Shown here piece by piece: positions 1 through 64,000 of a stretch of DNA of 64,000 nucleotides (its first letter is position 1; each line of letters opens with the position of its first letter). This stretch comes from Escherichia phage DaisyDussoix. The translations under genes were made by a program, and so were the position numbers. The stretch lies in sequence record MZ501058; one strand, given 5' to 3'. The notes under the pieces were generated by a model, which was not told the DNA's origin, did not search any database, and saw only the letters and a list, made by a program, of their open reading frames with translations.

Positions 1-133
1 ATTTTTGGGTGCAAGACATCGACCTCGTACCGCAACGATATGAGGGTCAGACGTTAAACGTCTCATAAGAGGGAGCATTTCTACTAGGGTTTGAGGATCA
101 ACTTCATCAATTACATCAAACTTGAAGGGCATT
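1..133 (-). CDS. hypothetical protein, 5' part only (runs off window edge)
   Basis: Reverse-strand ATG near 133 opens a frame continuing past position 1 (MPFKFDVIDEV...); not in ORF track because truncated. Confidence 0.2.
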
Positions 134-886
134 GAAGCTGGTTTACCTTCAGGATGCTTTGAGGAAAATCTTTTAGCAAAAAGATAGTCTTCTGCTTTAA
201 CTTCTCGCCAATTGCCTGTGGCTAAATCGCGATGAAATCCTGCATGACCTTGTAGGATTGAGAACACAACAATACTCCTGTATTGGAAATGAAATAAGTT
301 TTCTTTAGGACTATTCAGAAAGAATAGAACAACTGTTACTGTCAATTTCTCAACAATTAATCGCAAATACTGAAGGGGGGGTGGCAACTTCCCCTTTCAC
401 GCTACACTGCCGCTTCACTATACCGCACAAATCCTTGAGGATGGCCGCTAAGCCAGATTTGCTCACCTAATGCTTCATGTACTAGCTCATACTAGATGCA
501 GTATACCTTACGTCATCACTTCTCAGAGTTTTTCACTCTTCCCGTCTCACTTCACAACCACCTCACACTAGGTTGCTTCGAGGCCTTACCAGGGTTCCTA
601 CGGGGTGTAGATCGCTAAGTATTCTATTAACTATTTGTTTAAAAACTAACACGTAACAGTTAAAACAACCCTTAATGGGGCAGCCTAACTGTTCCGTATC
701 GCGGATTGTAAACAAGAAAAATTAGCAAAATCAGTTTTTACTAATGTCTCTCAATTCAATATAAATATTATAGCAAGATTTTGAGCATCGTGCAAGTAAA
801 TTTTTAAAGAGAATGCTATCATTGGTCTTGAGTACGGATAAAACCGAGCCAAAATGACTCGGTAATCAGGATTGAGCTAATGAAAA

Positions 887-1282
887 TCAATCATCATTTA
901 GGCCTGGGACATAGATTCCAATGCGATTTAATTGACCTTTAGCTTCTTCGAGAATATCTTCGGTGTACTCCCAAATATCATCTTCTACTTGCAAAAGATA
1001 AGGGGATTCACCAGTTTCGGGGTCACGTGTAATGGCTAAGCCACATGGATGGAATATAGAGAAGTTGAGGGCAACAATCAAGCCCATGCTGGACAATTCA
1101 TTCCAGTCAGCTTCCCAACCATCATCTTCATTTTCGTCCACAAAGACACCTACACTAGGGTCTGTTACAGAAGTAAACGGAAATGTTACACTAACCTTGT
1201 CAACCCCCAACCAACGTGCAAGGAGCCCCTCAGCACGCTCTACCAAACTAGGATCTATCTGACGCCAAAATACTTGTTCCAT
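887..1282 (-). CDS. hypothetical protein, tandem paralog B
   Basis: 131 aa ORF; shares W..D..W.EL..MGL..ALN...F.P......TGE.P....V...W.Y..E.....L.R.G...PGL pattern with the adjacent 142 aa ORF. Confidence 0.6.
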   Translation of the reverse strand: MEQVFWRQIDPSLVERAEGLLARWLGVDKVSVTFPFTSVTDPSVGVFVDENEDDGWEADWNELSSMGLIVALNFSIFHPCGLAITRDPETGESPYLLQVEDDIWEYTEDILEEAKGQLNRIGIYVPGLNDD

Positions 1283-1291
1283 TCTGCCTCC

Positions 1292-1720
1292 TTAAGCAGT
1301 TAAACCTGGGATCATATACCCGAAACGACGAAGTTTCTGAATCCCCTCATTTACTTCCTCGGGCGAATATGACCAGCCCTCACGTTCATTTACCTGGAAA
1401 GCAGGAGCTTCACCAGTGCGATAATTTACAATAAGACGGTGATTTGCAGGCATAAACAGCTTATGATTCAAGGCAAAAACCAGACCCATTTCATCGAGTT
1501 CTTTCCAGTCTACAATCTCTTCTACTCCCTCCCCTAAATCCACGCTAACTCCAATACACGGAGCTTCCTCTAGCGGGCCTTTAAAGGATAAGAAGATATC
1601 GTTATTCTCACACCAAATCTTGAGCAGATTGATGGTTTCATTATACATACCATTAGGGAGAGAGCGCCAGAAGTTGAGAAGCATAGGATTTACCTCTTTC
1701 ATGAAAATATTATTGAACAT
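1292..1720 (-). CDS. hypothetical protein, tandem paralog A
   Basis: 142 aa ORF, paralog of 887..1282; 9 nt gap to the next gene suggests an operon. Confidence 0.6.
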   Translation of the reverse strand: MFNNIFMKEVNPMLLNFWRSLPNGMYNETINLLKIWCENNDIFLSFKGPLEEAPCIGVSVDLGEGVEEIVDWKELDEMGLVFALNHKLFMPANHRLIVNYRTGEAPAFQVNEREGWSYSPEEVNEGIQKLRRFGYMIPGLTA

Positions 1721-1722
1721 GC

Positions 1723-2262
1723 TTATACCTTAAGTTTCTGAAGAGCCTTACACATTTCAAGATCTGGACTAAACTCCAGCATATAGCTGATAGCGTTTAA
1801 ATCTTGAAGGTTTATTCCAGTCCTGCCGTTTACAATAACAGTAGGAAATTGATACATCATAGCACCAGCATCATCTAGGACACACCAATGCTTGAGCTTA
1901 TATTTTTCGACAAAACGTAAAACAGAATTACCCCGAGATAAACCACCTCCAGTAAAATCTGTTGTACCAAGAAAACGATCGATCAAACCGAGTCCGGTCA
2001 TAATCTGAACGTTCTCCATTTCATTTCGTACAGAAAACCATGAAGATACCCCAACAATCATTATTGGGGATGGCTTAAGAAAGTTCTGAAAAGCCTGGAG
2101 TAATGGCTTGTAAACCCAATCACCACCAAAGAATAGCTTCTCACTATCTGGAGCATGATGGTGAGAGATGCTCGAATTGAGCACCCCATCAATATCCAGG
2201 AAAATCACAGGAGTATTACTTATTTCCACCAGTAGCATCCCACGTCCAGACTTTAACTTCAT
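1723..2262 (-). CDS. HAD-superfamily phosphatase/nucleotidase-like protein
   Basis: 179 aa; N-terminal FLDIDGVLN matches HAD motif I (DxDGx). Confidence 0.7.
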   Translation of the reverse strand: MKLKSGRGMLLVEISNTPVIFLDIDGVLNSSISHHHAPDSEKLFFGGDWVYKPLLQAFQNFLKPSPIMIVGVSSWFSVRNEMENVQIMTGLGLIDRFLGTTDFTGGGLSRGNSVLRFVEKYKLKHWCVLDDAGAMMYQFPTVIVNGRTGINLQDLNAISYMLEFSPDLEMCKALQKLKV

Positions 2263-2401
2263 CAGTAAAAGGAACTGGAACCTTCAATTCACCTTTACCC
2301 CACATAACAGATAGGAACAGAGAATAAATGGTAATCATACCGATTAGGTTGACAAACCATACTAGACCTTTCCAGATACCCTTAAAAATCTTCTTCACCA
2401 T
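2216..2401 (-). CDS. small membrane protein
   Basis: Internal start MVKKIFKGIWKGLVWFVNLIGMITIYSLF preceded by AGGAGGG RBS; one hydrophobic helix. Confidence 0.45.
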   Translation of the reverse strand: MVKKIFKGIWKGLVWFVNLIGMITIYSLFLSVMWGKGELKVPVPFTDEVKVWTWDATGGNK

Positions 2402-2561
2402 ATTCTCCCTCCTTAATAAGGAACTCTTTCCACTCTGCTGTATCCTCATAGATAACGCAGAAATCATCACTCTTCCATGAGAAGTCATCAGTAGCAAATT
2501 CGAAACGGTAGCACCAACTACCGTCTGGCCATACTAAAAGATCACACATGCTTTTCTGGGA
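2382..2561 (-). CDS. hypothetical small protein
   Basis: Start MSQKSMCDLL preceded by GGAGGG RBS; overlaps the Sir2-like gene end. Confidence 0.4.
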   Translation of the reverse strand, partial: SQKSMCDLLVWPDGSWCYRFEFATDDFSWKSDDFCVIYEDTAEWKEFLIKEGEYGEEDF

Positions 2562-3393
2562 CATAAATATTTCCCTCCATAAAAGCTTCAACTTGATCAA
2601 TAAAGTGTTTATTACCAAAAACTTCGGCAGCTCCAGCACGCCATACAGTAACACCACGTTTCTCATACTCAAGCTGTTCGTCATAACGAACTTGTGGGTT
2701 AACAACCATCATCTTAGTTCCACGACATACAGCAGGAAATAGCTCCCAGTTGAAGTCGATTACTTGGTTGCTACAACCTACTACAATAACCATATCATTG
2801 CTAGTAAGTGTATCAAACAGGTTAATCTGACCCATATACCACGGAGCCGTCTCACCAAAGAATGTTACGTTTGGTTTTACCCATTCGTAATCCTCAGGGG
2901 CAATAGCAGTATACCCAACATCTTCGATGATTTGGTTGCGACCCTGACGATAGATCACCTCTTTCAAGTACCCGTGAGCGTGAATGATTTCATCACGAGG
3001 GATACCAGCACGTTCCAGAAGGTCATCAACGTTAGTAGTGAAGTTCTTCACGCTATCCGCACCATAACGCTGGAACCATTCTGCAATTCGCAGATGGGCA
3101 ATGTTAGGCTCAACAGTCTGTAATTCCTGACGACGCATGTTGTAGAACTCATGAGTCTTGAGATACAGATCGTTACCATCTTTATCAATGCCAGGGAAAC
3201 GAGCACTGAAGTAGTTAGGATCATCTTCACCACAGAAGCGACGGAAGCCAGCTTCAAAGTTAGGCAAGCTACATACTTCCTCTAGATCGTACTCATCCCA
3301 CAAGGATTTCCCACTAGCAGTATCAGTACGGAAAGCACGAACACCACTATCTACACTCAAACCTGCACCACTAACAACGATTAGTCTACGCAT
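2542..3393 (-). CDS. Sir2-family NAD-dependent deacetylase/ADP-ribosyltransferase-like protein
   Basis: 283 aa; GAGLSVDSGVRAFR (Sir2 GAGIS..GIP.FR), TTNVDDLLERAG...HAHG (TQNID..HG), PNVTFFGE, GCSNQV motifs. Confidence 0.8.
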   Translation of the reverse strand: MRRLIVVSGAGLSVDSGVRAFRTDTASGKSLWDEYDLEEVCSLPNFEAGFRRFCGEDDPNYFSARFPGIDKDGNDLYLKTHEFYNMRRQELQTVEPNIAHLRIAEWFQRYGADSVKNFTTNVDDLLERAGIPRDEIIHAHGYLKEVIYRQGRNQIIEDVGYTAIAPEDYEWVKPNVTFFGETAPWYMGQINLFDTLTSNDMVIVVGCSNQVIDFNWELFPAVCRGTKMMVVNPQVRYDEQLEYEKRGVTVWRAGAAEVFGNKHFIDQVEAFMEGNIYVPEKHV

Positions 3394-3587
3394 TATACGA
3401 TTCCTTGCTTGAATCCTTCGATGATATTTTGGAGCAGAATTGCTTCTTCTGGGCGAACCTTCTCTTGCTTAATAAGCATATCCAAACCAGCAATACAGGT
3501 AGCTACTCCAGCATTATACCCAGCATTCCACTGCTCCATAAGCATATTTTCTAAATTACTTTTTAGATTCTGATTCAAGAAGTCCAT
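3393..3587 (-). CDS. hypothetical small protein
   Basis: ORF track 3393..3671 trimmed to internal Met (MDFLNQNL...). Confidence 0.35.
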   Translation of the reverse strand: MDFLNQNLKSNLENMLMEQWNAGYNAGVATCIAGLDMLIKQEKVRPEEAILLQNIIEGFKQGIV

Positions 3588-3759
3588 AAAGTTTTTCCTC
3601 CAATTCCATAATACGATTTTCGTAAGAAGCACGCAGCTTCTCGATGGACAAAGCACGAACTGTAACTTCATCTGAATTGATCGCTAGCTGAGCTAGATCT
3701 TCTGTTTCCATACGTCCGTTGTAAATTAAGCGATATTTAAGATGTTTTACGTTTTTCAT
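3556..3759 (-). CDS. hypothetical small protein
   Basis: 67 aa ORF in operon context. Confidence 0.4.
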   Translation of the reverse strand: MKNVKHLKYRLIYNGRMETEDLAQLAINSDEVTVRALSIEKLRASYENRIMELEEKLYGLLESESKK

Positions 3760-3768
3760 TCTTGTTCC

Positions 3769-4050
3769 TTAGTTCTGTACTGTAAATTCATTCTTATCAC
3801 AGTGAGCATAATAATACCCATACATACGATAAATTTTCACAGCCTTAGTAGACCCCTTCGATTCTTCATAATCAATCCAGAGCCACTTGTCTTTACCTAC
3901 ATAATGTACCCGAAACTTCTTAACTTTCTTATCATTCCATGTTGCAACAACACGACGATAATCAAATCCGCCCAACCAATCTAGAGCCTTACGTTCTTCA
4001 CTAGGCTCTCCAAGATGGGAAACATCTACTTTCGGAAGCAATTCGCTCAT
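3769..4050 (-). CDS. hypothetical protein
   Basis: 93 aa ORF directly downstream of nrdD; no radical-SAM CxxxCxxC motif, so not NrdG. Confidence 0.5.
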   Translation of the reverse strand: MSELLPKVDVSHLGEPSEERKALDWLGGFDYRRVVATWNDKKVKKFRVHYVGKDKWLWIDYEESKGSTKAVKIYRMYGYYYAHCDKNEFTVQN

Positions 4051-4148
4051 AGCTTTCTCCTCTCAAATTTATAAATCAATTATACATAAGTTTTAGCTCG
4101 AAAGCAAATAAAATAAAAGCCAGGTCGACTAGCAACCTGGCTGATTCA

Positions 4149-6023
4149 TTATTTAGCGCGAATGTCTTGATGTTTCACTCGACCCATAACCTCATGTTGT
4201 TTACCTGGGTTAAACGGACGAGCACCTGGATTTCCAAGATATCCACAAACTCGACGAGTTACCTCAAGAGTCTCAGGATCATGATTGCCACAAATTGGGC
4301 ATTTGAAACCATCCTCAGAAGCTATAGTTTCACCCAAGAACCCACATTCCCCACAAGAGTCTACTGGAGTATTAATACCGAAGTAATGAACTTTACTTGC
4401 AGCATAGTTAATAACCCATTCCAGTGCATCAGGGAATCGTTTCATATCCGGTAATTCCACATAGGAAATGCACCCACCAGAAGCAATAGGAGTAAAGTTA
4501 GACTCATAATCAAACTTCACATTTGGAGCAACCTTACGTTCTACATCAAGGTGATGGGAATTAGTGTAATATCCTTTAGCCAGAATATCTTCATGCTCTG
4601 GGAAATACTCACGGTCTAGGCGACAGAAGCGATCACATAGAGATTCAGATGGTGTAGCATACAGACTATACCCTAATTGAGTCTCTTCCTTCTTCTGATC
4701 AGCACGATCACGCATGTATTGTAGCACACGTTGAACGAACTTGATACAAGACTCAGACATTGTATCTACATCTTTACCAAACATGAGCTGCAACATTTCG
4801 TGGCAACCAATATATCCTAGAGATACAGAAGCACGCTTGTAGAAATGATCAAATACATATTCATCTGGCCCCAGACGTAATCCAAAGGCTCCTGACATAT
4901 AGAGGATGGGCGCAGCTTTAGCTTGAATGTATTTTAAGCGATCAACCCTCCACTCCAATGCTTTTAACGCGGTATCCACACGCAGCTCAAGCAGATCGAA
5001 GAATAGATCAATATTTCCTTCCGCTTCGATAGCGATTCGAGGAAGGTTTACGGAAACAACGCCTAAGTTGTTACGACCAGAAGTTTCACCATCTTCCGCA
5101 GCAGCCAGGAACGAACGACAGCCCATAGAGACTTTGTAGTCCCCCGTAACTTCTACAACCTTATCATAACTGATGTAGTCAGGATACATACGTTCAGCAG
5201 TACATTTCATAGCTAACTTCTTGATATCATAGTTAACATCACCAGGTTTCATGTTTACGCCCTCACGCAAAACAAATACCAGTTTAGGGAAGATAGCTGT
5301 ACGTTTATTGATACCCAAACCATCCATACGTACTTCTAGTATTGCTTTCTGTACAAGACGTGCTTCCCAAGAAGTTCCTAGACCAAAACCAAAGGTAATA
5401 AACGGACTTTGACCATTAGAGTTGAACATCGTATTGATTTCATACTCCAGGCCCTGACAGGCATCGTAAACTTCTTTCTCAGTCATTTCCGTAGCCATTA
5501 CAGATGCTTTAGCTTCATCCTTAGTCCAACGCTTTGCAAACGCATGATTCTTATCATAAGACTTACGAACATAAGGAGCCAATACTTCATCTAATCGGTC
5601 TACAGAAGTACCCCCATATTGATGTGAACTAACCTGAGTGATAATCTGAGCTGTGATAGCAGCCGCAGTAGTAATAGAGTTTGGTGTACTGATTTCAGCA
5701 TTACCAACCTTCATACCATTCTTCAACATATCTTCCAAAGCAACCAGGCAACAGTTAGTCATACCTAACGCAGCGTAATCAGCATCATGGAAGTGAATAT
5801 CACCAATCATGTGAGCATTTCGAATCTGGATGGGCATTTCTTCCAGAATCAGATATTTACTCAATTCCCCTGCAAGCATATCCCTTTGTGTAGGGAAACG
5901 TTCTGAGGGCTTATTGGCATTATTAAACAGCAGCTCTTCATCTGCTGAACCTTCGATAATTTCTTTGCAGTTTCGAATCAAGGACTGCATTCCTTTATAC
6001 TTTAGTTCTTCATTGCGATTCAT
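4149..6023 (-). CDS. nrdD: anaerobic ribonucleoside-triphosphate reductase (class III RNR)
   Basis: 624 aa; C-terminal Zn-ribbon CGECG...CPICG and glycyl-radical motif RVCGYLG. Confidence 0.95.
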   Translation of the reverse strand: MNRNEELKYKGMQSLIRNCKEIIEGSADEELLFNNANKPSERFPTQRDMLAGELSKYLILEEMPIQIRNAHMIGDIHFHDADYAALGMTNCCLVALEDMLKNGMKVGNAEISTPNSITTAAAITAQIITQVSSHQYGGTSVDRLDEVLAPYVRKSYDKNHAFAKRWTKDEAKASVMATEMTEKEVYDACQGLEYEINTMFNSNGQSPFITFGFGLGTSWEARLVQKAILEVRMDGLGINKRTAIFPKLVFVLREGVNMKPGDVNYDIKKLAMKCTAERMYPDYISYDKVVEVTGDYKVSMGCRSFLAAAEDGETSGRNNLGVVSVNLPRIAIEAEGNIDLFFDLLELRVDTALKALEWRVDRLKYIQAKAAPILYMSGAFGLRLGPDEYVFDHFYKRASVSLGYIGCHEMLQLMFGKDVDTMSESCIKFVQRVLQYMRDRADQKKEETQLGYSLYATPSESLCDRFCRLDREYFPEHEDILAKGYYTNSHHLDVERKVAPNVKFDYESNFTPIASGGCISYVELPDMKRFPDALEWVINYAASKVHYFGINTPVDSCGECGFLGETIASEDGFKCPICGNHDPETLEVTRRVCGYLGNPGARPFNPGKQHEVMGRVKHQDIRAK

Positions 6024-6132
6024 TATACCCTCCTTCTCTAACTAAGACTACTATTATAACTCATTCGAAGGCGGATGTCAACAATATTTTACTATAACAT
6101 TCTGTAAATTGATCTGAGTCAAAAAATTTTAT

Positions 6133-6161
6133 TTGCCAACCTCTATTAAAAATAGTATAAT
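6133..6161 (+). promoter_or_regulatory. sigma70-type promoter (upstream of phoH)
   Basis: TTGCCA -35 and TATAAT -10 with AG upstream. Confidence 0.5.
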
Positions 6162-6273
6162 CACGCGCCCGTGTACGCGATATAAAATGATTATCTAGTA
6201 CCATACATCTCCCAATAAAAGCAAGCAAATTTTTTATTTAAATGCAATATCATAGGCTTATTTAAAATTGTAG

Positions 6274-6302
6274 TTGCTTTCTCCCGTATATATTGGTATA
6301 AT
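6274..6302 (+). promoter_or_regulatory. T5-type early promoter (phoH)
   Basis: TTGCTT -35, GGTATAAT extended -10. Confidence 0.6.
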
Positions 6303-6366
6303 ATATTTGTAAGTTGATAAACAAGATCTTTTTGTTGATCCTCTGTTAGCGAAGTACACTATAGGA

Positions 6367-7128
6367 GTGTTATTTATGGGAAAAGCACGTCAAAAAAGAG
6401 AGAACCGCAATGGTTCAAGAAAGCGTGGCAACAAGTACGAGAGTAACGTAATTCAAGCAGATTTCTCTGGTGATTACGCCAATCCAGTTGCTAAATCCCT
6501 AGTTGGTAAAAACCGTGAGCAAAAATCATATATCAATATGATCAAGAACAACACAGTGACTGTGGGTATCGGTGAACCAGGTACTGGTAAAACCTTTATC
6601 CCGTCTGTTCTTGCAGCTCAGGAACTCGTAGACATTCACTCAGATATTGAGCAAGTGATCCTCGTACGTCCTAATGAACCTCTAGGTAAGTCTCTTGGTA
6701 TGCTTCCTGGTGATCTAGCGGAAAAGCTAGAGCCTTGGTTAGAGCCAATAGCTGATGGTATGAAATGGGCCATCGGCGACCATGCCTATAAGGGATATGT
6801 CGAACGTCAGAAAATTAAATTTTTGGCTGTAGAACATGCTCGTGGCAGAACTTTCAACAACTCCTATGTAATTGTCGATGAAGCTCAGAATATTTCCGTT
6901 GAGGCAATGATTTGTCTCCTAACTCGTGTAGGGCAAGACTGCCGTTTAATTATCTGCGGAGATATAGCTCAGAAAGACATTAAAGGTGACTCAGGTCTAG
7001 CACTCCTTATGGAAGTCTATGAGAAATATGAAAATGCCCCATTCTCAATGATCGAATTGATTGATAACGTTCGTTCTATTGAGTCTAAAGCATTCTATGA
7101 TATTTTTAAAGACATGGGGAAGGTGTAA
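6367..7128 (+). CDS. phoH: PhoH-like ATPase
   Basis: 253 aa; Walker A GEPGTGKTF and VDEAQN Walker B-like motif. Confidence 0.9.
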   Translation: MLFMGKARQKRENRNGSRKRGNKYESNVIQADFSGDYANPVAKSLVGKNREQKSYINMIKNNTVTVGIGEPGTGKTFIPSVLAAQELVDIHSDIEQVILVRPNEPLGKSLGMLPGDLAEKLEPWLEPIADGMKWAIGDHAYKGYVERQKIKFLAVEHARGRTFNNSYVIVDEAQNISVEAMICLLTRVGQDCRLIICGDIAQKDIKGDSGLALLMEVYEKYENAPFSMIELIDNVRSIESKAFYDIFKDMGKV

Positions 7129-7129
7129 T

Positions 7130-7351
7130 ATGGGAAACGTCGTTCATCTGAGCCGTAAAACTAAAATACATCGTACTTCACTGAGTGCTGCTAATATGAT
7201 TACACGTAAGGAAGGGGAAGAAAGTCCTAAGACAACCCTAGCGTGGAAAATTGTAACCTCAAATCCAAATAAACCATTCAATTATAACGAGCTGAGCACT
7301 TCCATAGATATTCTATTAAAAGAAGTAGCTAGAGCTAAAGTAATTGAATAA
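7130..7351 (+). CDS. hypothetical small protein
   Basis: Internal ATG of ORF 7061..7351 immediately after the phoH stop. Confidence 0.3.
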   Translation: MGNVVHLSRKTKIHRTSLSAANMITRKEGEESPKTTLAWKIVTSNPNKPFNYNELSTSIDILLKEVARAKVIE

Positions 7352-7426
7352 GCTAAAAAGCTAGACTGGTAATATACGAGGCCTGGGTATGAAAATACTC
7401 GGGCCTTTTCTATCAGAAAATTTTAT

Positions 7427-7454
7427 TTGCCTAATGACCGATAATAAAGTAGAA
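7427..7454 (+). promoter_or_regulatory. putative promoter upstream of nrdA
   Basis: TTGCCT -35 with TAGAAT -10 at about 17 bp. Confidence 0.35.
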
Positions 7455-7493
7455 TATTCCTTAAATCCTGATAACTATAAAAAGGAAAGCCAA

Positions 7494-9824
7494 ATGAGCC
7501 ATCGCATTGAAAAAGTAATTAAACGTGACGGTACTGTAGAAGACTTTGCTCCTGAAAAACTCAATGGTTGGGCAGAGTATGGTTGCAAAACAGTTGATGT
7601 AAGCTGGTCAGCCATTACTATGGCTGCTCAAAAAACTCTACCTAAAGGGGTTGTAGATTCCGACACTCTGATGGATGCATTAATTAAGGCTGCTGAAAGT
7701 CTTATCAAAGATAATCCAGCATACGATGTGCCAGCAAAGGAATTACGTCTTGCGCAAATGCGTAAACGCCTTTATGATTCTTTCGAACCACCTTCTCTAC
7801 GCTTCTTCCATGATCACATGGTTAGCGTAGGTGCATGGGAAGACATGAGTGCATGGATTACCGATGAGCAATTTGAAGCTCTGAATCAGGTTATCGACCA
7901 TGATCGTGACCGTCTTTTTACTAGTGGTGGGCTGAAGCAGTTCTTTGATAAGTATTCCCGTCGTAATATAGCCACTGGTGAAATTTACGAAACTCCGCAA
8001 TTCGCCTACATGGGTATGGCAATGGCGATGTTATCTCAACCTAACTGGACAATTCTAGATGCAATCGACCTCTACAACGCAATGTCGCTCCACAAAATCA
8101 ACGTTCCTACGCCGCCACTGGTTGGCCTGCGCTCTAGTGACCGTGGATTTGCTAGTTGCTGCCTCGTGGATTCCACTGACACGTTGGATTCAATCGACAC
8201 CGCCGAGCACATCGTCTTCAAAATGGTCGCAGCCAGAGCGGGAATCGGGTATCATCTTGAAAGCCGATCAATTGCTGATCCGGTGCGAAATGGGGCATTC
8301 CCGCATTCCGGAAAACTGCCATATTATCGACACATTGACCGCTCAGTAAAGGCCAATACTCAGCAAACTCGTGGTGGTTCTGCTACAGTGTCTTATCCAT
8401 ATTTCGATCCTGAAATCATTCAATTGATGCAGGTTAAGCAACAACGTGCTACAGATGAGAATAAAATCGATAAGATGGATTATTCTCTGAGCTTCAACAA
8501 TCTTTTGTTAAAACGTTATCTGAAAAACGAAGATATTACGCTAATGTCATACTTCTATGCTCCAGAAGTTCATGAGGCGTTTTATAGTGATGACGAGGCT
8601 AAATTTGAAGAAATCTATGTGGCAGCGGAGAAACGTGTGGCATCTCTTACAAAGATCGACCACGAAGGAAAGACAGTTCCAGCAGCTCCTAAGGTCTCTG
8701 CAAAAGAAATCCTAGATACTTGGCTACGTATCCGAATGGAAACAGGACGTATGTATGCTCATCACATCGGGGAATCTAATCGTCACGGTAACTTCCTTGA
8801 TCCGATCCGTATGACAAACCTTTGTGTTGAAATTACTCAGCCTACACGCCCGTTCCATCATATTACAGAGCTGTATAAGACAAAAGAGCAGCTTGATCAA
8901 ATGAAGCCGGAGGATATTGGTGAAGTATCCCTGTGTAACTTAGGTGGTGTTGTACTTGGACGCATGGAATCTCTGGCTGAGTGGGAAAAAACTTGCTACA
9001 TCCTTCTGAAATTCGTTGATACAATTATTGAAATTCAGGATTATCCGTTCCCAACTATGGAATATACGGCTAAGAAACGTCGTAACGTTGGTATTGGCCT
9101 GATGAATGCAGCAGGTGCAATGGCAGCAGAAGGTCTGGCTTACGAAGGTATTGAAGCCCGTAACTGGATTCACCGTGAGGCTGAAAAACTGTCTTACTTC
9201 CTGCATAAAGCCTCTGTACGCCTGGCTAAAGAACAGGGCGCATGTGAGTGGTTTGATCGTACTAAACCATCTAAAGGAATTCTAGTAATCGATACGTACA
9301 AGAAAACTGTTGATGAACTGGTATCCGTAGGTCTAGAAATGGATTGGGAGTCTCTGCGTGCAGATATTCTGAAATACGGCATGCGTAACTCTGTTCTGAC
9401 TGCTCAGATGCCAGGAGAAAGTTCTTCTGTTCTGTTAGGTGTTACTAACTCTATTGAACCGCCTCGTAAGATTGTATCTATCAAGGGTAGTGCAGTAAAT
9501 AAAGTAATTGCAATTGCTCCAGGTGCAACCGATTGGGAAACGTTAATGAGCTATAAATTGGCTTATGATGTAGATCGTATCGAGTGGATCAAATGGGTAG
9601 CAACTATGCAGAAATTCTTCAGTCAGTCTATCAGTACGAATATGTACTATGACTACACCAAGTTTGAGAATGAGATCATTCCTGGTCCAGTAGTAGTTCG
9701 TGATTTCATGACTGCTGTTAAGTATGGGTGGAAAACTTGGTATTACGCTAACTTCAATACTGCAAATGGTGGAGGTGCTGGAGAAGAAGCAGCCGGTTGT
9801 GCATCAGGCGGTTGTACTATTTAA
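7494..9824 (+). CDS. nrdA: ribonucleoside-diphosphate reductase alpha subunit (class Ia)
   Basis: Start MSHRIEKVIKRDG (ATP-cone) preceded by AAAGGAAAG RBS; ORF track extends upstream to 7389. Confidence 0.95.
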   Translation: MSHRIEKVIKRDGTVEDFAPEKLNGWAEYGCKTVDVSWSAITMAAQKTLPKGVVDSDTLMDALIKAAESLIKDNPAYDVPAKELRLAQMRKRLYDSFEPPSLRFFHDHMVSVGAWEDMSAWITDEQFEALNQVIDHDRDRLFTSGGLKQFFDKYSRRNIATGEIYETPQFAYMGMAMAMLSQPNWTILDAIDLYNAMSLHKINVPTPPLVGLRSSDRGFASCCLVDSTDTLDSIDTAEHIVFKMVAARAGIGYHLESRSIADPVRNGAFPHSGKLPYYRHIDRSVKANTQQTRGGSATVSYPYFDPEIIQLMQVKQQRATDENKIDKMDYSLSFNNLLLKRYLKNEDITLMSYFYAPEVHEAFYSDDEAKFEEIYVAAEKRVASLTKIDHEGKTVPAAPKVSAKEILDTWLRIRMETGRMYAHHIGESNRHGNFLDPIRMTNLCVEITQPTRPFHHITELYKTKEQLDQMKPEDIGEVSLCNLGGVVLGRMESLAEWEKTCYILLKFVDTIIEIQDYPFPTMEYTAKKRRNVGIGLMNAAGAMAAEGLAYEGIEARNWIHREAEKLSYFLHKASVRLAKEQGACEWFDRTKPSKGILVIDTYKKTVDELVSVGLEMDWESLRADILKYGMRNSVLTAQMPGESSSVLLGVTNSIEPPRKIVSIKGSAVNKVIAIAPGATDWETLMSYKLAYDVDRIEWIKWVATMQKFFSQSISTNMYYDYTKFENEIIPGPVVVRDFMTAVKYGWKTWYYANFNTANGGGAGEEAAGCASGGCTI

Positions 9825-9832
9825 TAAAAACA

Positions 9833-9857
9833 AGGAGATCTTCGGGTCTCCTTTTTC
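9833..9857 (+). terminator. rho-independent terminator after nrdA
   Basis: GGAGATC-TTCG-GGTCTCC hairpin followed by TTTTTCTTT. Confidence 0.6.
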
Positions 9858-9870
9858 TTTGAAATTTTAC

Positions 9871-9900
9871 TTGCTAATCGCTACCAGATTTGCTATAATA
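9871..9900 (+). promoter_or_regulatory. T5-type early promoter (nrdB)
   Basis: TTGCTA -35, GCTATAAT -10. Confidence 0.55.
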
Positions 9901-9930
9901 TTCCTGAAATAGTGAGAAAGAGGAAAATCA

Positions 9931-11076
9931 ATGACTACTTTACTAAACCTGAACTGGGATCATACTAATGCTGACCTTTTCCTGGGAGATTCTCTCGGTA
10001 TCGCAGATTATGTACGTGTAGCACATCCAGAACTAGAACGTCTGGCACTACTGCAACGCTCTCAATTTTGGACTGAAACTGAAATCAGTCTGGAAGCAGA
10101 TAAGAAACAATGGCCTAATCTCCCACGTGAAATTCAGGAAATTACACTCCTGAACTTAGCATGGCAAACCCAAACCGACTCCTTTATCAGTCGTGCCCCT
10201 GAAGCAGCTATTATGCCGCTTGTAAGTCGTCCAGAATTGGAAGGTATGCTCAAGCAGTGGAGCTACTTCGAAGATCTGCATAGTCGTGCTTATAGTAATA
10301 TTATTCGTAATGTGCTGACTGACCCAGCAGAATTTATTGATTCTGTAACCAAAAACCAAGAAGCATTTGCACGCATCGCTGATTCTGTTGAACTGTTCGA
10401 TGAACTGTACCAGTTAGGTCAGTATTTCATCGCAGTACGTGATCATCGTGGTGACAATACGTATCCAGAAACTGAGTTCCCTGAAGTTAAGCGTGAAACT
10501 CAGGCTAAACTATTAGACGCTTACTTTGCGATCTATGGCCTGGAAGCAATGCAGTTTTACGCATCCTTTGCATGTACCTTTGCATTAGCAGAGAACGATA
10601 TTCTGCAAGGTATTGCTAAAAATCTGCAATTAATCGCTAAAGATGAAGCTCTGCACACTCAGATGTCCAAAGCAATCATCCATATTATGTTTCAGCAATT
10701 TGACAAAGATCTGGTAGATGAAGCAGTGGCTAAAGCACCAGCACAGCTCCTGAAAACTCTGAAAACTGAAATTGAATGGGGTCATTTCATTTTCAAAGGT
10801 CGTAGTCTGATTGGCTTGAATGCAGAACTTCTAGAAGAATATCTGTATTTTGTGGGACGTAATGCATTTATGCACATCGGTGTAGAATGGCCTAGTCATT
10901 TACCAGTAATCACCAAAAACCCTATTCCGTGGATTATGAACTGGTTGGATACTACTTCTCTACAGCCTGCTCCACAAGAAATCCAGATTGGTGCAGCCTA
11001 CCGTGTAGGTCAGGTAACTGAGACCTCTACTGATACTCTGAAAGATCTGGGCAATGAATTTGGAGATTTCCTATGA
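9931..11076 (+). CDS. nrdB: ribonucleoside-diphosphate reductase beta subunit
   Basis: 381 aa, directly after nrdA; typical R2 length and position. Confidence 0.9.
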   Translation: MTTLLNLNWDHTNADLFLGDSLGIADYVRVAHPELERLALLQRSQFWTETEISLEADKKQWPNLPREIQEITLLNLAWQTQTDSFISRAPEAAIMPLVSRPELEGMLKQWSYFEDLHSRAYSNIIRNVLTDPAEFIDSVTKNQEAFARIADSVELFDELYQLGQYFIAVRDHRGDNTYPETEFPEVKRETQAKLLDAYFAIYGLEAMQFYASFACTFALAENDILQGIAKNLQLIAKDEALHTQMSKAIIHIMFQQFDKDLVDEAVAKAPAQLLKTLKTEIEWGHFIFKGRSLIGLNAELLEEYLYFVGRNAFMHIGVEWPSHLPVITKNPIPWIMNWLDTTSLQPAPQEIQIGAAYRVGQVTETSTDTLKDLGNEFGDFL

Positions 11077-11606
11077 TTACAGCAATATATGCAGTTGGGC
11101 CGAGTGGGGAGTTCGGCCTCCGAGGTAAGCTTCCCTGGGGTTCTTTTAAAGAAGAACTAGATGCTTTTTATTCACAATTAGATGTACTAAATCCCGATAA
11201 TATTATTATGGGGGCAGGTACTTATTTAGCTCTTCCATATGCCGTTAGGGAACGTATGATTGGAGCTTCTGACCTATTTATTCGTGCTGATCGTCCACTG
11301 CCAGACGATATTACACATGATATTTACACTCCCATATCAATGATAGGTGATACATTACCTACTTTTCTAAAAGATCAGCAAACAGTAGTTCTAGGTGGAG
11401 CTAATCTTCTTCTAGAAATGTACCAACATGGGCATATAGAGAGTGCTTTTGTATCTACAATCTTTAGCGAACAGAAGCTAGAGGCAGATATATATCTAGA
11501 TAGTATGATACTAGATTATAACTATGAATCCACTCGATTAGTCTATGCAGTTGGCGCAAACAGTGATAACAGCCTGCGATTTGTACAGGAATTGGTTACT
11601 TATTAA
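11073..11606 (+). CDS. frd: dihydrofolate reductase
   Basis: 177 aa; N-terminus MITAIYAVGPSGEFGLRGKLPW typical of DHFR; start overlaps the nrdB stop. Confidence 0.9.
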   Translation: MITAIYAVGPSGEFGLRGKLPWGSFKEELDAFYSQLDVLNPDNIIMGAGTYLALPYAVRERMIGASDLFIRADRPLPDDITHDIYTPISMIGDTLPTFLKDQQTVVLGGANLLLEMYQHGHIESAFVSTIFSEQKLEADIYLDSMILDYNYESTRLVYAVGANSDNSLRFVQELVTY

Positions 11607-12445
11607 TGCAACAATACTTAAAAATTTTGACAGATGTAATTTTACTAGGTGAACCCCGTAATGACCGTACAGGAACAGGCACAGTTTCAATTTTTGATTC
11701 CTATGCTAAGTTCGACCTACGTGAAGGATTCCCGGCTGTAACTACTAAACGCCTGGCCTGGAAATCAGTAGTAGGAGAACTTTTGTGGTTCTTGTCTGGT
11801 TCCACAAATCTTCATGATCTACGTGTATTCACATTTGGTCGTGACGAAGGACAGTGGACCATCTGGACTCCAAATTATGAAGACCAAGCTATAAGTATGG
11901 GGTATGATAAGGGTAATCTAGGACCAGTATATGGTAAACAGTGGCGTAACTTTGGTGGGCGAGATCAGATCCTAGAACTTATTGAAGGAATCAAGAATAA
12001 TCCTCATGGCCGCAGACATCTAGTTTCTGCGTGGAACGTAGCTGAACTTGATAAAATGGCATTACCACCCTGTCATTATGGTTTTCAGTGTTACGTAAGT
12101 AATGATGGATACCTAGATCTTAAATGGACACAACGCTCTGTGGATTGTTTCCTCGGTTTACCTTTCAATATTGCTAGTTATGCTTTATTAACGCATATAT
12201 TAGCAAAACTGACAGGATTAAAACCTCGTTATCTTATCTTTAGTGGTGGTGATACTCATATCTATAATGACCACATGGAACAGGTAGAAGAACAGGTAAA
12301 ACGCAAGCCACGCCCTCTGCCAACTCTAGTAATGCCAGAGTTTGTAGATCTTTACGATTTATTAGAAAATAATACAGCAGCTTGGTCGTTCCATTTAGAG
12401 GGGTACGATCCTCATCCAGCTCTTAAAGCTAAAATGTCCTCTTAA
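11606..12445 (+). CDS. thyA: thymidylate synthase
   Basis: 279 aa; RNDRTGTGT motif and PPCH catalytic-cysteine region. Confidence 0.95.
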   Translation: MQQYLKILTDVILLGEPRNDRTGTGTVSIFDSYAKFDLREGFPAVTTKRLAWKSVVGELLWFLSGSTNLHDLRVFTFGRDEGQWTIWTPNYEDQAISMGYDKGNLGPVYGKQWRNFGGRDQILELIEGIKNNPHGRRHLVSAWNVAELDKMALPPCHYGFQCYVSNDGYLDLKWTQRSVDCFLGLPFNIASYALLTHILAKLTGLKPRYLIFSGGDTHIYNDHMEQVEEQVKRKPRPLPTLVMPEFVDLYDLLENNTAAWSFHLEGYDPHPALKAKMSS

Positions 12446-12449
12446 CTTA

Positions 12450-12478
12450 AATAGCCCTTCGGGGCTATTATATTTAAA
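12450..12478 (+). terminator. rho-independent terminator after thyA
   Basis: AAATAGCCC-TTCG-GGGCTATT hairpin plus T-rich tail. Confidence 0.6.
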
Positions 12479-12484
12479 ATTTCA

Positions 12485-12515
12485 TTTGCTTATTTAGTGA
12501 AATTTTAAATATAAT
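12485..12515 (+). promoter_or_regulatory. T5-type early promoter
   Basis: TTCATTTGCT ... AATATAAT then ACTAAAT leader. Confidence 0.6.
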
Positions 12516-12546
12516 ATACTAAATCAACCAATATGGACAAACAAGA

Positions 12547-12933
12547 ATGAGCAAAGATATAGAATTAGAACACGCCCTGCATAATTATACCTCTTACTTG
12601 GAGGGTAATGAAGTAAAAGAATTAACTAAGGAACAAATCCTACTAATTCTAGATTCTCTAGTTTTAAAGTTTAAAAAACTAGAGGAATACTACTCCGTAG
12701 GTAATGGGGATGAAAGAGTAGAACTATCTCTAAGTCTTCTAGAAGACATGGGGTGGGATGAAGATGACCAAGTAGGGTACTTGGGGATTTCTGTAGAAAT
12801 CTTAGAAAACACAGAACATGAAGATATTTTAGAAGTGAAAAGTAGAACAGCTATTCGTTATGGTACTTATGGAAGTGGAATAACTGGATTAAAAGCGCTT
12901 CTTAGTATGGATCTAGGGTGGTTGGATGAGTAA
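12547..12933 (+). CDS. hypothetical acidic protein
   Basis: 128 aa ORF with RBS. Confidence 0.5.
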   Translation: MSKDIELEHALHNYTSYLEGNEVKELTKEQILLILDSLVLKFKKLEEYYSVGNGDERVELSLSLLEDMGWDEDDQVGYLGISVEILENTEHEDILEVKSRTAIRYGTYGSGITGLKALLSMDLGWLDE

Positions 12934-13471
12934 ACAACCGACACTAGAGAGATTAAAAGAACTTCTAAATTATGATCCTGATACCGGAATATTTACTAAT
13001 AAAATAAGTAGAGGTAAGGGAGGTAAAGCCGGAGCAGTTGCTGGTTATTTAAGAAAAGATGGTTATATAACTATAAAAATAGATAAAGTAGATTATCTAG
13101 CCCATAGACTGGCATTCCTGTATATGACAGGGAGTATTCCTGACTTAGTAGATCATATAAATCGTATACGGTCAGATAATAGATGGAAAAATTTAAGAGA
13201 ATCTACTAGTCAAATTAATAATAGAAACTGCACTGCCTCTAGCAAATCAGGGTACTTAGGGGTACATTGGAATAAGCAACTACAAAAGTGGCAAGTACAG
13301 ATAATAAACTGTGAGGGTAAGAATATTTATGGTGGAATATTCGAATATCTAGACTTAGAGAACGCCGTATTAAAAGCAAATATCTTGAGACACGAGTTAC
13401 ATGGTAAAGATGCTGTAGAAGAAATATTTTATAATAACTATTATCCCACATTAGAGGAACTTAATAGATGA
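12926..13471 (+). CDS. HNH homing endonuclease (AP2-domain type), family A
   Basis: 181 aa; HINRIRSDNRWKNL HNH motif and SGYLGVHWNK..KWQVQI AP2-like segment; paralogs at 39960 and 43998. Confidence 0.85.
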   Translation: MSKQPTLERLKELLNYDPDTGIFTNKISRGKGGKAGAVAGYLRKDGYITIKIDKVDYLAHRLAFLYMTGSIPDLVDHINRIRSDNRWKNLRESTSQINNRNCTASSKSGYLGVHWNKQLQKWQVQIINCEGKNIYGGIFEYLDLENAVLKANILRHELHGKDAVEEIFYNNYYPTLEELNR

Positions 13472-13944
13472 GTACATTTCATATATACACAGATGGTGCT
13501 TGTAAGTCTAATCCAGGTCCAGGTGCTTGGGGTTTTATTGTCTATGATGATAACAACGATCGTTTAGGTTCTAAATCTGGTTATAATCCTAAAACCACAA
13601 ATAACGAGATGGAACTCACAGCTATTGTAGAAGCTCTACGTTGGTCCGTTAAAAAAGATAATAGACCAATTGCTATCTATACTGACTCTGCTTATTGCAA
13701 AAATGGCATGGAAAGTTGGATGTTTTCTTGGCAAAGGAAAGGCTGGAAGAAAGCAGATGGTGAAGTTCCTCTTAATCTAGAACTTTGGCAGGAAGCATTT
13801 AAATTAACACAGCAGTATATCAACTTTCATAATACTAACCCTACCTTTATTAAGGTTAAAGGACATTCTGGTATTAGTGGTAATGAAGCTGTAGATGCAC
13901 TATGTAATACAGTTATTACTGAGCAAGAACTTGCTGAGATGTGA
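13468..13944 (+). CDS. rnh: ribonuclease H
   Basis: 158 aa; MSTFHIYTDGACKSNPGPGAWGF is an RNase HI signature. Confidence 0.9.
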   Translation: MSTFHIYTDGACKSNPGPGAWGFIVYDDNNDRLGSKSGYNPKTTNNEMELTAIVEALRWSVKKDNRPIAIYTDSAYCKNGMESWMFSWQRKGWKKADGEVPLNLELWQEAFKLTQQYINFHNTNPTFIKVKGHSGISGNEAVDALCNTVITEQELAEM

Positions 13945-13964
13945 TAAATAAATTAAAAATTTTC

Positions 13965-13993
13965 TTGCTTAAAGCCCCCTAATTTAGTATAAT
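13965..13993 (+). promoter_or_regulatory. T5-type early promoter
   Basis: TTGCTT -35, AGTATAAT -10. Confidence 0.65.
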
Positions 13994-14020
13994 ATTCGTA
14001 TTGAAAGTGAGGAGGGCTTT

Positions 14021-14299
14021 ATGCGAATTTACAACTCAAATTCATTAGGATTTAAACCTTTGAGAAAACTCGCACAACCTCCGCGTCAGATCAGAAAGGC
14101 AAATATTGGTGAGCCAGAAACTAGGCTTCCACCACCTCCGGAGCAACGTCTAGTTTACCTAGACGAAGAATTAGCCGAAAGGGAACGCAAAGCTCAAGAA
14201 GAAATTGAGCGCAAGAAACTGTGTACTGCTCCAGCGTATAATAAAGGAGCGTATCAATATGTCTCAGATGCCGAACAAGCTAAGATGGTTGGTAGATAA
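14021..14299 (+). CDS. hypothetical protein
   Basis: 92 aa ORF with GAGG RBS. Confidence 0.45.
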   Translation: MRIYNSNSLGFKPLRKLAQPPRQIRKANIGEPETRLPPPPEQRLVYLDEELAERERKAQEEIERKKLCTAPAYNKGAYQYVSDAEQAKMVGR

Positions 14300-14314
14300 T
14301 TTTTAAAAAATTCA

Positions 14315-14344
14315 TTTGCTAAACGCTTCAAATTCTCGTATAAT
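14315..14344 (+). promoter_or_regulatory. T5-type early promoter
   Basis: AAAATTCATTTGCT ... TCGTATAATATACTTCATAAATTGA. Confidence 0.7.
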
Positions 14345-14382
14345 ATACTTCATAAATTGATAAACAAAAAGGAAAACAAATA

Positions 14383-14898
14383 ATGGCTAAGCAGAAAAAC
14401 GCAAAAACTCAAGCAGCTCCGGCAGTTAAAACTTTCCCGCAGACCGAGGCTAATCGCAAAGCTCGTCTGGAACGCCACCTGCGTAAGCATCCTACCGATG
14501 CTCAGGCTGCGCAAGCACTGAATAATCCGGCTCCGATTCGTAAGAAGCCTAAAGCTAAAAATGCCACCCGTAAATCCTACAAAATGGTTATGTATGTAGA
14601 AAATTACGGCCACAAATCTGTCCCAGTTTCCATGAGCTTCAACGCTGGGGCTGAATTATTCTCTCGTAATGGTATGTCTATGAAAGACTATGAGAAGGCA
14701 GTTAACCAGAAGCGTAAACCAACAGCAGATGTATTGCGTGATACTCGTGGACAGTTTGGTTCTGTTAAGCCAAATATCTTTGGCGTAGAGTATAGTAAAG
14801 ATAATGTTCGTGCTCTGTGTTACGGTGTAGGCATTAAGTTCACGGGTGATTCTGCTCGTAAATCTGCTAAACCAGCTCGCAAGCGTAAAGCGAAGTAA
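14383..14898 (+). CDS. hypothetical basic protein
   Basis: 171 aa, Lys/Arg-rich termini; terminator hairpin follows. Confidence 0.55.
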   Translation: MAKQKNAKTQAAPAVKTFPQTEANRKARLERHLRKHPTDAQAAQALNNPAPIRKKPKAKNATRKSYKMVMYVENYGHKSVPVSMSFNAGAELFSRNGMSMKDYEKAVNQKRKPTADVLRDTRGQFGSVKPNIFGVEYSKDNVRALCYGVGIKFTGDSARKSAKPARKRKAK

Positions 14899-14906
14899 TA
14901 GATAAA

Positions 14907-14930
14907 TAGGGGCAGAAGCCCCTACAATCT
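14907..14930 (+). terminator. hairpin terminator candidate
   Basis: AGGGGC-AGAA-GCCCCT hairpin; weak T tract. Confidence 0.4.
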
Positions 14931-14961
14931 ACTAATTCTCTAACTAATCAAGGATATTTTT

Positions 14962-15177
14962 ATGTTCTCTAAGAAACCACGTTCCGTTACTGAAATCGTT
15001 GCTTCCTTTACCACTATCACTGATGAGCTTCAAGCTCGTATTGAGGCTGATCAAAAAATTGCTGCGGATATTCAGAAACAGCAGGAAGAACTCGCTTTAA
15101 AGTTGGCTGAAACCAACAAGAGCGAAAAATCTGCCCAAACTATTATGGAAAATATCCTTAAACTGCTGGGCAAGTGA
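14962..15177 (+). CDS. hypothetical small protein
   Basis: 71 aa ORF followed by GC hairpin terminator. Confidence 0.45.
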   Translation: MFSKKPRSVTEIVASFTTITDELQARIEADQKIAADIQKQQEELALKLAETNKSEKSAQTIMENILKLLGK

Positions 15178-15184
15178 TTTAAAT

Positions 15185-15210
15185 CAGGGGGCGAAAGCCC
15201 CTCTTATTTG
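15185..15210 (+). terminator. rho-independent terminator
   Basis: AGGGGGC-GAAA-GCCCCTCTTATTTG. Confidence 0.55.
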
Positions 15211-15218
15211 GAGAAACT

Positions 15219-15455
15219 ATGCGTAATTTTGTAGCAAAGAATGATTTTAACCGTGCTAGCACCCATAAGTCAGCTAGGGATTATACACGACTTTCTAGTC
15301 ATGAAGTAATGGATACCTGTTATGAAGAGCTGGAAGGTAGCTGGAATGACTGGCCCGACTTCTCTATGGAAGAGAACTGGGATGTCAGTGAGGATATGCT
15401 TCCTGGTTTTAAAGACCCCAAGAAGTGGGAGTCTATTAAAGAGACAGCTCTTTAA
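15219..15455 (+). CDS. hypothetical small acidic protein
   Basis: 78 aa ORF with GGAG RBS. Confidence 0.45.
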   Translation: MRNFVAKNDFNRASTHKSARDYTRLSSHEVMDTCYEELEGSWNDWPDFSMEENWDVSEDMLPGFKDPKKWESIKETAL

Positions 15456-15483
15456 TAGTTTTCTACACAATAAAGGATAAGTT

Positions 15484-16185
15484 ATGAAAGTAAAACCATT
15501 TGGTATGCTAGATATTGAATCTCTAGGAACTCCAGGAGATTGTGGTACTACTCATATCGCAATGCCTTCTTTCGCTTTTGTGGCTATGCATGGGATTGAT
15601 AAAGACCCTGACTTAGTATTTGCTACTTTGGATGTGCAGGATCAGCTTAATTCTGGTGCCAAAGTTACAGCATCTACTCTAGCATTCTGGATGGATCAAG
15701 CTAAAAATAGCCCGTCTGCTATCCACATTATGGAAGCCATGAAGGAACGTAATCCAAAACTGATTGCCTTCCAAAATGGTAAACATCATTGCACTAATAA
15801 ATTAGGCTCAAACTATGCTGCCTTCTCTATGTCTCAAAATATTATGGAGTTGGCTCTAGGTGAAAATGCTTTGTATTATGGCAATGGCCCAGAGTTTGAT
15901 ATGACTATCTACTCTGCAAACACGTTCCATGCTGGAACCAATGAAGAGGTAGTTCCGTGGAAATTCTGGAATTTGGGCAATGTTCGATCTCTTCGTAATC
16001 TCTGGATGCAAGCTGGATACAGTTATAAGGCTCTAGAGACCGAAGGTATTAGCTGGGCAATAGCTAAAATGGAGAAGATGGACACTATTCGTTATGGGAT
16101 CTATCCGGTTAAGCATGATCCTGCATTTGATGCCTTAGTTGAAAGCTATTGTGTTGCAGCTATGATCGAAAAAATGAAAATTTGA
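15484..16185 (+). CDS. DEDD-family 3'-5' exonuclease-like protein
   Basis: 233 aa; FGMLDIESLG (Exo I D-x-E) and KHDPAFDAL (Exo III H..A.DA-like). Confidence 0.65.
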   Translation: MKVKPFGMLDIESLGTPGDCGTTHIAMPSFAFVAMHGIDKDPDLVFATLDVQDQLNSGAKVTASTLAFWMDQAKNSPSAIHIMEAMKERNPKLIAFQNGKHHCTNKLGSNYAAFSMSQNIMELALGENALYYGNGPEFDMTIYSANTFHAGTNEEVVPWKFWNLGNVRSLRNLWMQAGYSYKALETEGISWAIAKMEKMDTIRYGIYPVKHDPAFDALVESYCVAAMIEKMKI

Positions 16186-16186
16186 T

Positions 16187-16215
16187 TTGCTTCCGGCCCC
16201 AAAATTCTGTATAAT
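16187..16215 (+). promoter_or_regulatory. T5-type early promoter
   Basis: TTGATTTGCTT ... TCTGTATAATATATTCATAAATTTGAGA. Confidence 0.7.
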
Positions 16216-16255
16216 ATATTCATAAATTTGAGAAAACAATAAAAGGAAAACATAT

Positions 16256-16438
16256 ATGCCAGTATCTAAAAATGTTCGTAAAAATGGTAAGAAAGCTACT
16301 CGTAATCTGGGTATCCGTCGTATGGCTGAACGTCAATCAGGTATCCAGAAAATCTTTGATCTGCTAAATCGTGCTAATCCTAAAATTGATAACAGTAATG
16401 ATACTGTTCTACGCACTCTGCTGGCAATTGGTCTGTAA
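16256..16438 (+). CDS. hypothetical small basic protein
   Basis: 60 aa ORF with AAAGGAAAA RBS. Confidence 0.45.
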   Translation: MPVSKNVRKNGKKATRNLGIRRMAERQSGIQKIFDLLNRANPKIDNSNDTVLRTLLAIGL

Positions 16439-16491
16439 TAGACCAACTTTAAACAAATTCAAATCTCAAACTTCATATAAGGAAGCAAATA

Positions 16492-17130
16492 ATGACTACT
16501 CGTATTTCTAAAACTCGCGCTCTGGCAACTATCAAATCTCTGGAAGCTAAAATCCGTAAAGCTACTGAACAGCAGCTTCTGATCGCTGTTGGTGAAGGTA
16601 AGGATAAAAACCAAGTTGTAGTTGGCGCTGCAATCGAAGTAGCTGATCTGTCTACTCGTATTAAGACTGATTTCCAGTCTCTGCTGGATATGATGTCCCA
16701 GCGTGATCGTATCAAAGCTGCTCTGATTAAAAGCAATGCGGAAACAATCGTTGAGATTGGCTCTCGTAAGATGACTGTTGCGGAAGCAATTGAAGCTAAG
16801 CGTTCTATGGAACTTAAAGCCCAACTACTGGCTAACATGCGTAAGCAGTTCCATGCCGCTACGGTTAAGTTTAATACGCAGAAAGCACAGTTTGATGCTA
16901 AATATGAGCGTTTGCAGGATAGCATGGCTACCCGCGATAAGAAAACTTCCGAAGATGAAGTTAAAATGCAGCTCAACCTGCTGGAACTCAAGAATACTCC
17001 ATTCTTGATTGATCCGCTGGAACTGGAAAAGCTGATTAAGCAGCATGACGAGGAATATCAGGACTTTGCAACAAATGTTGACTTTGTTCTGTCCGAGTCT
17101 AACGCTTCTACCTTCATTGAAGTAGAGTAA
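16492..17130 (+). CDS. hypothetical coiled-coil protein
   Basis: 212 aa ORF with AAGGAAG RBS. Confidence 0.55.
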   Translation: MTTRISKTRALATIKSLEAKIRKATEQQLLIAVGEGKDKNQVVVGAAIEVADLSTRIKTDFQSLLDMMSQRDRIKAALIKSNAETIVEIGSRKMTVAEAIEAKRSMELKAQLLANMRKQFHAATVKFNTQKAQFDAKYERLQDSMATRDKKTSEDEVKMQLNLLELKNTPFLIDPLELEKLIKQHDEEYQDFATNVDFVLSESNASTFIEVE

Positions 17131-17513
17131 TAATTTAAAAGCTAGTAAATCGGTAGACGAAAGCCCAAGCATCTTACCTCGCAGCAGCGGTTGAAATACG
17201 AGGTTAAATAAGACCGCTGACCATACTATAAAGTATAATCTATTGGAGATTATGTTTATTACATCAGACATTTAATCTGACACGTAAAAACAAAAGGTCG
17301 TTGGTAGTACCAACACAACTTCAAAGATCAACGCTCAAGTATGAAAGCTGAAAAGTTAAAAGCACTCAAACTTCTAACCTTCTAAAGCTAAAAGATGCAA
17401 AGTATTCGTTGATGATTCAAACCCTAGATCAAAGGTACATGGCTCATAAGATATGGCCTGTGGCGCCTCTAGGCTGTTTATCGGTTTACTAGTCTCTCAA
17501 TTTAAAAATGTAT

Positions 17514-17542
17514 TTGCTAATTAGTTTAGTTTTCTATATAAT
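17514..17542 (+). promoter_or_regulatory. T5-type early promoter
   Basis: TGTATTTGCT ... CTATATAATATATTTTTAAATTGATGAGA. Confidence 0.7.
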
Positions 17543-17572
17543 ATATTTTTAAATTGATGAGACGAGGCTATT

Positions 17573-17890
17573 ATGATTTTTCATATTCTTATTGATGATG
17601 TTCGTGTCCTGCATGGGATGGATATTATCATTCGAACCCCCGAAGCCGCTATTGAGTTTCTGAATACAACCGATACCACCGGACATTTCGTTTATATGGA
17701 TAACGATCTGGCTGTAGATGGTATGGAAGGTTATCAAATTCTTCGATTACTCCTAGAATTTGGTCAGAGACCCAAGAAAGTGGTACTAGTAACCTCGAAC
17801 CCAGTAGCTAAAGAGACCATGCGTAATGATCTCCTAGACGAAGGGTATCAAGAAAGCCCTAATCGTATTGAGTACGATTGGCCGGAGTAA
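17573..17890 (+). CDS. receiver (CheY-like) domain-like protein
   Basis: 105 aa; HILIDDV...FVYMDNDLAVDGMEGYQILRLL...VVLVTSNP resembles REC-domain acidic pocket and D/T/K positions; weak. Confidence 0.45.
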   Translation: MIFHILIDDVRVLHGMDIIIRTPEAAIEFLNTTDTTGHFVYMDNDLAVDGMEGYQILRLLLEFGQRPKKVVLVTSNPVAKETMRNDLLDEGYQESPNRIEYDWPE

Positions 17891-17895
17891 ATAAA

Positions 17896-18345
17896 ATGAA
17901 GGCAGCTTTGCTTTTAATAGCTGCCCTAACCTATAGCTTCAATAGTCATGCGACCTACGACTCAAAGCAGATTGATTGCATTGCAAAAAATATCTACTTC
18001 GAAGCACGAGGTGAGGGCACTAAAGGAATGATCGCAGTTGCACAGGTTACTAAAAACCGTGTTAACTCTGGTACTTTTCCTGATTCTTACTGTAAAGTAG
18101 TATATCAGTCTAACCAGTTCTCTTGGGTGGCCAAGAGACCAAAAGTTGATAAAACCGATGAGGCTTGGCAAGTTGCTAAGAATTTAGCTAGAGTGATATA
18201 CTACGTTGATTTACCACAAGATCCAACACATGGAGCGTTATACTTCCATAGTGGTAAAGATAAACCTTACTGGACAAAGAAGTTTAAGAAAACAACGAAG
18301 ATTCAAGGCCATACGTTCTACAAGCCTGTGGTTAAGAAAACTTAA
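17896..18345 (+). CDS. secreted cell-wall hydrolase (SleB/Hydrolase_2-like)
   Basis: Signal peptide MKAALLLIAALTYSFNSHA, then IDCIAKNIYFEARGEG...VAQVTKNRV...YCKVVYQ..QFSW motif. Confidence 0.8.
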   Translation: MKAALLLIAALTYSFNSHATYDSKQIDCIAKNIYFEARGEGTKGMIAVAQVTKNRVNSGTFPDSYCKVVYQSNQFSWVAKRPKVDKTDEAWQVAKNLARVIYYVDLPQDPTHGALYFHSGKDKPYWTKKFKKTTKIQGHTFYKPVVKKT

Positions 18346-18354
18346 AAATTCGAT

Positions 18355-18382
18355 TGCTTAAAGCCTTAAATTTCTGTATAAT
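18355..18382 (+). promoter_or_regulatory. T5-type early promoter
   Basis: TTCGATTGCTT ... TCTGTATAATACTTTCATAAATTAATGAGAGG. Confidence 0.7.
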
Positions 18383-18413
18383 ACTTTCATAAATTAATGA
18401 GAGGAAGCGAAAT

Positions 18414-18584
18414 ATGAAATCAGTTGTAATTATTGGTGTTAATACTCGTGGTATCCGTACTACGAAAACAGTTAAAACTACTAACGTTGCTGAAATTACT
18501 ACAAACCCTAAGAAGTTTGATTTCGCCAAAGTCTCAGCAGTTATGACAGAGCAATCTTTTAACCAAGCACTGGGGATGAAATAA
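18414..18584 (+). CDS. hypothetical small protein
   Basis: 56 aa ORF (MKSVVIIGVNTRG...) with GAGAGGAAG RBS; below the ORF-track cutoff. Confidence 0.35.
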   Translation: MKSVVIIGVNTRGIRTTKTVKTTNVAEITTNPKKFDFAKVSAVMTEQSFNQALGMK

Positions 18585-19033
18585 TGGAAGAGAATATTCT
18601 AGATGTTTTGCGTAGGGCTTTGCAGGAATCTAAGGTTGATGGTTCTGATAAAGAAGTAGCTAAAAGCTACCAGACCATAATCGGAGATCTTCAGCGTGTT
18701 GATAAAGACTTCATTACTTCTGAACAGTTTGTATCTTATCTAAAAGCTCAACTGAAAAGCATTAATCAGACGAAAGCTAAACTTCACGGTCAAGACATTG
18801 ATAATTATAGCTTGCAGTCTGCTCAGTATGAATATATACTGAACAAATGGTTACAACAGTATCTGCCGCCTCAGCTTTCTGATTCTGAGATTCGCAAATA
18901 CTTTGCAGAATTAGTTAAGTTGAACCCTGGGATTACGAAAGGTATGCTGATGAAAGCGATTAAGGAAGAATTCCCTGGTCGTTATGATGGTGGTATTGCT
19001 GCTCAAGTTGCTGGCGAATTCAATAAAAATTGA
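18584..19033 (+). CDS. hypothetical protein
   Basis: 149 aa ORF. Confidence 0.55.
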   Translation: MEENILDVLRRALQESKVDGSDKEVAKSYQTIIGDLQRVDKDFITSEQFVSYLKAQLKSINQTKAKLHGQDIDNYSLQSAQYEYILNKWLQQYLPPQLSDSEIRKYFAELVKLNPGITKGMLMKAIKEEFPGRYDGGIAAQVAGEFNKN

Positions 19034-19034
19034 T

Positions 19035-19063
19035 TTGCTAAACGCTTCAAAATTCTGTATAAT
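19035..19063 (+). promoter_or_regulatory. T5-type early promoter reading into ORF-free block 19081-19920
   Basis: TGATTTGCT ... TCTGTATAATAGATTCATAAATTAGAGA, close to recalled T5 P25/P26-type sequence. Confidence 0.7.
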
Positions 19064-19080
19064 AGATTCATAAATTAGAG

Positions 19081-19920
19081 AACAGCGAGCCGATTACGCT
19101 GAGTGAGTTTAGTGATTCCTAATAGGATAGCTATCCCACTGAATAGAGTCGGTGAGTTGGAGACTAGTAAGTACTCTTAGAGAGGCTACGAGCTAACGCT
19201 TATTGCTATTGATAGGGAACTGAAAATCTGCGGAAAACTCGGGAGCTGTCCCGAAATCTCGTAAACTCTTCTCTAGTTTATGTTAGTGGGGTGTCGAACT
19301 GACTTATGTGATAACACTGCCGTCCTAGTATAAACGGTAATATCAAACCGTAACTGGTGGAAGATGCAGGTTCGAATCCTGCGGTCGGAAAGAATCAGAT
19401 AACTCGGGCTTATACCGGATAAGCATTCGCTGCTGTAGTACATACTATGACGGTTCAGGAGGTACGCCGCCTGATCAGTATTAGGTTAGAATCGAAACAG
19501 CTAAACCACGAGGAAACCTGACGGCCTCAATCAAACTCGGAACTCGGGATCACTGCCTAGTGTGTGCCCCGTTTAACCTGAGACTAGGCATCCAGCTTCG
19601 CATCGAAAATCGGAGGTGCGATTCTAACAGACCGCGTGAATATGAGAGTGGGAAATGCTGACATGAGAGATGTCACTAATGGTGCCCAATAGTACAGGTA
19701 ATTCGCGATAATTCCTGTTGAGCGGCAGCAGTAGGCTGGGAGTCATGACCTAAGCCTAACCGAGTTCTTCACATACGGAGAACATAACCACAAAGTCACC
19801 CTGACTTAAACTGGAGGATATTATCTGACGGAAGGGCTGCAGAGCTTAATCTGAGGGGGCTGACCCTACCTACCGTCGGGTATCTTTAAGAGCTTTTATA
19901 AGAGTTCTTAAAAATACCTA
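19081..19920 (+). ncRNA. ORF-free transcribed block, candidate stable structured RNA(s) of unknown class
   Basis: 840 nt without ORF of 60 aa or more, directly downstream of a consensus T5-type promoter; many GC hairpins (GGATAGCTATCC, CGGGAGCTGTCCCG, GCCTAGT...ACTAGGC) and a tRNA-like T-arm at 19366-19382 that lacks a pairing acceptor strand. Confidence 0.3.
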
Positions 19921-19922
19921 AA

Positions 19923-19994
19923 CGGGGTGTAGTCTAAGGGATAGGCAGGAGTCTTCTAAATTCCTTTATGCAGGTTCGAATCCTGTCACCTCGG
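19923..19994 (+). tRNA. tRNA-Arg (anticodon UCU)
   Basis: Acceptor CGGGGTG/CACCTCG, loop CTTCTAA, T-arm GCAGG-TTCGAAT-CCTGT, encoded CCA. Confidence 0.8.
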
Positions 19995-20023
19995 CCAATT
20001 TTATTAACTGCTAGGAAAATAAA

Positions 20024-20224
20024 GTGAAAACACGATATATAGTAAAAGTAGTAGGTGAACATTCACAAGTAAATACCACCGATGTTACAGCGCTAGCATT
20101 TGAAGTAGTCTCCGGTATAGTCATATTTCATAACGGAGATATCAAAGCTCCTGAATTTGCTGTGGATGCTAGCCTGTTTATTTCTGCAACTAAAGTAACT
20201 GTAGTAGCTAACTCTTCTAAATAA
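20024..20224 (+). CDS. hypothetical small protein
   Basis: 66 aa ORF just after tRNA-Arg. Confidence 0.4.
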   Translation: MKTRYIVKVVGEHSQVNTTDVTALAFEVVSGIVIFHNGDIKAPEFAVDASLFISATKVTVVANSSK

Positions 20225-20235
20225 TAAGGAAATAT

Positions 20236-21180
20236 ATGTTTACTAAAAATATGAAAGAACTGACTTCTGAGCAAAAAGTAATTCGCACTATTAAACGTTG
20301 GGGTATTGGTGCTGTAGTTGGTTTAGCAGGTTTAATCCTAGCTTTTAATTCATATACTATTGTTTCTGATGGTACGGTTAAAACCCAAACATTTCTTGGT
20401 AAAGTAGATCCTAATCCAGTATTACCTGGTTTCCATCTTGTAAACCCATTTGCATCTTTCGATACTTTTAGTACAAAAGATATTGCTGTAAAATTAGATA
20501 AACTTCAGGTTCCTAGCCAGGATAAGTTTAAATCCACTGTTGACCTGACTGTTATGTTGCAGTTTGACGGTTCTAAGGCACCGATCAACCGTATTAATGC
20601 AGGTACTCAGGATCAGGCTCTAGATAAGTACGTAACTGAAAAATTACTGTCTACTATTCGTGAGTTTGGTAAGTCTGTACCTAAAGCACAAGATTTATTT
20701 GATGCTAAAATTCAGGCTCAATTGCAAACTGCAATTCAACAGGAAGTTGAAGAGTATGCACGCCCTTATGGTTACACAGTTAAGCAAGTGTTCCTTCAGG
20801 ATATTACGTTGCCACCGGTAATCATGGAACAGGTACAAAATACCAAAGTTCGTGAAGAACAGGTTAATGCTGCGAAAGCTGAGTTGGCTCGTGTTGAACA
20901 AGAAGCACAGCAGAAGGTTAAACAAGCAGAAGCAGATCGTGAAGCTCGTAACAACCAAGCTATTGCAAACGAACGTGATGCAGATGCTAAACTGTACGCA
21001 GCTAAGAAAGAAGCCGAAGCTAACGCCGCGCTGCAACGTACTATTACTCCTGAGATGATTCGCTGGAAACAACTAGAAGTTGAAATGATTCGTGCTCAGA
21101 AATATCAAGGTGGTGTACCGCAAACAGTGGTTGGCACTGGTTATGATGGCCAGATGATTATGGATATGCGTAACAAGTAA
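20236..21180 (+). CDS. SPFH/band-7 (prohibitin/HflK-like) membrane protein
   Basis: 314 aa; N-terminal TM segment, then SPFH-like core and long Ala/Gln/Glu-rich coiled-coil. Confidence 0.7.
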   Translation: MFTKNMKELTSEQKVIRTIKRWGIGAVVGLAGLILAFNSYTIVSDGTVKTQTFLGKVDPNPVLPGFHLVNPFASFDTFSTKDIAVKLDKLQVPSQDKFKSTVDLTVMLQFDGSKAPINRINAGTQDQALDKYVTEKLLSTIREFGKSVPKAQDLFDAKIQAQLQTAIQQEVEEYARPYGYTVKQVFLQDITLPPVIMEQVQNTKVREEQVNAAKAELARVEQEAQQKVKQAEADREARNNQAIANERDADAKLYAAKKEAEANAALQRTITPEMIRWKQLEVEMIRAQKYQGGVPQTVVGTGYDGQMIMDMRNK

Positions 21181-21204
21181 TATCCGCATGTAATCTCTGA
21201 AGTA

Positions 21205-21240
21205 AACCCTGTGTTCCCTGGAGAGCGCAGGGTTTTTCTG
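21205..21240 (+). terminator. rho-independent terminator after SPFH gene
   Basis: AACCCTG...CAGGGTTTTTCTG. Confidence 0.6.
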
Positions 21241-21275
21241 TATAACGTATTTATAAAATCAACTAGGAGATCAAA

Positions 21276-21795
21276 TATGAGTGTTGATGAGTTGACCCGG
21301 CACCTTCTATCTAGAGGGTTTGATACAGATAAATATCATTGCTGGTTAAGTCCGGAAGGATGGCTAACAGTCCCGTTGTATGATTTCTCTGGGATGTTGA
21401 GGGGCTATCAGACGTATAATCCTTCTGCTCCAAAAGGTCATGGTAAGTGTCCCTTTGAGGCTAAATATTTTACCTACTCTACTACCCAGTGTGTATGGGG
21501 ACTAGAAACTCTCAATGGAGATGAAAAAGTAGTATTGATTGCTGAATCTGTATTTAAGGCAGTTGCATTACATAATGCTGGTTATCCAGCCCTAGCAATG
21601 TTGGGTTCTACCCCAGGAAAAGCGTTATTAAAGCAACTGAAATTACTACCTTTTAAATTGGTAGCTGTCGGGGATAATGATCCTGCGGGTGAAAAATTTG
21701 CTAGAAAATTAAACGGCTTTGTTTCTCCTGTAGATGTGGATGAGATGTCTACCGAAAACTTGAAAAATTTTCTTGCTATGAAGCTAAATTTCTAA
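21276..21795 (+). CDS. Toprim-domain protein
   Basis: Internal ATG (MSVDELTRH) with AGGAGA RBS; VVLIAESVFKAVAL...VGDNDPAGEKFA resembles Toprim DxD region. Confidence 0.5.
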
Positions 21796-21801
21796 TATAA
21801 T
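21773..21801 (+). promoter_or_regulatory. T5-type early promoter driving the tRNA-Ser block
   Basis: TTCTTGCT ... CTAATATAATATATCTTATAAATTCGGAAG. Confidence 0.6.
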
Positions 21802-21816
21802 ATATCTTATAAATTC

Positions 21817-21902
21817 GGAAGAATAGCATAACGGTATTGCAGCAGATTGCTAATCTGTCGGTTTGAAATATAGCCTTGTGGGTTCGATTCCCACTTCTTC
21901 CG
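21817..21902 (+). tRNA. tRNA-Ser (anticodon GCU), type II
   Basis: Acceptor GGAAGAA/TTCTTCC, loop TTGCTAA, long variable arm, T-arm GTGGG-TTCGATT-CCCAC, CCA. Confidence 0.85.
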
Positions 21903-21911
21903 CCAAATTCT

Positions 21912-21986
21912 GGTTCTCAAGCTCATATGGTATGAGCACCCAGCTCATAACTGGAAGGTACGTAGGTTCGAATCCTCGGGGAGCCA
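21912..21986 (+). tRNA. tRNA-Met or Ile2 (anticodon CAU)
   Basis: Acceptor GGTTCTC/GGGAGCC with G-U pairs, D-stem GCTC/GAGC, loop CTCATAA, CCA; T-stem pairs imperfectly. Confidence 0.7.
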
Positions 21987-22009
21987 CCAACTTAATTAGG
22001 GGATTACAA

Positions 22010-22198
22010 GTGGAATTATACATAGTTTATGTTGTGTTTATTCAAGATAGAGAATACCCTGATGAATATAAAAAAGGATATAGGTTAGCCAGAGCTACCT
22101 CTGAAGCCCAAGCTATGGATAAAGTGGCAGATTATATGATTACGGTAGAAAACGTACACTATATCGACTACCTTGAGGCCTCAAAAGTAATTGACTAA
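22010..22198 (+). CDS. hypothetical small protein
   Basis: ORF 21863..22198 trimmed to a GTG start after the CAU tRNA, because its 5' part overlaps two tRNA genes. Confidence 0.3.
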   Translation: MELYIVYVVFIQDREYPDEYKKGYRLARATSEAQAMDKVADYMITVENVHYIDYLEASKVID

Positions 22199-22207
22199 GG
22201 AGACTAT

Positions 22208-22393
22208 ATGTCCAAGTTTCAAGAACTCAAGCAAGAGCTAGAAGAATGTGCCTGCCCTGAGTGTAGGGGAATTGGTGAAAGTTCTGATGCAGAAGCAGGA
22301 GATACTTTTTGCAATATCTGGGTTTGCCCAAATTGCAATGGTACAGGTATTAATCCTAACTGTGGTATTTCTCTAGATATTGAAAGAGGGTAA
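22208..22393 (+). CDS. Cys-rich zinc-ribbon-like small protein
   Basis: 61 aa with CxxC...CxxC pairs. Confidence 0.45.
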   Translation: MSKFQELKQELEECACPECRGIGESSDAEAGDTFCNIWVCPNCNGTGINPNCGISLDIERG

Positions 22394-22493
22394 TATCTGT
22401 GAAACTAAAAGATTATTATATTGGTTGGTTTGTGGGACTAGTAGTAGGATTTTCACTAGGCTATAATATGTATCAACTAATAAACTGATTACA

Positions 22494-22567
22494 CGGGGGT
22501 GTAATCGAATTGGCATAGGTACTGGACTTAAAATTCAGGTTTTGTGGGTTCGAATCCCACCACCCCT
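22494..22567 (+). tRNA. tRNA with anticodon UAA (Leu-like) and short variable arm
   Basis: Acceptor GGGGGTG/CACCCCT, anticodon stem CTGGA/TTCAG, loop CTTAAAA, T-arm GTGGG-TTCGAAT-CCCAC, CCA. Confidence 0.7.
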
Positions 22568-22586
22568 ACCAAATTAAGGAAATAAG

Positions 22587-22754
22587 ATGTATAGACCTCC
22601 ACCTCCGCCAACACGTCGTTCTAGAGAAGTTATCCTCATGGAATTGACTAAAAACTTCAAGGCAACTCTTGAAGATAGAGATTTAGGCACGGATGAAGAC
22701 ATTGATTTTATTTGTAGACTATTAAAGATGAAACTGGAGAAACAACATGGCTAA
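22587..22754 (+). CDS. hypothetical Pro-rich small protein
   Basis: About 55 aa (MYRPPPPPTRRS...) with AAGGAAA RBS right after a tRNA; below ORF-track cutoff. Confidence 0.3.
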   Translation: MYRPPPPPTRRSREVILMELTKNFKATLEDRDLGTDEDIDFICRLLKMKLEKQHG

Positions 22755-22953
22755 TCCTGAAATTACCGCACAACGTTTCATGCTTAAAGGCATGATTGCT
22801 GAAGCAGGTATGACTCAAGAGGTTGCAGACTTTCATAAGCAAATTCTTGATATTATAACCCTAGCTAAAGAGACTGGAGAAAAAGAGCACGCAGCAGCAA
22901 TTATGGCTATATCTCTTATTAGTCTAGACTTGGCTGAAGAATCTGGAGTTTAG
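22747..22953 (+). CDS. hypothetical small protein
   Basis: 68 aa ORF. Confidence 0.45.
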   Translation: MANPEITAQRFMLKGMIAEAGMTQEVADFHKQILDIITLAKETGEKEHAAAIMAISLISLDLAEESGV

Positions 22954-22983
22954 CTCCTCCAAATAGAATTTTTAAAAATGTAC

Positions 22984-23013
22984 TTGCCTTTTGCTTTAAA
23001 TTTCTGATATAAT
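22984..23013 (+). promoter_or_regulatory. T5-type early promoter
   Basis: TACTTGCC ... TCTGATATAATAGTTATATAAATTGATGAAGGAG. Confidence 0.65.
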
Positions 23014-23043
23014 AGTTATATAAATTGATGAAGGAGTTAACTA

Positions 23044-23319
23044 ATGCAAAATCGTGTTATAGCAACTGGTATTGAAAGTGCAATCTGTAAATCCTGGGAA
23101 GGCTGGGAAGGTGAGATTGAATGGCTTTATTTCTACGATGTAGAACTTCTGCCGGAAGTTAAAGCTAAATGTGTTGAAGCTGGAATGGCTCCAGATGCAA
23201 AAGCTGATATTGATATTTCAATGTCTGAACTTAAAGGCCGTGTAATTACTGTTAGTGATGAGGGTGAAGAAGTTTTCGAACTTCCATTCTCCTTAACTGT
23301 CACTCCTAAGTTCGACTAA
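23044..23319 (+). CDS. hypothetical acidic protein
   Basis: 91 aa ORF with AAGGAG RBS. Confidence 0.5.
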   Translation: MQNRVIATGIESAICKSWEGWEGEIEWLYFYDVELLPEVKAKCVEAGMAPDAKADIDISMSELKGRVITVSDEGEEVFELPFSLTVTPKFD

Positions 23320-23354
23320 CTAATACAGCACTGAGCAAGTTCTTTAAAATTTGA

Positions 23355-23384
23355 CTTGCTCAGTGCCTTAAAACTTGGTATAAT
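23355..23384 (+). promoter_or_regulatory. T5-type early promoter driving the Tyr-Glu-Trp-Phe tRNA block
   Basis: TTGACTTGCT ... TTGGTATAATAGTTATCTAATTTGGAA. Confidence 0.65.
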
Positions 23385-23447
23385 AGTTATCTAATTTGGA
23401 AACATATTTAAAAGTGTTTAAACTAGTATTTTAGTACTTTTAAATAT

Positions 23448-23524
23448 GTTGGATTAGTATCGTAGAGGTAGCGAAGCAGACTGTAAATCTGCCGACTCGG
23501 GTGGTTCGACTCCATCATCCAACA
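23448..23524 (+). tRNA. tRNA-Tyr (anticodon GUA)
   Basis: Acceptor GTTGGAT/ATCCAAC, stem GCAGA/TCTGC, loop CTGTAAA, T-loop TTCGACT, CCA. Confidence 0.8.
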
Positions 23525-23534
23525 CCAAATTTAA

Positions 23535-23608
23535 GTCCTGTTAGACAAACTGGTAAAGTCACTACCCTTTCAAGGTAGGATTTGCGGGTTCGATCCCCGC
23601 ACAGGACG
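23535..23608 (+). tRNA. tRNA-Glu (anticodon UUC)
   Basis: Acceptor GTCCTGT/ACAGGAC, stem CTACC/GGTAG, loop CTTTCAA, T-arm GCGGG-TTCGATC-CCCGC, CCA. Confidence 0.85.
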
Positions 23609-23620
23609 CCAATTTCTGCA

Positions 23621-23693
23621 TTCCTAGAGTGTTACTGGACAGCATGTCGGTCTCCAAAACCGTACGGTCTAGGTTCGAGTCCTAGTAGGTTTG
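23621..23693 (+). tRNA. tRNA-Trp (anticodon CCA), acceptor stem with 5'-end mismatches
   Basis: D-stem TGTT/AGCA, loop CTCCAAA, T-arm CTAGG-TTCGAGT-CCTAG, CCA; positions 1-2 appear unpaired in my reading. Confidence 0.55.
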
Positions 23694-23702
23694 CCAAAAT
23701 TT

Positions 23703-23774
23703 GCACCTTTAGCTGAGATGGATTAGCGCTTGCCTGAAGAGCTTGAGAGGTTCGTTCGATACGAACAGGGTGCA
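23703..23774 (+). tRNA. tRNA, probably Phe (GAA); anticodon arm ambiguous
   Basis: Acceptor GCACCTT/AGGGTGC, T-arm GTTCG-TTCGATA-CGAAC, CCA; loop CTGAAGA gives GAA with weak stem, alternative register gives CUG. Confidence 0.6.
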
Positions 23775-23779
23775 CCAAA

Positions 23780-24067
23780 TTGAAGGAGCTGCTGATGCAT
23801 CCTGAAAACTTCTTTATTTACTGCGCGGATAAGTCGCTGAAACGTAGAATTAACAAAGTCTATCATTATCGTGCTAGTCAACAGCCTTATGTATACGCTT
23901 TTGACGGTAATCACATTCCATTAGAACAATTATCCTGTGATTACATGATATTGAAGAACTTTGACGAGACAAAGATCTCAAGCGTTCACAATCGACAGAA
24001 TCCATTAACGTGGAAACATAAGAAGAAAAAGAAAGGTATCAAATTCTTAAAAAATGTAGTTGCTTAG
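23780..24067 (+). CDS. hypothetical protein
   Basis: 95 aa ORF with AAGGAG RBS after the tRNA block. Confidence 0.45.
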   Translation: MKELLMHPENFFIYCADKSLKRRINKVYHYRASQQPYVYAFDGNHIPLEQLSCDYMILKNFDETKISSVHNRQNPLTWKHKKKKKGIKFLKNVVA

Positions 24068-24088
24068 TTTCCAAAAGTTCTGTATAAT
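24060..24088 (+). promoter_or_regulatory. T5-type early promoter
   Basis: GTAGTTGCTT ... TCTGTATAATAATTACATAAATTGAACTGGAG. Confidence 0.65.
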
Positions 24089-24136
24089 AATTACATAAAT
24101 TGAACTGGAGAAGCAACATGACAGAACAAGATAAAC

Positions 24137-24209
24137 CGACCGTTGGCTGAATGGCTTAGGCGAAGGATTGCAAATCCTTTTTATGTGAGTTCAAATCTCA
24201 TGCGGTCGT
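24137..24209 (+). tRNA. tRNA-Cys (anticodon GCA)
   Basis: Acceptor CGACCGT/GCGGTCG, stem AAGGA/TCCTT, loop TTGCAAA, T-loop TTCAAAT, CCA. Confidence 0.8.
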
Positions 24210-24233
24210 CCAAATTACTAAAGGAAAGAAGTA

Positions 24234-24752
24234 GTGCATACAAAAGTTTTTGATAGTTTGGTAAAGAAAGGCGTTGTTACTAATGAGCCCTTCTGTATAA
24301 CCGCAGAACTAATCCAAAGATTTATGGAAGAATATATAAATCTTTCAGGAACCAATGGTAACACCAAAAAGAATACAAATACTATGTATTCGAGAAAACT
24401 TGCTGCACTTTCCTTTATAAAGTTTAAGCAGGAAAATAAACTTCCTATTTCTGAAGGTTTTGTATACTGTATTAGTAATCCTGCATGGAAAAATCAGTAT
24501 AAAATAGGTATGAGTCAAAATCCGAAGGAGAGATTAGCTCAATATCAGACTTATTCCCCTTATAGGGATTATAAGTTAGAGCATTGGTCTTTTTGGTTTG
24601 ACAAACGAAAAGGTGAAAAACTAATTCACCAGTATTTCAAAGATTTAAAAGAACATGAGTGGTTTAGTATAAATTCTAGGGATCTTAGTAAATATCTAGG
24701 ACGTATTAACTCTAGTTCTGACTTATATGGTTCCTTAGCTCTAATTGGTTAG
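24234..24752 (+). CDS. T5orf172-domain (GIY-YIG-related) protein, putative homing endonuclease
   Basis: 172 aa; GFVYCISNPAWKNQYKIGMSQNPKERLAQYQTYSP matches the T5orf172/MUG113 core; 3' end overlaps tRNA-Asn. Confidence 0.75.
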   Translation: MHTKVFDSLVKKGVVTNEPFCITAELIQRFMEEYINLSGTNGNTKKNTNTMYSRKLAALSFIKFKQENKLPISEGFVYCISNPAWKNQYKIGMSQNPKERLAQYQTYSPYRDYKLEHWSFWFDKRKGEKLIHQYFKDLKEHEWFSINSRDLSKYLGRINSSSDLYGSLALIG

Positions 24753-24803
24753 AGCGGCATCTTGTTAAGTTGAGGGTTGCTGGTTCGAATCCAGCAGGAA
24801 CCG
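24729..24803 (+). tRNA. tRNA-Asn (anticodon GUU), weak anticodon stem
   Basis: Acceptor GGTTCCT/AGGAACC, D-stem GCTC/GAGC, loop TTGTTAA, T-arm GCTGG-TTCGAAT-CCAGC, CCA; overlaps 3' end of T5orf172 ORF. Confidence 0.7.
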
Positions 24804-24908
24804 CCAAATTCTGTGTAGAGTTAAGTAAACCGGTAGCCAACCAGCTATCATTGCTGACATCGAATTCAGCCACAGATACCATTTTCATTAATAACTGAGG
24901 AAACAAGC

Positions 24909-25094
24909 ATGTCCAAGAATGTGATTGCGCAGCTAGAAGTTCATCGTGATAGCACTATCAACAACATTGAAGTTGAAAAGAAATACATCGAAGAACTTAA
25001 ACATGATATACTAGTAAGTCTCAACCGTCTTAATGTACGAAAAGAGTTTCTTAAAGAACTTAATGCAGCTATTGAAAAACTCAAAGCTGAGTAA
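24909..25094 (+). CDS. hypothetical small protein
   Basis: 61 aa ORF. Confidence 0.4.
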   Translation: MSKNVIAQLEVHRDSTINNIEVEKKYIEELKHDILVSLNRLNVRKEFLKELNAAIEKLKAE

Positions 25095-25103
25095 ATAAAT
25101 TAT

Positions 25104-25177
25104 GCGACCGGGGCTGGCTTGGTAATGGTACTCCCCTGTCACGGGAGGGAATGTGGGTTCAAATCCCATCGGTCGCG
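25104..25177 (+). tRNA. tRNA-Asp (anticodon GUC)
   Basis: Acceptor GCGACCG/CGGTCGC, stem CTCCC/GGGAG, loop CTGTCAC, T-loop TTCAAAT, CCA. Confidence 0.85.
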
Positions 25178-25205
25178 CCAAATTAATTTAGTATGAGAAT
25201 ATACT

Positions 25206-25553
25206 ATGCGTAATGCAAAAGAAGAGCTGTTACTTGCCTTAAAAAATACTAATTCTGAAGTTAAATGTATTAAAATAGAATTCGGGTATTATGGGGATAA
25301 AAAAGTTTGGGTATTGCCTTTAGGTTACACAGAAGAAGATATTGAGGATTTTCTTAATAACCTAGACTTTAAATATGACTCTGGATATGGTGGACAATTA
25401 CTTTATGGTAATGTATGGTTTGCCGATGGAACTTGGTTAGAACGTGGTGAATATGATGGTTCTGAATGGTGGGAATATAAGGCTACACCAGCAATCCCAG
25501 AAGAATGCCGAACAATTAATGGTGAAGTAGATAATACTTTACGGTTAAACTAA
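25206..25553 (+). CDS. hypothetical protein
   Basis: 115 aa ORF. Confidence 0.5.
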   Translation: MRNAKEELLLALKNTNSEVKCIKIEFGYYGDKKVWVLPLGYTEEDIEDFLNNLDFKYDSGYGGQLLYGNVWFADGTWLERGEYDGSEWWEYKATPAIPEECRTINGEVDNTLRLN

Positions 25554-25561
25554 TAAAATTT

Positions 25562-25672
25562 CAGTGCAGAACACGGAGCTAGCAATTAGGAAGTGCTGAC
25601 TCATGATAAGCTGCCTATGTACTTGCAAAGCGGTCGTGTCCAAGACTCGGACTCTTGCACTGAAAACAATCA
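25562..25672 (+). ncRNA. structured RNA candidate closed by 8-bp terminal stem
   Basis: 5' TCAGTGCA pairs with 3' TGCACTGA enclosing about 95 nt; no ORF; no canonical T-loop. Confidence 0.3.
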
Positions 25673-25674
25673 AA

Positions 25675-25788
25675 CATTCTAGCGTGGTTGATGGGGAAAC
25701 CAGCTTGGCTAGGGCAGAAGCTCGTTCGATTCGAGTGAAAGAATGGTTCTCGTAAGTCCGCACAAGTGATAATAGGTTCGAGTCCTGT
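25675..25788 (+). ncRNA. tRNA-like structured RNA candidate (two T-arm-like hairpins, 7-bp closing stem)
   Basis: 5' ATTCTAG pairs with 3' CTAGAAT; internal CTCG-TTCGATT-CGAG and ATAGG-TTCGAGT-CCTGT hairpins; too long for a tRNA. Confidence 0.3.
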
Positions 25789-25805
25789 CTAGAATGACAC
25801 TATAA

Positions 25806-25930
25806 AGTTTACTTATTATGTAGGTTCCGATAGATCGGAGGGTCTATTCTGGCATTTAAGAGAGGTCTCGCAAACGTCTTTGTCAGCCGTGGGGTTGGTA
25901 GCCTCCAGGTGGCCTACACAATAAGTAAAT
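25806..25930 (+). ncRNA. structured RNA candidate closed by about 16-bp terminal stem
   Basis: 5' TTACTTATTATGTAGG pairs with 3' CCTACACAATAAGTAA with one mismatch; no ORF. Confidence 0.3.
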
Positions 25931-25945
25931 TTATTAAAAATTCAT

Positions 25946-25974
25946 TTGCTATTCTGCTTTATTATCTGTATAAT
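25946..25974 (+). promoter_or_regulatory. T5-type early promoter (HNH gene 26007)
   Basis: AAAATTCATTTGCT ... TCTGTATAATATATTTTATAAAGTGAAGAG. Confidence 0.7.
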
Positions 25975-26006
25975 ATATTTTATAAAGTGAAGAGAAGGAA
26001 AGCTAA

Positions 26007-26582
26007 ATGGAAGGATTTAAGCCAATACCCGAGTATCCAGAATACTTAGTATCTGAGAAGGGAGAAATATACTCTACTATCAGTAATAAATATCTAAAAC
26101 CTACTATAAACGGAAAAGGCTATTACCACTTTGCAGTACGTGAAGATACTAATAAGTATAAATGGCTCCAGCTGCACAGAGTCATATGCAGAGTTTATGG
26201 CAATCTCCCCTCTTTAGATAGTGAAATGGAAGTAGATCATAATGATCGTAATAAGCTTAATATACTCCCTAGTAATTTAGTTGCCAGAGAGAAGAAAGAT
26301 CATTATGATAAAACTACACTGGAGAGAGGAAAAACTATAGGGGGCACTAGATGTATAGTCTGTAATAAGAGGATACACTCTGGTCGAGAATACTGTATAA
26401 ATTGCAGCCCAGTTAAACAGACTAAATCTCCAGAGATTACCGCAGAACAGATAGAATATTGGGTATCAAAGTATTCCTGGACTAGAGCTGCAAAAGAGTT
26501 AAATTTATCTGATAATGGTCTACGAAAACGGTATACTAAATTAACAGGTAAATCCCCAAAAGAAATTAAAAAATCAGGGTAA
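26007..26582 (+). CDS. HNH homing endonuclease, family B
   Basis: 191 aa; N-terminal PEYPEYLVSEKGEIYS module, EVDHNDRNKLN HNH motif, CxxC...CxxC Zn site; paralogs at 27903 and 29338. Confidence 0.85.
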   Translation: MEGFKPIPEYPEYLVSEKGEIYSTISNKYLKPTINGKGYYHFAVREDTNKYKWLQLHRVICRVYGNLPSLDSEMEVDHNDRNKLNILPSNLVAREKKDHYDKTTLERGKTIGGTRCIVCNKRIHSGREYCINCSPVKQTKSPEITAEQIEYWVSKYSWTRAAKELNLSDNGLRKRYTKLTGKSPKEIKKSG

Positions 26583-26649
26583 GGGCGATAAGGTACGCCA
26601 CCTCGTTTGGGGTGAGGAAATCTTTAGAGTTCGAGTCCTGCCGCACTGA
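26575..26649 (+). tRNA. tRNA-Pro (anticodon UGG)-like; acceptor and T-stem imperfect
   Basis: D-arm GGCG-ATAAGGTA-CGCC, stem CCTCG/TGAGG, loop TTTGGGG, CCA present; acceptor has two mismatches; overlaps HNH ORF end. Confidence 0.45.
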
Positions 26650-26658
26650 CCAAACAAC

Positions 26659-26733
26659 TGCGGGTTAGATCTCTGGTAGAGATCGCTAGTCTCATAAGCT
26701 AGAAAGAGGTAGGTTCGATTCCTGCACCCGCTT
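26659..26733 (+). tRNA. tRNA-Met (anticodon CAU) with 1-72 mismatch
   Basis: Acceptor TGCGGGT/ACCCGCT, D-stem GATC/GATC, stem CTAGT/GCTAG, loop CTCATAA, T-arm GTAGG-TTCGATT-CCTGC, CCA. Confidence 0.7.
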
Positions 26734-26756
26734 CCACTTTAATAGAGGATTTCGAA

Positions 26757-26924
26757 ATGAAAGTATTTCGATTAGTAGTAAGTGACAAACGTTTAGGTAA
26801 TAATACATCAAAATCCTTACTCGCTCATTACGGTAAAAATTGGGATGAAGTAATGGCAGAGTTTAGTACTAATCACCCTTACTTGAAAGTTCACTCTATT
26901 AAAGAAGTGTACAATGGTTACTAA
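26757..26924 (+). CDS. hypothetical small protein
   Basis: About 55 aa ORF (MKVFRLVVSDKRLG...) between tRNA genes; below ORF-track cutoff. Confidence 0.3.
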   Translation: MKVFRLVVSDKRLGNNTSKSLLAHYGKNWDEVMAEFSTNHPYLKVHSIKEVYNGY

Positions 26925-26925
26925 T

Positions 26926-27001
26926 AGATCGCTAGCTCAATAGGTTTAGTAGCATCCGACTTTTAATCGGAAGGTTCTGGGTTCGAGTCCCAGGCGATCT
27001 A
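26926..27001 (+). tRNA. tRNA-Lys (anticodon UUU)
   Basis: Acceptor AGATCGC/GCGATCT, stem TCCGA/TCGGA, loop CTTTTAA, T-arm CTGGG-TTCGAGT-CCCAG, CCA. Confidence 0.85.
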
Positions 27002-27008
27002 CCAAATT

Positions 27009-27079
27009 GCTCGGTTAGTTTAATGGGAGAACCCCGTCTTTACACGGCGGTTGAGATAGTTCAATTCTATCACCGAGTA
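27009..27079 (+). tRNA. tRNA-Val (anticodon UAC)
   Basis: Acceptor GCTCGGT/ACCGAGT, stem CCGTC/GGCGG, loop TTTACAC, T-arm GATAG-TTCAATT-CTATC, CCA. Confidence 0.8.
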
Positions 27080-27101
27080 CCAATTAACTCAAAATAAGGA
27101 A

Positions 27102-27461
27102 TTGCAAATGCAATTATCAAGCAAGATTCAAGGTTATTTCGGTCATGTAACAATGGAGTTCGCTATCTCTAAAGGTTGGGACTTCGAACAAGATTTAGCT
27201 GAGTTCTACAAAGATATTGATCTGAACGTACCATACATGGGACTTTCTACTGGTCAGGAGATCACAGAAGCCGATGTATTCAAGGCAAGTCAAGGTGAGG
27301 TAACACCTAGTTTTGCCGAGTTCTGGTTAGGCATTACGTTAAAAGAAGATGCACCAGATAGTGGTGTACTAATGTCTAGTATGCACTCTGGAAGTTCCGA
27401 TTACCTTTTCATTAGCGATGTTAAGGAAATACAAGAAGTCTGCAAAAATGTACTTGCTTGA
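27102..27461 (+). CDS. hypothetical protein
   Basis: 119 aa ORF with AAGGA RBS. Confidence 0.5.
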   Translation: MQMQLSSKIQGYFGHVTMEFAISKGWDFEQDLAEFYKDIDLNVPYMGLSTGQEITEADVFKASQGEVTPSFAEFWLGITLKEDAPDSGVLMSSMHSGSSDYLFISDVKEIQEVCKNVLA

Positions 27462-27482
27462 TGCTTAATTTCTTGTTATAAT
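27454..27482 (+). promoter_or_regulatory. T5-type early promoter reading into structured RNA 27530-27702
   Basis: TGTACTTGCT ... TCTTGTTATAATATTTATATAAATTGATGGGG. Confidence 0.65.
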
Positions 27483-27529
27483 ATTTATATAAATTGATGG
27501 GGAGAAATCCTCATCATAGTTCACTAAGG

Positions 27530-27702
27530 TATTAGCTCGACCTAGGACTGGCTGCCAAAAAGCACGATCCCTACAATTCGGGAGAAGTTCTAGATTAGTC
27601 CACTAGATTCAGCGGCAACTGAATAGTGTATCGGGTTTGCGAGATGACGCAGTTCCTTCCGCTCGAAGCGAAGGTGCTGTAGTTACGCCGAGCTAATAGC
27701 CT
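27530..27702 (+). ncRNA. structured RNA candidate closed by 9-bp stem
   Basis: 5' ATTAGCTCG pairs with 3' CGAGCTAAT; sits between a T5-type promoter and tRNA-Ala; no ORF, no T-loop. Confidence 0.3.
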
Positions 27703-27720
27703 TAGTAAACTAAATAATTT

Positions 27721-27792
27721 GGGCGAATAGTGTCAGCGGGAGCACACCAGACTTGCAATCTGGTAGGGAGGGTTCGAGTCCCTCTTTGTCCA
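27721..27792 (+). tRNA. tRNA-Ala (anticodon UGC)
   Basis: Acceptor GGGCGAA/TTTGTCC with G3-U70, stem CCAGA/TCTGG, loop CTTGCAA, T-arm GAGGG-TTCGAGT-CCCTC, CCA. Confidence 0.8.
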
Positions 27793-27800
27793 CCAAATTC

Positions 27801-27882
27801 GGGGCTATGCTGGAACTGGTAGACAATACGGCCTTAGATTCCGTAGCTTAAATGCGTGGGAGTTCGAGTCTCCCTAGCCCCA
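27801..27882 (+). tRNA. tRNA-Leu (anticodon UAG), type II
   Basis: Acceptor GGGGCTA/TAGCCCC, stem TACGG/CCGTA, loop containing TAG, long variable arm, T-arm GGGAG-TTCGAGT-CTCCC, CCA. Confidence 0.75.
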
Positions 27883-27902
27883 CCAACTCATAGGATTTAT
27901 GT

Positions 27903-28487
27903 ATGCAGTTTGTACCAATAAAAGATGCACCAGGGTATTTAGTAAATGAGGCGGGGGATGTGTTCTCTACATTTACTAATAAAGTTTTATCAAGATATAT
28001 AGTTGATGGATACCCTGCTGTAAAATTACAGATAAATGGTAAACAAACCTCTGTACTTATACACCGAATTATTTCTCATGTATTTGGGGACTTATATAAT
28101 CTATTTGACCCTGAACTAGAGGTAGATCATAAGGATAGAGATAGACTGAATCTATCTAAAGATAATCTTCAAGTCCTATCAAAAATAGAACATCAGAGGA
28201 AAACTAATAAAGATAATGGGTGGTCTGACAGTAGAGTACCTTGCCCCCTATGTGGGAGTCTAATGCTTCAGAGATCTGTAACATGTACAAATTGTAAGCC
28301 AAAACCTACAGGAAGGTTGATAAAACCAGAATTGTCTTTAGACGACATAACTGAAAAGGTTTTATTAATGGGGTGGGTTAAGGCAGCTAAAGAGTTAGAA
28401 GTATCAGAGTCCACTTTGCGCAGGAGGTATACTAAACTAACTGGATTAAGCCCAAAAGTATTAACAGAACAATGGAAAAGCAAGTAG
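27903..28487 (+). CDS. HNH homing endonuclease, family B
   Basis: 194 aa; EVDHKDRDRLN HNH motif, same architecture as 26007 and 29338. Confidence 0.85.
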   Translation: MQFVPIKDAPGYLVNEAGDVFSTFTNKVLSRYIVDGYPAVKLQINGKQTSVLIHRIISHVFGDLYNLFDPELEVDHKDRDRLNLSKDNLQVLSKIEHQRKTNKDNGWSDSRVPCPLCGSLMLQRSVTCTNCKPKPTGRLIKPELSLDDITEKVLLMGWVKAAKELEVSESTLRRRYTKLTGLSPKVLTEQWKSK

Positions 28488-28562
28488 ACTGGCGACTAAA
28501 CCCGATTGGAAAGTGGCTGACTTGTGAAAGCAGGCTTGAGAGTTCGAATCTCTCTTCTTCCG
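28474..28562 (+). tRNA. tRNA-like gene, long type; 3' half canonical, 5' half not confidently folded
   Basis: T-arm GAGAG-TTCGAAT-CTCTC, acceptor 3' strand TTCTTCC-G-CCA identical to tRNA-Ser(GCU) end; 5' strand GGAAAAG has one mismatch; overlaps HNH ORF stop. Confidence 0.4.
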
Positions 28563-28572
28563 CCAAACAATA

Positions 28573-28660
28573 GAAGATAGGACGTAGTGGTACGTAACCG
28601 GTCTTGAAAACCGGCCCGCTGTAGTGATACGGTGTAAGGGTTCGATCCCCTTACCTACCT
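28573..28660 (+). tRNA. tRNA-Ser (anticodon UGA)-like, type II; acceptor pairing not found
   Basis: D-arm ACGT-AGTGGT-ACGT, stem CCGGT/ACCGG, loop CTTGAAA, long variable arm, T-arm AAGGG-TTCGATC-CCCTT, CCA; 5' acceptor strand does not pair in my reading. Confidence 0.4.
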
Positions 28661-29029
28661 CCAAATCTTGAAGTATGCCGAAATCGGTAGACGGGGCTGC
28701 CTAAAAGGTTTATAGGGAACATCCACTCCCTACAACATACCTCATAAAGCGGCTGAGATAAATGGTCTATCTCGTGAAGGTTCAAGTCCTTCTGCTTCTT
28801 GATACATCTATGGCTCAAAGTGTAACGGTGCTATTTGATGCTCTTGGTAAGACTTCCCCGACATGCGTTCGGGAGTAAGCTGCTAAGACTAGAGTAGAAG
28901 AGTTTCTGAGAGCCGCCACAATTGAAAATTCGTACTCGTCTTGAGCTGCGCGCAATAGGAGATAACTTGATTAGTATTCTAGAACATGCTAATTGAGGAA
29001 GGTTTCGCTAACCCTGCGAGTTTTCAATT

Positions 29030-29103
29030 GTGGCTATATCATAATTGGTTAATGATCCTGATTGTGAATCAGGCCTATGTGGATTCGAATTCCACTAGCC
29101 ACC
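29030..29103 (+). tRNA. tRNA-His (anticodon GUG)
   Basis: Acceptor GTGGCTA/TAGCCAC, stem CCTGA/TCAGG, loop TTGTGAA, T-arm GTGGA-TTCGAAT-TCCAC, CCA. Confidence 0.85.
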
Positions 29104-29136
29104 CCAAATTAACTTAACTTAAATAGGAAATAAAAT

Positions 29137-29331
29137 ATGGCTGATTTCTGCAAACAATGCTCCATTGATATGTGGGGCAGAGATACTGGTGATCTTTCTG
29201 GTTTGATTACAGAAGCTGAGGTCAAAGAAGGTTATGGTGCAGTTGTGATTTGCGAAGGATGCGGAGTTATTCGAGTAGATCATGAAGGCAAACGTTTAGA
29301 AGAATCTGAGCCAACAACAATTTTTCCGTAG
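29137..29331 (+). CDS. Cys-rich small protein
   Basis: 64 aa with CKQC...CEGC pairs. Confidence 0.4.
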   Translation: MADFCKQCSIDMWGRDTGDLSGLITEAEVKEGYGAVVICEGCGVIRVDHEGKRLEESEPTTIFP

Positions 29332-29337
29332 AATAAG

Positions 29338-29919
29338 ATGAAATTAGAGAATTTCAAAGTAATTCCTGAGTATCCAGAATACTTAATCTCTCCATACGGA
29401 GAGGTTTACTCTACCAAGAGTAATAAATTACTTACACATCATTTAGGCAGTGCGGGATACCTGTTTGTAACGTTCTATGAACAGGGTAAAAATGTTTCTG
29501 TTGTACTGCATAGATTATTGGCTAGAGTATTTAAAGATTTACCTTCGCTAGAATCTGAACTAGAGGTGGATCACAAAGATAGGAATAAATTGAACTTTGC
29601 CCTGGATAATCTAGTTGTCATGACCAAGGAAGATCACAGAGTAAAAACTACACTTGAAAGAGGACATATAATAGGTGGTAACAAGTGCCCTTATTGTAGT
29701 AAACAAATAAATTCTTCAGCTAAAACTTGTTTTGATTGTAAACCTAAGAGTAACCCTGCTATTACAGCAGAGCAAATAGAATATTGGGTAATAAATTATT
29801 CGTGGGTTAAAGCATCAAAAGAGCTGGGACTATCTGATAATGGTCTACGTAAACGTTATAAATCCTTAACAGGTAAAGATCCAAAAAGTATTAAGAAGAA
29901 GGTTAGCCAAGTCGGTTAA
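29338..29919 (+). CDS. HNH homing endonuclease, family B
   Basis: 193 aa; EVDHKDRNKLN HNH motif; 3' end overlaps the following tRNA. Confidence 0.85.
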   Translation: MKLENFKVIPEYPEYLISPYGEVYSTKSNKLLTHHLGSAGYLFVTFYEQGKNVSVVLHRLLARVFKDLPSLESELEVDHKDRNKLNFALDNLVVMTKEDHRVKTTLERGHIIGGNKCPYCSKQINSSAKTCFDCKPKSNPAITAEQIEYWVINYSWVKASKELGLSDNGLRKRYKSLTGKDPKSIKKKVSQVG

Positions 29920-29968
29920 GGCTGGGGTCTCTGAAATCCTGATCAGTGGTTCAAATCCACTACTTTCT
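29897..29968 (+). tRNA. tRNA-Gln (anticodon CUG)
   Basis: Acceptor AGAAGGT/ACTTTCT, loop CTCTGAA, T-arm AGTGG-TTCAAAT-CCACT, CCA; overlaps last 22 nt of HNH ORF. Confidence 0.65.
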
Positions 29969-29978
29969 GCCAAACAAT

Positions 29979-30053
29979 TGGGGATTAGCTTAGCTTGGCC
30001 TAAAGCTTCGGCCTTTGAAGTCGAGATCATTGGTTCAAATCCAATATCCCCTG
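29979..30053 (+). tRNA. tRNA-Gln (anticodon UUG)
   Basis: Acceptor (T)GGGGAT/ATCCCCT, stem TCGGC/GTCGA, loop CTTTGAA, T-arm ATTGG-TTCAAAT-CCAAT, CCA. Confidence 0.65.
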
Positions 30054-30067
30054 CCAGCCAAATTAAT

Positions 30068-30139
30068 GCGTGATTAGTTCAGTGGCTAGAATAACTGGCT
30101 TCCAACCAGTAGACACGAGTTCGACTCTCGTATCCCGCA
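30068..30139 (+). tRNA. tRNA-Gly (anticodon UCC)
   Basis: Acceptor GCGTGAT/ATCCCGC (one mismatch), stem ACTGG/CCAGT, loop CTTCCAA, T-arm ACGAG-TTCGACT-CTCGT, CCA. Confidence 0.75.
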
Positions 30140-30156
30140 CCAAATAAGGAAACACT

Positions 30157-30408
30157 ATGCACGTTTTTGAGTTTCGTAATAAAAGTACCGATAAGCGAGT
30201 TATCATTATTGGAGAAACATATCGAGCATATGAACAAACTGACGGCTCTGTTATCTTGAATGATGAGAAAGGAGGTTTTAGCTTTTATCCAGAAGAACCT
30301 TATGAAGAGTTTCGAAAACAATTTAACCTAGACTGGAGAAAGCATTTAAACACTGTTGCTTCATCTGTAATATTGCCAACTACCAGTACTGTACTCTCTA
30401 ATGGCTGA
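30157..30408 (+). CDS. hypothetical protein
   Basis: 83 aa ORF with AAGGAAA RBS. Confidence 0.45.
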   Translation: MHVFEFRNKSTDKRVIIIGETYRAYEQTDGSVILNDEKGGFSFYPEEPYEEFRKQFNLDWRKHLNTVASSVILPTTSTVLSNG

Positions 30409-30575
30409 CAACCTAAAAGTAAAGATTGATAAACAAAAGAAACGTGTAGAAGTAGAGATTGGTGAAGAACGTGTTGCCTTTACTTTTGAATTTCTACAGC
30501 AAATGGCAATGACAGTTATGACTGATAAGTCCCCTGTTATTGAAAAAGAAATCCCGTTGAAATAACGGGATCATA

Positions 30576-30647
30576 GCTCCTAAAGCATTGCTGGCGATGC
30601 AGTTGCCTTGTAAGCATCTGAACCGGGTTCGATTCCTGGTGGGAGCA
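30576..30647 (+). tRNA. tRNA-Thr (anticodon UGU)
   Basis: Acceptor GCTCCTA/TGGGAGC, D-stem GCAT/ATGC, loop CTTGTAA, T-arm CCGGG-TTCGATT-CCTGG, CCA. Confidence 0.8.
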
Positions 30648-30665
30648 CCAAATTTAAAAATTCAT

Positions 30666-30694
30666 TTGCTTTCTCTCTTATTTATTGTTATAAT
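30666..30694 (+). promoter_or_regulatory. T5-type early promoter
   Basis: AAAATTCATTTGCT ... ATTGTTATAATAATTATATAAATTAATGAGAGGG. Confidence 0.7.
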
Positions 30695-30724
30695 AATTAT
30701 ATAAATTAATGAGAGGGAAACCAA

Positions 30725-31015
30725 ATGAAACGTTATCTTTCTGTAGTATTCCAAACTGGCGGCCAAAGATACACCTATGAATTTCCACCCTCTTGGAAAA
30801 TCAAAGAGGGTGATCAAGTAGTAGTGTTAACACCGCGTGAAGGATATAAAGTAGTAACGGTTAAACAAGTATTTCTAAAAGATCATGAACCAGCTAAAGG
30901 CATCTGCTATAAGATGATTCATGGTGTGGTTCGTCAAGTACCACGAACTGAGGTAGAAGTAGATAAGACTGGAGAAACTAAATTCCATTATACTTCTTAC
31001 TTAGACAGTGTGTGA
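30725..31015 (+). CDS. hypothetical protein
   Basis: 96 aa ORF with GAGAGGG RBS downstream of a T5-type promoter. Confidence 0.5.
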   Translation: MKRYLSVVFQTGGQRYTYEFPPSWKIKEGDQVVVLTPREGYKVVTVKQVFLKDHEPAKGICYKMIHGVVRQVPRTEVEVDKTGETKFHYTSYLDSV

Positions 31016-31030
31016 TGTAAATATTTTAAT

Positions 31031-31104
31031 GCTTCGGTAGCTTAGCGATCTAAAGCACTCGGCTGATAACCGAGAGATCGGGGGTTTAAATCCCTCCCGG
31101 AGTA
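31031..31104 (+). tRNA. tRNA-Ile (anticodon GAU)
   Basis: Acceptor GCTTCGG/CCGGAGT, stem CTCGG/CCGAG, loop CTGATAA, unusual T-loop TTTAAAT, CCA. Confidence 0.75.
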
Positions 31105-31203
31105 CCAAATTTAGGAATTAAGACTATGCGTCCAGGAAAGTTTAAAAAAGCTAATTGGACTAAAGAGTATAAAGAATACTTACTTAGTCTAGTAAAACAT
31201 AAT

Positions 31204-31276
31204 AGTTAGTTGGCAGAGTGGTTATGCACCTCCTTCATACGGAGTGACTACAGTGGTTCAAATCCACTACTAACTA
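31204..31276 (+). tRNA. tRNA-Met or Ile2 (anticodon CAU), third CAU tRNA
   Basis: Acceptor AGTTAGT/ACTAACT, loop TTCATAC, T-arm AGTGG-TTCAAAT-CCACT, CCA. Confidence 0.7.
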
Positions 31277-31316
31277 CCATTAAAAGAGCTAGAGATAGCT
31301 AAATTTAGGAGCAGCT

Positions 31317-31511
31317 ATGTTAACAATTAAAATAATGTCAGCCAAGAATGGGGAGCAGATTCATACAGGAAAAAGTGTAAGCTTTAATCCTAGAAATAAA
31401 AGATTGGCTATAGTTGGAGTAGACCAAGCCATCTTTTTAAAAGAAGATGAAGTAGCATATGTCATGAACCAAACTGGTAAGACAGTTTCCGTATACTATG
31501 GAAAAGTATAA
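31317..31511 (+). CDS. hypothetical small protein
   Basis: 64 aa ORF with AGGAG RBS. Confidence 0.4.
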   Translation: MLTIKIMSAKNGEQIHTGKSVSFNPRNKRLAIVGVDQAIFLKEDEVAYVMNQTGKTVSVYYGKV

Positions 31512-31553
31512 AGAATAAAGAGCTGAGCCAAATTCTAATATCGTGGAGATCTA

Positions 31554-31922
31554 ATGAAAGCATATCAAAATCTTAAATCCGGCGTAATCAACCTCGTTCA
31601 TGAAAATCAGATTATTCAGCTATACTCCGACAACGGTGAACTTAAACAGAAAGTTCTAGTTGAAGATCTAGAAGGTATCACACCACAATTCGATCCTGAA
31701 GCCTTCCGTGAAGTTAAGGTGGAAGTCGCCCCTCAAATCGAAGGTGGTCAGCACCTAAATGTCAATGTGTTAAGCCGTGATCAGCTTTTGGATGCGCAGA
31801 AACATCTTGAAAAATATCCTCAGTTGACCATCCGTGTCTCTGGCTACGCTGTTCGATTTAATGCACTGACTCGTGAACAACAGAACGACGTTATTAGTCG
31901 TACATTTACTCAGGCGATGTAA
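31554..31922 (+). CDS. hypothetical protein
   Basis: 122 aa ORF. Confidence 0.5.
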
Positions 31923-32003
31923 TGGGGTTTGGATACGATTTCTCCCAGCTACGCAAGGTAGTCGAGCAAACTCCATTTATCTCCCAAGTTTTAGGAGAAA
32001 TGT

Positions 32004-32318
32004 GTGGATCGAGCATTAAGACGTCATCACCGGCAACGTGTGAAGAACAACCGCAAGAAGTATTGGACAGTCTTCCCACATGAAGAAAGCCCTAAGCGGT
32101 TAGGTATTATCACTACTACTCCTTGCATCTGTTCTTGTTGGATGTGTGGGAACCCTCGCAAATATTATAAGAATAGTAAAGCAGGTATGAAAACCTCGGA
32201 GATCAGGAAAATGGAAGCAATGATTATGGGCATTTCAAATGATGAATTTGATGGCTTTGTAGGATTCGGAGAAGGAATCAGCTCAGGCTGTTTCGAAGAT
32301 GAACGCCCCTATCTGTAA
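32004..32318 (+). CDS. hypothetical Cys-containing basic protein
   Basis: 104 aa ORF followed by hairpin terminator. Confidence 0.45.
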   Translation: MDRALRRHHRQRVKNNRKKYWTVFPHEESPKRLGIITTTPCICSCWMCGNPRKYYKNSKAGMKTSEIRKMEAMIMGISNDEFDGFVGFGEGISSGCFEDERPYL

Positions 32319-32327
32319 TTAATAACA

Positions 32328-32363
32328 AACCCCAGCTATTGAATAAGTAGTCTGGGGTTTTTC
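32328..32363 (+). terminator. rho-independent terminator
   Basis: AAACCCCAG...CTGGGGTTTTTCTG. Confidence 0.65.
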
Positions 32364-32439
32364 TGTATAAAGGTACATAATATATGTATAACAAAATTCA
32401 TCCACATTAGGTTAATTTAAAAGACTTAATGGAGGTAAT

Positions 32440-32787
32440 ATGAGCCGTACTTATCGTAAACAATCTGGTGATCAGTGGTGGAAGTCTAAAGCTAATTACA
32501 CCCAGGGATATACTTTCCTCAAAGCAAGTGGCTACTACATTCGTGTTACTTATGCTAAATCCTGGGATGAGGTAGAACAGGAAATGGAAGAAGCAACCAT
32601 TCGTAATGAGAAAAAGGATGGTTATAACTGGAATTCCATTAGTAAGAATGTTAAGTGGCACTCTAATAAAATGGTTCGTCAAGGGAATCGTCAAGAACTT
32701 CACCGCGTGATGAAAGATCCAGAAAATTACGACTATAATCGTGATCATGACATGCGTAAGCGTGGGTTATGGTGGTGCTATGACTAA
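32440..32787 (+). CDS. hypothetical protein
   Basis: 115 aa ORF with GGAGG RBS. Confidence 0.5.
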   Translation: MSRTYRKQSGDQWWKSKANYTQGYTFLKASGYYIRVTYAKSWDEVEQEMEEATIRNEKKDGYNWNSISKNVKWHSNKMVRQGNRQELHRVMKDPENYDYNRDHDMRKRGLWWCYD

Positions 32788-32805
32788 ATTCTGAAATAAT
32801 TCATT

Positions 32806-32833
32806 TGCTAAACCTCTCTTTTCTTGCTATAAT
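32806..32833 (+). promoter_or_regulatory. T5-type early promoter
   Basis: AATTCATTTGCT ... CTTGCTATAATATGTTTATAAATTGATGAGAGAGG. Confidence 0.7.
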
Positions 32834-32863
32834 ATGTTTATAAATTGATGAGAGAGGTTTGAA

Positions 32864-33145
32864 ATGAAAACTCGTCTAGACTGTGCTGTTCATGTTCTTG
32901 AGCATGATGTTGCTGGAACCTGTATGTCTTACCACGAAGCAGGTCGTTTGATTAAAGAACGTGTGGCAGATGTGTGTGGATTGAAGATTACTGCTGAGGA
33001 AGCTGATGATCTTTTAGGTCAAGCACTGGAGAAAACCGAAATGTTCCTCTGCGATTCTTGTTCTTGGTGGTGTGAAGCTCACGAACGTTCTTTCAATGAT
33101 TATGATGTATGTCGTGATTGTAGTGGGGAGGATGAAGATGAATAA
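32864..33145 (+). CDS. Cys-rich hypothetical protein
   Basis: 93 aa ORF with several Cys pairs. Confidence 0.5.
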   Translation: MKTRLDCAVHVLEHDVAGTCMSYHEAGRLIKERVADVCGLKITAEEADDLLGQALEKTEMFLCDSCSWWCEAHERSFNDYDVCRDCSGEDEDE

Positions 33146-33437
33146 GTTTATTATTGCACTGATGATCTCCGCAGTTAGTTTCGGTTCTCTGGCATCTACC
33201 AAAGTTTCTATGAAAAATGGTAATGTTAAAGTCCAACAGAACGGTATTATTACCGAGTATGGTAAAGTTCGTGATGTTAAAGAACGTAATGGTAAAGTAG
33301 AAATCTATACTAATAAAAACTTCTCTACTCCAGCCGTTACTATTGGCAAACGTGGTGAAATAACCACTCAACGTACTAATAGTTCCAGCTCTTTTACTTG
33401 TCGTTATGATTGCGACTTTGAAGGTGAAGATGAATAA
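33138..33437 (+). CDS. secreted small protein
   Basis: MNKFIIALMISAVSFGSLAS signal peptide, internal start of ORF 33072..33437. Confidence 0.5.
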   Translation: MNKFIIALMISAVSFGSLASTKVSMKNGNVKVQQNGIITEYGKVRDVKERNGKVEIYTNKNFSTPAVTIGKRGEITTQRTNSSSSFTCRYDCDFEGEDE

Positions 33438-33825
33438 TTTAGACCCTAGAATTAAATTTGCAATTACGGAAATCCAAGATCAAATTGATGAGGACTTCAC
33501 TGTTTGGTCAAGGTCTGGTAATGGAGAATATTGCCAGCTTTATAGCATGAAAATGGGTATCTCAATTGAGCTTAATATCAACTCTGAAGGCAGAGTAGAA
33601 GCCCAACCCATGTTTAGCGTTCCAGGCTTCTCTGGATTTGTTGCAGGTATAAAATTGTGTCTACCAAATAACCATCTTCATCGAGTTATTTGTCAGCTAG
33701 AGACTATTAAGCATTTCTTGCCAGAAGATAACATTAATGACTACTACCACGAAGTTGTAGCAGCTCATATGATGAAAGAATCTAAACGTCGGAGAGAAGA
33801 ACGTGAAAAGACTAAACATCAATAG
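33430..33825 (+). CDS. hypothetical protein
   Basis: Internal Met (MNNLDPRIKF) of ORF 33406..33825, overlapping previous stop. Confidence 0.5.
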   Translation: MNNLDPRIKFAITEIQDQIDEDFTVWSRSGNGEYCQLYSMKMGISIELNINSEGRVEAQPMFSVPGFSGFVAGIKLCLPNNHLHRVICQLETIKHFLPEDNINDYYHEVVAAHMMKESKRRREEREKTKHQ

Positions 33826-34099
33826 CACAGTGCAGATTCCAGCAACTAAGGATGTTTTAACATTCCTACGAAGTGAAAACGCTCAGTTTTGGCATGATCA
33901 TGTTGTAAAGAACGGTAGTATTCCAGATGTAGTTGCCTTTGCCAAAAAACGTATTGAAGAATATAAAGATCCAGAGATTAAAGATGGGATGATCACTATG
34001 CAATTGTGGGTAGCCATGAATACGTTTGGACCTACTATGAGTCTAGGAGTTACTCCACTGTTTACTAATATTCTAATTAAGGAAAAGGATCTGAAATGA
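33803..34099 (+). CDS. hypothetical protein
   Basis: 98 aa ORF. Confidence 0.45.
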   Translation: MKRLNINSTVQIPATKDVLTFLRSENAQFWHDHVVKNGSIPDVVAFAKKRIEEYKDPEIKDGMITMQLWVAMNTFGPTMSLGVTPLFTNILIKEKDLK

Positions 34100-34380
34100 T
34101 TATCTCTCCATTTGCTCTTTGGTTCGTCATTGGATCTATAGTAGCTATTTACAGCTTGGTTGATGATCTGTATATTTCTAAGAATAAAGATGTAATATTA
34201 TACGTTATACATAAAACTCGACCGTTAGATCTGCCTCCTCTTGATGATAAAACATTACTCAGATGTGCTAGATCTATGATATTTGTTGTGGATATTCTTC
34301 TAGGCCCAACATCTGTGTTTTTCTTTTATAGAAAGACTCGTAATATGAAAAAATTTAAAGCTGAAATGCAGAATACCTAA
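34096..34380 (+). CDS. small membrane protein
   Basis: 94 aa, hydrophobic N-terminus. Confidence 0.5.
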   Translation: MIISPFALWFVIGSIVAIYSLVDDLYISKNKDVILYVIHKTRPLDLPPLDDKTLLRCARSMIFVVDILLGPTSVFFFYRKTRNMKKFKAEMQNT

Positions 34381-34490
34381 AGAACTCGCGTAGGACCGAG
34401 TTGCGTCACCTGCAACTGTTACGGATAAGGGAGTCGTGCCCCTTAGTGCGGTAAGTGGTGAGGTGGCTGCTAGCCATAACTGGAGATAAT

Positions 34491-34835
34491 ATGACTATAT
34501 TACTAATTCTTGTTACAACTTGGTTTTTAATCGGTGCTGTATATGCGATAGCTATTATTAGACATTTGGATGAACATTCTGCTGAATGGTTTGTTAAGTA
34601 TCTACGTATTGATGATCAAGAACAGAAGTTTAAAGATGAAAAGCAGAAAAAAGCAGTAAATAATATGACAGCCAAAGAATGCTTGTTCTACATGCGTATT
34701 GTAGGGTTCTTTGGACTATTAGTTGCTGGCCCAATTGGTTCTACCATTGCTCCATATAAAGAAACAGTTGCTGACATCAAATTGTGGAGAAATGCAGGGG
34801 TACTACGCAAAGCTAGAGAAACTAATATTACATAA
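34491..34835 (+). CDS. small membrane protein
   Basis: Internal Met MTILLILVTTWFLIGAVYAIAII with RBS; two predicted TM helices. Confidence 0.5.
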   Translation: MTILLILVTTWFLIGAVYAIAIIRHLDEHSAEWFVKYLRIDDQEQKFKDEKQKKAVNNMTAKECLFYMRIVGFFGLLVAGPIGSTIAPYKETVADIKLWRNAGVLRKARETNIT

Positions 34836-34878
34836 GATTGATACTAAATCAACTTACTAGCAAAAGCAAATAATGACA

Positions 34879-34916
34879 AAGCCCAGCCTGCACTTTTGCG
34901 ACTGGGCTATTTTTAT
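34879..34916 (+). terminator. rho-independent terminator
   Basis: AAGCCCAGCC...GACTGGGCTATTTTTAT. Confidence 0.6.
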
Positions 34917-34928
34917 AATAAAATTTTA

Positions 34929-34958
34929 GTTGCTTAGATGCCCAAACTTTTGTATAAT
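34929..34958 (+). promoter_or_regulatory. T5-type early promoter
   Basis: TTTAGTTGCTT ... TTTGTATAATATGTTTATAGATTGAGGCAAGAGG. Confidence 0.7.
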
Positions 34959-34989
34959 ATGTTTATAGATTGAGGCAAGAGGATTAAAT

Positions 34990-35688
34990 ATGAGGATTAT
35001 TTCTAAGTTCGCCGATGTGTATGATTTGCAGAACAGTTTGTTCGACCCAGATCGTGTTTGGGAGCGTAAAACTGAAGAGTTGCTGGTTAAAGTAACCGAT
35101 GATGCAGAAAAGAACATTGTGCATACTCGCCAGGTATTTCGTGATGGCTCGCTATCTTTTCGTGGTGATTTCGAATATTTTGTAAACCCACTATTTGTTG
35201 CAGGTGAAGTTTACTGGTTACACGAGCTGTACTGCTGGCATCCAGAGTTTAGCTTCAAAACGTTCGACCTCGACACTATGTTCGATAAAATGGAAGAGAT
35301 GGGATTGCATGCTCGCTCTTATTTAATGGATAAGAGTCGTGGAGATGTTCGTGAAACAATGCGTGATTTGCTAGTTGAAGCAAAACCTAAAGCAGAACGT
35401 ATCTTATCCGAACTGCGTGTACCGATTGCATATGTGAAAGGTATTAAAAAGAACGATAACGATGATGTTCGTAACTTCGTGATTCAGACTAACATTCGTT
35501 TCCATCAATCAGGTATTCCGTGGCAGGAAATTGAAAGTAACTTATACCGTTTACACCAAGTTCTCGAACAGTATATCTTTGGGGTACTAGGAACTGGTGA
35601 GCCTGATATGATTAAAGTATCAGATAAAGACAGGTTAGCAGCGCATGGATTTGATACAAAAACTTCTTTCAGGAATATGGCACGGTAA
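34990..35688 (+). CDS. hypothetical protein
   Basis: 232 aa ORF downstream of a T5-type promoter. Confidence 0.55.
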   Translation: MRIISKFADVYDLQNSLFDPDRVWERKTEELLVKVTDDAEKNIVHTRQVFRDGSLSFRGDFEYFVNPLFVAGEVYWLHELYCWHPEFSFKTFDLDTMFDKMEEMGLHARSYLMDKSRGDVRETMRDLLVEAKPKAERILSELRVPIAYVKGIKKNDNDDVRNFVIQTNIRFHQSGIPWQEIESNLYRLHQVLEQYIFGVLGTGEPDMIKVSDKDRLAAHGFDTKTSFRNMAR

Positions 35689-36094
35689 GTGGTATATCCT
35701 GGGAGCAGGTCTAGCGATAGGCATCGGGTTTGGTGCTTATCACTTAGTAGATAAAGTGGAGACTCTAGCAGGTGATCTTGCAGTAGCTACTAAAAAGATC
35801 TCTTCTCTAGAGACTTCGCTTAATAAGGTGAAAGCTGAAAGTGAACTTCGTGAGACTAGAATGAATCAGTATTTCACGATGAATAATATTTCTCAAGCAG
35901 ATCTAGACAAAAAGATTAAGCAGTTAGATAAAGCACTTAGTCGCCAAGATATTATAGCTGCAAAGCCTGGATTGGTAACATTAATTGCTAAAAAGCAGAG
36001 TAAAGAGTTCGAGGAAAGATTAGCGTGTTTAACTGGAAACTTGGAATACTGCTCGCAGCCGCAATCACAATCACAGGCTGTGCAGAAGAAATAA
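35645..36094 (+). CDS. i-spanin-like membrane-anchored coiled-coil protein
   Basis: N-terminal TM helix (WYILGAGLAIGIGFGAY), then coiled-coil periplasmic region; the next gene overlaps its 3' end, as in Rz/Rz1 pairs. Confidence 0.5.
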   Translation: MDLIQKLLSGIWHGKWYILGAGLAIGIGFGAYHLVDKVETLAGDLAVATKKISSLETSLNKVKAESELRETRMNQYFTMNNISQADLDKKIKQLDKALSRQDIIAAKPGLVTLIAKKQSKEFEERLACLTGNLEYCSQPQSQSQAVQKK

Positions 36095-36378
36095 AACCAG
36101 AGCCATCTCATGAGTTAAAGCAAGCTCACGTAGACTGGCCTAAAGGACTTCAACCTTGTAGCTTTGACTTTAAGTTTGAAAAGAAATTAGCTACAAATGG
36201 AGAAGATGGCGTAGTAGTTGTTGTACCATATAAAGATTGGAATATGTTGGCAAAATGCCGTGAGGCAGAATACTCATATATTTCACGACTGACAAGTATG
36301 GTTTGCTTCTATCGTCAAGATTTACAAGAAAAACGTTGTTTAGTATATTATCCACCAATTAACAATAGGAAAGATTAA
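36025..36378 (+). CDS. o-spanin-like outer-membrane lipoprotein
   Basis: Signal peptide with lipobox LLAAAITITGC; 117 aa; start lies inside the preceding gene. Confidence 0.55.
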   Translation: MFNWKLGILLAAAITITGCAEEIKPEPSHELKQAHVDWPKGLQPCSFDFKFEKKLATNGEDGVVVVVPYKDWNMLAKCREAEYSYISRLTSMVCFYRQDLQEKRCLVYYPPINNRKD

Positions 36379-37130
36379 TGTCAGTATTAGTCGGTTTACA
36401 TGGTGAAGCTGGTTCGGGAAAAGATACCGTTGCAAAATTAATTATCGATTGGTGTAATGACACGTATCCAACGTATTTATATCGTCGTTATAGTTTTGCT
36501 AAGCCCGTTTATGAACTTGCATCCGTAATCCTCGGTGTAACTCCAGAGTTTCTAGGAGAGCGCAGGGGAAAAGAGATTGACCAATGGTTTACGGTCACAC
36601 AATCTCAGTTGGAGCGAGCCAGGGATGTATGGTTTAAGTACGGTATCGATAAGTTCGAAGACTTCTCGTACGTTTGGCCTATTTTTGAGGAAAAATATCT
36701 TAATCCTCAACAACTTATATCAGAGAATAAAGAAGACGGTCTTTATAGCTTATTTATTTCTCCGAGAAAAATGTTACAGCTCATAGGAACAGAGCTAGGA
36801 AGGCAGCTGGTGCATGAACGCATTTGGCTCATAATTCTGGAGCAATCCATCGCTAAAGACGACCCAGATGTCGCCGTAATAACAGATGTTAGATTCCCCA
36901 ATGAAGGAGAGCTACTCAGAGAAACAAACCATTTAGATATGGATTCTTTGATAGTAAATGTAGTACCAGCTGAGCAGAAGTTCACTATTAAATCAGATCA
37001 TCCATCTGAAAGTGGTATTCCTGCAAAATATATTACTCACGAATTAGTTAATAAATTCGATGGTATCAATAACCTTAAACTAGAAGTTTATAACTTCTGT
37101 GACTTAGAGCTAGAACCACTAGTTGGATAA
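36378..37130 (+). CDS. dnk: deoxynucleoside monophosphate kinase-like P-loop protein
   Basis: 250 aa; Walker A GEAGSGKDT at N-terminus; size as recalled for T5 dNMP kinase. Confidence 0.7.
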   Translation: MSVLVGLHGEAGSGKDTVAKLIIDWCNDTYPTYLYRRYSFAKPVYELASVILGVTPEFLGERRGKEIDQWFTVTQSQLERARDVWFKYGIDKFEDFSYVWPIFEEKYLNPQQLISENKEDGLYSLFISPRKMLQLIGTELGRQLVHERIWLIILEQSIAKDDPDVAVITDVRFPNEGELLRETNHLDMDSLIVNVVPAEQKFTIKSDHPSESGIPAKYITHELVNKFDGINNLKLEVYNFCDLELEPLVG

Positions 37131-37142
37131 TCAAGGATCGCT

Positions 37143-37742
37143 ATGACTAATAAAAAAGAAGAAAAGACTAACCTGTTTCACTCCATTCGCCAATCTAATG
37201 AGTATACCTTTTTCTTTGATGAAGAATTAGGCCCGCCGGATGAATACCGTGATTTATCAATGGTACTTATGCAAGCAAATGAGGACGACGAAATTAATCT
37301 GATGATTAATGGCCCTGGTGGTTATGTTGATACTGCTGCACAGTTATCTAACTTAATTGCTAATTGCCGTGGAACAGTTATAGGACATCTGGTTGGTCCT
37401 AGTGCTTCTGCTTACTGCACAATTTTTCTATCCTGTCATGGATGGGTAGTATATCCACATGCTACGCTAATAGGCCACACGTTCTCTGGTGGGTTCTGTG
37501 AGAAAGGTCAGGAAATCAAGAAAGCCTATGAATCTTACAACAAGTTTGTAGAAGATATGATGCTAGATGTCTACTATCCATTTTTCTCAATAGATGAAAT
37601 CGACGAGATGGTAAAAGACAACAAAAATATCTATCTAGATAGCAAGGAAATCCATAAGCGTATTGAAATCTTGGCGAAATATCGATCTGAGCAATATAAT
37701 AAAGCCCAGTTACCTCAATCCGAGGAGCACAACGAAGAGTAA
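37143..37742 (+). CDS. ClpP-like serine protease
   Basis: 199 aa; LMINGPGGYVDTAAQL...GPSASAYCTIF...H pattern resembles ClpP/S14 fold. Confidence 0.55.
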   Translation: MTNKKEEKTNLFHSIRQSNEYTFFFDEELGPPDEYRDLSMVLMQANEDDEINLMINGPGGYVDTAAQLSNLIANCRGTVIGHLVGPSASAYCTIFLSCHGWVVYPHATLIGHTFSGGFCEKGQEIKKAYESYNKFVEDMMLDVYYPFFSIDEIDEMVKDNKNIYLDSKEIHKRIEILAKYRSEQYNKAQLPQSEEHNEE

Positions 37743-37749
37743 GTAATTT

Positions 37750-37790
37750 TAAGCCAGGGTTTAACGACCCTGGCTTTTCTTTTATCTAAA
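37750..37790 (+). terminator. rho-independent terminator after ClpP-like gene
   Basis: AAGCCAGGGT-TTAACGA-CCCTGGCTTTTCTTTT. Confidence 0.65.
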
Positions 37791-37797
37791 ATTCTTC

Positions 37798-37875
37798 TTG
37801 ACAACGACAAAATTTTGTGCTCCAAAGAAAATCTTTAAAAACACATTGTAATTTTCCTCCAAAATTAGTATAATG
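37798..37875 (+). promoter_or_regulatory. promoter region upstream of holin (tandem -35/-10 candidates)
   Basis: TTGACA at 37798 and TAGTATAAT at about 37868 preceding GAGGAGG RBS. Confidence 0.45.
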
Positions 37876-37898
37876 GTACTGGTTAGAGGAGGTTACAA

Positions 37899-38555
37899 TT
37901 GGAAAAGTTCTTACAATTATTAACGGTACTGCTCCAAGAAGCGAAAGATCCAGCATCGCTTCTTAAACGTCTGCTAACTATCTTAGTTGCTGTCATTATT
38001 TTCTTATTTGTTAGTAATACTAGCGAGGTGATGTCATTCTTAAAGACTTTCTCCACGTCTGCGGTTCTACAGGATGTTCAAACTCAAAGGATAGATAACT
38101 TTCCTAATGTAGCTAGAGAAAAGAGCATGGTACTCTTTTCTCAAACGGGTGCGGATGCTGTTTTTGTAGTCAAGTATAAACCCGATGCCATTAATGATTA
38201 TTCTAACATTATTGCATGGGAAAGCAATGCGCAATTAGATAGGGCTGACTTGGCCGATAAAGCAGTAAATAAAACGTCTGAGCTATACAGACGTCACTTA
38301 GAGGGCTTTAACTACGCATCGGATTTAAGTGTAAGAGTAAATAAATATACGGGGTTAAATATACCTGCGTTTAAGAACGTTACTTTTAATTACATATACA
38401 CTTGTCCATATTTCAATCTAAACAATATCTATGCTGGATATATTGGTATTGCTTGGAAAGATAATCCTGTAGATGCAGCCGATTCTGAGAAATTTAAGGA
38501 ATATTTAACAAAGCTCTGTTCCCCACAACAGAGATCTTTAGGTAGATCAATATGA
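37899..38555 (+). CDS. holin-like membrane protein
   Basis: 218 aa with N-terminal TM segment, directly upstream of endolysin; apparent TTG start after GAGGAGG RBS. Confidence 0.65.
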   Translation: MEKFLQLLTVLLQEAKDPASLLKRLLTILVAVIIFLFVSNTSEVMSFLKTFSTSAVLQDVQTQRIDNFPNVAREKSMVLFSQTGADAVFVVKYKPDAINDYSNIIAWESNAQLDRADLADKAVNKTSELYRRHLEGFNYASDLSVRVNKYTGLNIPAFKNVTFNYIYTCPYFNLNNIYAGYIGIAWKDNPVDAADSEKFKEYLTKLCSPQQRSLGRSI

Positions 38556-38965
38556 GTTTTAAATTTGGTAAAAATAGCGAAAAACAATTAGCTACCGTTA
38601 AGCCAGAGCTACAAAAAGTAGCTCGTAGGGCTTTAGAATTATCTCCATATGATTTCACGATCGTACAGGGTATTCGTACAGTAGCACAAAGTGCCCAGAA
38701 TATTGCTAATGGTACTTCATTTTTAAAAGATCCTAGTAAAAGCAAGCATATTACTGGGGATGCTCTTGATTTTGCTCCATACATTAATGGCAAGATTGAT
38801 TGGAATGACTTAGAAGCATTTTGGGCAGTTAAAAAGGCTTTTGAACAAGCGGGTAAAGAACTAGGCATTAAACTTCGTTTTGGTGCTGATTGGAATGCTT
38901 CGGGAGACTATCACGATGAAATAAAACGTGGTACCTATGATGGCGGTCATGTCGAACTAGTTTAA
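38552..38965 (+). CDS. lys: endolysin, L-alanyl-D-glutamate peptidase (M15-like)
   Basis: 137 aa; H..GDALD...DGGH Zn-binding pattern; size matches T5 endolysin. Confidence 0.85.
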   Translation: MSFKFGKNSEKQLATVKPELQKVARRALELSPYDFTIVQGIRTVAQSAQNIANGTSFLKDPSKSKHITGDALDFAPYINGKIDWNDLEAFWAVKKAFEQAGKELGIKLRFGADWNASGDYHDEIKRGTYDGGHVELV

Positions 38966-38974
38966 TTAATAACT

Positions 38975-39000
38975 GAGGCGGGAATATTCCCGCCTTTTTA
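38975..39000 (+). terminator. rho-independent terminator after endolysin
   Basis: AGGCGGGAATATTCCCGCCTTTTTA. Confidence 0.7.
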
Positions 39001-39042
39001 GGCAAAGGGGGCTTTAATAATTTTTGAAGATAGGAGAAAGCC

Positions 39043-39459
39043 ATGTTTGCAGAACTATTCACTATGATGCTGCTAGGTATCTGGAAAATAAGTCTAGTAG
39101 TATTCGTTTTAATGATAGTCTTTACTATCATTGCATTAACTACCCGAAATAGCTTATTAATAAAGGTTATTCACGGACTAGAGTATATAATTATGGGTTC
39201 ATTCGGCGTTTGTAAATGCAATTGCCCTAGAGATACGAAATATTGTTGGTTATGGATGGAACTAGAGAATCCTATATCCATAGCTTTGGCTGTTTCATTC
39301 GGTATGATTCTTATGGCCCTTACTCTAGCATTAATACCTTTGATGTTAGCTGGGGGAGTTACAGCGTATTTCACCCTTTTCTCCCCGATACTTATGTACT
39401 CAATTTACCCAATAACTATGTATCTAGTTAGGAAAAAATTTATACATGCAGTAGATTAA
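39043..39459 (+). CDS. polytopic membrane protein
   Basis: 138 aa with 3-4 hydrophobic segments. Confidence 0.5.
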   Translation: MFAELFTMMLLGIWKISLVVFVLMIVFTIIALTTRNSLLIKVIHGLEYIIMGSFGVCKCNCPRDTKYCWLWMELENPISIALAVSFGMILMALTLALIPLMLAGGVTAYFTLFSPILMYSIYPITMYLVRKKFIHAVD

Positions 39460-39472
39460 GATAAAAAAGTAG

Positions 39473-39501
39473 TTGACTTTTAGCCCTAGTTATTATATAA
39501 T
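39473..39501 (+). promoter_or_regulatory. T5-type early promoter
   Basis: AGTTGACTTT ... ATTATATAATATATACATAAATTAGTTAAGAGAGG. Confidence 0.65.
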
Positions 39502-39534
39502 ATATACATAAATTAGTTAAGAGAGGTATATATT

Positions 39535-39963
39535 ATGTCTGATCGTTTCTATACTCAAATGGCGGAACATTTTCGTATACCACATTACGAGCTAAACATT
39601 GCACTCCGTGATCATGACTCTCCTGAGTACAAAAAGCTCGAAAAGAAAGCGGAAAAATCTATTGATACAAAGGTAGGTGCATCTATGTCTAAGGGCAAAA
39701 AGTTAACTCGTCTTGATCTTAATAAAATTTTAACTGAACTTTTGGGTACTGATATTGAAGGTGCTAAATTACCGCTTCTTGTACTAGAGACTATGATTAA
39801 AAAGGTCAAAAATAAAGAGTATAAGAAGGTAGAAGTCCCAGAAGGCAGATTAAAGGCTCCCTATCAGGAAGCATTAACCGAGTGTTTGGGTGTAAATCTT
39901 GATCTGAGCACCGCAACCGTTAAGTGCATGAAAAACTTCTTAGAAGCTATTAATAAACTATGA
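39535..39963 (+). CDS. hypothetical basic protein
   Basis: 142 aa ORF with GAGAGG RBS. Confidence 0.5.
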   Translation: MSDRFYTQMAEHFRIPHYELNIALRDHDSPEYKKLEKKAEKSIDTKVGASMSKGKKLTRLDLNKILTELLGTDIEGAKLPLLVLETMIKKVKNKEYKKVEVPEGRLKAPYQEALTECLGVNLDLSTATVKCMKNFLEAINKL

Positions 39964-40487
39964 TTACACAGGATACTCTTAAACAGATGTTCAATTACGA
40001 CCCTGAAACGGGAATCTTTACATGGAAAGTAAGTAGAGGACCGAAAAAGAAGGGTGATATAGCAGGAACACTCACTAAAGATGGGTACATTAGGATAACC
40101 ATTAATAAACGCCCTTATTATGCGCAGCAATTAGCATGCCTATACATGACTGGAGAATGGCCAGAGCATGAGATGGACCATGAAAATCGCATAACCTATG
40201 ATAATAGGTGGTGTAATATTCGTAATGCTACTAAACAGGAAAATCTAAGAAATAGGAAAGCATGGAGTAAATCCGGCTATTTAGGAGTTTCATGGAATCG
40301 AGGTAAGTGGCAAGTCTACGTCGTGAACTCAAATGGAGAAAGTATATCCGGCGGGCGTTTTGAACATAAAGATTTAGAATTGGCAGTTAAATCAGCCAAT
40401 ACTTTAAGAGCAAAATTGCACGGGGAACGTGCTATTTTTGAAGAATTTACAGGATATATACCTAATATTGGAGAGTTAAATAAATGA
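39960..40487 (+). CDS. HNH homing endonuclease (AP2-domain type), family A
   Basis: 175 aa; HENRITYDNRWCNIRNATKQENLRNR and SGYLGVSWNRGKWQV motifs. Confidence 0.85.
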   Translation: MITQDTLKQMFNYDPETGIFTWKVSRGPKKKGDIAGTLTKDGYIRITINKRPYYAQQLACLYMTGEWPEHEMDHENRITYDNRWCNIRNATKQENLRNRKAWSKSGYLGVSWNRGKWQVYVVNSNGESISGGRFEHKDLELAVKSANTLRAKLHGERAIFEEFTGYIPNIGELNK

Positions 40488-40774
40488 GTAAATTAGTTTT
40501 TTTATTGAAAGGTTCTACTTGCAATCCTTGCAAAATGTTTGAGCCAGTATTTGATAAAGTAGTCAATGAATATAATTTGGAAGTCCATAAAGAGACTGAT
40601 AATACAGAATTAATGCAGAAATTTGGTGTGCGCCAAGTACCTGTAGTAGTTCTGGCGGATCGCTTACCTAATGGTCGAGTAGAAGCTAATCATATTTTGA
40701 TTGGACGTCAGCTTCGTAAAGAAACTATGCACGAAGCTATTAAAAATTTCCTGGACGATAATCCAGAGGATTAA
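40484..40774 (+). CDS. thioredoxin/glutaredoxin-like protein
   Basis: 96 aa; CNPC redox motif near N-terminus. Confidence 0.6.
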   Translation: MSKLVFLLKGSTCNPCKMFEPVFDKVVNEYNLEVHKETDNTELMQKFGVRQVPVVVLADRLPNGRVEANHILIGRQLRKETMHEAIKNFLDDNPED

Positions 40775-40778
40775 TAAA

Positions 40779-40812
40779 CCAAGCCTGATCTTAGCGGATC
40801 AGGCTTTTATTT
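40779..40812 (+). terminator. rho-independent terminator
   Basis: AAGCCTGATC-TTAGC-GGATCAGGCTTTTATTTT. Confidence 0.7.
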
Positions 40813-40815
40813 TAC

Positions 40816-40844
40816 TTGCTTTTTGCTAAAAATTTTGGTATAAT
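40816..40844 (+). promoter_or_regulatory. T5-type early promoter
   Basis: TTACTTGCTT ... TTGGTATAATATTTATATAGATTGATAGGAGG. Confidence 0.65.
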
Positions 40845-40871
40845 ATTTATATAGATTGATAGGAGGATTAA

Positions 40872-41117
40872 ATGTTAGCAGAGCAAGCAAAACATTTAGC
40901 TAGAGTTAATAGAGCCGCATCCCTTAAGAGCCGAAAGAAAACGTATAGATGGGTTAAGCGGAGGATAGTATCTTCTGTCGAGATTGGAGGTTCTTTTGTA
41001 CAGCTTAATCGTGACGAAATTAGTTATGAAGCTATAAAAGCTCTCAATAAAGAGGGTTATACTCTCCAACTATCTAATGATTATGGCACAACTATTTTAA
41101 CTGTTATTTGGGAATAA
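40872..41117 (+). CDS. hypothetical small protein
   Basis: 81 aa ORF with AGGAGG RBS. Confidence 0.45.
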   Translation: MLAEQAKHLARVNRAASLKSRKKTYRWVKRRIVSSVEIGGSFVQLNRDEISYEAIKALNKEGYTLQLSNDYGTTILTVIWE

Positions 41118-41119
41118 TT

Positions 41120-41983
41120 ATGAAAAAAGAATTTAATGTACATAAAACTCTAGTAGTGCCGGATGATGCCAACTTGTTTTTCGTTGGTGATATTCATGGA
41201 TGCAATGATTTGCTAGAAGATGCGTTGATGTTAGCTGGGTATAATAGCAAAAAAGATTGCCTAGTATGTGTTGGTGACTTAATTGACCGGGGCACACAAA
41301 ACTTACAAGTTTTAGCCAAATTCCTGTATAACCCACGTTTTATCAGTGTCCGTGGCAATCATGATCAATTTATGATTGTGGGAGATTGGGCTAATTGGAT
41401 GTATAATGGTGGTATGTGGGCCATGAATGAACTAGATGCAGACACCATTAAAAATATTGCCGAAGATATGGCTGAAAAAATGCCAGTATTCCTAACTGTT
41501 AGACATCGTGGTAAGAAGTTTGGTGTTGTTCATGGTGGTGTACCTTTTACATACAAAGAATGTGGTAATGAAGTAGAAACCCCAGTATGGGATAATCTTA
41601 TTGCACAAGTAGAAGCAGCTAAGGAAGACCCACATGATCATCCTGGATACCATGTTGAGCCATATTTATGGGATCGAGATGTAATCCAAGAAATAGGCTT
41701 CTACTTGTCCAAAAATGGCGAGGAACACCCGTATTTCCAGCGTTATGCAGGATTTAAGGAAAAATACATGGTAGAAGTGCCAGAAGTTAAAGGGGTAGAT
41801 TTCGTGTTTCACGGACATACTGGGGTTCCTTACCCAATACTCCATAAAAACCGTGTTTATCTTGATACTGGCGGTGTTTTCAACGGGCAGTTGACGGTTG
41901 CGCAAGTTAACGATGAAACAGGTAAAATCACCACATTTACCACAGACAAAAATAATAGCTGCGGTGTACAGAGGACTCTATAA
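41120..41983 (+). CDS. Ser/Thr protein phosphatase (PPP/lambda-phosphatase family)
   Basis: GDIHGC, GDLIDRG, RGNHD motifs; start set at MKKEFNV. Confidence 0.85.
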   Translation: MKKEFNVHKTLVVPDDANLFFVGDIHGCNDLLEDALMLAGYNSKKDCLVCVGDLIDRGTQNLQVLAKFLYNPRFISVRGNHDQFMIVGDWANWMYNGGMWAMNELDADTIKNIAEDMAEKMPVFLTVRHRGKKFGVVHGGVPFTYKECGNEVETPVWDNLIAQVEAAKEDPHDHPGYHVEPYLWDRDVIQEIGFYLSKNGEEHPYFQRYAGFKEKYMVEVPEVKGVDFVFHGHTGVPYPILHKNRVYLDTGGVFNGQLTVAQVNDETGKITTFTTDKNNSCGVQRTL

Positions 41984-42351
41984 TGGAACGTGAAGAACGT
42001 TATGTAGTTATAAAGCTGTCTGATATTGAGAAAGCCCTAGAATTAGGGCATATCACTCAAAGCAACTTTACCACTTTGGAACATATCCTATCTAAACTAC
42101 GGTATAGTCGAGCACAACGTGGTAAGGAGGATCTCAAAACCGTCGTAGTAGAGCATGATTGGCCAGAGTACGAAGAAGTCTGGAAGATGCTAGAGAATCG
42201 TGTTGAATTTGAACAAGCACGACAGGAAGAGATTGACAAAGGCTACCAAGAAGCGAAAGAGCACTATGAGGTTTATGATGAAATATTCAAACTTCGTGGT
42301 ATTAGTAGTTATTGTCAGGGTTGGAATAAATATGCGGAGGAAGTTCTGTAA
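41983..42351 (+). CDS. hypothetical protein
   Basis: 122 aa ORF. Confidence 0.5.
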   Translation: MEREERYVVIKLSDIEKALELGHITQSNFTTLEHILSKLRYSRAQRGKEDLKTVVVEHDWPEYEEVWKMLENRVEFEQARQEEIDKGYQEAKEHYEVYDEIFKLRGISSYCQGWNKYAEEVL

Positions 42352-42458
42352 TGAGAAGGACACGCCAAGAAATTGATGCCGAAGTTCTTCATGGCATTGC
42401 AGTTTGTGTTAGGCTAGCTTTGTTGATGGCCTTACCGTTTATTTTATAAGGATTAAAC

Positions 42459-43049
42459 ATGAAAGTTAAATTCTGGTCAGACTTGCACCTAGACCACCCT
42501 GGAGCGTTACGTTTCCGTCCGTGGTTTAAGAACATGAAAGAGCACGATGAGTATATTCTAGATACTTTGTCCAAGCATATTGGTAAACGAACAAAACTTA
42601 TTTTGCTAGGAGATATTGCAGTAGGTCGTGAAGGTCTAGCTAAATTAAAGTCGGTTATCCACAATGTTCCTAATCAACTGATTATGGGTAATCATGATGC
42701 AGAACGTCAGGGACTGAGTATTAGGGACTTGGCGGAAGTTTATGACGATATTCAGGCTCTAGGTAAACAGACTGGAGGCGGCAAAAAGTTTTGGCTATCT
42801 CACTGTCCTTTGCACCCTAATGAACTTCGTGGCAAACTAAATATTCATGGACACGTACATACTACTTCTCTACGTGATCCACGTTATATCAATGTTTCAT
42901 TTGAAATGAGTAAAACTCCAATTTCATTAGAGGATATTGTGTCTGGTAAGTTTACTAGTTACGATAGAGTAGTTAACTGTACTACCGGCGAGGTATTACA
43001 AATAGGGGAAGACGTAGCTGCTGTATTGCGTGGTGATATAAATGTATAA
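42459..43049 (+). CDS. calcineurin-like metallophosphoesterase
   Basis: 196 aa; SDLHLDH, LGDIAVG, GNHD, GHVHT motifs. Confidence 0.75.
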   Translation: MKVKFWSDLHLDHPGALRFRPWFKNMKEHDEYILDTLSKHIGKRTKLILLGDIAVGREGLAKLKSVIHNVPNQLIMGNHDAERQGLSIRDLAEVYDDIQALGKQTGGGKKFWLSHCPLHPNELRGKLNIHGHVHTTSLRDPRYINVSFEMSKTPISLEDIVSGKFTSYDRVVNCTTGEVLQIGEDVAAVLRGDINV

Positions 43050-43157
43050 GTATATAGCTGAGGCTATTATTAAACGAATCATACAAGCGATAGCAATACT
43101 TATAATCATTTGTATTGCTATTGGCACAGGACTAGGCATTTTAATTAAAAGTTTTAT

Positions 43158-43186
43158 TTGCTAAAATGCTTAAGTTTCTGTATAAT
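43158..43186 (+). promoter_or_regulatory. T5-type early promoter
   Basis: TTTATTTGCT ... TCTGTATAATTACTTTATAAATTGATGAGAAGG. Confidence 0.7.
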
Positions 43187-43216
43187 TACTTTATAAATTG
43201 ATGAGAAGGAATCAAA

Positions 43217-43648
43217 ATGAACAAAGTTGATAAAGCTCTAGTTTTCGCAGCAGCAGATAAGTTTGAACAAGTTAAGGCAACTTTCCGAACCTTGTTCCAG
43301 TCTTACGTTCAGGATAAGTCTAATCCTATCTCTGAACGTTTGATGGTCTGGGAATGTCATGCTTGCAATGCCCTATTAATTGCGGATTATCGTAGCGATA
43401 TAGATAAAGATCTGTGCGAAATTCTTATCGCTGAGGAGGCAGAACGTTATCAGTTAATCTCTTTCCAAGATTTGGCGGAGCATATCATTCCTGATGATCT
43501 TTGGGATAAATACTACGGTGATCCTGAAGATGAGGGAATGACTCCAGAAGCCTGTATTGAGCTGATCTGCAAAGATCATCCTGAAATTGCAGAGAAATTT
43601 GAAAAAGTTTTTGCTTCTGAGTTCTCCGGCGTTGTTAACGATTGGTAA
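43217..43648 (+). CDS. hypothetical protein
   Basis: 143 aa ORF. Confidence 0.5.
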   Translation: MNKVDKALVFAAADKFEQVKATFRTLFQSYVQDKSNPISERLMVWECHACNALLIADYRSDIDKDLCEILIAEEAERYQLISFQDLAEHIIPDDLWDKYYGDPEDEGMTPEACIELICKDHPEIAEKFEKVFASEFSGVVNDW

Positions 43649-43664
43649 GTAATTAAAAATTCAG

Positions 43665-43693
43665 TTGCTTTAAGCCTTAAAATTCTGTATAAT
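43665..43693 (+). promoter_or_regulatory. T5-type early promoter
   Basis: TTCAGTTGCTT ... TCTGTATAATAAGTTCATAAATTAATGAGAGAGG. Confidence 0.7.
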
Positions 43694-43725
43694 AAGTTCA
43701 TAAATTAATGAGAGAGGAAATTCTA

Positions 43726-44001
43726 ATGGAAAACATGACTAAAGACTTCGATGCCTCTAACCTTACCAAGACTGAAATGGCCAATGTATTAGCAATTCTC
43801 CTCGACATGCAAGGATTTGAGGGGCAACTGATGAAAATGTCCATCCCAGCAATGAAAAAGATGTACGATTCTCTTAATAAGAACGCTATGGCCTTTAACT
43901 TAGCGAAACAAGAGGCACGATTTGCTAAGGAGCATCAAGCAGTGGCAGAACGCCGAGCAGCTAGCTTTGAGCGCGAAGTCAAGCAATTAAAGAAAAAATG
44001 A
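43726..44001 (+). CDS. hypothetical protein
   Basis: Internal Met (MENMTKDF) after GAGAGG RBS in ORF 43708..44001. Confidence 0.45.
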   Translation: MENMTKDFDASNLTKTEMANVLAILLDMQGFEGQLMKMSIPAMKKMYDSLNKNAMAFNLAKQEARFAKEHQAVAERRAASFEREVKQLKKK

Positions 44002-44534
44002 TAACACAAGAAAGATTAAAAGAATTATTTGAATACCGCCCGGAAACGGGCGAGTTTATAAGGAAAGTCAGTAGGGGGCGAGGTAAAGCAGGTAGTATTG
44101 CGGGCAGTCCTGATAAGGATGGTTATATATTTATTGGAATAAATAGAAAAAGATATGCAGCCCATAGATTAGCCTTTTTGTACATGGAGGGGTATATTCC
44201 GAATCTAGTACACCACTTAAACAATATAAGAAAAGATAATAGATGGTGTAATTTAAAAGATTGTACGTCCCAAGAGAATAATCGTAGCAAAATCGCTCAA
44301 TCTAATTCAGGGTACTTAGGAGTTACCTGGAAAAAAGATCGACAACAATGGAGAGTCCAGGTCAGAAGCGCCGAAAGTATTACAGTACACGGAGGCTACT
44401 TTAGGTATTTAGATTTAGAGTTAGCAGTTCAAAGAGCTAATGAACTACGTTTAGAACTACATGGGTCTAACGCTGTTATAGAAACTTTTGATCATACAAA
44501 ACCCTTACCTACTTTAGAGGAATTAAATAAATGA
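43998..44534 (+). CDS. HNH homing endonuclease (AP2-domain type), family A
   Basis: 178 aa; HHLNNIRKDNRWCNL and SGYLGVTWKKDRQQWRVQV motifs. Confidence 0.85.
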   Translation: MITQERLKELFEYRPETGEFIRKVSRGRGKAGSIAGSPDKDGYIFIGINRKRYAAHRLAFLYMEGYIPNLVHHLNNIRKDNRWCNLKDCTSQENNRSKIAQSNSGYLGVTWKKDRQQWRVQVRSAESITVHGGYFRYLDLELAVQRANELRLELHGSNAVIETFDHTKPLPTLEELNK

Positions 44535-44812
44535 TTACAGAAATTCTTATTGGATTACTAATTCTTACTACGCTAGCAGCGATTGGTGGGGTTATTGGTA
44601 TTGTAAGCATGCGAAAAAATATAGAGAGTATGCTTACTACTAATAGTGGACTTCACTGCCGCTTAATAGAACAAGAACAAGATATTGAACTAGCACAGAG
44701 ACGCTCAGATATTCTAAAAGAAAAACTAAACAATATTGAAGCAATTGCTGGGAATACAAAACTACCTAATAAAGTAATGCGTGCTCAGATAATTACGGAG
44801 ATTAAAAAATGA
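44531..44812 (+). CDS. membrane-anchored small protein
   Basis: 93 aa, N-terminal TM helix. Confidence 0.45.
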   Translation: MITEILIGLLILTTLAAIGGVIGIVSMRKNIESMLTTNSGLHCRLIEQEQDIELAQRRSDILKEKLNNIEAIAGNTKLPNKVMRAQIITEIKK

Positions 44813-45054
44813 TGATGTTTATTCTAGCGTTTTATCTAATTGTGGTTGGTGTACTGGTTACTAAGTACCACACATGGACACCAAAGAATGTAGCTAAGGT
44901 AGCTTTATTTGTTATTCCAGTTCCACTTATTATCTTTTCTATGTTACTGGTGATGTTAATCGGTAAAATAACAAAAACCGATATTAAACGTATTGCTGAT
45001 GAATTGCAACAGTCTTGTGATATGGTAGAGGATATTCTTAAAGATGAAGCTTAA
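44809..45054 (+). CDS. small membrane protein
   Basis: 81 aa, two hydrophobic helices. Confidence 0.45.
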   Translation: MMMFILAFYLIVVGVLVTKYHTWTPKNVAKVALFVIPVPLIIFSMLLVMLIGKITKTDIKRIADELQQSCDMVEDILKDEA

Positions 45055-45370
45055 TTTTAATGAATTAAATACCTTACATGAGATATTACAGTTTGTGAAT
45101 AATAATATTAGTATTCCAGATGATACACTAGAAGTTCTCATGTTAATCGAGAAAAAGGTAGGAATTGAGATTGAGGACTCTTGGAAACCACTTTCTGTAT
45201 TAACACCACTTAATATGAAAGTGATAGTTAAAAATATTGATACTGGTGAAGAGTGTGAAATGATTCGTAAAGAACTAGCTGATAGCTATTCACCAAAGTC
45301 TGTAGTAATGTACCATGATGATACTGCTAAGACTCTACAGACAGCTAATTACGTATGGCGTCTCCCATGA
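45044..45370 (+). CDS. hypothetical protein
   Basis: 108 aa ORF. Confidence 0.5.
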   Translation: MKLNFNELNTLHEILQFVNNNISIPDDTLEVLMLIEKKVGIEIEDSWKPLSVLTPLNMKVIVKNIDTGEECEMIRKELADSYSPKSVVMYHDDTAKTLQTANYVWRLP

Positions 45371-45469
45371 TTGATTTAGTACCAATTACTGCGGGGCTAA
45401 TAGCACTATTAGTGCTTGCAGTTTTTATTATTGTGGAGCAGGCCAAAGTAATAAGGAGACTTAAAAACA

Positions 45470-45670
45470 ATGGTAAAACGTCTTGTTTATCAGGCACCAA
45501 AGATTGTAACTGAGTATTTTGTATTACTGCCCCAGATTGTATTTCTAACAGCACTATTTAATATACTTTTTCGACATCTAGGAATAACGGAAAATATCTT
45601 CTACACTTCTGAACTACTTCCTTTTATGTACGAAGGCATCATCGTGGCAATTAACGGAGTTCGTAAATGA
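45470..45670 (+). CDS. small membrane protein
   Basis: 66 aa hydrophobic ORF. Confidence 0.4.
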   Translation: MVKRLVYQAPKIVTEYFVLLPQIVFLTALFNILFRHLGITENIFYTSELLPFMYEGIIVAINGVRK

Positions 45671-46128
45671 CAGCACTACAACAACTACAGAATTACTGGT
45701 TTGATAACCAATTTAACGATCTCTTTATCCAGTTATTTGTCGAAACGAACGGACGCTTCAACTACCGATTCTTTAATAAGTTTCACGAAACAAAATTCTC
45801 TCATACAGAAATTAATGCAGCAATTCAAGATCTAACGGGTTCTAAAGTAATTCAGTATCGTGAAGTAGACTTTACACCGGATTGTTTTGGGTTTGAGTTG
45901 TTTAAGAAAGCGTATAAATTTGGTAAGTTTGAAGATGCTCGTCAATGGGTTCACGATTTCTGGTATAATACCGATATTGTCCCTAGTCGTGTGCTGATTC
46001 TTAACTGGATTGCTAAACAACATCCACCTAAAGCTCAATCGTCCTTCTTACCGACTGACACAGGAAACCTCTACCATGACAGAAAAGAAAAATCCATTAT
46101 TGGAGCAGATGAAGGAGTGGGAGAGTAA
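45667..46128 (+). CDS. hypothetical protein
   Basis: 153 aa ORF. Confidence 0.5.
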   Translation: MTALQQLQNYWFDNQFNDLFIQLFVETNGRFNYRFFNKFHETKFSHTEINAAIQDLTGSKVIQYREVDFTPDCFGFELFKKAYKFGKFEDARQWVHDFWYNTDIVPSRVLILNWIAKQHPPKAQSSFLPTDTGNLYHDRKEKSIIGADEGVGE

Positions 46129-46447
46129 TATTGAAACTGGTCTAATAGACGGTGAAGATATTGTTAACTCCATGCTAGAAGTAACAGTAGATAATATTAA
46201 TCCTATTTTGGCTGGAGAAACCTCAGATCTTATAGGACTCTATAGCACATTTGATTCTTTGGCTAAATTAGCTTTAGACGATGAAGAGATAACCAAAGAA
46301 GATCTCGCTACAGCTATGAATATGGCTATTAATGCTTACATCAGTAAACGTACTGATGAACTTGGTAAACAGATCAATAAGCGTGATGCTACGCTAGGTC
46401 TTATGGAAACGGCCACTATGTTAAGAAGTGGTAAACAACTTCATTAA
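46073..46447 (+). CDS. hypothetical acidic protein
   Basis: Internal Met (MTEKKNPLL) of ORF 46010..46447; terminator follows. Confidence 0.4.
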   Translation, partial: TMTEKKNPLLEQMKEWESNIETGLIDGEDIVNSMLEVTVDNINPILAGETSDLIGLYSTFDSLAKLALDDEEITKEDLATAMNMAINAYISKRTDELGKQINKRDATLGLMETATMLRSGKQLH

Positions 46448-46454
46448 TTTTAGG

Positions 46455-46490
46455 GGGCCAGGACTTAATTGTTCTGGCCTTTTATGTTTT
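46455..46490 (+). terminator. rho-independent terminator
   Basis: GGCCAGGAC...TCTGGCCTTTTATGTTTT. Confidence 0.6.
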
Positions 46491-46503
46491 CAAGGAACTT
46501 CAA

Positions 46504-46707
46504 ATGCAAGTATATGTCCTTACTAGAGATATAAATGAGTATAACCAGGATGGTGAATATTTTGTAAAGATATTCGCTGAAAAGCCAAGTAAACAACAAC
46601 TATTAGATGCCGGAGTACCAGAAGACCAGGCTAAGTGTATACTACAAGATAAAGAGTTTACTGGTGATGCTTACGAATGTTTCTACCTTAGCTGTGAGAA
46701 TATCTAA
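46504..46707 (+). CDS. hypothetical small protein
   Basis: 67 aa ORF. Confidence 0.4.
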   Translation: MQVYVLTRDINEYNQDGEYFVKIFAEKPSKQQLLDAGVPEDQAKCILQDKEFTGDAYECFYLSCENI

Positions 46708-46708
46708 T

Positions 46709-47155
46709 ATGAGAGAAAAAGTAAATGAATTATTAATCGAGGAAGCTAACAACTTCCCAATAAATAGGTTTATCAAATCTGATGGATCTATTAATAGAAC
46801 TAAGATTAAGCAGCTACATCCCGACTTTCAGCAAGAAGCACTAAATCTTATATTTATCAAGAAAGCTATTGCAGCTCATGGAGCTTTCTTTGGGTATGAG
46901 CGTGTAAATTATAAAACAATGCAACAGCAAGTCGAGATCTATTGTCCAGATCATGAAGGGTATTATTGGCAAACTGCTAGATCTCATTTAGAAGGGCATG
47001 GTTGTCGACTGTGTGCACACAAGGTTGTGCAGCGTGTCACGGATTATGGAACTTATACCGTACCAGCATGTTATCATAAATTTGTAATTGACGATAATCA
47101 TATAGTTTGGTATAATAAGTTTTCAAAGTTAAGAATGGAGATAAATAGTGAGTAG
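46709..47155 (+). CDS. hypothetical protein with putative Zn-ribbon domain, paralog of the N-terminus of 49176..49904
   Basis: Start MREKVNELLIEEANN; shares NRFIKSDGSINRTKIKQLHPDFQQEALNLIFI...GYERVNYKT...ARSHL.GHGC..CA with the 49176 ORF. Confidence 0.55.
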   Translation: MREKVNELLIEEANNFPINRFIKSDGSINRTKIKQLHPDFQQEALNLIFIKKAIAAHGAFFGYERVNYKTMQQQVEIYCPDHEGYYWQTARSHLEGHGCRLCAHKVVQRVTDYGTYTVPACYHKFVIDDNHIVWYNKFSKLRMEINSE

Positions 47156-47438
47156 CTATATTATATGGTCAAATCCATTAGCAGCACTTAGTAACAAACT
47201 ATTTAAAACAACGTGGGGCTATAATGAAATAGACTTAAGTAGTCGCCCCATACCAAATACATGCTCACTAGTCCCAGATCTGTATAAAGTAGTAATAAAT
47301 AACATAGAATATTTGGTTGACGAATTTGACAGAAGGTATATACTAGAGTGCATTTATGATAACAACACATCAATGAATGAACTGATAGATCATGCCCAAA
47401 TGTGTGATAAAAGCTGGATGTTAATATGGAGATCATAG
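47148..47438 (+). CDS. hypothetical protein
   Basis: 96 aa ORF. Confidence 0.45.
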   Translation: MSSYIIWSNPLAALSNKLFKTTWGYNEIDLSSRPIPNTCSLVPDLYKVVINNIEYLVDEFDRRYILECIYDNNTSMNELIDHAQMCDKSWMLIWRS

Positions 47439-47659
47439 TAATTATTTTAGCAGTTATGTTATTTATTGTAACATTTGTATCATTTGCTATTATGCGCAGA
47501 GCTAAAGAACTAGCGGAAGATATAACAAAATTACGCGGTGAGTTAGCTGCTCTTAAATTACAGCGTGAGGCTTTAAAGTTGTTTGTGGTTCAGGGTAGTG
47601 TAGAGCATACAGCAGAAGACTTCATCATATATCTCAAACGTTACATGGGAGTTAAATAA
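47426..47659 (+). CDS. small membrane protein
   Basis: 77 aa, N-terminal TM helix. Confidence 0.45.
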   Translation: MEIIVIILAVMLFIVTFVSFAIMRRAKELAEDITKLRGELAALKLQREALKLFVVQGSVEHTAEDFIIYLKRYMGVK

Positions 47660-47844
47660 TGGAAACTCTTTTTCTTTTAATGCTCGTAGGTTCCTTGCTA
47701 GTTATATTAGCACTTCTACTGATCTGCAATATTCTTAATAATAAGAATCTAGAGCTAAAGTGTGAGAACCAAATCCTTAATCGTGAACTTAAACAATATA
47801 ACCTAGCAGCCCATAAACTGTTAGACAAACTGGAGAATAAATAA
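47659..47844 (+). CDS. small membrane protein
   Basis: 61 aa, N-terminal TM helix. Confidence 0.4.
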   Translation: METLFLLMLVGSLLVILALLLICNILNNKNLELKCENQILNRELKQYNLAAHKLLDKLENK

Positions 47845-48458
47845 TGTTTACACAACAACCTATTCAAGTAGTACCAGACCATGAACTGAACACATGGGAT
47901 TATAGCTTTAAAGATTTAACGGCTACTGTACAATTCAAATCTATGAAGCTAACATTTGCACACACTGACCTTAGAGCATGTAAAGATCTTGAAAGTAAGC
48001 TCGAAGATGCTCGTAAGATTTTTGGCACGGCCCGCATCCCGGCTGATAACCTGATTAATGCACTAATCGATGCAGGGTACAAACTCGTGAAGACCGAGGT
48101 GAACCGCCCCAGTACTCCAGTGACTATTAGAGATCCGTGGCAATCAGGGCCAATCGCAATGCTGAATAACTCCGATAAAAGATTAATGTCAGATTTGCAC
48201 AATGTTCCATGTGGTGGTGTGGTAAGTAGTACGCAGTCATACAAGTTTGGTGAAGACTACGGCCCTTCTGTACAGCTGAAACATACTCAAGAAGCTTTTG
48301 AATCTGATATGCGAAGCGTAGCACCTGCGGATGCTGGAGTTTCTAGGAGTTCTGTTTGTACTATTCATTTTAATAATCCTAGTAAACATGGAAGCTTAGA
48401 AGATGCTATTATGGAGGCATTGGGAGCTGCTATTAATGAAGATAAGAGGGGTAATTAA
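47844..48458 (+). CDS. hypothetical protein
   Basis: 204 aa ORF. Confidence 0.55.
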   Translation: MFTQQPIQVVPDHELNTWDYSFKDLTATVQFKSMKLTFAHTDLRACKDLESKLEDARKIFGTARIPADNLINALIDAGYKLVKTEVNRPSTPVTIRDPWQSGPIAMLNNSDKRLMSDLHNVPCGGVVSSTQSYKFGEDYGPSVQLKHTQEAFESDMRSVAPADAGVSRSSVCTIHFNNPSKHGSLEDAIMEALGAAINEDKRGN

Positions 48459-49183
48459 TGAGTATAAAAAAGAATTTAGCAGAGATTATTAAGTTAGCTA
48501 GAGCTTGTAATGGAAAATGTGTTTCTCAGCTTAATGAACTAGAAGCACATGCAGTAGCATTTTGTGCAGAGTTTTATCCTGCATACCTTAATGCTAGTGG
48601 GCAACCTAAATATAATAAGGATGCCGAAGAAGTTACGTTAGCTCCTTCATATATTAGCTTGCGTCGTTTAATTCAAACCGTTGATCCTACTATTAAAGGA
48701 TTCTCAGCAGATTCATTCCACGTCTTTGCAGATAAAGAACTCCCGTATTTTAAAGAAGGAAATGCAAAGTCATGTCTAGAATGTTATCCAAATATTCTGA
48801 TGATTCCTCAAAAGCAATGTAAATACGATCATCTTCCTAGACTTACAAAGAAAGTAGAACCACCTTATTCTTCTCTGTCTGAATTAAAGCTAGGAATTGT
48901 ATCTACGCTTGCGCAGGTTCATCTAAGTATAGTTGACGACTCAACAACATCTAACCCTATTCTAGATGCTGCACATTATGAAATCTTACGTGATCCTGAG
49001 CAGGCTAGAAAAGTTGCGAAGTCTGTTAAGTTTGACATCTCAACAATTCTTGACACTAAACAAGAAACTAGACCTAGAGGAAGTGTAGATTATTCTGCGC
49101 TAAATTCCGAGTCATCTTACTTAGCAACATTCCTTTTCATGGCGTCAAAAGGGGTTATTCTAAAGGTTAATAAAGATGGATGA
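48458..49183 (+). CDS. hypothetical protein
   Basis: 241 aa ORF. Confidence 0.55.
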   Translation: MSIKKNLAEIIKLARACNGKCVSQLNELEAHAVAFCAEFYPAYLNASGQPKYNKDAEEVTLAPSYISLRRLIQTVDPTIKGFSADSFHVFADKELPYFKEGNAKSCLECYPNILMIPQKQCKYDHLPRLTKKVEPPYSSLSELKLGIVSTLAQVHLSIVDDSTTSNPILDAAHYEILRDPEQARKVAKSVKFDISTILDTKQETRPRGSVDYSALNSESSYLATFLFMASKGVILKVNKDG

Positions 49184-49904
49184 TTTACGTGCTGAAATTA
49201 ATAAAAAGTTACGAGAGGAAGCCCGGAGGTTTCCTCTTAAAAACTTTTTGAAGTCAAATGGCTCTACTAATATAACGAAGATTAGGCAACTTCACCCTGA
49301 CTTCCAACAAGAGGCCTTAAACCTTATCTTTATTAGGAAAGCTTTAAAAGTCCAGAAAGAAGAGTATGGGTATGAAAGAGTTAATTATAAGACAGCCAAT
49401 CAGTTAGTAGAGATATGGTGCTATAAACATAAAGGATACTTTATGCAAACTGCTAGATCTCACCTAGATGGGCACGGTTGTTTACAATGTGCTAGGGAAA
49501 GCAACCTAAATACACCTATCGAGAAACCGGAGGTAGAAGAAGATGTTCAGTCCCCCACATATCTCTATATCTTCTCTAATAAAGATCAGTCTAGGAAGAA
49601 ATTAAAGACAAAGATTGGGTTTTCTAGAGAGCCACATCAAAGGTTTAAGAATCTAGAGTATGATAAATTGCGTGTGCCGGGTTTTGAAGATATGGAAGTA
49701 TTTGGTATCTACCAGTATAAGAAAGGATCGAAAGAACTCGCTTACAAAATAGAACACCAAGCACATAAATTTTTCGAGAATAAATTTGCTAACCATTATA
49801 AATTCGATGGAGCAAAAGAGATATTCAACATTAAAGCTGTAGAGGCAGAAGAATATCTATTAAGTCAAGGTTGCATAAAAATTTACCCAACTCCAAACTC
49901 ATGA
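49176..49904 (+). CDS. T5orf172/GIY-YIG-like domain protein with N-terminal Zn-ribbon-like domain, putative homing endonuclease
   Basis: 242 aa; C-terminal YLYIFSNKDQSRKKLKTKIGFSREPHQRFKNL resembles T5orf172 core; N-terminus paralogous to 46709. Confidence 0.6.
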   Translation: MDDLRAEINKKLREEARRFPLKNFLKSNGSTNITKIRQLHPDFQQEALNLIFIRKALKVQKEEYGYERVNYKTANQLVEIWCYKHKGYFMQTARSHLDGHGCLQCARESNLNTPIEKPEVEEDVQSPTYLYIFSNKDQSRKKLKTKIGFSREPHQRFKNLEYDKLRVPGFEDMEVFGIYQYKKGSKELAYKIEHQAHKFFENKFANHYKFDGAKEIFNIKAVEAEEYLLSQGCIKIYPTPNS

Positions 49905-49931
49905 CAAAAATTTAAAAGTAACGAAATCTGC

Positions 49932-49961
49932 TTGACATTCGTGAGAATAATGTGTTATAAT
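49932..49961 (+). promoter_or_regulatory. consensus sigma70 promoter reading into the ORF-free repeat block
   Basis: CTTGACA, 17-18 bp spacer, TGTTATAAT; no ORF of 60 aa or more downstream for about 1.6 kb. Confidence 0.55.
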
Positions 49962-50290
49962 AATCTCATAGATTAAAAACATCAACTTGTTTTTACCTCT
50001 AGGCCGTAGATTTACATCATTCCTCGTAGGAAAACACTTGATGACGGTTCTGTTCGCAGGTTCTCGTCAATTGTTCTTCCACACCGAGACTTAGGAGGAT
50101 GTATCAAATCGCACGCGCCTAGAGGGGCTAACTCTCATGAAATGGGGGTATATTAACTTTTAAATAACTGATAAATATTTAAAGGCAATATCTGTGTTCA
50201 AGATGATACACCTGTTGCCGCTCATCTGCTAGGATGGCACAACACTTTCTTCTAGACTCCTAAGTTTCTAGGAAAACTCTGGTTAACTCA

Positions 50291-50363
50291 GGCGGTTTTC
50301 ATGTTCCTAGAAACTCTAGCAATAGGCGGTTAATATAGGGCGGTTATAGGGAGGGCGGTTATT
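50291..50363. repeat. direct repeats of GGCGGTTA (4 copies) interleaved with TCTAGAA motifs
   Basis: AGGCGGTTTT, AGGCGGTTAAT, GGGCGGTTATAG, GGGCGGTTATTT within 75 bp. Confidence 0.6.
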
Positions 50364-50404
50364 TCTAGAAGACATTTTTTGAAAACACATTTCTGGATTT
50401 TACT

Positions 50405-51010
50405 GTCGGATTTGCACATTGTGTTTCTAGAAATTTATGGTCGGATTTGCACAAACGCCTAAGTTTTTAGGAACTCTTACTCTCCTGAAAATAGCAGCAT
50501 TATTTCGGGCCGAAGGCCCGTGATTGCCTGAGTTTTTAGAGCCACAGAAATTTTCACTTGTCAAGCTATTTTGCCCCATTTTGCTAATAAAATTTTACTT
50601 TATCTCCACTAATCTCAAATTAACCCAAATCTTCTCAACTCTTCCCCAAAAACGCAGCAAATCAGGTGCTCCGCACCAAACATGCGCCTCTCTCACAGTT
50701 CCCCCAAGTTTCTCTCGCTCTCTCAACTTCTCCCCAAACCCACACAATCACACACCCTCCAATCGAAGTCACAAAAATCTTGTCGGATTCGCACATCTTA
50801 ATCCTAGAAAAACCGTGTCGGATTTGCACATACCCCACAGGATTCGAACGCAGTTCGAGATTGCTGGAGTTTTTGGGAAAATTCATTGTCGGATTTGCAC
50901 ACTATAAAAATTTTTCGGGTCGGATTTGCACACTACCAAAAATTGTCGGATTCGCACATACATGCCCGCACGTAACACCCGTGGAGCAATGTCGGATTTG
51001 CACAAAAGCG
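50405..51010. repeat. iteron-like array: 8 copies of GTCGGATT(T/C)GCACA
   Basis: Copies near 50406, 50440, 50783, 50815, 50887, 50918, 50943, 50990, all same orientation, irregular spacing; the ORF-track calls here are probably spurious. Confidence 0.7.
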
Positions 51011-51215
51011 CAGGGCAATTGCCCTGCTTGCCTGAATGCGAATGATAATGAGAATCATTCGCATTTAAAAAGCGGAACGAGAATGATAATAATTCGCATT
51101 TAAGAATGGAAGTGAGAATTATTCAGGAAGTGAAACGATTCTCATTTAAAAAGTGGAATGATTATTAGTTAGATAGTGAAATGCGAATGATAATGATTCG
51201 CATTTAAGAATGGAA
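51011..51215. repeat. array of AATGCGAATGATAAT...ATTCGCATTTAA hairpin-forming repeats
   Basis: Palindrome CAGGGCAATTGCCCTG, then three AATGCGAATGA/TCATTCGCATT inverted-repeat units each followed by TTAAGAATGGAAGTGAG-like sequence. Confidence 0.6.
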
Positions 51216-51237
51216 GTGAGTAACACTATTATTTAAG

Positions 51238-51319
51238 TTATCCACAGACTTATTAACAGCACGATTTGACTTGACAAAATCCTAGCCATTTTGAGGCGTT
51301 ATTAACAGACTTATCCACA
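51238..51319. promoter_or_regulatory. DnaA boxes (2 consensus TTATCCACA sites)
   Basis: TTATCCACA at 51238-51246 and 51311-51319. Confidence 0.6.
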
Positions 51320-51328
51320 GGTTATCCT

Positions 51329-51348
51329 ACTGTATAAATATACAGTAT
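51329..51348. promoter_or_regulatory. LexA (SOS) box, near-consensus
   Basis: TACTGTATAAATATACAGTA versus consensus TACTGTATATATATACAGTA, 19 of 20 match. Confidence 0.6.
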
Positions 51349-51540
51349 TCCTACGCAGTGAATAATTCTAATATACAGCTAAAACGCTCTCAAACGCATT
51401 CTAACGCGTTTAATTTTGGTGGGGATACTAAAACAAGGGCAAAATTGGAGGAGGCTTGAAAATTAGTTAGCTCGCTAATGATCACACAAGGCGATACGTA
51501 ACACCCTAATCATTAGCAGGCTAACCATCGCGGGCGCGGT

Positions 51541-51563
51541 CAAATGAGAATCATTCTCATTTG
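51541..51563. repeat. perfect palindrome CAAATGAGAATCATTCTCATTTG
   Basis: 10-bp arms; related to the GAGAATCATTC units upstream. Confidence 0.55.
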
Positions 51564-51604
51564 AAAATTGGGGGGCACTTCCTGATAGTTGCGCCCCGTG
51601 ATTA

Positions 51605-51799
51605 TTAGTCTGGTAGTCGGTGCGTGATTTTCTCCTCCTCCCCGTAGGAATCTACCAAATGTTGATAATAACCATCGTGATCATAAATCACTTTATCATA
51701 CTCGCCACGCTCGACCGCTTGTCGGTTTTCCGGCGTATCGGGCACGTAAAAAACATCAACCATTGTACTGATTTTGGTTACAACAATTTTATTGCTCAT
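51605..51799 (-). CDS. hypothetical protein (pre-early-like module)
   Basis: 64 aa, last gene of the minus-strand operon. Confidence 0.5.
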   Translation of the reverse strand: MSNKIVVTKISTMVDVFYVPDTPENRQAVERGEYDKVIYDHDGYYQHLVDSYGEEEKITHRLPD

Positions 51800-51824
51800 A
51801 ATAACGCCCCGTTACTATATAATC

Positions 51825-52169
51825 TCATTGCGCCACCTTTCGAAATGCTGTTTCAATACTATCAGCGGTGGATTGAATATATGCGCCTTTCATTATCAGG
51901 CGCTCGGTACATACCTTGCGGAAAATATTAATAAAATCATCTTCATTTTCTGCAATTAATGCTTCACCCATAACCTGAACGTCACAAGATGCAAAGGTCA
52001 AAAATTGAAACGCTAGTTCACGGGCAACGACCGCATTGATTTTATAATGCGCCTTGCCCTCATAAATATTAATAACGCCCTTATAGGCTGGGGAAAGCTG
52101 ATTTAAATAGTTTGCTAACAATGCCGGGCGGCAATTAGCAACAAAACGATTGCCCTCATAAATAACCAT
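51825..52169 (-). CDS. hypothetical protein
   Basis: ORF 51825..52208 trimmed to Met (MVIYEGNRF) whose ATG follows the upstream stop by 1 nt. Confidence 0.5.
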   Translation of the reverse strand: MVIYEGNRFVANCRPALLANYLNQLSPAYKGVINIYEGKAHYKINAVVARELAFQFLTFASCDVQVMGEALIAENEDDFINIFRKVCTERLIMKGAYIQSTADSIETAFRKVAQ

Positions 52170-52170
52170 T

Positions 52171-52383
52171 TTATAATACCCCACGAAACGCAGCGTAAAA
52201 GGTGGCAAAGTGTTTAACTGTTTCAGCGATCATGTTGCCGCGCTTGTCAAATTTCTTTTCTGTAACACGAAAGGCATTCTTATTACGTGCTACATATTCG
52301 ATTTTACAATCTTCCCGCTCGAACGTGTTAACGTCCACCAGCTTAAAGCCTTTCGAACGTGCGAGAGAAACATTACGAATCAT
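52171..52383 (-). CDS. hypothetical protein
   Basis: 70 aa ORF. Confidence 0.5.
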   Translation of the reverse strand: MIRNVSLARSKGFKLVDVNTFEREDCKIEYVARNKNAFRVTEKKFDKRGNMIAETVKHFATFYAAFRGVL

Positions 52384-52385
52384 TT

Positions 52386-52535
52386 TTATTCTCCTTTACT
52401 AGTCATGCAGCCCAGCAGATAAGAAAATACAGCGATACCCGCGCCGATAATAACGGCGTGAACACCGAAAGCTATTGCAAACAACGATAAAATAGCGCCC
52501 AAGATACCCGCCAGAATAGCTCGAAAAATAATCAT
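52386..52535 (-). CDS. small hydrophobic membrane protein
   Basis: About 49 aa (MIIFRAILAGILGAILSLFAIAFGVHAVIIGAGIAVFSYLL...) with GGAGAATAA RBS; below ORF-track cutoff. Confidence 0.35.
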   Translation of the reverse strand: MIIFRAILAGILGAILSLFAIAFGVHAVIIGAGIAVFSYLLGCMTSKGE

Positions 52536-52581
52536 TTTTATTCTCCTAGTCAGTGGGGGATATAATATCCCCCGTTATTAA

Positions 52582-52812
52582 TTACATTAAAACAATTTTT
52601 GCAGCTTGTTTTTTAGTGCAATGTTCAGCTTTCAGGGTATCCAGCAAAAAGCCCGCCGTTTGCTGATCGATTTTATCGGCGTTGTATAGTTCCTGAATGG
52701 TATTATAAGTTTTAGCAATGCCGAACTCCTGCACCATTTCATAGATGACAGCACGATTAGATACCCAGCCTTGAGCGGTGAACAGATGAGTAGCAGAAGA
52801 GTAAGCAACCAT
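52582..52812 (-). CDS. hypothetical protein
   Basis: 76 aa ORF. Confidence 0.5.
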   Translation of the reverse strand: MVAYSSATHLFTAQGWVSNRAVIYEMVQEFGIAKTYNTIQELYNADKIDQQTAGFLLDTLKAEHCTKKQAAKIVLM

Positions 52813-52916
52813 TTTAAGCCTCCAAATTTTTGGGAAATTTTCAACCCACCGTTTTGGTGTAAAAGCATTATAACAAAAAAGGCCACCATAAAAGGCGACC
52901 TTTACAAAACTTTACA

Positions 52917-53411
52917 TTAAACTACTTGTAAGGACTCAACATTGAAACATCGTTTCAATTCGTCATGCAAAACGGCATATTCCTCCCATCGGGTATTATC
53001 AGGAATATAAACAAGCTGTTTTAATCGGTTTGCATATATTACCGCTTTGTTATCGACTATCTCGACGCCGCCATATTTAATAATTAATTTCATGACGGAA
53101 TTAATAGGATCGCCGCCGTTTACATATGTGCCGGATTTACTTAGCTGATAATGATAAAGGCTTGCGTATACGTTTTCATTTTCATACCATTCGCCAGTTT
53201 CTTCGTCTTCATAGCCATCGCTACCAAAACGAGAAGCATTATCAACAGCCATTTCATGAGCAAAAGCGTCCAGATCCGTACCAGCAGGAACAAAATATTC
53301 CTCGGTATTCCCTTCCCCGCAATAGCCAGTATGACAATCGACTAAAATGATCATATCATGTTTAGCCGTGCTCACTTCCCCTAGCGAGAAGCCGTATTTT
53401 TCCTCAGCCAT
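52917..53411 (-). CDS. hypothetical acidic protein
   Basis: 164 aa ORF with GGAGG RBS. Confidence 0.55.
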   Translation of the reverse strand: MAEEKYGFSLGEVSTAKHDMIILVDCHTGYCGEGNTEEYFVPAGTDLDAFAHEMAVDNASRFGSDGYEDEETGEWYENENVYASLYHYQLSKSGTYVNGGDPINSVMKLIIKYGGVEIVDNKAVIYANRLKQLVYIPDNTRWEEYAVLHDELKRCFNVESLQVV

Positions 53412-53425
53412 TAGTTAGCCTCCTA

Positions 53426-53743
53426 TTAATTAGCGGGAAAATAAAACTGATTGCCTGTTTCATATTGGTCATTGTCTAAGAATACAACCTCATCCGTGAT
53501 TACTTCCGATTCTGATACTCCTATTAATAACTCACCTTTAAAAACGCAAAGTTTTCCATGACCTAAATCACGAAAGGCATGAAATCCGTTTGCGCTTTCT
53601 GCATGTTGCCATACGTGGGGCCATCCTGCTTTTTTCCATGAATCGGCGGTGTCTACTACTTCCGAAGAATAGTTAATGTGAGGATAGTCATCGCGCTGGA
53701 TTCTACCTTGCAATTGTTCTAGCATTTTTTGGTTAAGCTGCAT
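53426..53743 (-). CDS. hypothetical protein
   Basis: Start MQLNQKMLEQ preceded by AGGAGG RBS. Confidence 0.5.
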   Translation of the reverse strand: MQLNQKMLEQLQGRIQRDDYPHINYSSEVVDTADSWKKAGWPHVWQHAESANGFHAFRDLGHGKLCVFKGELLIGVSESEVITDEVVFLDNDQYETGNQFYFPAN

Positions 53744-53807
53744 AATTAGCCTCCTATTAATTAACAAGGGAATAGTAAAGTGGGGAAATAATCCCCACTA
53801 AATATTA

Positions 53808-54818
53808 TTACTCGATTTCGGTGCTAGTGGTAAAAGTAGAAATATCAATACCTTTCACCATTTCATCAATCATTTCAGCGATGTTGAAACTTTGTACCAT
53901 TTCCAACATTGCCGCCTCCATAGCCGCCCCTGCTACCGCTTTCGCCTTTTGGTTAGTCGGTGCGTACTGGTCAACCGCTACACTCAGCAGGTTAGCGATC
54001 ACTACACGACCAATAGGAGTATCGATATAACCTTTGATCATAAACGGTGCTTTTTTAGCCGCTACTTTCGTAATTTGAGTCAGTGCAATTTTACCCGCTT
54101 CCAGTTTTGCAGCATTTACAACAGCGGATTTATTAGCGGCAACGATGTTAGCAATCTTGGTCATGGTGTTTTTTCCTTTGTTTTCAGTAGTTTGAGTGTT
54201 AACGCTTTGAGTGTTAGAATTTACAGCATGGTTTTCTACGCTGTCAATAATCTGATCTTCATCTTTCCAGAAAGAAAAACCAGCGCTTTCTATATCCCCA
54301 TCATAAATATATGGGTATAGCTCCCGTGGTAACAAAAAATTACCATCGCCATCAAAAGCCATTATACCAGTATATTGAGATCCGTCGTTATCCGGCTTAT
54401 GCCATCCAGCGGGTAAATACTTCCAGATAACATCTAAAAATCCCTCAATGCTAGAAAGTCTATTTATCAGATCAAGCCCAATAAGCTCGAAACCATTTAT
54501 ATTAAATGATTGACGGCCTGAATTGCTATGATACGCAACAATATTATTACCCTGCGCAATAATAAAATCGGTATCCGGCCCCGCTCCCCTGCCTGTAAAG
54601 ATATGGCAATCCCGATTATATAAAACTAGCGTTGCCCCTTGTTTATATAACGGCAAAAAACCATCCATATCATAAGCGTCATAATCATCAAAAAAGTTTT
54701 GATGAATAGTTTCAGCCTTGTTAATAAAATGTTTAATGCTGGTTGACTTGCTACCGTCCAGCAGGTTGCGCAATGCGCCTTTTAAAACGGTGGCATTATC
54801 AGGTTTATACAGCCTCAT
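53808..54818 (-). CDS. hypothetical protein, first gene of minus-strand operon
   Basis: 336 aa; start MRLYKPD preceded by GAGGAGG RBS; no motif recognised. Confidence 0.6.
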   Translation of the reverse strand: MRLYKPDNATVLKGALRNLLDGSKSTSIKHFINKAETIHQNFFDDYDAYDMDGFLPLYKQGATLVLYNRDCHIFTGRGAGPDTDFIIAQGNNIVAYHSNSGRQSFNINGFELIGLDLINRLSSIEGFLDVIWKYLPAGWHKPDNDGSQYTGIMAFDGDGNFLLPRELYPYIYDGDIESAGFSFWKDEDQIIDSVENHAVNSNTQSVNTQTTENKGKNTMTKIANIVAANKSAVVNAAKLEAGKIALTQITKVAAKKAPFMIKGYIDTPIGRVVIANLLSVAVDQYAPTNQKAKAVAGAAMEAAMLEMVQSFNIAEMIDEMVKGIDISTFTTSTEIE

Positions 54819-55084
54819 TTGTTCGGCCTCCTCGTTAATCGGTGAGTGAATGATAAAGGTAATTTTCTAGCATAGGCAAATATTATTTTACCTTTTTATT
54901 TTCCTTGCCTAGCGCCTATTTTTATGCTAATCGCGCAGCGGTGTAATAAAGAGCAAAACACGGCGAAGCCACCAGGCCGCAGCATTGAGGCTTTACTTTA
55001 CTATTACCTTGCAGCGTTTAGCTCGTTAGAATGCGATTTAGGCCGCTTAAAATTGATTGCAGTTGTTAACACTACCTTTTTACC

Positions 55085-55100
55085 CTGTATATTTATACAG
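55085..55100. promoter_or_regulatory. LexA (SOS) box upstream of the minus-strand operon
   Basis: CTGTATATTTATACAG core, CTGT-N8-ACAG, about 270 bp upstream of the 54818 start. Confidence 0.55.
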
Positions 55101-55110
55101 TGGAATAACC

Positions 55111-55192
55111 TGTGGATAAGTCTGTGTAAAAGTCCTTATATCGCCGCCTATCGTGTCAAGTTATTTTGTGCTGTGGATAACGTTGTGGATAA
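55111..55192. promoter_or_regulatory. DnaA box cluster (3 sites, inverted orientation)
   Basis: TGTGGATAA at 55111-55119, 55172-55180, 55184-55192. Confidence 0.6.
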
Positions 55193-55443
55193 CTTAAATG
55201 ATAGTGGTTCTCACTTAGCTAGATGATTTCTTATAGTTATTATTTCTCATTAATTTATATGTATATTATATATCATGAAATAGTTATTTAGCTAATGAGA
55301 TTTTTCGTGATTAATAGTCTGCTAATAGTTTACTCTGTTACAGTCCACCAGCATGATTATCATCCTAGCAATTATTATCCTGCTATCTTTCCGATACATA
55401 CTAGCAAACAAAAGTCAATTAATTTATTTCATAAAATAAGTAG

Positions 55444-55510
55444 TTATCCACTGGAAAATAAAAGTCAAGTGGATAACTAGGAAAATTTCATTTTTGCTTT
55501 TGGGGATAAG
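55444..55510. promoter_or_regulatory. additional DnaA-box-like sites in divergent intergenic region
   Basis: TTATCCAC at 55444, GTGGATAA at 55470, GGGGATAAG at 55502. Confidence 0.4.
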
Positions 55511-55923
55511 TTATCAACAAGGCTAGAATGCGCCTAAAACGCCCTAGAACGCGATGAAGTTTTTAGCCATCCCATCATAAGGGAACACGCCGTTTATCGC
55601 CATCAGGAGGATTCTAGATTTTGTCAAGTATGGCAAAGCAAATATAAATGAAAAAATTACTTGCCTATTTGCTATGTTTTGTGGTATTCGCGCGCCCGTT
55701 TCTTTTAATTTTAGGCCGTCGCCGCACGGTGTCCGGTGAGTTTTACCTTTACATTTCTTTACAAAAATAAGGTTGCGCCATTTTCGGGAATCCCCTATTA
55801 TTTATCACGTAGGGCGGCAATGACGAACTACACGGCGGGAAGTTTACCGCCACGCTCTTTAAAAATTGGGTACATCTTAAAGCCTATCGGCGGTAAACTT
55901 ATACATTATAAGGAATCGACGAT

Positions 55924-56127
55924 ATGAAACAAACGCTTTTGATCACTGGCAAGCCTATTAAGGCACTAGATAGCAAAACAAAAAATTTGTTGACAGTAGC
56001 TCAAAGATCAGTAAAATATAGATTCACGCAGTACAAGAAAGGTCGCCAGCAAGGTCTGGAAATGATCTGGCGAAACATTATGATTGACTTGAAAGAAAAT
56101 CATAAAAAACTGCAAAAAACAGTTTGA
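55924..56127 (+). CDS. hypothetical small basic protein
   Basis: 67 aa ORF. Confidence 0.4.
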   Translation: MKQTLLITGKPIKALDSKTKNLLTVAQRSVKYRFTQYKKGRQQGLEMIWRNIMIDLKENHKKLQKTV

Positions 56128-56354
56128 CAACCTAGCCGATAGGCTTTAAGATGTACTCAGTTCGATAAGAGCGATAACTTGATAAAATTTGACGGTCGGC
56201 ACTTACCATAATGTGTCCCGCCCCCTAACTGGGATATAGCGGCCTACGTGGAGTTCTTTAAATTGATTATAGCGGTGAGCGGATTGTTGCTTATTACCTG
56301 CTACTTTCTAGCAGGTAATGCGGAACAATCCCCAAATAACTAGGAGTTTATATT

Positions 56355-56606
56355 ATGAAAAACGTTATTACCGCGCCTAAAATTGGTCAATCCGTTTTTA
56401 TTCCTTTCGTTACTAAAACGGATGAACTAACCGGAAAAGCCGAACGTATTAAAGGTGCGGCGCTTATGCCGTTTGATACAATCGACGCGGTATACGCTGA
56501 AAATGAACGTAGTAACAACGGCAAAACCGTTTTTAGCGTTCGCGTTAAATCCGGCGACGTTGTAAAGGTTGTTCAACGTAACGAAAAATGGGAAGCTGTA
56601 TTGTAA
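56355..56606 (+). CDS. hypothetical protein
   Basis: 83 aa ORF with AGGAG RBS, followed by perfect palindrome. Confidence 0.5.
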   Translation: MKNVITAPKIGQSVFIPFVTKTDELTGKAERIKGAALMPFDTIDAVYAENERSNNGKTVFSVRVKSGDVVKVVQRNEKWEAVL

Positions 56607-56620
56607 TGTAGTGTTAACTT

Positions 56621-56650
56621 TATATCCCCCTTATTTCAGGGGGATATAAC
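56621..56650. terminator. perfect 10-bp-stem palindrome (terminator or operator) in pre-early region
   Basis: TATATCCCCC-TTATTTCA-GGGGGATATA; no U-tract. Confidence 0.45.
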
Positions 56651-56663
56651 GATTAACATTAGG

Positions 56664-56682
56664 TTAATCTAATCCCTTAAAT
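56664..56682 (+). promoter_or_regulatory. conserved pre-early leader motif TTAATCTAATCCCTTAAAT
   Basis: Same 19-mer about 20 nt upstream of the 56704, 57490 and 59985 start codons. Confidence 0.5.
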
Positions 56683-56703
56683 TAAACTAATAGGAGTTTT
56701 ATC

Positions 56704-57111
56704 ATGACTAACGCTAAAACCGCAAAATTCGGATGGAATGAAGAAAACACTCAGAAAGCTGTTTCCATGTATCAGCAGTTAATTAATGAAAACGGTTTAG
56801 ATTTCGCAAATAGCGACGGCCTGAAAGAGATTGCAAAAGCAGTAGGCGCGGCTTCCCCTGTATCCGTTCGCTCAAAATTGACCAGTGCAAAAGCCTATCA
56901 AAAAAGCGATAAGCCGCGTAAAGTTGGCGGCGGTAGCTCTGTGCGTAAAGCTCACTATGTGCGAGTAATTGCAAAACACGCTATCGATTCCGGCATTATC
57001 AAAGACGCCGATGATCTGGCAAGTCTGGAAAGTGCAAAACTTGAAACGCTGGACGCAGTAGCGCAATTGTTAGGCGTTGCCGATGAAGTAAAACAGGCCG
57101 CAGGGGAATAA
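56704..57111 (+). CDS. pre-early protein, A2-like by size and position
   Basis: 135 aa ORF preceded by the conserved leader motif; placed next to the A1-like gene; A2 identity is from memory of size only. Confidence 0.45.
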   Translation: MTNAKTAKFGWNEENTQKAVSMYQQLINENGLDFANSDGLKEIAKAVGAASPVSVRSKLTSAKAYQKSDKPRKVGGGSSVRKAHYVRVIAKHAIDSGIIKDADDLASLESAKLETLDAVAQLLGVADEVKQAAGE

Positions 57112-57158
57112 TAGTTATATCTTGCCCCCTTCTAGTGAGGGGGCAATAATATAACTGT
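57112..57158. terminator. long palindrome (terminator or operator)
   Basis: TAGTTATATCTTGCCCCCT-TCTAGTGA-GGGGGCAATAATATAACT. Confidence 0.45.
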
Positions 57159-57201
57159 TTAGCGATAGTTATTTTCTTCCCTTAAATCAGGAGTTTTAAA
57201 A

Positions 57202-57399
57202 ATGATTTTCTTCCCTACTGAATCATTAATTCTAGGCTTGTTTATTATGGCGGCCTCGTTATTGTTCGCTTATTTTCAAAATGATTTAGATTCATATTAT
57301 TTTAAACGTAAATCTAAACTAGCAAAACGTTTAGGTCTGCTTTGTTTTATCGCTGCCGTTGCTTGTGGTGTTAGTTCTAGCCTAGTGCCTTTAAATTAA
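57202..57399 (+). CDS. small membrane protein
   Basis: 65 aa with hydrophobic segments. Confidence 0.4.
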   Translation: MIFFPTESLILGLFIMAASLLFAYFQNDLDSYYFKRKSKLAKRLGLLCFIAAVACGVSSSLVPLN

Positions 57400-57406
57400 T
57401 GTTGCA

Positions 57407-57440
57407 AATTATAACGCCTATTATTTGAGGCGTTATATTT
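57407..57440. terminator. palindrome (terminator or operator)
   Basis: AATTATAACGCCT-ATTATTTG-AGGCGTTATATTT. Confidence 0.45.
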
Positions 57441-57456
57441 GGCAATATTGCCATTA

Positions 57457-57475
57457 TTAATCTAATCCCTTTAAT
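57457..57475 (+). promoter_or_regulatory. conserved pre-early leader motif
   Basis: TTAATCTAATCCCTTTAATGGAG upstream of A1-like gene. Confidence 0.5.
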
Positions 57476-57489
57476 GGAGTTTTATTACT

Positions 57490-59160
57490 ATGATTATTTC
57501 CGCAGAAAAACAAACCGTTATCCTGAAAATGGCCGCTGACTTTAATTTCTATGGTAAACGTCTGCGCGCTACTAAACTGGAGGTCTGCGACGATATATCA
57601 AAAGCAGTCTACGATACAACGAAACATTCCACCGCCATTTGTGATTGGCTGGAAGCAAACAAACCAGCGAAACCAAAAGCGGCAAAAGTAGCAAAAGCCA
57701 TTAAAAATGATGAGCGCCCAGAAGCGGCTGGGATTGTTTCTAGTACCGTGGAACAGTGGGAAGTAAAACAGGGTAAACGTTTTATTATTACGTCGATTCA
57801 GAATAATACTTTCCCGCATAAAAACTTTTTGGCCTCACTGGAGCAATTTGCTAAATATATCGGCGCTGATTTGCTGGTTAGCAAGTATATTTATAATAAA
57901 AACGGATTCCAAAATGGGGAAGGTGCGGACGGTATCAAATATGACCCCGCTTTTGATAAATATATTTGCAGCAAAAACGTGTTTTTGAATAATCGCCGTT
58001 TTGCTTTCATGGCTGAAATTAACGTTTTGCCAACCGCAGATTATCCGCTTTCTGGATTCGCTGAAACTGCAACCGCGCTTAATCTTGAAGGTCTGGCAAT
58101 TGGTCACGCTAAAATCACCGCCGAAAGCGTTCCAGCTTTAAAAGGTGAAGTAGTGCGCCGTATGTATTCAACCGGAACGGCAACGCTCAAAAACTACATT
58201 CAGCAGAAGGCAGGACAAAAAGCCGAAGCATTGCATAATTTCGGTGCGCTTGTTGTCGAGTTCGACGAGGACGGTGAGTTTTTTGTTCGCCAGCTTGAAA
58301 CAATGGACGAAAGCGGGGTGTTTTATGATCTGAATGTTTGCGCTACTCCCGCCGGATGCTATGAAACAACGGGGCACGTTTTAGGTTTACAATATGGCGA
58401 CATTCACGCCGAAAAATTAGATGAAGAGTGCGCCGCCGCATCTTGGGGGCATGGTGATACTTATGGGCTTGTGGATATTCTTAAACCAAAATATCAGTTT
58501 GTGCATGACGTGCATGATTTTACGTCCCGCAATCATCATAACCGCGCATCCGGTGTATTCCTAGCAAAACAGTATGCCGCCGGACGTGATAAAGTTCTGG
58601 ATGATCTTATCGATACGGGGCGAGTGCTGGAATCAATGGAACGTGATTTTAGTCAAACGATCATTGTTGAATCGAATCACGATTTGGCGCTATCCCGTTG
58701 GCTTGATGATCGTAATGCTAACATTAAAGACGATCCCGCGAACGCCGAACTATATCATCGCCTGAATGCTGCAATTTACGCGGCAATCGGTGAACATGAC
58801 GAAACGTTTAACGTGCTAGATTATGCGTTGCGCAAGGTTGCAGGTTGTGAATTTAACGCCATTTTTCTAACGACTGACCAATCTTTCAAGATTGCAGGGA
58901 TTGAATGCGGCGTACACGGTCACAATGGCATTAACGGCAGCCGTGGCAATCCTAAACAATTTAAGAAATTGGGCAAGTTAAACACGGGGCATACGCATAC
59001 CGCCAGCATTTACGGCGGCGTATACACCGCTGGCGTAGCTGGTAGTCTGGATATGGGTTACAACGTTGGCGCGTCAAGCTGGACGCAGACGCATTTAATT
59101 ACCTATGCAAATGGTCAAAGAACATTGATTGACTTTAAGAACGGTAAATTCTTTGCATAA
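57490..59160 (+). CDS. A1: pre-early protein A1-like metallophosphoesterase-domain protein
   Basis: 556 aa; C-terminal half has YGDIHAE, ESNHD, GVHGHNG, GHTHT calcineurin-like phosphoesterase motifs; length matches my recollection of T5 A1. Confidence 0.7.
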   Translation: MIISAEKQTVILKMAADFNFYGKRLRATKLEVCDDISKAVYDTTKHSTAICDWLEANKPAKPKAAKVAKAIKNDERPEAAGIVSSTVEQWEVKQGKRFIITSIQNNTFPHKNFLASLEQFAKYIGADLLVSKYIYNKNGFQNGEGADGIKYDPAFDKYICSKNVFLNNRRFAFMAEINVLPTADYPLSGFAETATALNLEGLAIGHAKITAESVPALKGEVVRRMYSTGTATLKNYIQQKAGQKAEALHNFGALVVEFDEDGEFFVRQLETMDESGVFYDLNVCATPAGCYETTGHVLGLQYGDIHAEKLDEECAAASWGHGDTYGLVDILKPKYQFVHDVHDFTSRNHHNRASGVFLAKQYAAGRDKVLDDLIDTGRVLESMERDFSQTIIVESNHDLALSRWLDDRNANIKDDPANAELYHRLNAAIYAAIGEHDETFNVLDYALRKVAGCEFNAIFLTTDQSFKIAGIECGVHGHNGINGSRGNPKQFKKLGKLNTGHTHTASIYGGVYTAGVAGSLDMGYNVGASSWTQTHLITYANGQRTLIDFKNGKFFA

Positions 59161-59175
59161 TTAAATTATTCCCCT

Positions 59176-59199
59176 AGCGGCTTGAAATATAGCCGCTAT
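59176..59199. terminator. palindrome after A1-like gene
   Basis: TAGCGGCT-TGAAATAT-AGCCGCTA. Confidence 0.45.
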
Positions 59200-59215
59200 T
59201 TCAGGAGTCACAAAA

Positions 59216-59473
59216 ATGAAAGTTACATTACCCAAAACACTGGACGAAAAAGTATTCATTTCACCGGATGAAATGGAATCTGATAAAGTTTACAGCTTCG
59301 GGCCTATCCTAGCCGCCAAAACTAATACTGATGGCATTATTTCCGTCGATTCCCGTGATAATGATGTTGTTCCTTTTGATGACGATAGCGCTTTTTATGA
59401 GTGGCTAAGCGATAATAATTTACCCGTAAACGGTGAATTAACGCCGTACCAGATGCAGATTATTATCAAATAA
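59216..59473 (+). CDS. hypothetical acidic protein
   Basis: 85 aa ORF. Confidence 0.5.
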   Translation: MKVTLPKTLDEKVFISPDEMESDKVYSFGPILAAKTNTDGIISVDSRDNDVVPFDDDSAFYEWLSDNNLPVNGELTPYQMQIIIK

Positions 59474-59511
59474 ATTAAATCCATTATTAAACTAATTGGA
59501 GTTTTATAAAC

Positions 59512-59904
59512 ATGAAAAAGCAAAATATTCCATTCGATCGCGCTCAGTCTTCCATTGTTCTGGTTTATTCTAATGGTGAACGTTATCACGTCGAGGCAGG
59601 CCACGTTATTGATGAATTATTAGATTTCAATGATGCGATGCAGGTTACAACATTTGCATATATGCAGGGCAAACTAACCAGCCATATTAAAGCAAAAGGC
59701 GTTTATGTTGACACGATGAAACAAGAAACAATCATTATTGACGCGGTAAAATCTGGTCTAGCCTTTGCAGTTGTCGCGCCTTGCCCCGCTTGCCTTGATG
59801 ATCAGCTAACGAGTGCGAAAGTATATACTTGTGCGGGTATTCGTTCCAGCGTATCCGGTGAGGATGTTAGTTTTATCGCTGATGCGTTGGCTTATGGTCT
59901 TTAA
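59512..59904 (+). CDS. hypothetical protein
   Basis: 130 aa ORF preceded by conserved leader. Confidence 0.5.
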   Translation: MKKQNIPFDRAQSSIVLVYSNGERYHVEAGHVIDELLDFNDAMQVTTFAYMQGKLTSHIKAKGVYVDTMKQETIIIDAVKSGLAFAVVAPCPACLDDQLTSAKVYTCAGIRSSVSGEDVSFIADALAYGL

Positions 59905-59914
59905 TAGTTGATTT

Positions 59915-59946
59915 ATTATTACCCGCTTATAAATAGCGGGTAATGC
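59915..59946. terminator. palindrome (terminator or operator)
   Basis: TTATTACCCGCT-TATAAAT-AGCGGGTAATG. Confidence 0.45.
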
Positions 59947-59950
59947 TGAA

Positions 59951-59969
59951 TTAATCTAATCCCTTAAAT
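59951..59969 (+). promoter_or_regulatory. conserved pre-early leader motif
   Basis: TTAATCTAATCCCTTAAATGGAG upstream of dmp-like gene. Confidence 0.5.
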
Positions 59970-59984
59970 GGAGAACGCAACAAA

Positions 59985-60719
59985 ATGAATAAAGCTATTA
60001 TGAATATTTCCCGCAGCTTCCCGCATATTTCCCGCGTCATGATTTGGGATTTAGACGGCACTATCATTAATTCTTTCCATCGTGTAGCGCCTTGCTTTGA
60101 TAATGAGGGTAATTTAGATTTAAATAAGTATAAAAATGAAGCCTGCAAACATCATTTAATAATGCAAGATACTTTATTACCATTAGTTGAATACATGCGC
60201 CAGTGCATGAATGACTCAAATACTTTAAACATTATTTGCACCGCTCGACTAATGAGCAAATCAGATTATTACTTCCTGCGCAAACAAGGCTTGCGTGGTC
60301 GTGATAAAAGCAATATCCGCGTGTTTTCCCGCGACACACTGCATAAATATTTTAAAGCTGATAAGGTTAGCGAAATATACCACAGCAAGGACGCAGTGTA
60401 TAAATCTTATTATTTTGAGTTATTTAAACAGTTATATCCGAACGCTGATTTTACAATGATTGATGATCATAAAGGCGTGCTATCAGCGGCAGCGTCATAC
60501 GGATTTAAAACACTGGACGCACAAGCCGTTAACGATATTCTATCAATCGGCGTGGCATTAATAGGTGAAACCTTTATTGATGAATCCCTCGACGATGATA
60601 ATGATTATCAATTCCTAGCTGATCGTTTGAAATTATGTTGGGAAGGTATGACCGAGGAAGAACGCGCAGAATATAGTTGCAGCCCGCAACAATACATGGA
60701 GAAATTAAAAGTTGCATAA
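59985..60719 (+). CDS. dmp: HAD-family 5'-deoxyribonucleotidase-like protein
   Basis: 244 aa; IWDLDGTIINS HAD motif I; dmp assignment from position in the A1 cluster. Confidence 0.7.
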   Translation: MNKAIMNISRSFPHISRVMIWDLDGTIINSFHRVAPCFDNEGNLDLNKYKNEACKHHLIMQDTLLPLVEYMRQCMNDSNTLNIICTARLMSKSDYYFLRKQGLRGRDKSNIRVFSRDTLHKYFKADKVSEIYHSKDAVYKSYYFELFKQLYPNADFTMIDDHKGVLSAAASYGFKTLDAQAVNDILSIGVALIGETFIDESLDDDNDYQFLADRLKLCWEGMTEEERAEYSCSPQQYMEKLKVA

Positions 60720-60736
60720 TAATTAAAGTTGAAATA

Positions 60737-60773
60737 GTTTCACCCTGCAATTAAAATGGTTGCAGGGTGAAAC
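60737..60773. terminator. palindrome after dmp-like gene, likely bidirectional terminator
   Basis: GTTTCACCCTGCAA-TTAAAATGG-TTGCAGGGTGAAAC, between convergent gene sets. Confidence 0.55.
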
Positions 60774-60883
60774 AGTTACCCTGATAATAGTAACGGGGGT
60801 GGCGGTTAGCAGACTAAGTATTCTCCCCCAACCCACTGGACACACCTCCATGTGTAATCTTATGAAATTTGGCAAAAGTCAAA

Positions 60884-61129
60884 TTAGCGCATAGAAGGGT
60901 CATCAAACCTGTGTTCTGGTCTGAACTCACGGAATCTCTTCCGCGATGCCCGAGATCCATCCGACCACTCCCGCTCAAACTCCGCACGTTTCTCGTCAAA
61001 CTTCCGCTCCCTTTCCGCAATCTCCCGCGACACTCCCGCAATATATTCCCGATGCTTGTTAATTGCCGCAGTCGCTCCGAAAACTCCCGCGAGTATCCCG
61101 ATAATAAAAGCAATTACAATACTAAACAT
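60884..61129 (-). CDS. small membrane protein
   Basis: 81 aa with N-terminal TM helix. Confidence 0.45.
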   Translation of the reverse strand: MFSIVIAFIIGILAGVFGATAAINKHREYIAGVSREIAERERKFDEKRAEFEREWSDGSRASRKRFREFRPEHRFDDPSMR

Positions 61130-61316
61130 CTAATTCCCTCTCAATTTGCAGAATACGGGTGCTATCACAACGTTGCAGTAGTACTAGCTTTTCTAGAGTA
61201 ACTTGTTGTTGTTTTACCTGAGCTTCTAGAGTTTTTAGGCGAACATACGCGTTATAAGAAACAATGAAAGTTGCCCAGACCAGTATTACTATTAGTGTAG
61301 CTACTACTTCCATCAT
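61122..61316 (-). CDS. small membrane protein
   Basis: 64 aa with N-terminal TM helix. Confidence 0.45.
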   Translation of the reverse strand: MMEVVATLIVILVWATFIVSYNAYVRLKTLEAQVKQQQVTLEKLVLLQRCDSTRILQIERELDV

Positions 61317-61318
61317 TT

Positions 61319-61426
61319 ACGTTTCTCCAGTAATAAGGTTTCAATTCTATCTAAGTGATTATCCAAAATACATTGCCCAATAATCACAATTCCTAGTAGT
61401 GCAATAATTACCCATTCCATTATTTA
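61319..61426 (-). CDS. tiny membrane protein, paralog of 61420..61575
   Basis: About 35 aa (MEWVIIALLGIVIIG...RIETLLLEKRK); shares MEWVII and RIETLLEE ends with neighbour. Confidence 0.3.
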
Positions 61427-61575
61427 CGCTCCTCTAATAAAGTTTCAATTCTAGATAATCTATTACTCAACTGCATTAATTTAATTTCTGTTTGGGTTAC
61501 AGAGGTATCTATTACACGTAAGCCTACAAAGAGAAGTATCAATAAGACGAATATGCCAATAATTACCCATTCCAT
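61420..61575 (-). CDS. tiny membrane protein
   Basis: Internal Met MEWVIIGIFVLLILLFVGL of ORF 61420..61605. Confidence 0.4.
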   Translation of the reverse strand: MEWVIIGIFVLLILLFVGLRVIDTSVTQTEIKLMQLSNRLSRIETLLEERK

Positions 61576-61701
61576 TAAATCCACCCCGCCATAGCTGCTA
61601 ACCAAAAACCTACGAAGATTAGGAATAATACAAAACCAAATCCGTAAATATTAATCCACGCTTCGTACACTTCTCCACGTCTGTTCTTTCTTTTATTTGA
61701 C
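61573..61701 (-). CDS. tiny membrane protein
   Basis: About 42 aa (MSNKRKNRRGEVYEAWINIYGFGFVLFLIFVGFWL...); below ORF-track cutoff. Confidence 0.3.
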
Positions 61702-61880
61702 ATATCTTTCTTGCTCCTATGAGTATGGTATTTTAAAATATTTTATAATTTGTATATAACCAACCATGCTTGTGACTTCCTAGAAGGACTTCTCATTTTC
61801 TTACATAGTGGTTTCTGCCAATATACCATCCAAAAAATAAAAAATTTAGTTTACTTAGATGTCTTTTTGCTTTATACTAA

Positions 61881-62147
61881 TTACAGGTAGTTAGATTGCT
61901 CTAGTTTAAATTTACAATCACCATATTTAAGGTCAAACTGACTGAGATCCCACCATCCAAACTTAGTACGGAGCTGTACTACTGGGAAGCGATCTCCCTT
62001 AATACGAACTTTTTGAACCTTGAGGCCGTAATGTTCTTCTCCCGCACCACCAAAAGATTTTACAAATCCAGTACAAAATGGTTTGGGAGCAGGTGCACAA
62101 CCAGATAACATAACTGCGGCAACTAGTGCAATCACAAACTTTTTCAT
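61881..62147 (-). CDS. llp: Llp-like lipoprotein (candidate receptor-blocking superinfection-exclusion protein)
   Basis: 88 aa; signal peptide with lipobox LSGC; divergent from the adjacent RBP-like gene, as recalled for T5 llp/oad. Confidence 0.6.
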   Translation of the reverse strand: MKKFVIALVAAVMLSGCAPAPKPFCTGFVKSFGGAGEEHYGLKVQKVRIKGDRFPVVQLRTKFGWWDLSQFDLKYGDCKFKLEQSNYL

Positions 62148-62232
62148 ATTTATCTCTCCATTTCTAATTTATGAATCTATTATAGCAAAATAGAGGGATG
62201 AAAGCAAATACATTTTTATAATAGGAGATTAT

Positions 62233-63990
62233 ATGGGTTTTTTCGCTGGAAAATATAGCGATGGTAAGACCGTACTATCTTTAAATACTGAATCTGGTGG
62301 TGACATTAATCGTCACTATAGTCCAAATGCCAATAGTATTTTTCATAGTGATATGCCATTTGTCCTAGTTGATGGTACTTATGAGGCTGGGTTAGGAAAT
62401 GCCGGAAATGGGTTTTTTGTATGTCAGATGCCCTCTGACATAATAAATATTAAATCTAACGATCCTGGTAGAGTTATATTAACTGCTATTGAGATTAATG
62501 GTACTCACAGAGCTTTTCTTAATGGTACTCAGAGTAAGGTGGGTCAAACTATAGTTGCCACTCAAGCAGATCCTTTTAGATCTTTTGCTAGTGTTTCCCA
62601 GACTAGTGGATTTGCATTTGGTAATAGCCTGGCATCTGGTACATATAACTATAATCCATCTATAGGGCATGAAGAATCTATTTCTAGGAATGGTACTGGT
62701 GGAACTACCCTACATAGTACGTATCATGGTATAGTTAGGCCAGGTGCAGGAGCTCCAGTAGGGGTTACTGTTGCAAAAGCTTTTGCACAGTTAGGATTCC
62801 CTACTAATAGTAGTACAGTACCTATAGATGGGAATAACCAAAATTACTGGGACCCAGGATGGATGTCTCCTTTAGGATCAGCACACAGAGGGCACGATTG
62901 GTTCTATGTTTGTAACTCTAACATACGTGGGTATGGTGGGGTAAGACAAGGTCTTCCTGGTAATGTAAATACTATGTATCATGATGGGGGTAATAGGTTT
63001 GTTTGTAGGGGTTCTACAACTAATTTAGCTAATCAATCTGGTGATTCTACAATACTACAAGATTGGTATAACATAACTCCTACTAAAGTTATTTGGTACG
63101 TTTTGAATTTAAGATACTCAAATGGTGGTATGAGTATCTCTGGTAATCCTTTTACTGGTTCAGATATTCTTATATCTCCTTCTAATTTCATAATTAAAGG
63201 GGTTAGTCTTCCCAATACTGGATACAAGTTTATTAACCAGAACGCTTTCGGTAACTTAGGTTATAGACCAGATATGGAATATATTGGAAATAATGCAGCA
63301 TATACTGGGGCCTTTGGGGATACCACCGCAAGGTGCGAACTTGTAGGTTCTAGTAACGGGAGTTTATGGTCTCCTGTGGACTATGGAGGGGCTAAGTCTC
63401 AAATTAGTATTTACAAATTCGGAGCTGGTAAGCAATGGTACGTAAACTCTAATGATAATACTATCGGTAATGGACACGGGGTTGTTTGGGGACCATCAGC
63501 AGTTCCATTACGACTTTTTGGTGGAAATGTAGGTAGTTCTTATATGGGAGATGATATTACCCCCAGCTACCCAGGAACAGGAGATAGATACGTTGGTTTA
63601 TCAACTATTGGGCTAGGTATACCGGGTGGCAATGCTACAGTAATTCTTACCACTGAAGTTATATCAGGTAATCTTAACTGTGCAGGTGTCCCTGCTAATA
63701 CATGGAATAACGGTGTGTTTCAGGTGCAAGGAAGAAGAGCATATAGTTATAGTAATGGTGACGCGATATTCCACCAGATTTTAACATTACCAGTAGGGTA
63801 TTTAGTACCTTTTCATACTACATCTGCTTTTAGATACACACCTAACAATGCCCTAAGTAGAAATAGTTTTATATATACTGCTAAAAATCTGGGGAATGGA
63901 AATGTAGAGTTAGGGGTAGTTATGCACGTAAGTTTAGGTAGTGCAGTTTTTCTACCTAGATTAAGAGTAACAGTTCAACGCCTTACCTAA
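62233..63990 (+). CDS. receptor-binding tail protein (pb5/Oad-like)
   Basis: 585 aa; N-terminus MGFFAGKYSDGKTVLSLNTESGGDINRHYSPNANSIFHSDMP resembles my recollection of T5 pb5; Gly/Asn/Thr-rich. Confidence 0.6.
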   Translation: MGFFAGKYSDGKTVLSLNTESGGDINRHYSPNANSIFHSDMPFVLVDGTYEAGLGNAGNGFFVCQMPSDIINIKSNDPGRVILTAIEINGTHRAFLNGTQSKVGQTIVATQADPFRSFASVSQTSGFAFGNSLASGTYNYNPSIGHEESISRNGTGGTTLHSTYHGIVRPGAGAPVGVTVAKAFAQLGFPTNSSTVPIDGNNQNYWDPGWMSPLGSAHRGHDWFYVCNSNIRGYGGVRQGLPGNVNTMYHDGGNRFVCRGSTTNLANQSGDSTILQDWYNITPTKVIWYVLNLRYSNGGMSISGNPFTGSDILISPSNFIIKGVSLPNTGYKFINQNAFGNLGYRPDMEYIGNNAAYTGAFGDTTARCELVGSSNGSLWSPVDYGGAKSQISIYKFGAGKQWYVNSNDNTIGNGHGVVWGPSAVPLRLFGGNVGSSYMGDDITPSYPGTGDRYVGLSTIGLGIPGGNATVILTTEVISGNLNCAGVPANTWNNGVFQVQGRRAYSYSNGDAIFHQILTLPVGYLVPFHTTSAFRYTPNNALSRNSFIYTAKNLGNGNVELGVVMHVSLGSAVFLPRLRVTVQRLT

Positions 63991-64000
63991 AGGAGGAAAT

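What the first reader, a model, noticed from the sequence alone, without database searches (positions are those of the whole stretch)
61881..63990. Divergent lipoprotein and receptor-binding protein pair suggests a receptor specificity module distinct from T5 pb5
An 88 aa lipoprotein (lipobox LSGC) is transcribed divergently from a 585 aa pb5-like protein. T5 pb5 and Llp are, from memory, 640 and 77 aa, so this pair probably targets a different outer-membrane receptor. The lipoprotein likely masks that receptor after infection.
Basis: partly seen in the sequence, partly recalled or inferred. Interest (0 to 1): 0.45.

Follow-up and report, generated by a model that had tools for sequence, protein, structure and literature searches.

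The report
BF23-type BtuB receptor module of T5-like phage

Summary
An 88-aa prolipoprotein (lipobox LSGC) lies at 61881-62147 (-) and a 585-aa pb5-like protein at 62233-63990 (+), separated by an 85-bp divergent intergenic region.

The window is a T5-like phage (Tequintavirus) collinear with phage EC148. The lipoprotein is 100% identical to BF23 Llp, the characterised BtuB-blocking protein, and 99% identical to DT57C Llp.

The large protein has the pb5 fold (only significant PDB hits 8b14/8a8c, TM 0.67-0.71) but is only about 30% identical to T5 pb5. It is 97.6% identical to the RBP of Bas32, whose listed terminal receptor is BtuB. It is 73% identical to DT57C Hrs and 67% to BF23 Hrs, both BtuB binders, and 28% to the RBP of H8, a FepA binder.

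The receptor is BtuB, and the module has been described since the 1990s-2000s and is present in hundreds of sequenced phages.

The parts
61881..62147 (-). llp: 88-aa prolipoprotein, the BF23-type receptor-blocking (superinfection-exclusion) lipoprotein. Residues 1-16 are the signal peptide and Cys17 is the lipidated residue. Ala at position +2 implies sorting to the outer membrane.
   Evidence: ORF. Pfam LPAM_1 above cut-off. 100% identical to BF23 Llp and 99% to DT57C Llp. phrog_1119 E 1.8e-26. C17, C25 and C78 are invariant in the family. The AF2 model (pLDDT 83) shows a small beta-rich domain. The +2 sorting rule is established knowledge and was not tested.
62097..62108 (-). Lipobox L-S-G-C (residues 14-17), the signal peptidase II cleavage and lipidation site.
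   Evidence: Read directly from the sequence and the translation. LPAM_1 match to residues 1-18.
62148..62232 (.). 85-bp divergent intergenic region with both ribosome-binding sites. GGAG for llp lies on the - strand at 62156-62159 and AGGAG for the RBP at 62223-62227. A candidate llp promoter on the - strand has an extended -10 (TGCTATAAT, 62179-62187), a 17-nt spacer and a weak -35 (TTGCTT, 62202-62207).
   Evidence: My reading. The consensus scan reported nothing here because the -35 matches only 3 of 6 positions, so the promoter is an inference. The T5 and BF23 records annotate putative divergent early and late promoters at the same place.
62233..63990 (+). 585-aa receptor-binding tail-tip protein, a pb5/Hrs homologue of the BtuB class.
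   Evidence: phrog_4815 E 5.7e-274. PDB 8b14_B/8a8c_B (T5 pb5) E 2.6e-50 by sequence, and the only significant Foldseek hits for the model, E 2e-31 and TM 0.67-0.71. Identity: 99.7% EC148, 97.6% Bas32, 73% DT57C, 67% BF23, 55% phiR2-01, about 30% T5, 28% H8.
62548..63042 (+). Most variable third of the RBP (aa 106-270), inferred to be the receptor-contacting end. It holds the equivalents of T5 pb5 loops L1 and L2 (tips at Gln115 and Phe170).
   Evidence: DNA identity to BF23 falls to 42-67% here. Conservation minima among 23 BtuB-class RBPs lie at aa 106-120, 181-210 and 241-255, with indels after residues 114 and 253. HMMER aligns the T5 protein confidently only outside this stretch. Loop positions in T5 come from PMC9586334. 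The role in BtuB contact is inferred.
63808..63852 (+). Second variable patch (aa 526-540) with indels after residues 536/538. It aligns with T5 pb5 loop L4 (residues 570-590) and is 12 residues shorter than in T5.
   Evidence: L4 is described in PMC9586334. Its function here is inferred.
61720..61880 (.). Left boundary of the exchangeable module. Downstream of llp, DNA similarity to T5 resumes at about 61720 and leftward.
   Evidence: Sliding identity to T5 is 70-96% at 60720-61419 and 81% at 61620-61719. It drops to 48% and then 31-38% across llp.
60884..61703 (-). Four small ORFs with hydrophobic stretches, co-oriented with and downstream of llp: 61575..61703 (42 aa), 61420..61605 (61 aa), 61122..61316 (64 aa) and 60884..61129 (81 aa). 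They are syntenic flanking genes, not part of the specificity module.
   Evidence: The same positions hold T5p155-158 in T5 and equivalent ORFs in DT57C, Bas32, BF23 and EC148. Their function is unknown.

Best explanation
The two genes are the host-recognition and lytic-conversion module of a BF23-like Tequintavirus, specific for the TonB-dependent vitamin B12 transporter BtuB. The 585-aa protein is the monomeric receptor-binding protein at the tip of the central tail fibre, homologous to T5 pb5 and BF23 Hrs. It inserts loops from its variable end (around aa 106-270 and 526-540) into the extracellular side of BtuB. That irreversible binding triggers tail-tip opening and DNA ejection. The divergently transcribed llp gene is expressed early. 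[quoted passage not shown] There it binds BtuB and makes it unusable as a receptor. This excludes superinfecting BtuB-dependent phages and spares progeny from adsorbing to cell debris. Steps shown experimentally in the literature for identical or near-identical proteins: Llp of this sequence type blocks BF23 and DT57C but not T5, and phages with RBPs of this cluster depend on BtuB. Steps inferred: which residues contact BtuB, periplasmic and allosteric action of Llp (by analogy with T5 Llp-FhuA), a Cys25-Cys78 disulphide, and the promoter assignment.
For: Identity. Llp is 100% identical to BF23 Llp and 99% to DT57C Llp. The RBP is 97.6% identical to that of Bas32 and 99.7% to EC148, 73% to DT57C Hrs and 67% to BF23 Hrs. 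Fold. The RBP model (pLDDT 86, pTM 0.88) matches only T5 pb5 in the PDB (E 2e-31, TM 0.67-0.71). Synteny. The order dmp, four small ORFs, llp(-), RBP(+) is the same as in T5, BF23, DT57C, Bas32 and EC148. Function in the literature. Cloned DT57C llp cut plating of DT57C and BF23 more than 100-fold and did not affect T5, and btuB-inactivated mutants resist DT57C and BF23 (PMC4728585). Bas32 is listed with terminal receptor BtuB (supplementary table of PMC8594841). Genome-wide screens found 23 BtuB-binding Demerecviridae, including EV212, whose module is 95.6% identical in DNA to the window's; their RBP is about 30% identical to pb5 (bioRxiv 10.64898/2026.04.02.716166). Module boundaries. DNA similarity to T5 is lost exactly across llp plus the RBP. 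Variable patches coincide with the pb5 loops that enter FhuA.
Against: No experiment was done on this phage. Receptor use is inferred from relatives. The RBP differs by 27-33% from the two best-studied BtuB binders (DT57C and BF23), and the differences concentrate in the presumed contact region. The exact BtuB epitope or allele preference could therefore differ. The periplasmic allosteric mechanism has been demonstrated only for T5 Llp-FhuA, and homology between that protein and this one is not established. The consensus promoter scan found nothing in the intergenic region.
Confidence: 0.93

Rival explanations
1. The RBP belongs to the BtuB sequence class, but this particular variant has switched to another outer-membrane transporter. 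The conserved Llp would then no longer match it.
For: The RBP is only 67-73% identical to BF23 and DT57C Hrs, and the divergence concentrates in the presumed receptor-contact patches. A recombination point lies between llp and the RBP gene (PMC4728585).
Against: RBPs of the same 95-100% cluster are assigned to BtuB experimentally: Bas32 at 97.6% aa and EV212. Even more distant members (DT57C 73%, Bas30 69%, phiR2-01 55%) use BtuB. A mismatched Llp should be lost, yet it is 100% conserved.
Confidence: 0.04
2. The lipoprotein is a Cor-type exclusion protein that inactivates FhuA, as the automatic label 'Cor superinfection exclusion protein' (phrog_1119) suggests.
For: phrog_1119 hit at E 1.8e-26. 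T5 Llp, an FhuA blocker, hits the same PHROG. Many database records carry the Cor label.
Against: The protein is identical to BF23 Llp. The 99%-identical DT57C Llp gave no protection against FhuA-dependent T5 (PMC4728585). With the signal peptide removed there is no profile similarity to T5-type Llp (score 10.8 against a shuffled mean of 10.6), so the shared label may rest largely on the signal peptide.
Confidence: 0.02
3. The small lipoprotein is a lysis component (an outer-membrane spanin of the Rz1 type) and not a receptor blocker.
For: Small phage lipoproteins with a lipobox are often o-spanins. This is general knowledge, and no tool result points this way.
Against: It lies beside the RBP and not in the lysis cassette. 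In the collinear phage EC148 the holin and endolysin are about 20 kb away. It is identical to a protein with a demonstrated exclusion phenotype. The model is a compact beta-rich domain, not an extended proline-rich peptide.
Confidence: 0.01

Closest known systems
Phage BF23 hrs-llp module (BtuB-binding RBP Hrs plus receptor-blocking lipoprotein Llp; Mondigler et al. 1996 and 2006 as cited in PMC4728585 and PMC10644984; genome OR083247)
   Same: Llp is 100% identical over 88 aa. Gene order, divergent orientation and flanking genes are the same. The RBP is homologous over its full length. Receptor class is BtuB.
   Different: The RBP is only 67% identical and 10 residues shorter (585 against 595 aa). 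Divergent patches lie at about aa 106-270 and 480-545. DNA identity drops from 95-97% in llp to 42-83% from the RBP start codon onward.
Phage DT57C / DT571/2 hrs-llp (Golomidova et al. 2016, PMC4728585)
   Same: Llp is 99% identical. BtuB was shown to be the receptor. It shows the same mosaic pattern, a BF23-type Llp paired with a divergent Hrs.
   Different: The RBP is 73% identical (586 aa) and is a third Hrs variant, distinct from both BF23 and the window.
Phages EC148, MM-1/MM-2, Bas32 IrisVonRoten, EV212, SP01 and SSP1 (the window's own RBP cluster)
   Same: Module DNA identity is 95.6-99.8% and RBP identity 95-99.7%. Bas32 and EV212 are assigned to BtuB. EC148 is collinear with the window over at least 33 kb.
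   Different: The flanking genome is only 91-98% identical to EC148. No record in the collection matches the right-hand 25 kb of the window above about 93% over most of its length.
Phage T5 oad (pb5) - llp module, FhuA-specific; structures 8A8C, 8B14, 8A60 and 7QJF
   Different: The RBP is 30% identical and 55 residues shorter. The L4-equivalent loop is shortened. The mature Llp shows no significant sequence similarity. The receptor is FhuA, not BtuB.
Phage H8 RBP (FepA-specific class)
   Same: It is a homologous full-length pb5-family protein (E 6.5e-46).
   Different: It is 28% identical, as far from the window's RBP as T5 pb5 is. No lipobox ORF was seen next to it in the unannotated draft record.

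Membership tests
pb5/Hrs receptor-binding tail-tip proteins of T5-like phages (phrog_4815; Pfam PF26860 on the homologues) | Full-length sequence homology to pb5 | tested here: met
   phrog_4815 E 5.7e-274, covering 1-585 of the protein and 1-650 of 650 profile positions. T5 pb5 chains 8b14_B and 8a8c_B E 2.6e-50. BLASTP to T5 pb5 2e-55, end to end. All 30 homologues carry PF26860. The local Pfam copy lacks this model and gave no hit.
pb5/Hrs receptor-binding tail-tip proteins of T5-like phages (phrog_4815; Pfam PF26860 on the homologues) | [quoted passage not shown] | tested here: met
   AF2 model pLDDT 86.2, pTM 0.88. Foldseek against the PDB gives only 8b14_B and 8a8c_B as significant hits, E 2e-31 and 6e-28, TM 0.62-0.71.
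pb5/Hrs receptor-binding tail-tip proteins of T5-like phages (phrog_4815; Pfam PF26860 on the homologues) | [quoted passage not shown] | tested here: met
   The llp side is in the window. The window ends 10 bp after the RBP stop codon, so the terminase side is seen only in collinear relatives: EC148, DT57C, BF23 and T5.
pb5/Hrs receptor-binding tail-tip proteins of T5-like phages (phrog_4815; Pfam PF26860 on the homologues) | Located at the tip of the central fibre, where binding triggers DNA ejection | not testable with these tools
   This needs virion structure or biochemistry.
BtuB-specific RBP class (BF23 Hrs type) | Clusters with RBPs of phages shown to need BtuB, apart from the FhuA and FepA classes | tested here: met
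   Identity is 97.6% to Bas32, 73% to DT57C, 69% to Bas30, 67% to BF23 and 55% to phiR2-01, against about 30% to T5 and 28% to H8. Receptor data come from PMC4728585, PMC8594841, PMC8624392 (its title) and the 2026 preprint.
BtuB-specific RBP class (BF23 Hrs type) | Infection depends on btuB | not testable with these tools
   This needs plating on a btuB deletion strain with complementation.
BF23-type Llp (BtuB-blocking lipoprotein) | Sequence identity to BF23 Llp | tested here: met
   88 of 88 residues identical.
BF23-type Llp (BtuB-blocking lipoprotein) | Lipoprotein signal peptide with lipobox, plus two further conserved cysteines | tested here: met
   LPAM_1 at 23.9 bits against a cut-off of 20. 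C17, C25 and C78 are invariant in 12 family members.
BF23-type Llp (BtuB-blocking lipoprotein) | Expression protects cells against BtuB-dependent T5-like phages but not against T5 | not testable with these tools
   Published for the 99%-identical DT57C protein, and reported for BF23 Llp (PMC4728585).
T5 Llp / Cor family (FhuA-blocking lipoproteins, phrog_1119) | Detectable sequence homology of the mature domain | tested here: not met
   Full-length hhalign gave 92% probability. With signal peptides removed the probability is 0.3% and the score 10.8, against 10.6 +/- 2.2 for column-shuffled controls. It is 0.1% after adding the distant member P0043. phmmer against the PDB finds neither 8a60_B nor 7qjf_A even at E 10. 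Both proteins do hit phrog_1119.
T5 Llp / Cor family (FhuA-blocking lipoproteins, phrog_1119) | Shared fold (small beta-rich domain whose termini are tied by a disulphide) | tested here: inconclusive
T5 Llp / Cor family (FhuA-blocking lipoproteins, phrog_1119) | Inactivates FhuA | not testable with these tools
   The literature indicates it does not. DT57C llp did not affect T5 (PMC4728585).

The most novel reading that the evidence does not exclude
Probability: 0.45. Interest if true: 0.3.

Novelty: already known. Interest (0 to 1): 0.1.

Why it matters
For this window it matters only for annotation. The phage can be labelled BtuB-dependent with a BF23-type Llp, and the automatic label 'Cor superinfection exclusion protein' is misleading about the target. 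The practical consequences are standard. Host resistance should arise through btuB loss. The phage should be cross-excluded by, and cross-resistant with, other BtuB-dependent phages, which is relevant when designing cocktails. More generally, the locus is a clear example of an RBP gene recombining independently of its cognate blocker while receptor specificity is kept. That was already described for DT57C.

Tried and rejected
1. Full-length profile-profile comparison of BF23-type and T5-type Llp gave 92% probability. I rejected it as evidence of homology because the signal vanished when the signal peptides were trimmed, and column-shuffled controls scored the same. Adding the distant member P0043 did not help.

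2. Foldseek of the Llp model against the PDB gave no hit below E 0.39.

3. phmmer of Llp against PDB sequences gave only noise, although T5 Llp is in the library.

4. An exhaustive profile search of 1.84 billion representatives with the Llp family found only its own cluster, one repeat-protein artefact (P0042) and one distant lipoprotein (P0043). It reached no Cor or T5 Llp sequence.

5. The local Pfam-A copy has no model for the RBP.

6. The sigma-70 and terminator consensus scan found no site in the 85-bp intergenic region and no terminator after llp. The promoter I propose comes from reading the sequence and is weakly supported.

7. I looked for an Llp next to the H8 (FepA-class) RBP and found no lipobox ORF of at least 40 aa there. 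The record is an unannotated draft, so I did not pursue it.

8. I considered an o-spanin role and an FhuA-directed Cor role for the lipoprotein. Both are rejected in the rival explanations.

Full report
**Observation.** An 88-aa ORF lies at 61881..62147 on the minus strand and begins MKKFVIALVAAVMLSGC. A 585-aa ORF lies at 62233..63990 on the plus strand. The two start codons face away from each other across 85 bp. The lipoprotein N-terminus passes Pfam's curated threshold for the lipoprotein lipid-attachment site. The lipobox L-S-G-C is encoded at 62097-62108. The residue after the lipidated Cys is Ala. By the established +2 sorting rule this predicts outer-membrane localisation (not tested here).

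**What the window is.** The region matches 331 phage records by megablast. The best are Escherichia phages EC148, MM-1 and MM-2 at 99.8% identity. Annotated relatives are Tequintavirus members. The gene order is the same as in T5, BF23, DT57C, Bas32 and EC148: A1, dNMP monophosphatase (59985..60719), four small ORFs, llp on the minus strand, then the RBP on the plus strand. In those phages the terminase genes follow the RBP. The window ends 10 bp after the RBP stop codon. EC148, joined end to end, is collinear with the window from 30.6 to 64 kb at 91-98% identity. No record covers the last 25 kb at more than about 93% identity. The window therefore comes from a distinct mosaic relative that carries a widely shared module.

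**The lipoprotein.** It is 88/88 identical to Llp of BF23 and 87/88 identical to Llp of DT57C. According to Golomidova et al. 2016 (PMC4728585), BF23 Llp blocks BtuB and prevents superinfection. In the same paper, the cloned DT57C llp reduced plating of DT57C-like phages and BF23 more than 100-fold and left T5 unaffected. The family is narrow. A search of 5.8 billion proteins found 11 clusters. An exhaustive profile search of 1.84 billion representatives found its own cluster plus one distant 86-aa lipoprotein, P0043. Cys17, Cys25 and Cys78 are invariant.

**The receptor-binding protein.** It matches PHROG 4815, 'receptor binding tail protein', end to end. It also matches the solved T5 pb5 chains 8b14_B and 8a8c_B (E 2.6e-50). 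An AlphaFold2 model built on 29 homologues is confident (pLDDT 86, pTM 0.88). Its only significant PDB matches are those two pb5 chains (E 2e-31, TM 0.67-0.71). Identity to T5 pb5 is only 30%, with 95 gap positions. Identity to other RBPs is as follows.

- H8 (FepA class): 28%
- BF23 Hrs: 67%
- DT57C Hrs: 73%
- Epseptimavirus group, including Bas30 TrudiRoth: about 69%
- phiR2-01: 55%
- Bas32 IrisVonRoten: 97.6%
- EC148: 99.7%

**Receptor data in the literature for these relatives.**

- BF23, DT57C and phiR2-01 use BtuB (PMC4728585; PMC10644984; title of PMC8624392).
- The btuB dependence of Bas30 was complemented. RBP phylogeny splits T5-like phages into BtuB, FepA and FhuA clusters (PMC8594841).
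- The supplementary table of that paper lists BtuB as the terminal receptor of Bas32.
- A 2026 preprint with genome-wide screens reports 23 BtuB-binding Demerecviridae whose RBP is about 30% identical to pb5. These include EV212, whose module is 95.6% identical in DNA to the window's.

The receptor of this pair is therefore BtuB with high confidence.

**Module anatomy.** Sliding-window DNA identity gives three results.

- Similarity to T5 is 70-96% to the left of about 61720. It is at chance level across llp and low across the RBP, and recovers at the RBP stop codon. The exchangeable unit is therefore about 61720-63990.
- Identity to BF23 and DT57C is 95-98% across llp and the intergenic region. 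It falls at the RBP start codon to 42-83%. This is the recombination point between llp and hrs that Golomidova et al. described.
- Database counts agree with that uncoupling. 179 records encode an Llp at least 95% identical, but only about 103 encode an RBP at least 90% identical. Duplicate records were not removed from these counts.

Among 23 BtuB-class RBPs the least conserved stretches are aa 106-120, 181-210, 241-255, 481-495 and 526-540, with indels after residues 114, 253 and 536/538. In the T5 pb5-FhuA structure, loops with tips at Gln115 and Phe170 and loop L4 (residues 570-590) insert into the receptor (PMC9586334). The pairwise alignment places these at the window's variable patches, and L4 is 12 residues shorter here. 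I infer that these patches form the BtuB-contacting end. I also infer that the conserved N-terminal ~100 residues and the C-terminal ...QRLT motif serve attachment to the conserved fibre. Neither inference was tested.

**Regulatory signals.** The consensus scan found nothing in the intergenic region. Reading the minus strand gives an extended -10 (TGCTATAAT, 62179-62187), a 17-nt spacer and a weak -35 (TTGCTT, 62202-62207), about 30 nt upstream of the llp start, plus a GGAG ribosome-binding site. The RBP has AGGAG 5 nt before its ATG. The T5 and BF23 records annotate putative divergent promoters at the same place. That llp is an early gene and the RBP a late gene is taken from T5 biology, not shown here.

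**Mechanism.** The best-supported account is the classical one. The RBP binds BtuB irreversibly and triggers ejection. Llp, made early, is lipidated, sorted to the outer membrane, and inactivates BtuB as a receptor. [quoted passage not shown] It grips a non-native plug conformation and makes two extracellular loops fold inward over the pb5 site (PMC9586334). The authors propose this as a general strategy against TonB-dependent transporters. Applying it to BtuB is an analogy.

**Is BF23-type Llp related to T5 Llp?** The literature calls them non-homologous, yet both hit phrog_1119, labelled 'Cor'.

- A profile-profile comparison gave 92% probability. After trimming the signal peptides the probability was 0.3% and the score equalled that of column-shuffled controls. 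Adding P0043 did not change this. The sequence signal is a signal-peptide artefact.
- Structurally, the Llp model (pLDDT 83) found nothing by Foldseek.
- The three cysteines occupy equivalent positions: 1, 9 and 62 of the mature protein against 1, 11 and 58 in T5. In T5 Llp the Cys11-Cys58 disulphide ties the termini together.
- P0043 sits in the same syntenic slot of a 111-kb T5-like contig. Its RBP N-terminus is 47% identical to the window's, yet the two lipoproteins give no BLAST alignment. Llp therefore diverges much faster than the RBP, and loss of detectable similarity at 30% RBP identity is expected even under common ancestry.

I rate remote homology as possible (about 0.45) but unproven.

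**Comparison and verdict.** The pair is a member of the BF23-type BtuB host-recognition module, with an RBP allele shared by about a hundred sequenced phages. The receptor differs from T5's, and the lipoprotein blocks it. Nothing here is new. The module was defined in BF23 decades ago. The llp/hrs recombination mosaic was described in 2016. The window's own RBP allele has experimental receptor assignments. Interest is low.

Noticed in passing
window 61420-61560 (ORF 61420..61605, minus strand, 61 aa): A segment of about 140 bp in the small-ORF cluster downstream of llp aligns to nothing in T5, BF23, DT57C or Bas32. Only 31 of 224 matching phage records cover at least 80% of the 61300-61760 query that contains it, among them EC148, Kenya-K15, NBSal005 and Es2; most other listed records match only in pieces or only its right-hand part. 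It creates a 61-aa hydrophobic ORF where other phages have a 35-aa one. Its function is unknown.
   Followed up: partly
window 19923-31279: There is a cluster of 23 tRNA genes, all on the plus strand. This is typical of T5-like phages.
   Followed up: no
window ~50000-60850 followed by 60884-64000: The pre-early terminal-repeat genes (A1 at 57490..59160, dmp at 59985..60719) run straight into the llp/RBP region, with the early tRNA region upstream. This layout, and the collinearity with end-joined EC148, indicate an assembly with a single collapsed terminal repeat, permuted relative to the virion DNA. The repeat boundary should lie near 60.8 kb, by analogy with T5.
   Followed up: partly
window 61700-64000 compared with 30654-61700: The llp-RBP module is 99.8% identical to EC148, while flanking blocks are 91-98% identical. 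This fits either recent exchange of the module or stronger constraint on it.
   Followed up: partly
phrog_1119 and the database labels on hits H2, H12, H16 and others: The automatic label 'Cor superinfection exclusion protein' is applied to BtuB-directed Llp proteins. T5 Llp and BF23-type Llp fall in the same PHROG, although their mature domains show no profile similarity. The grouping may be driven by the signal peptide, and the label misstates the target.
   Followed up: yes
L006 (Logan SRR27755633 contig, 111 kb), genes at 1-726 and 856-1116: A distant T5-like phage carries the same module architecture. Its RBP N-terminus is 47% identical to the window's. Its 86-aa lipoprotein (P0043) is recognisable only by profile (E 5.5e-4). 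Its receptor is unknown and could represent a further specificity class. RBP homologues P0036-P0038 (38-43% identity) are similarly intermediate.
   Followed up: partly
L005 (phage H8 draft, AC171169) 34700-37520: The FepA-class RBP (637 aa) has no lipobox ORF of at least 40 aa directly upstream. The neighbouring ORFs of 108 and 115 aa look unrelated to Llp. The record is an unannotated working draft.
   Followed up: no
P0042 (541 aa): This tandem-repeat protein hit the Llp profile at E 4.8e-7 through eight short repeats that match profile positions 12-35. It looks like a low-complexity or repeat artefact, not a relative.
   Followed up: no
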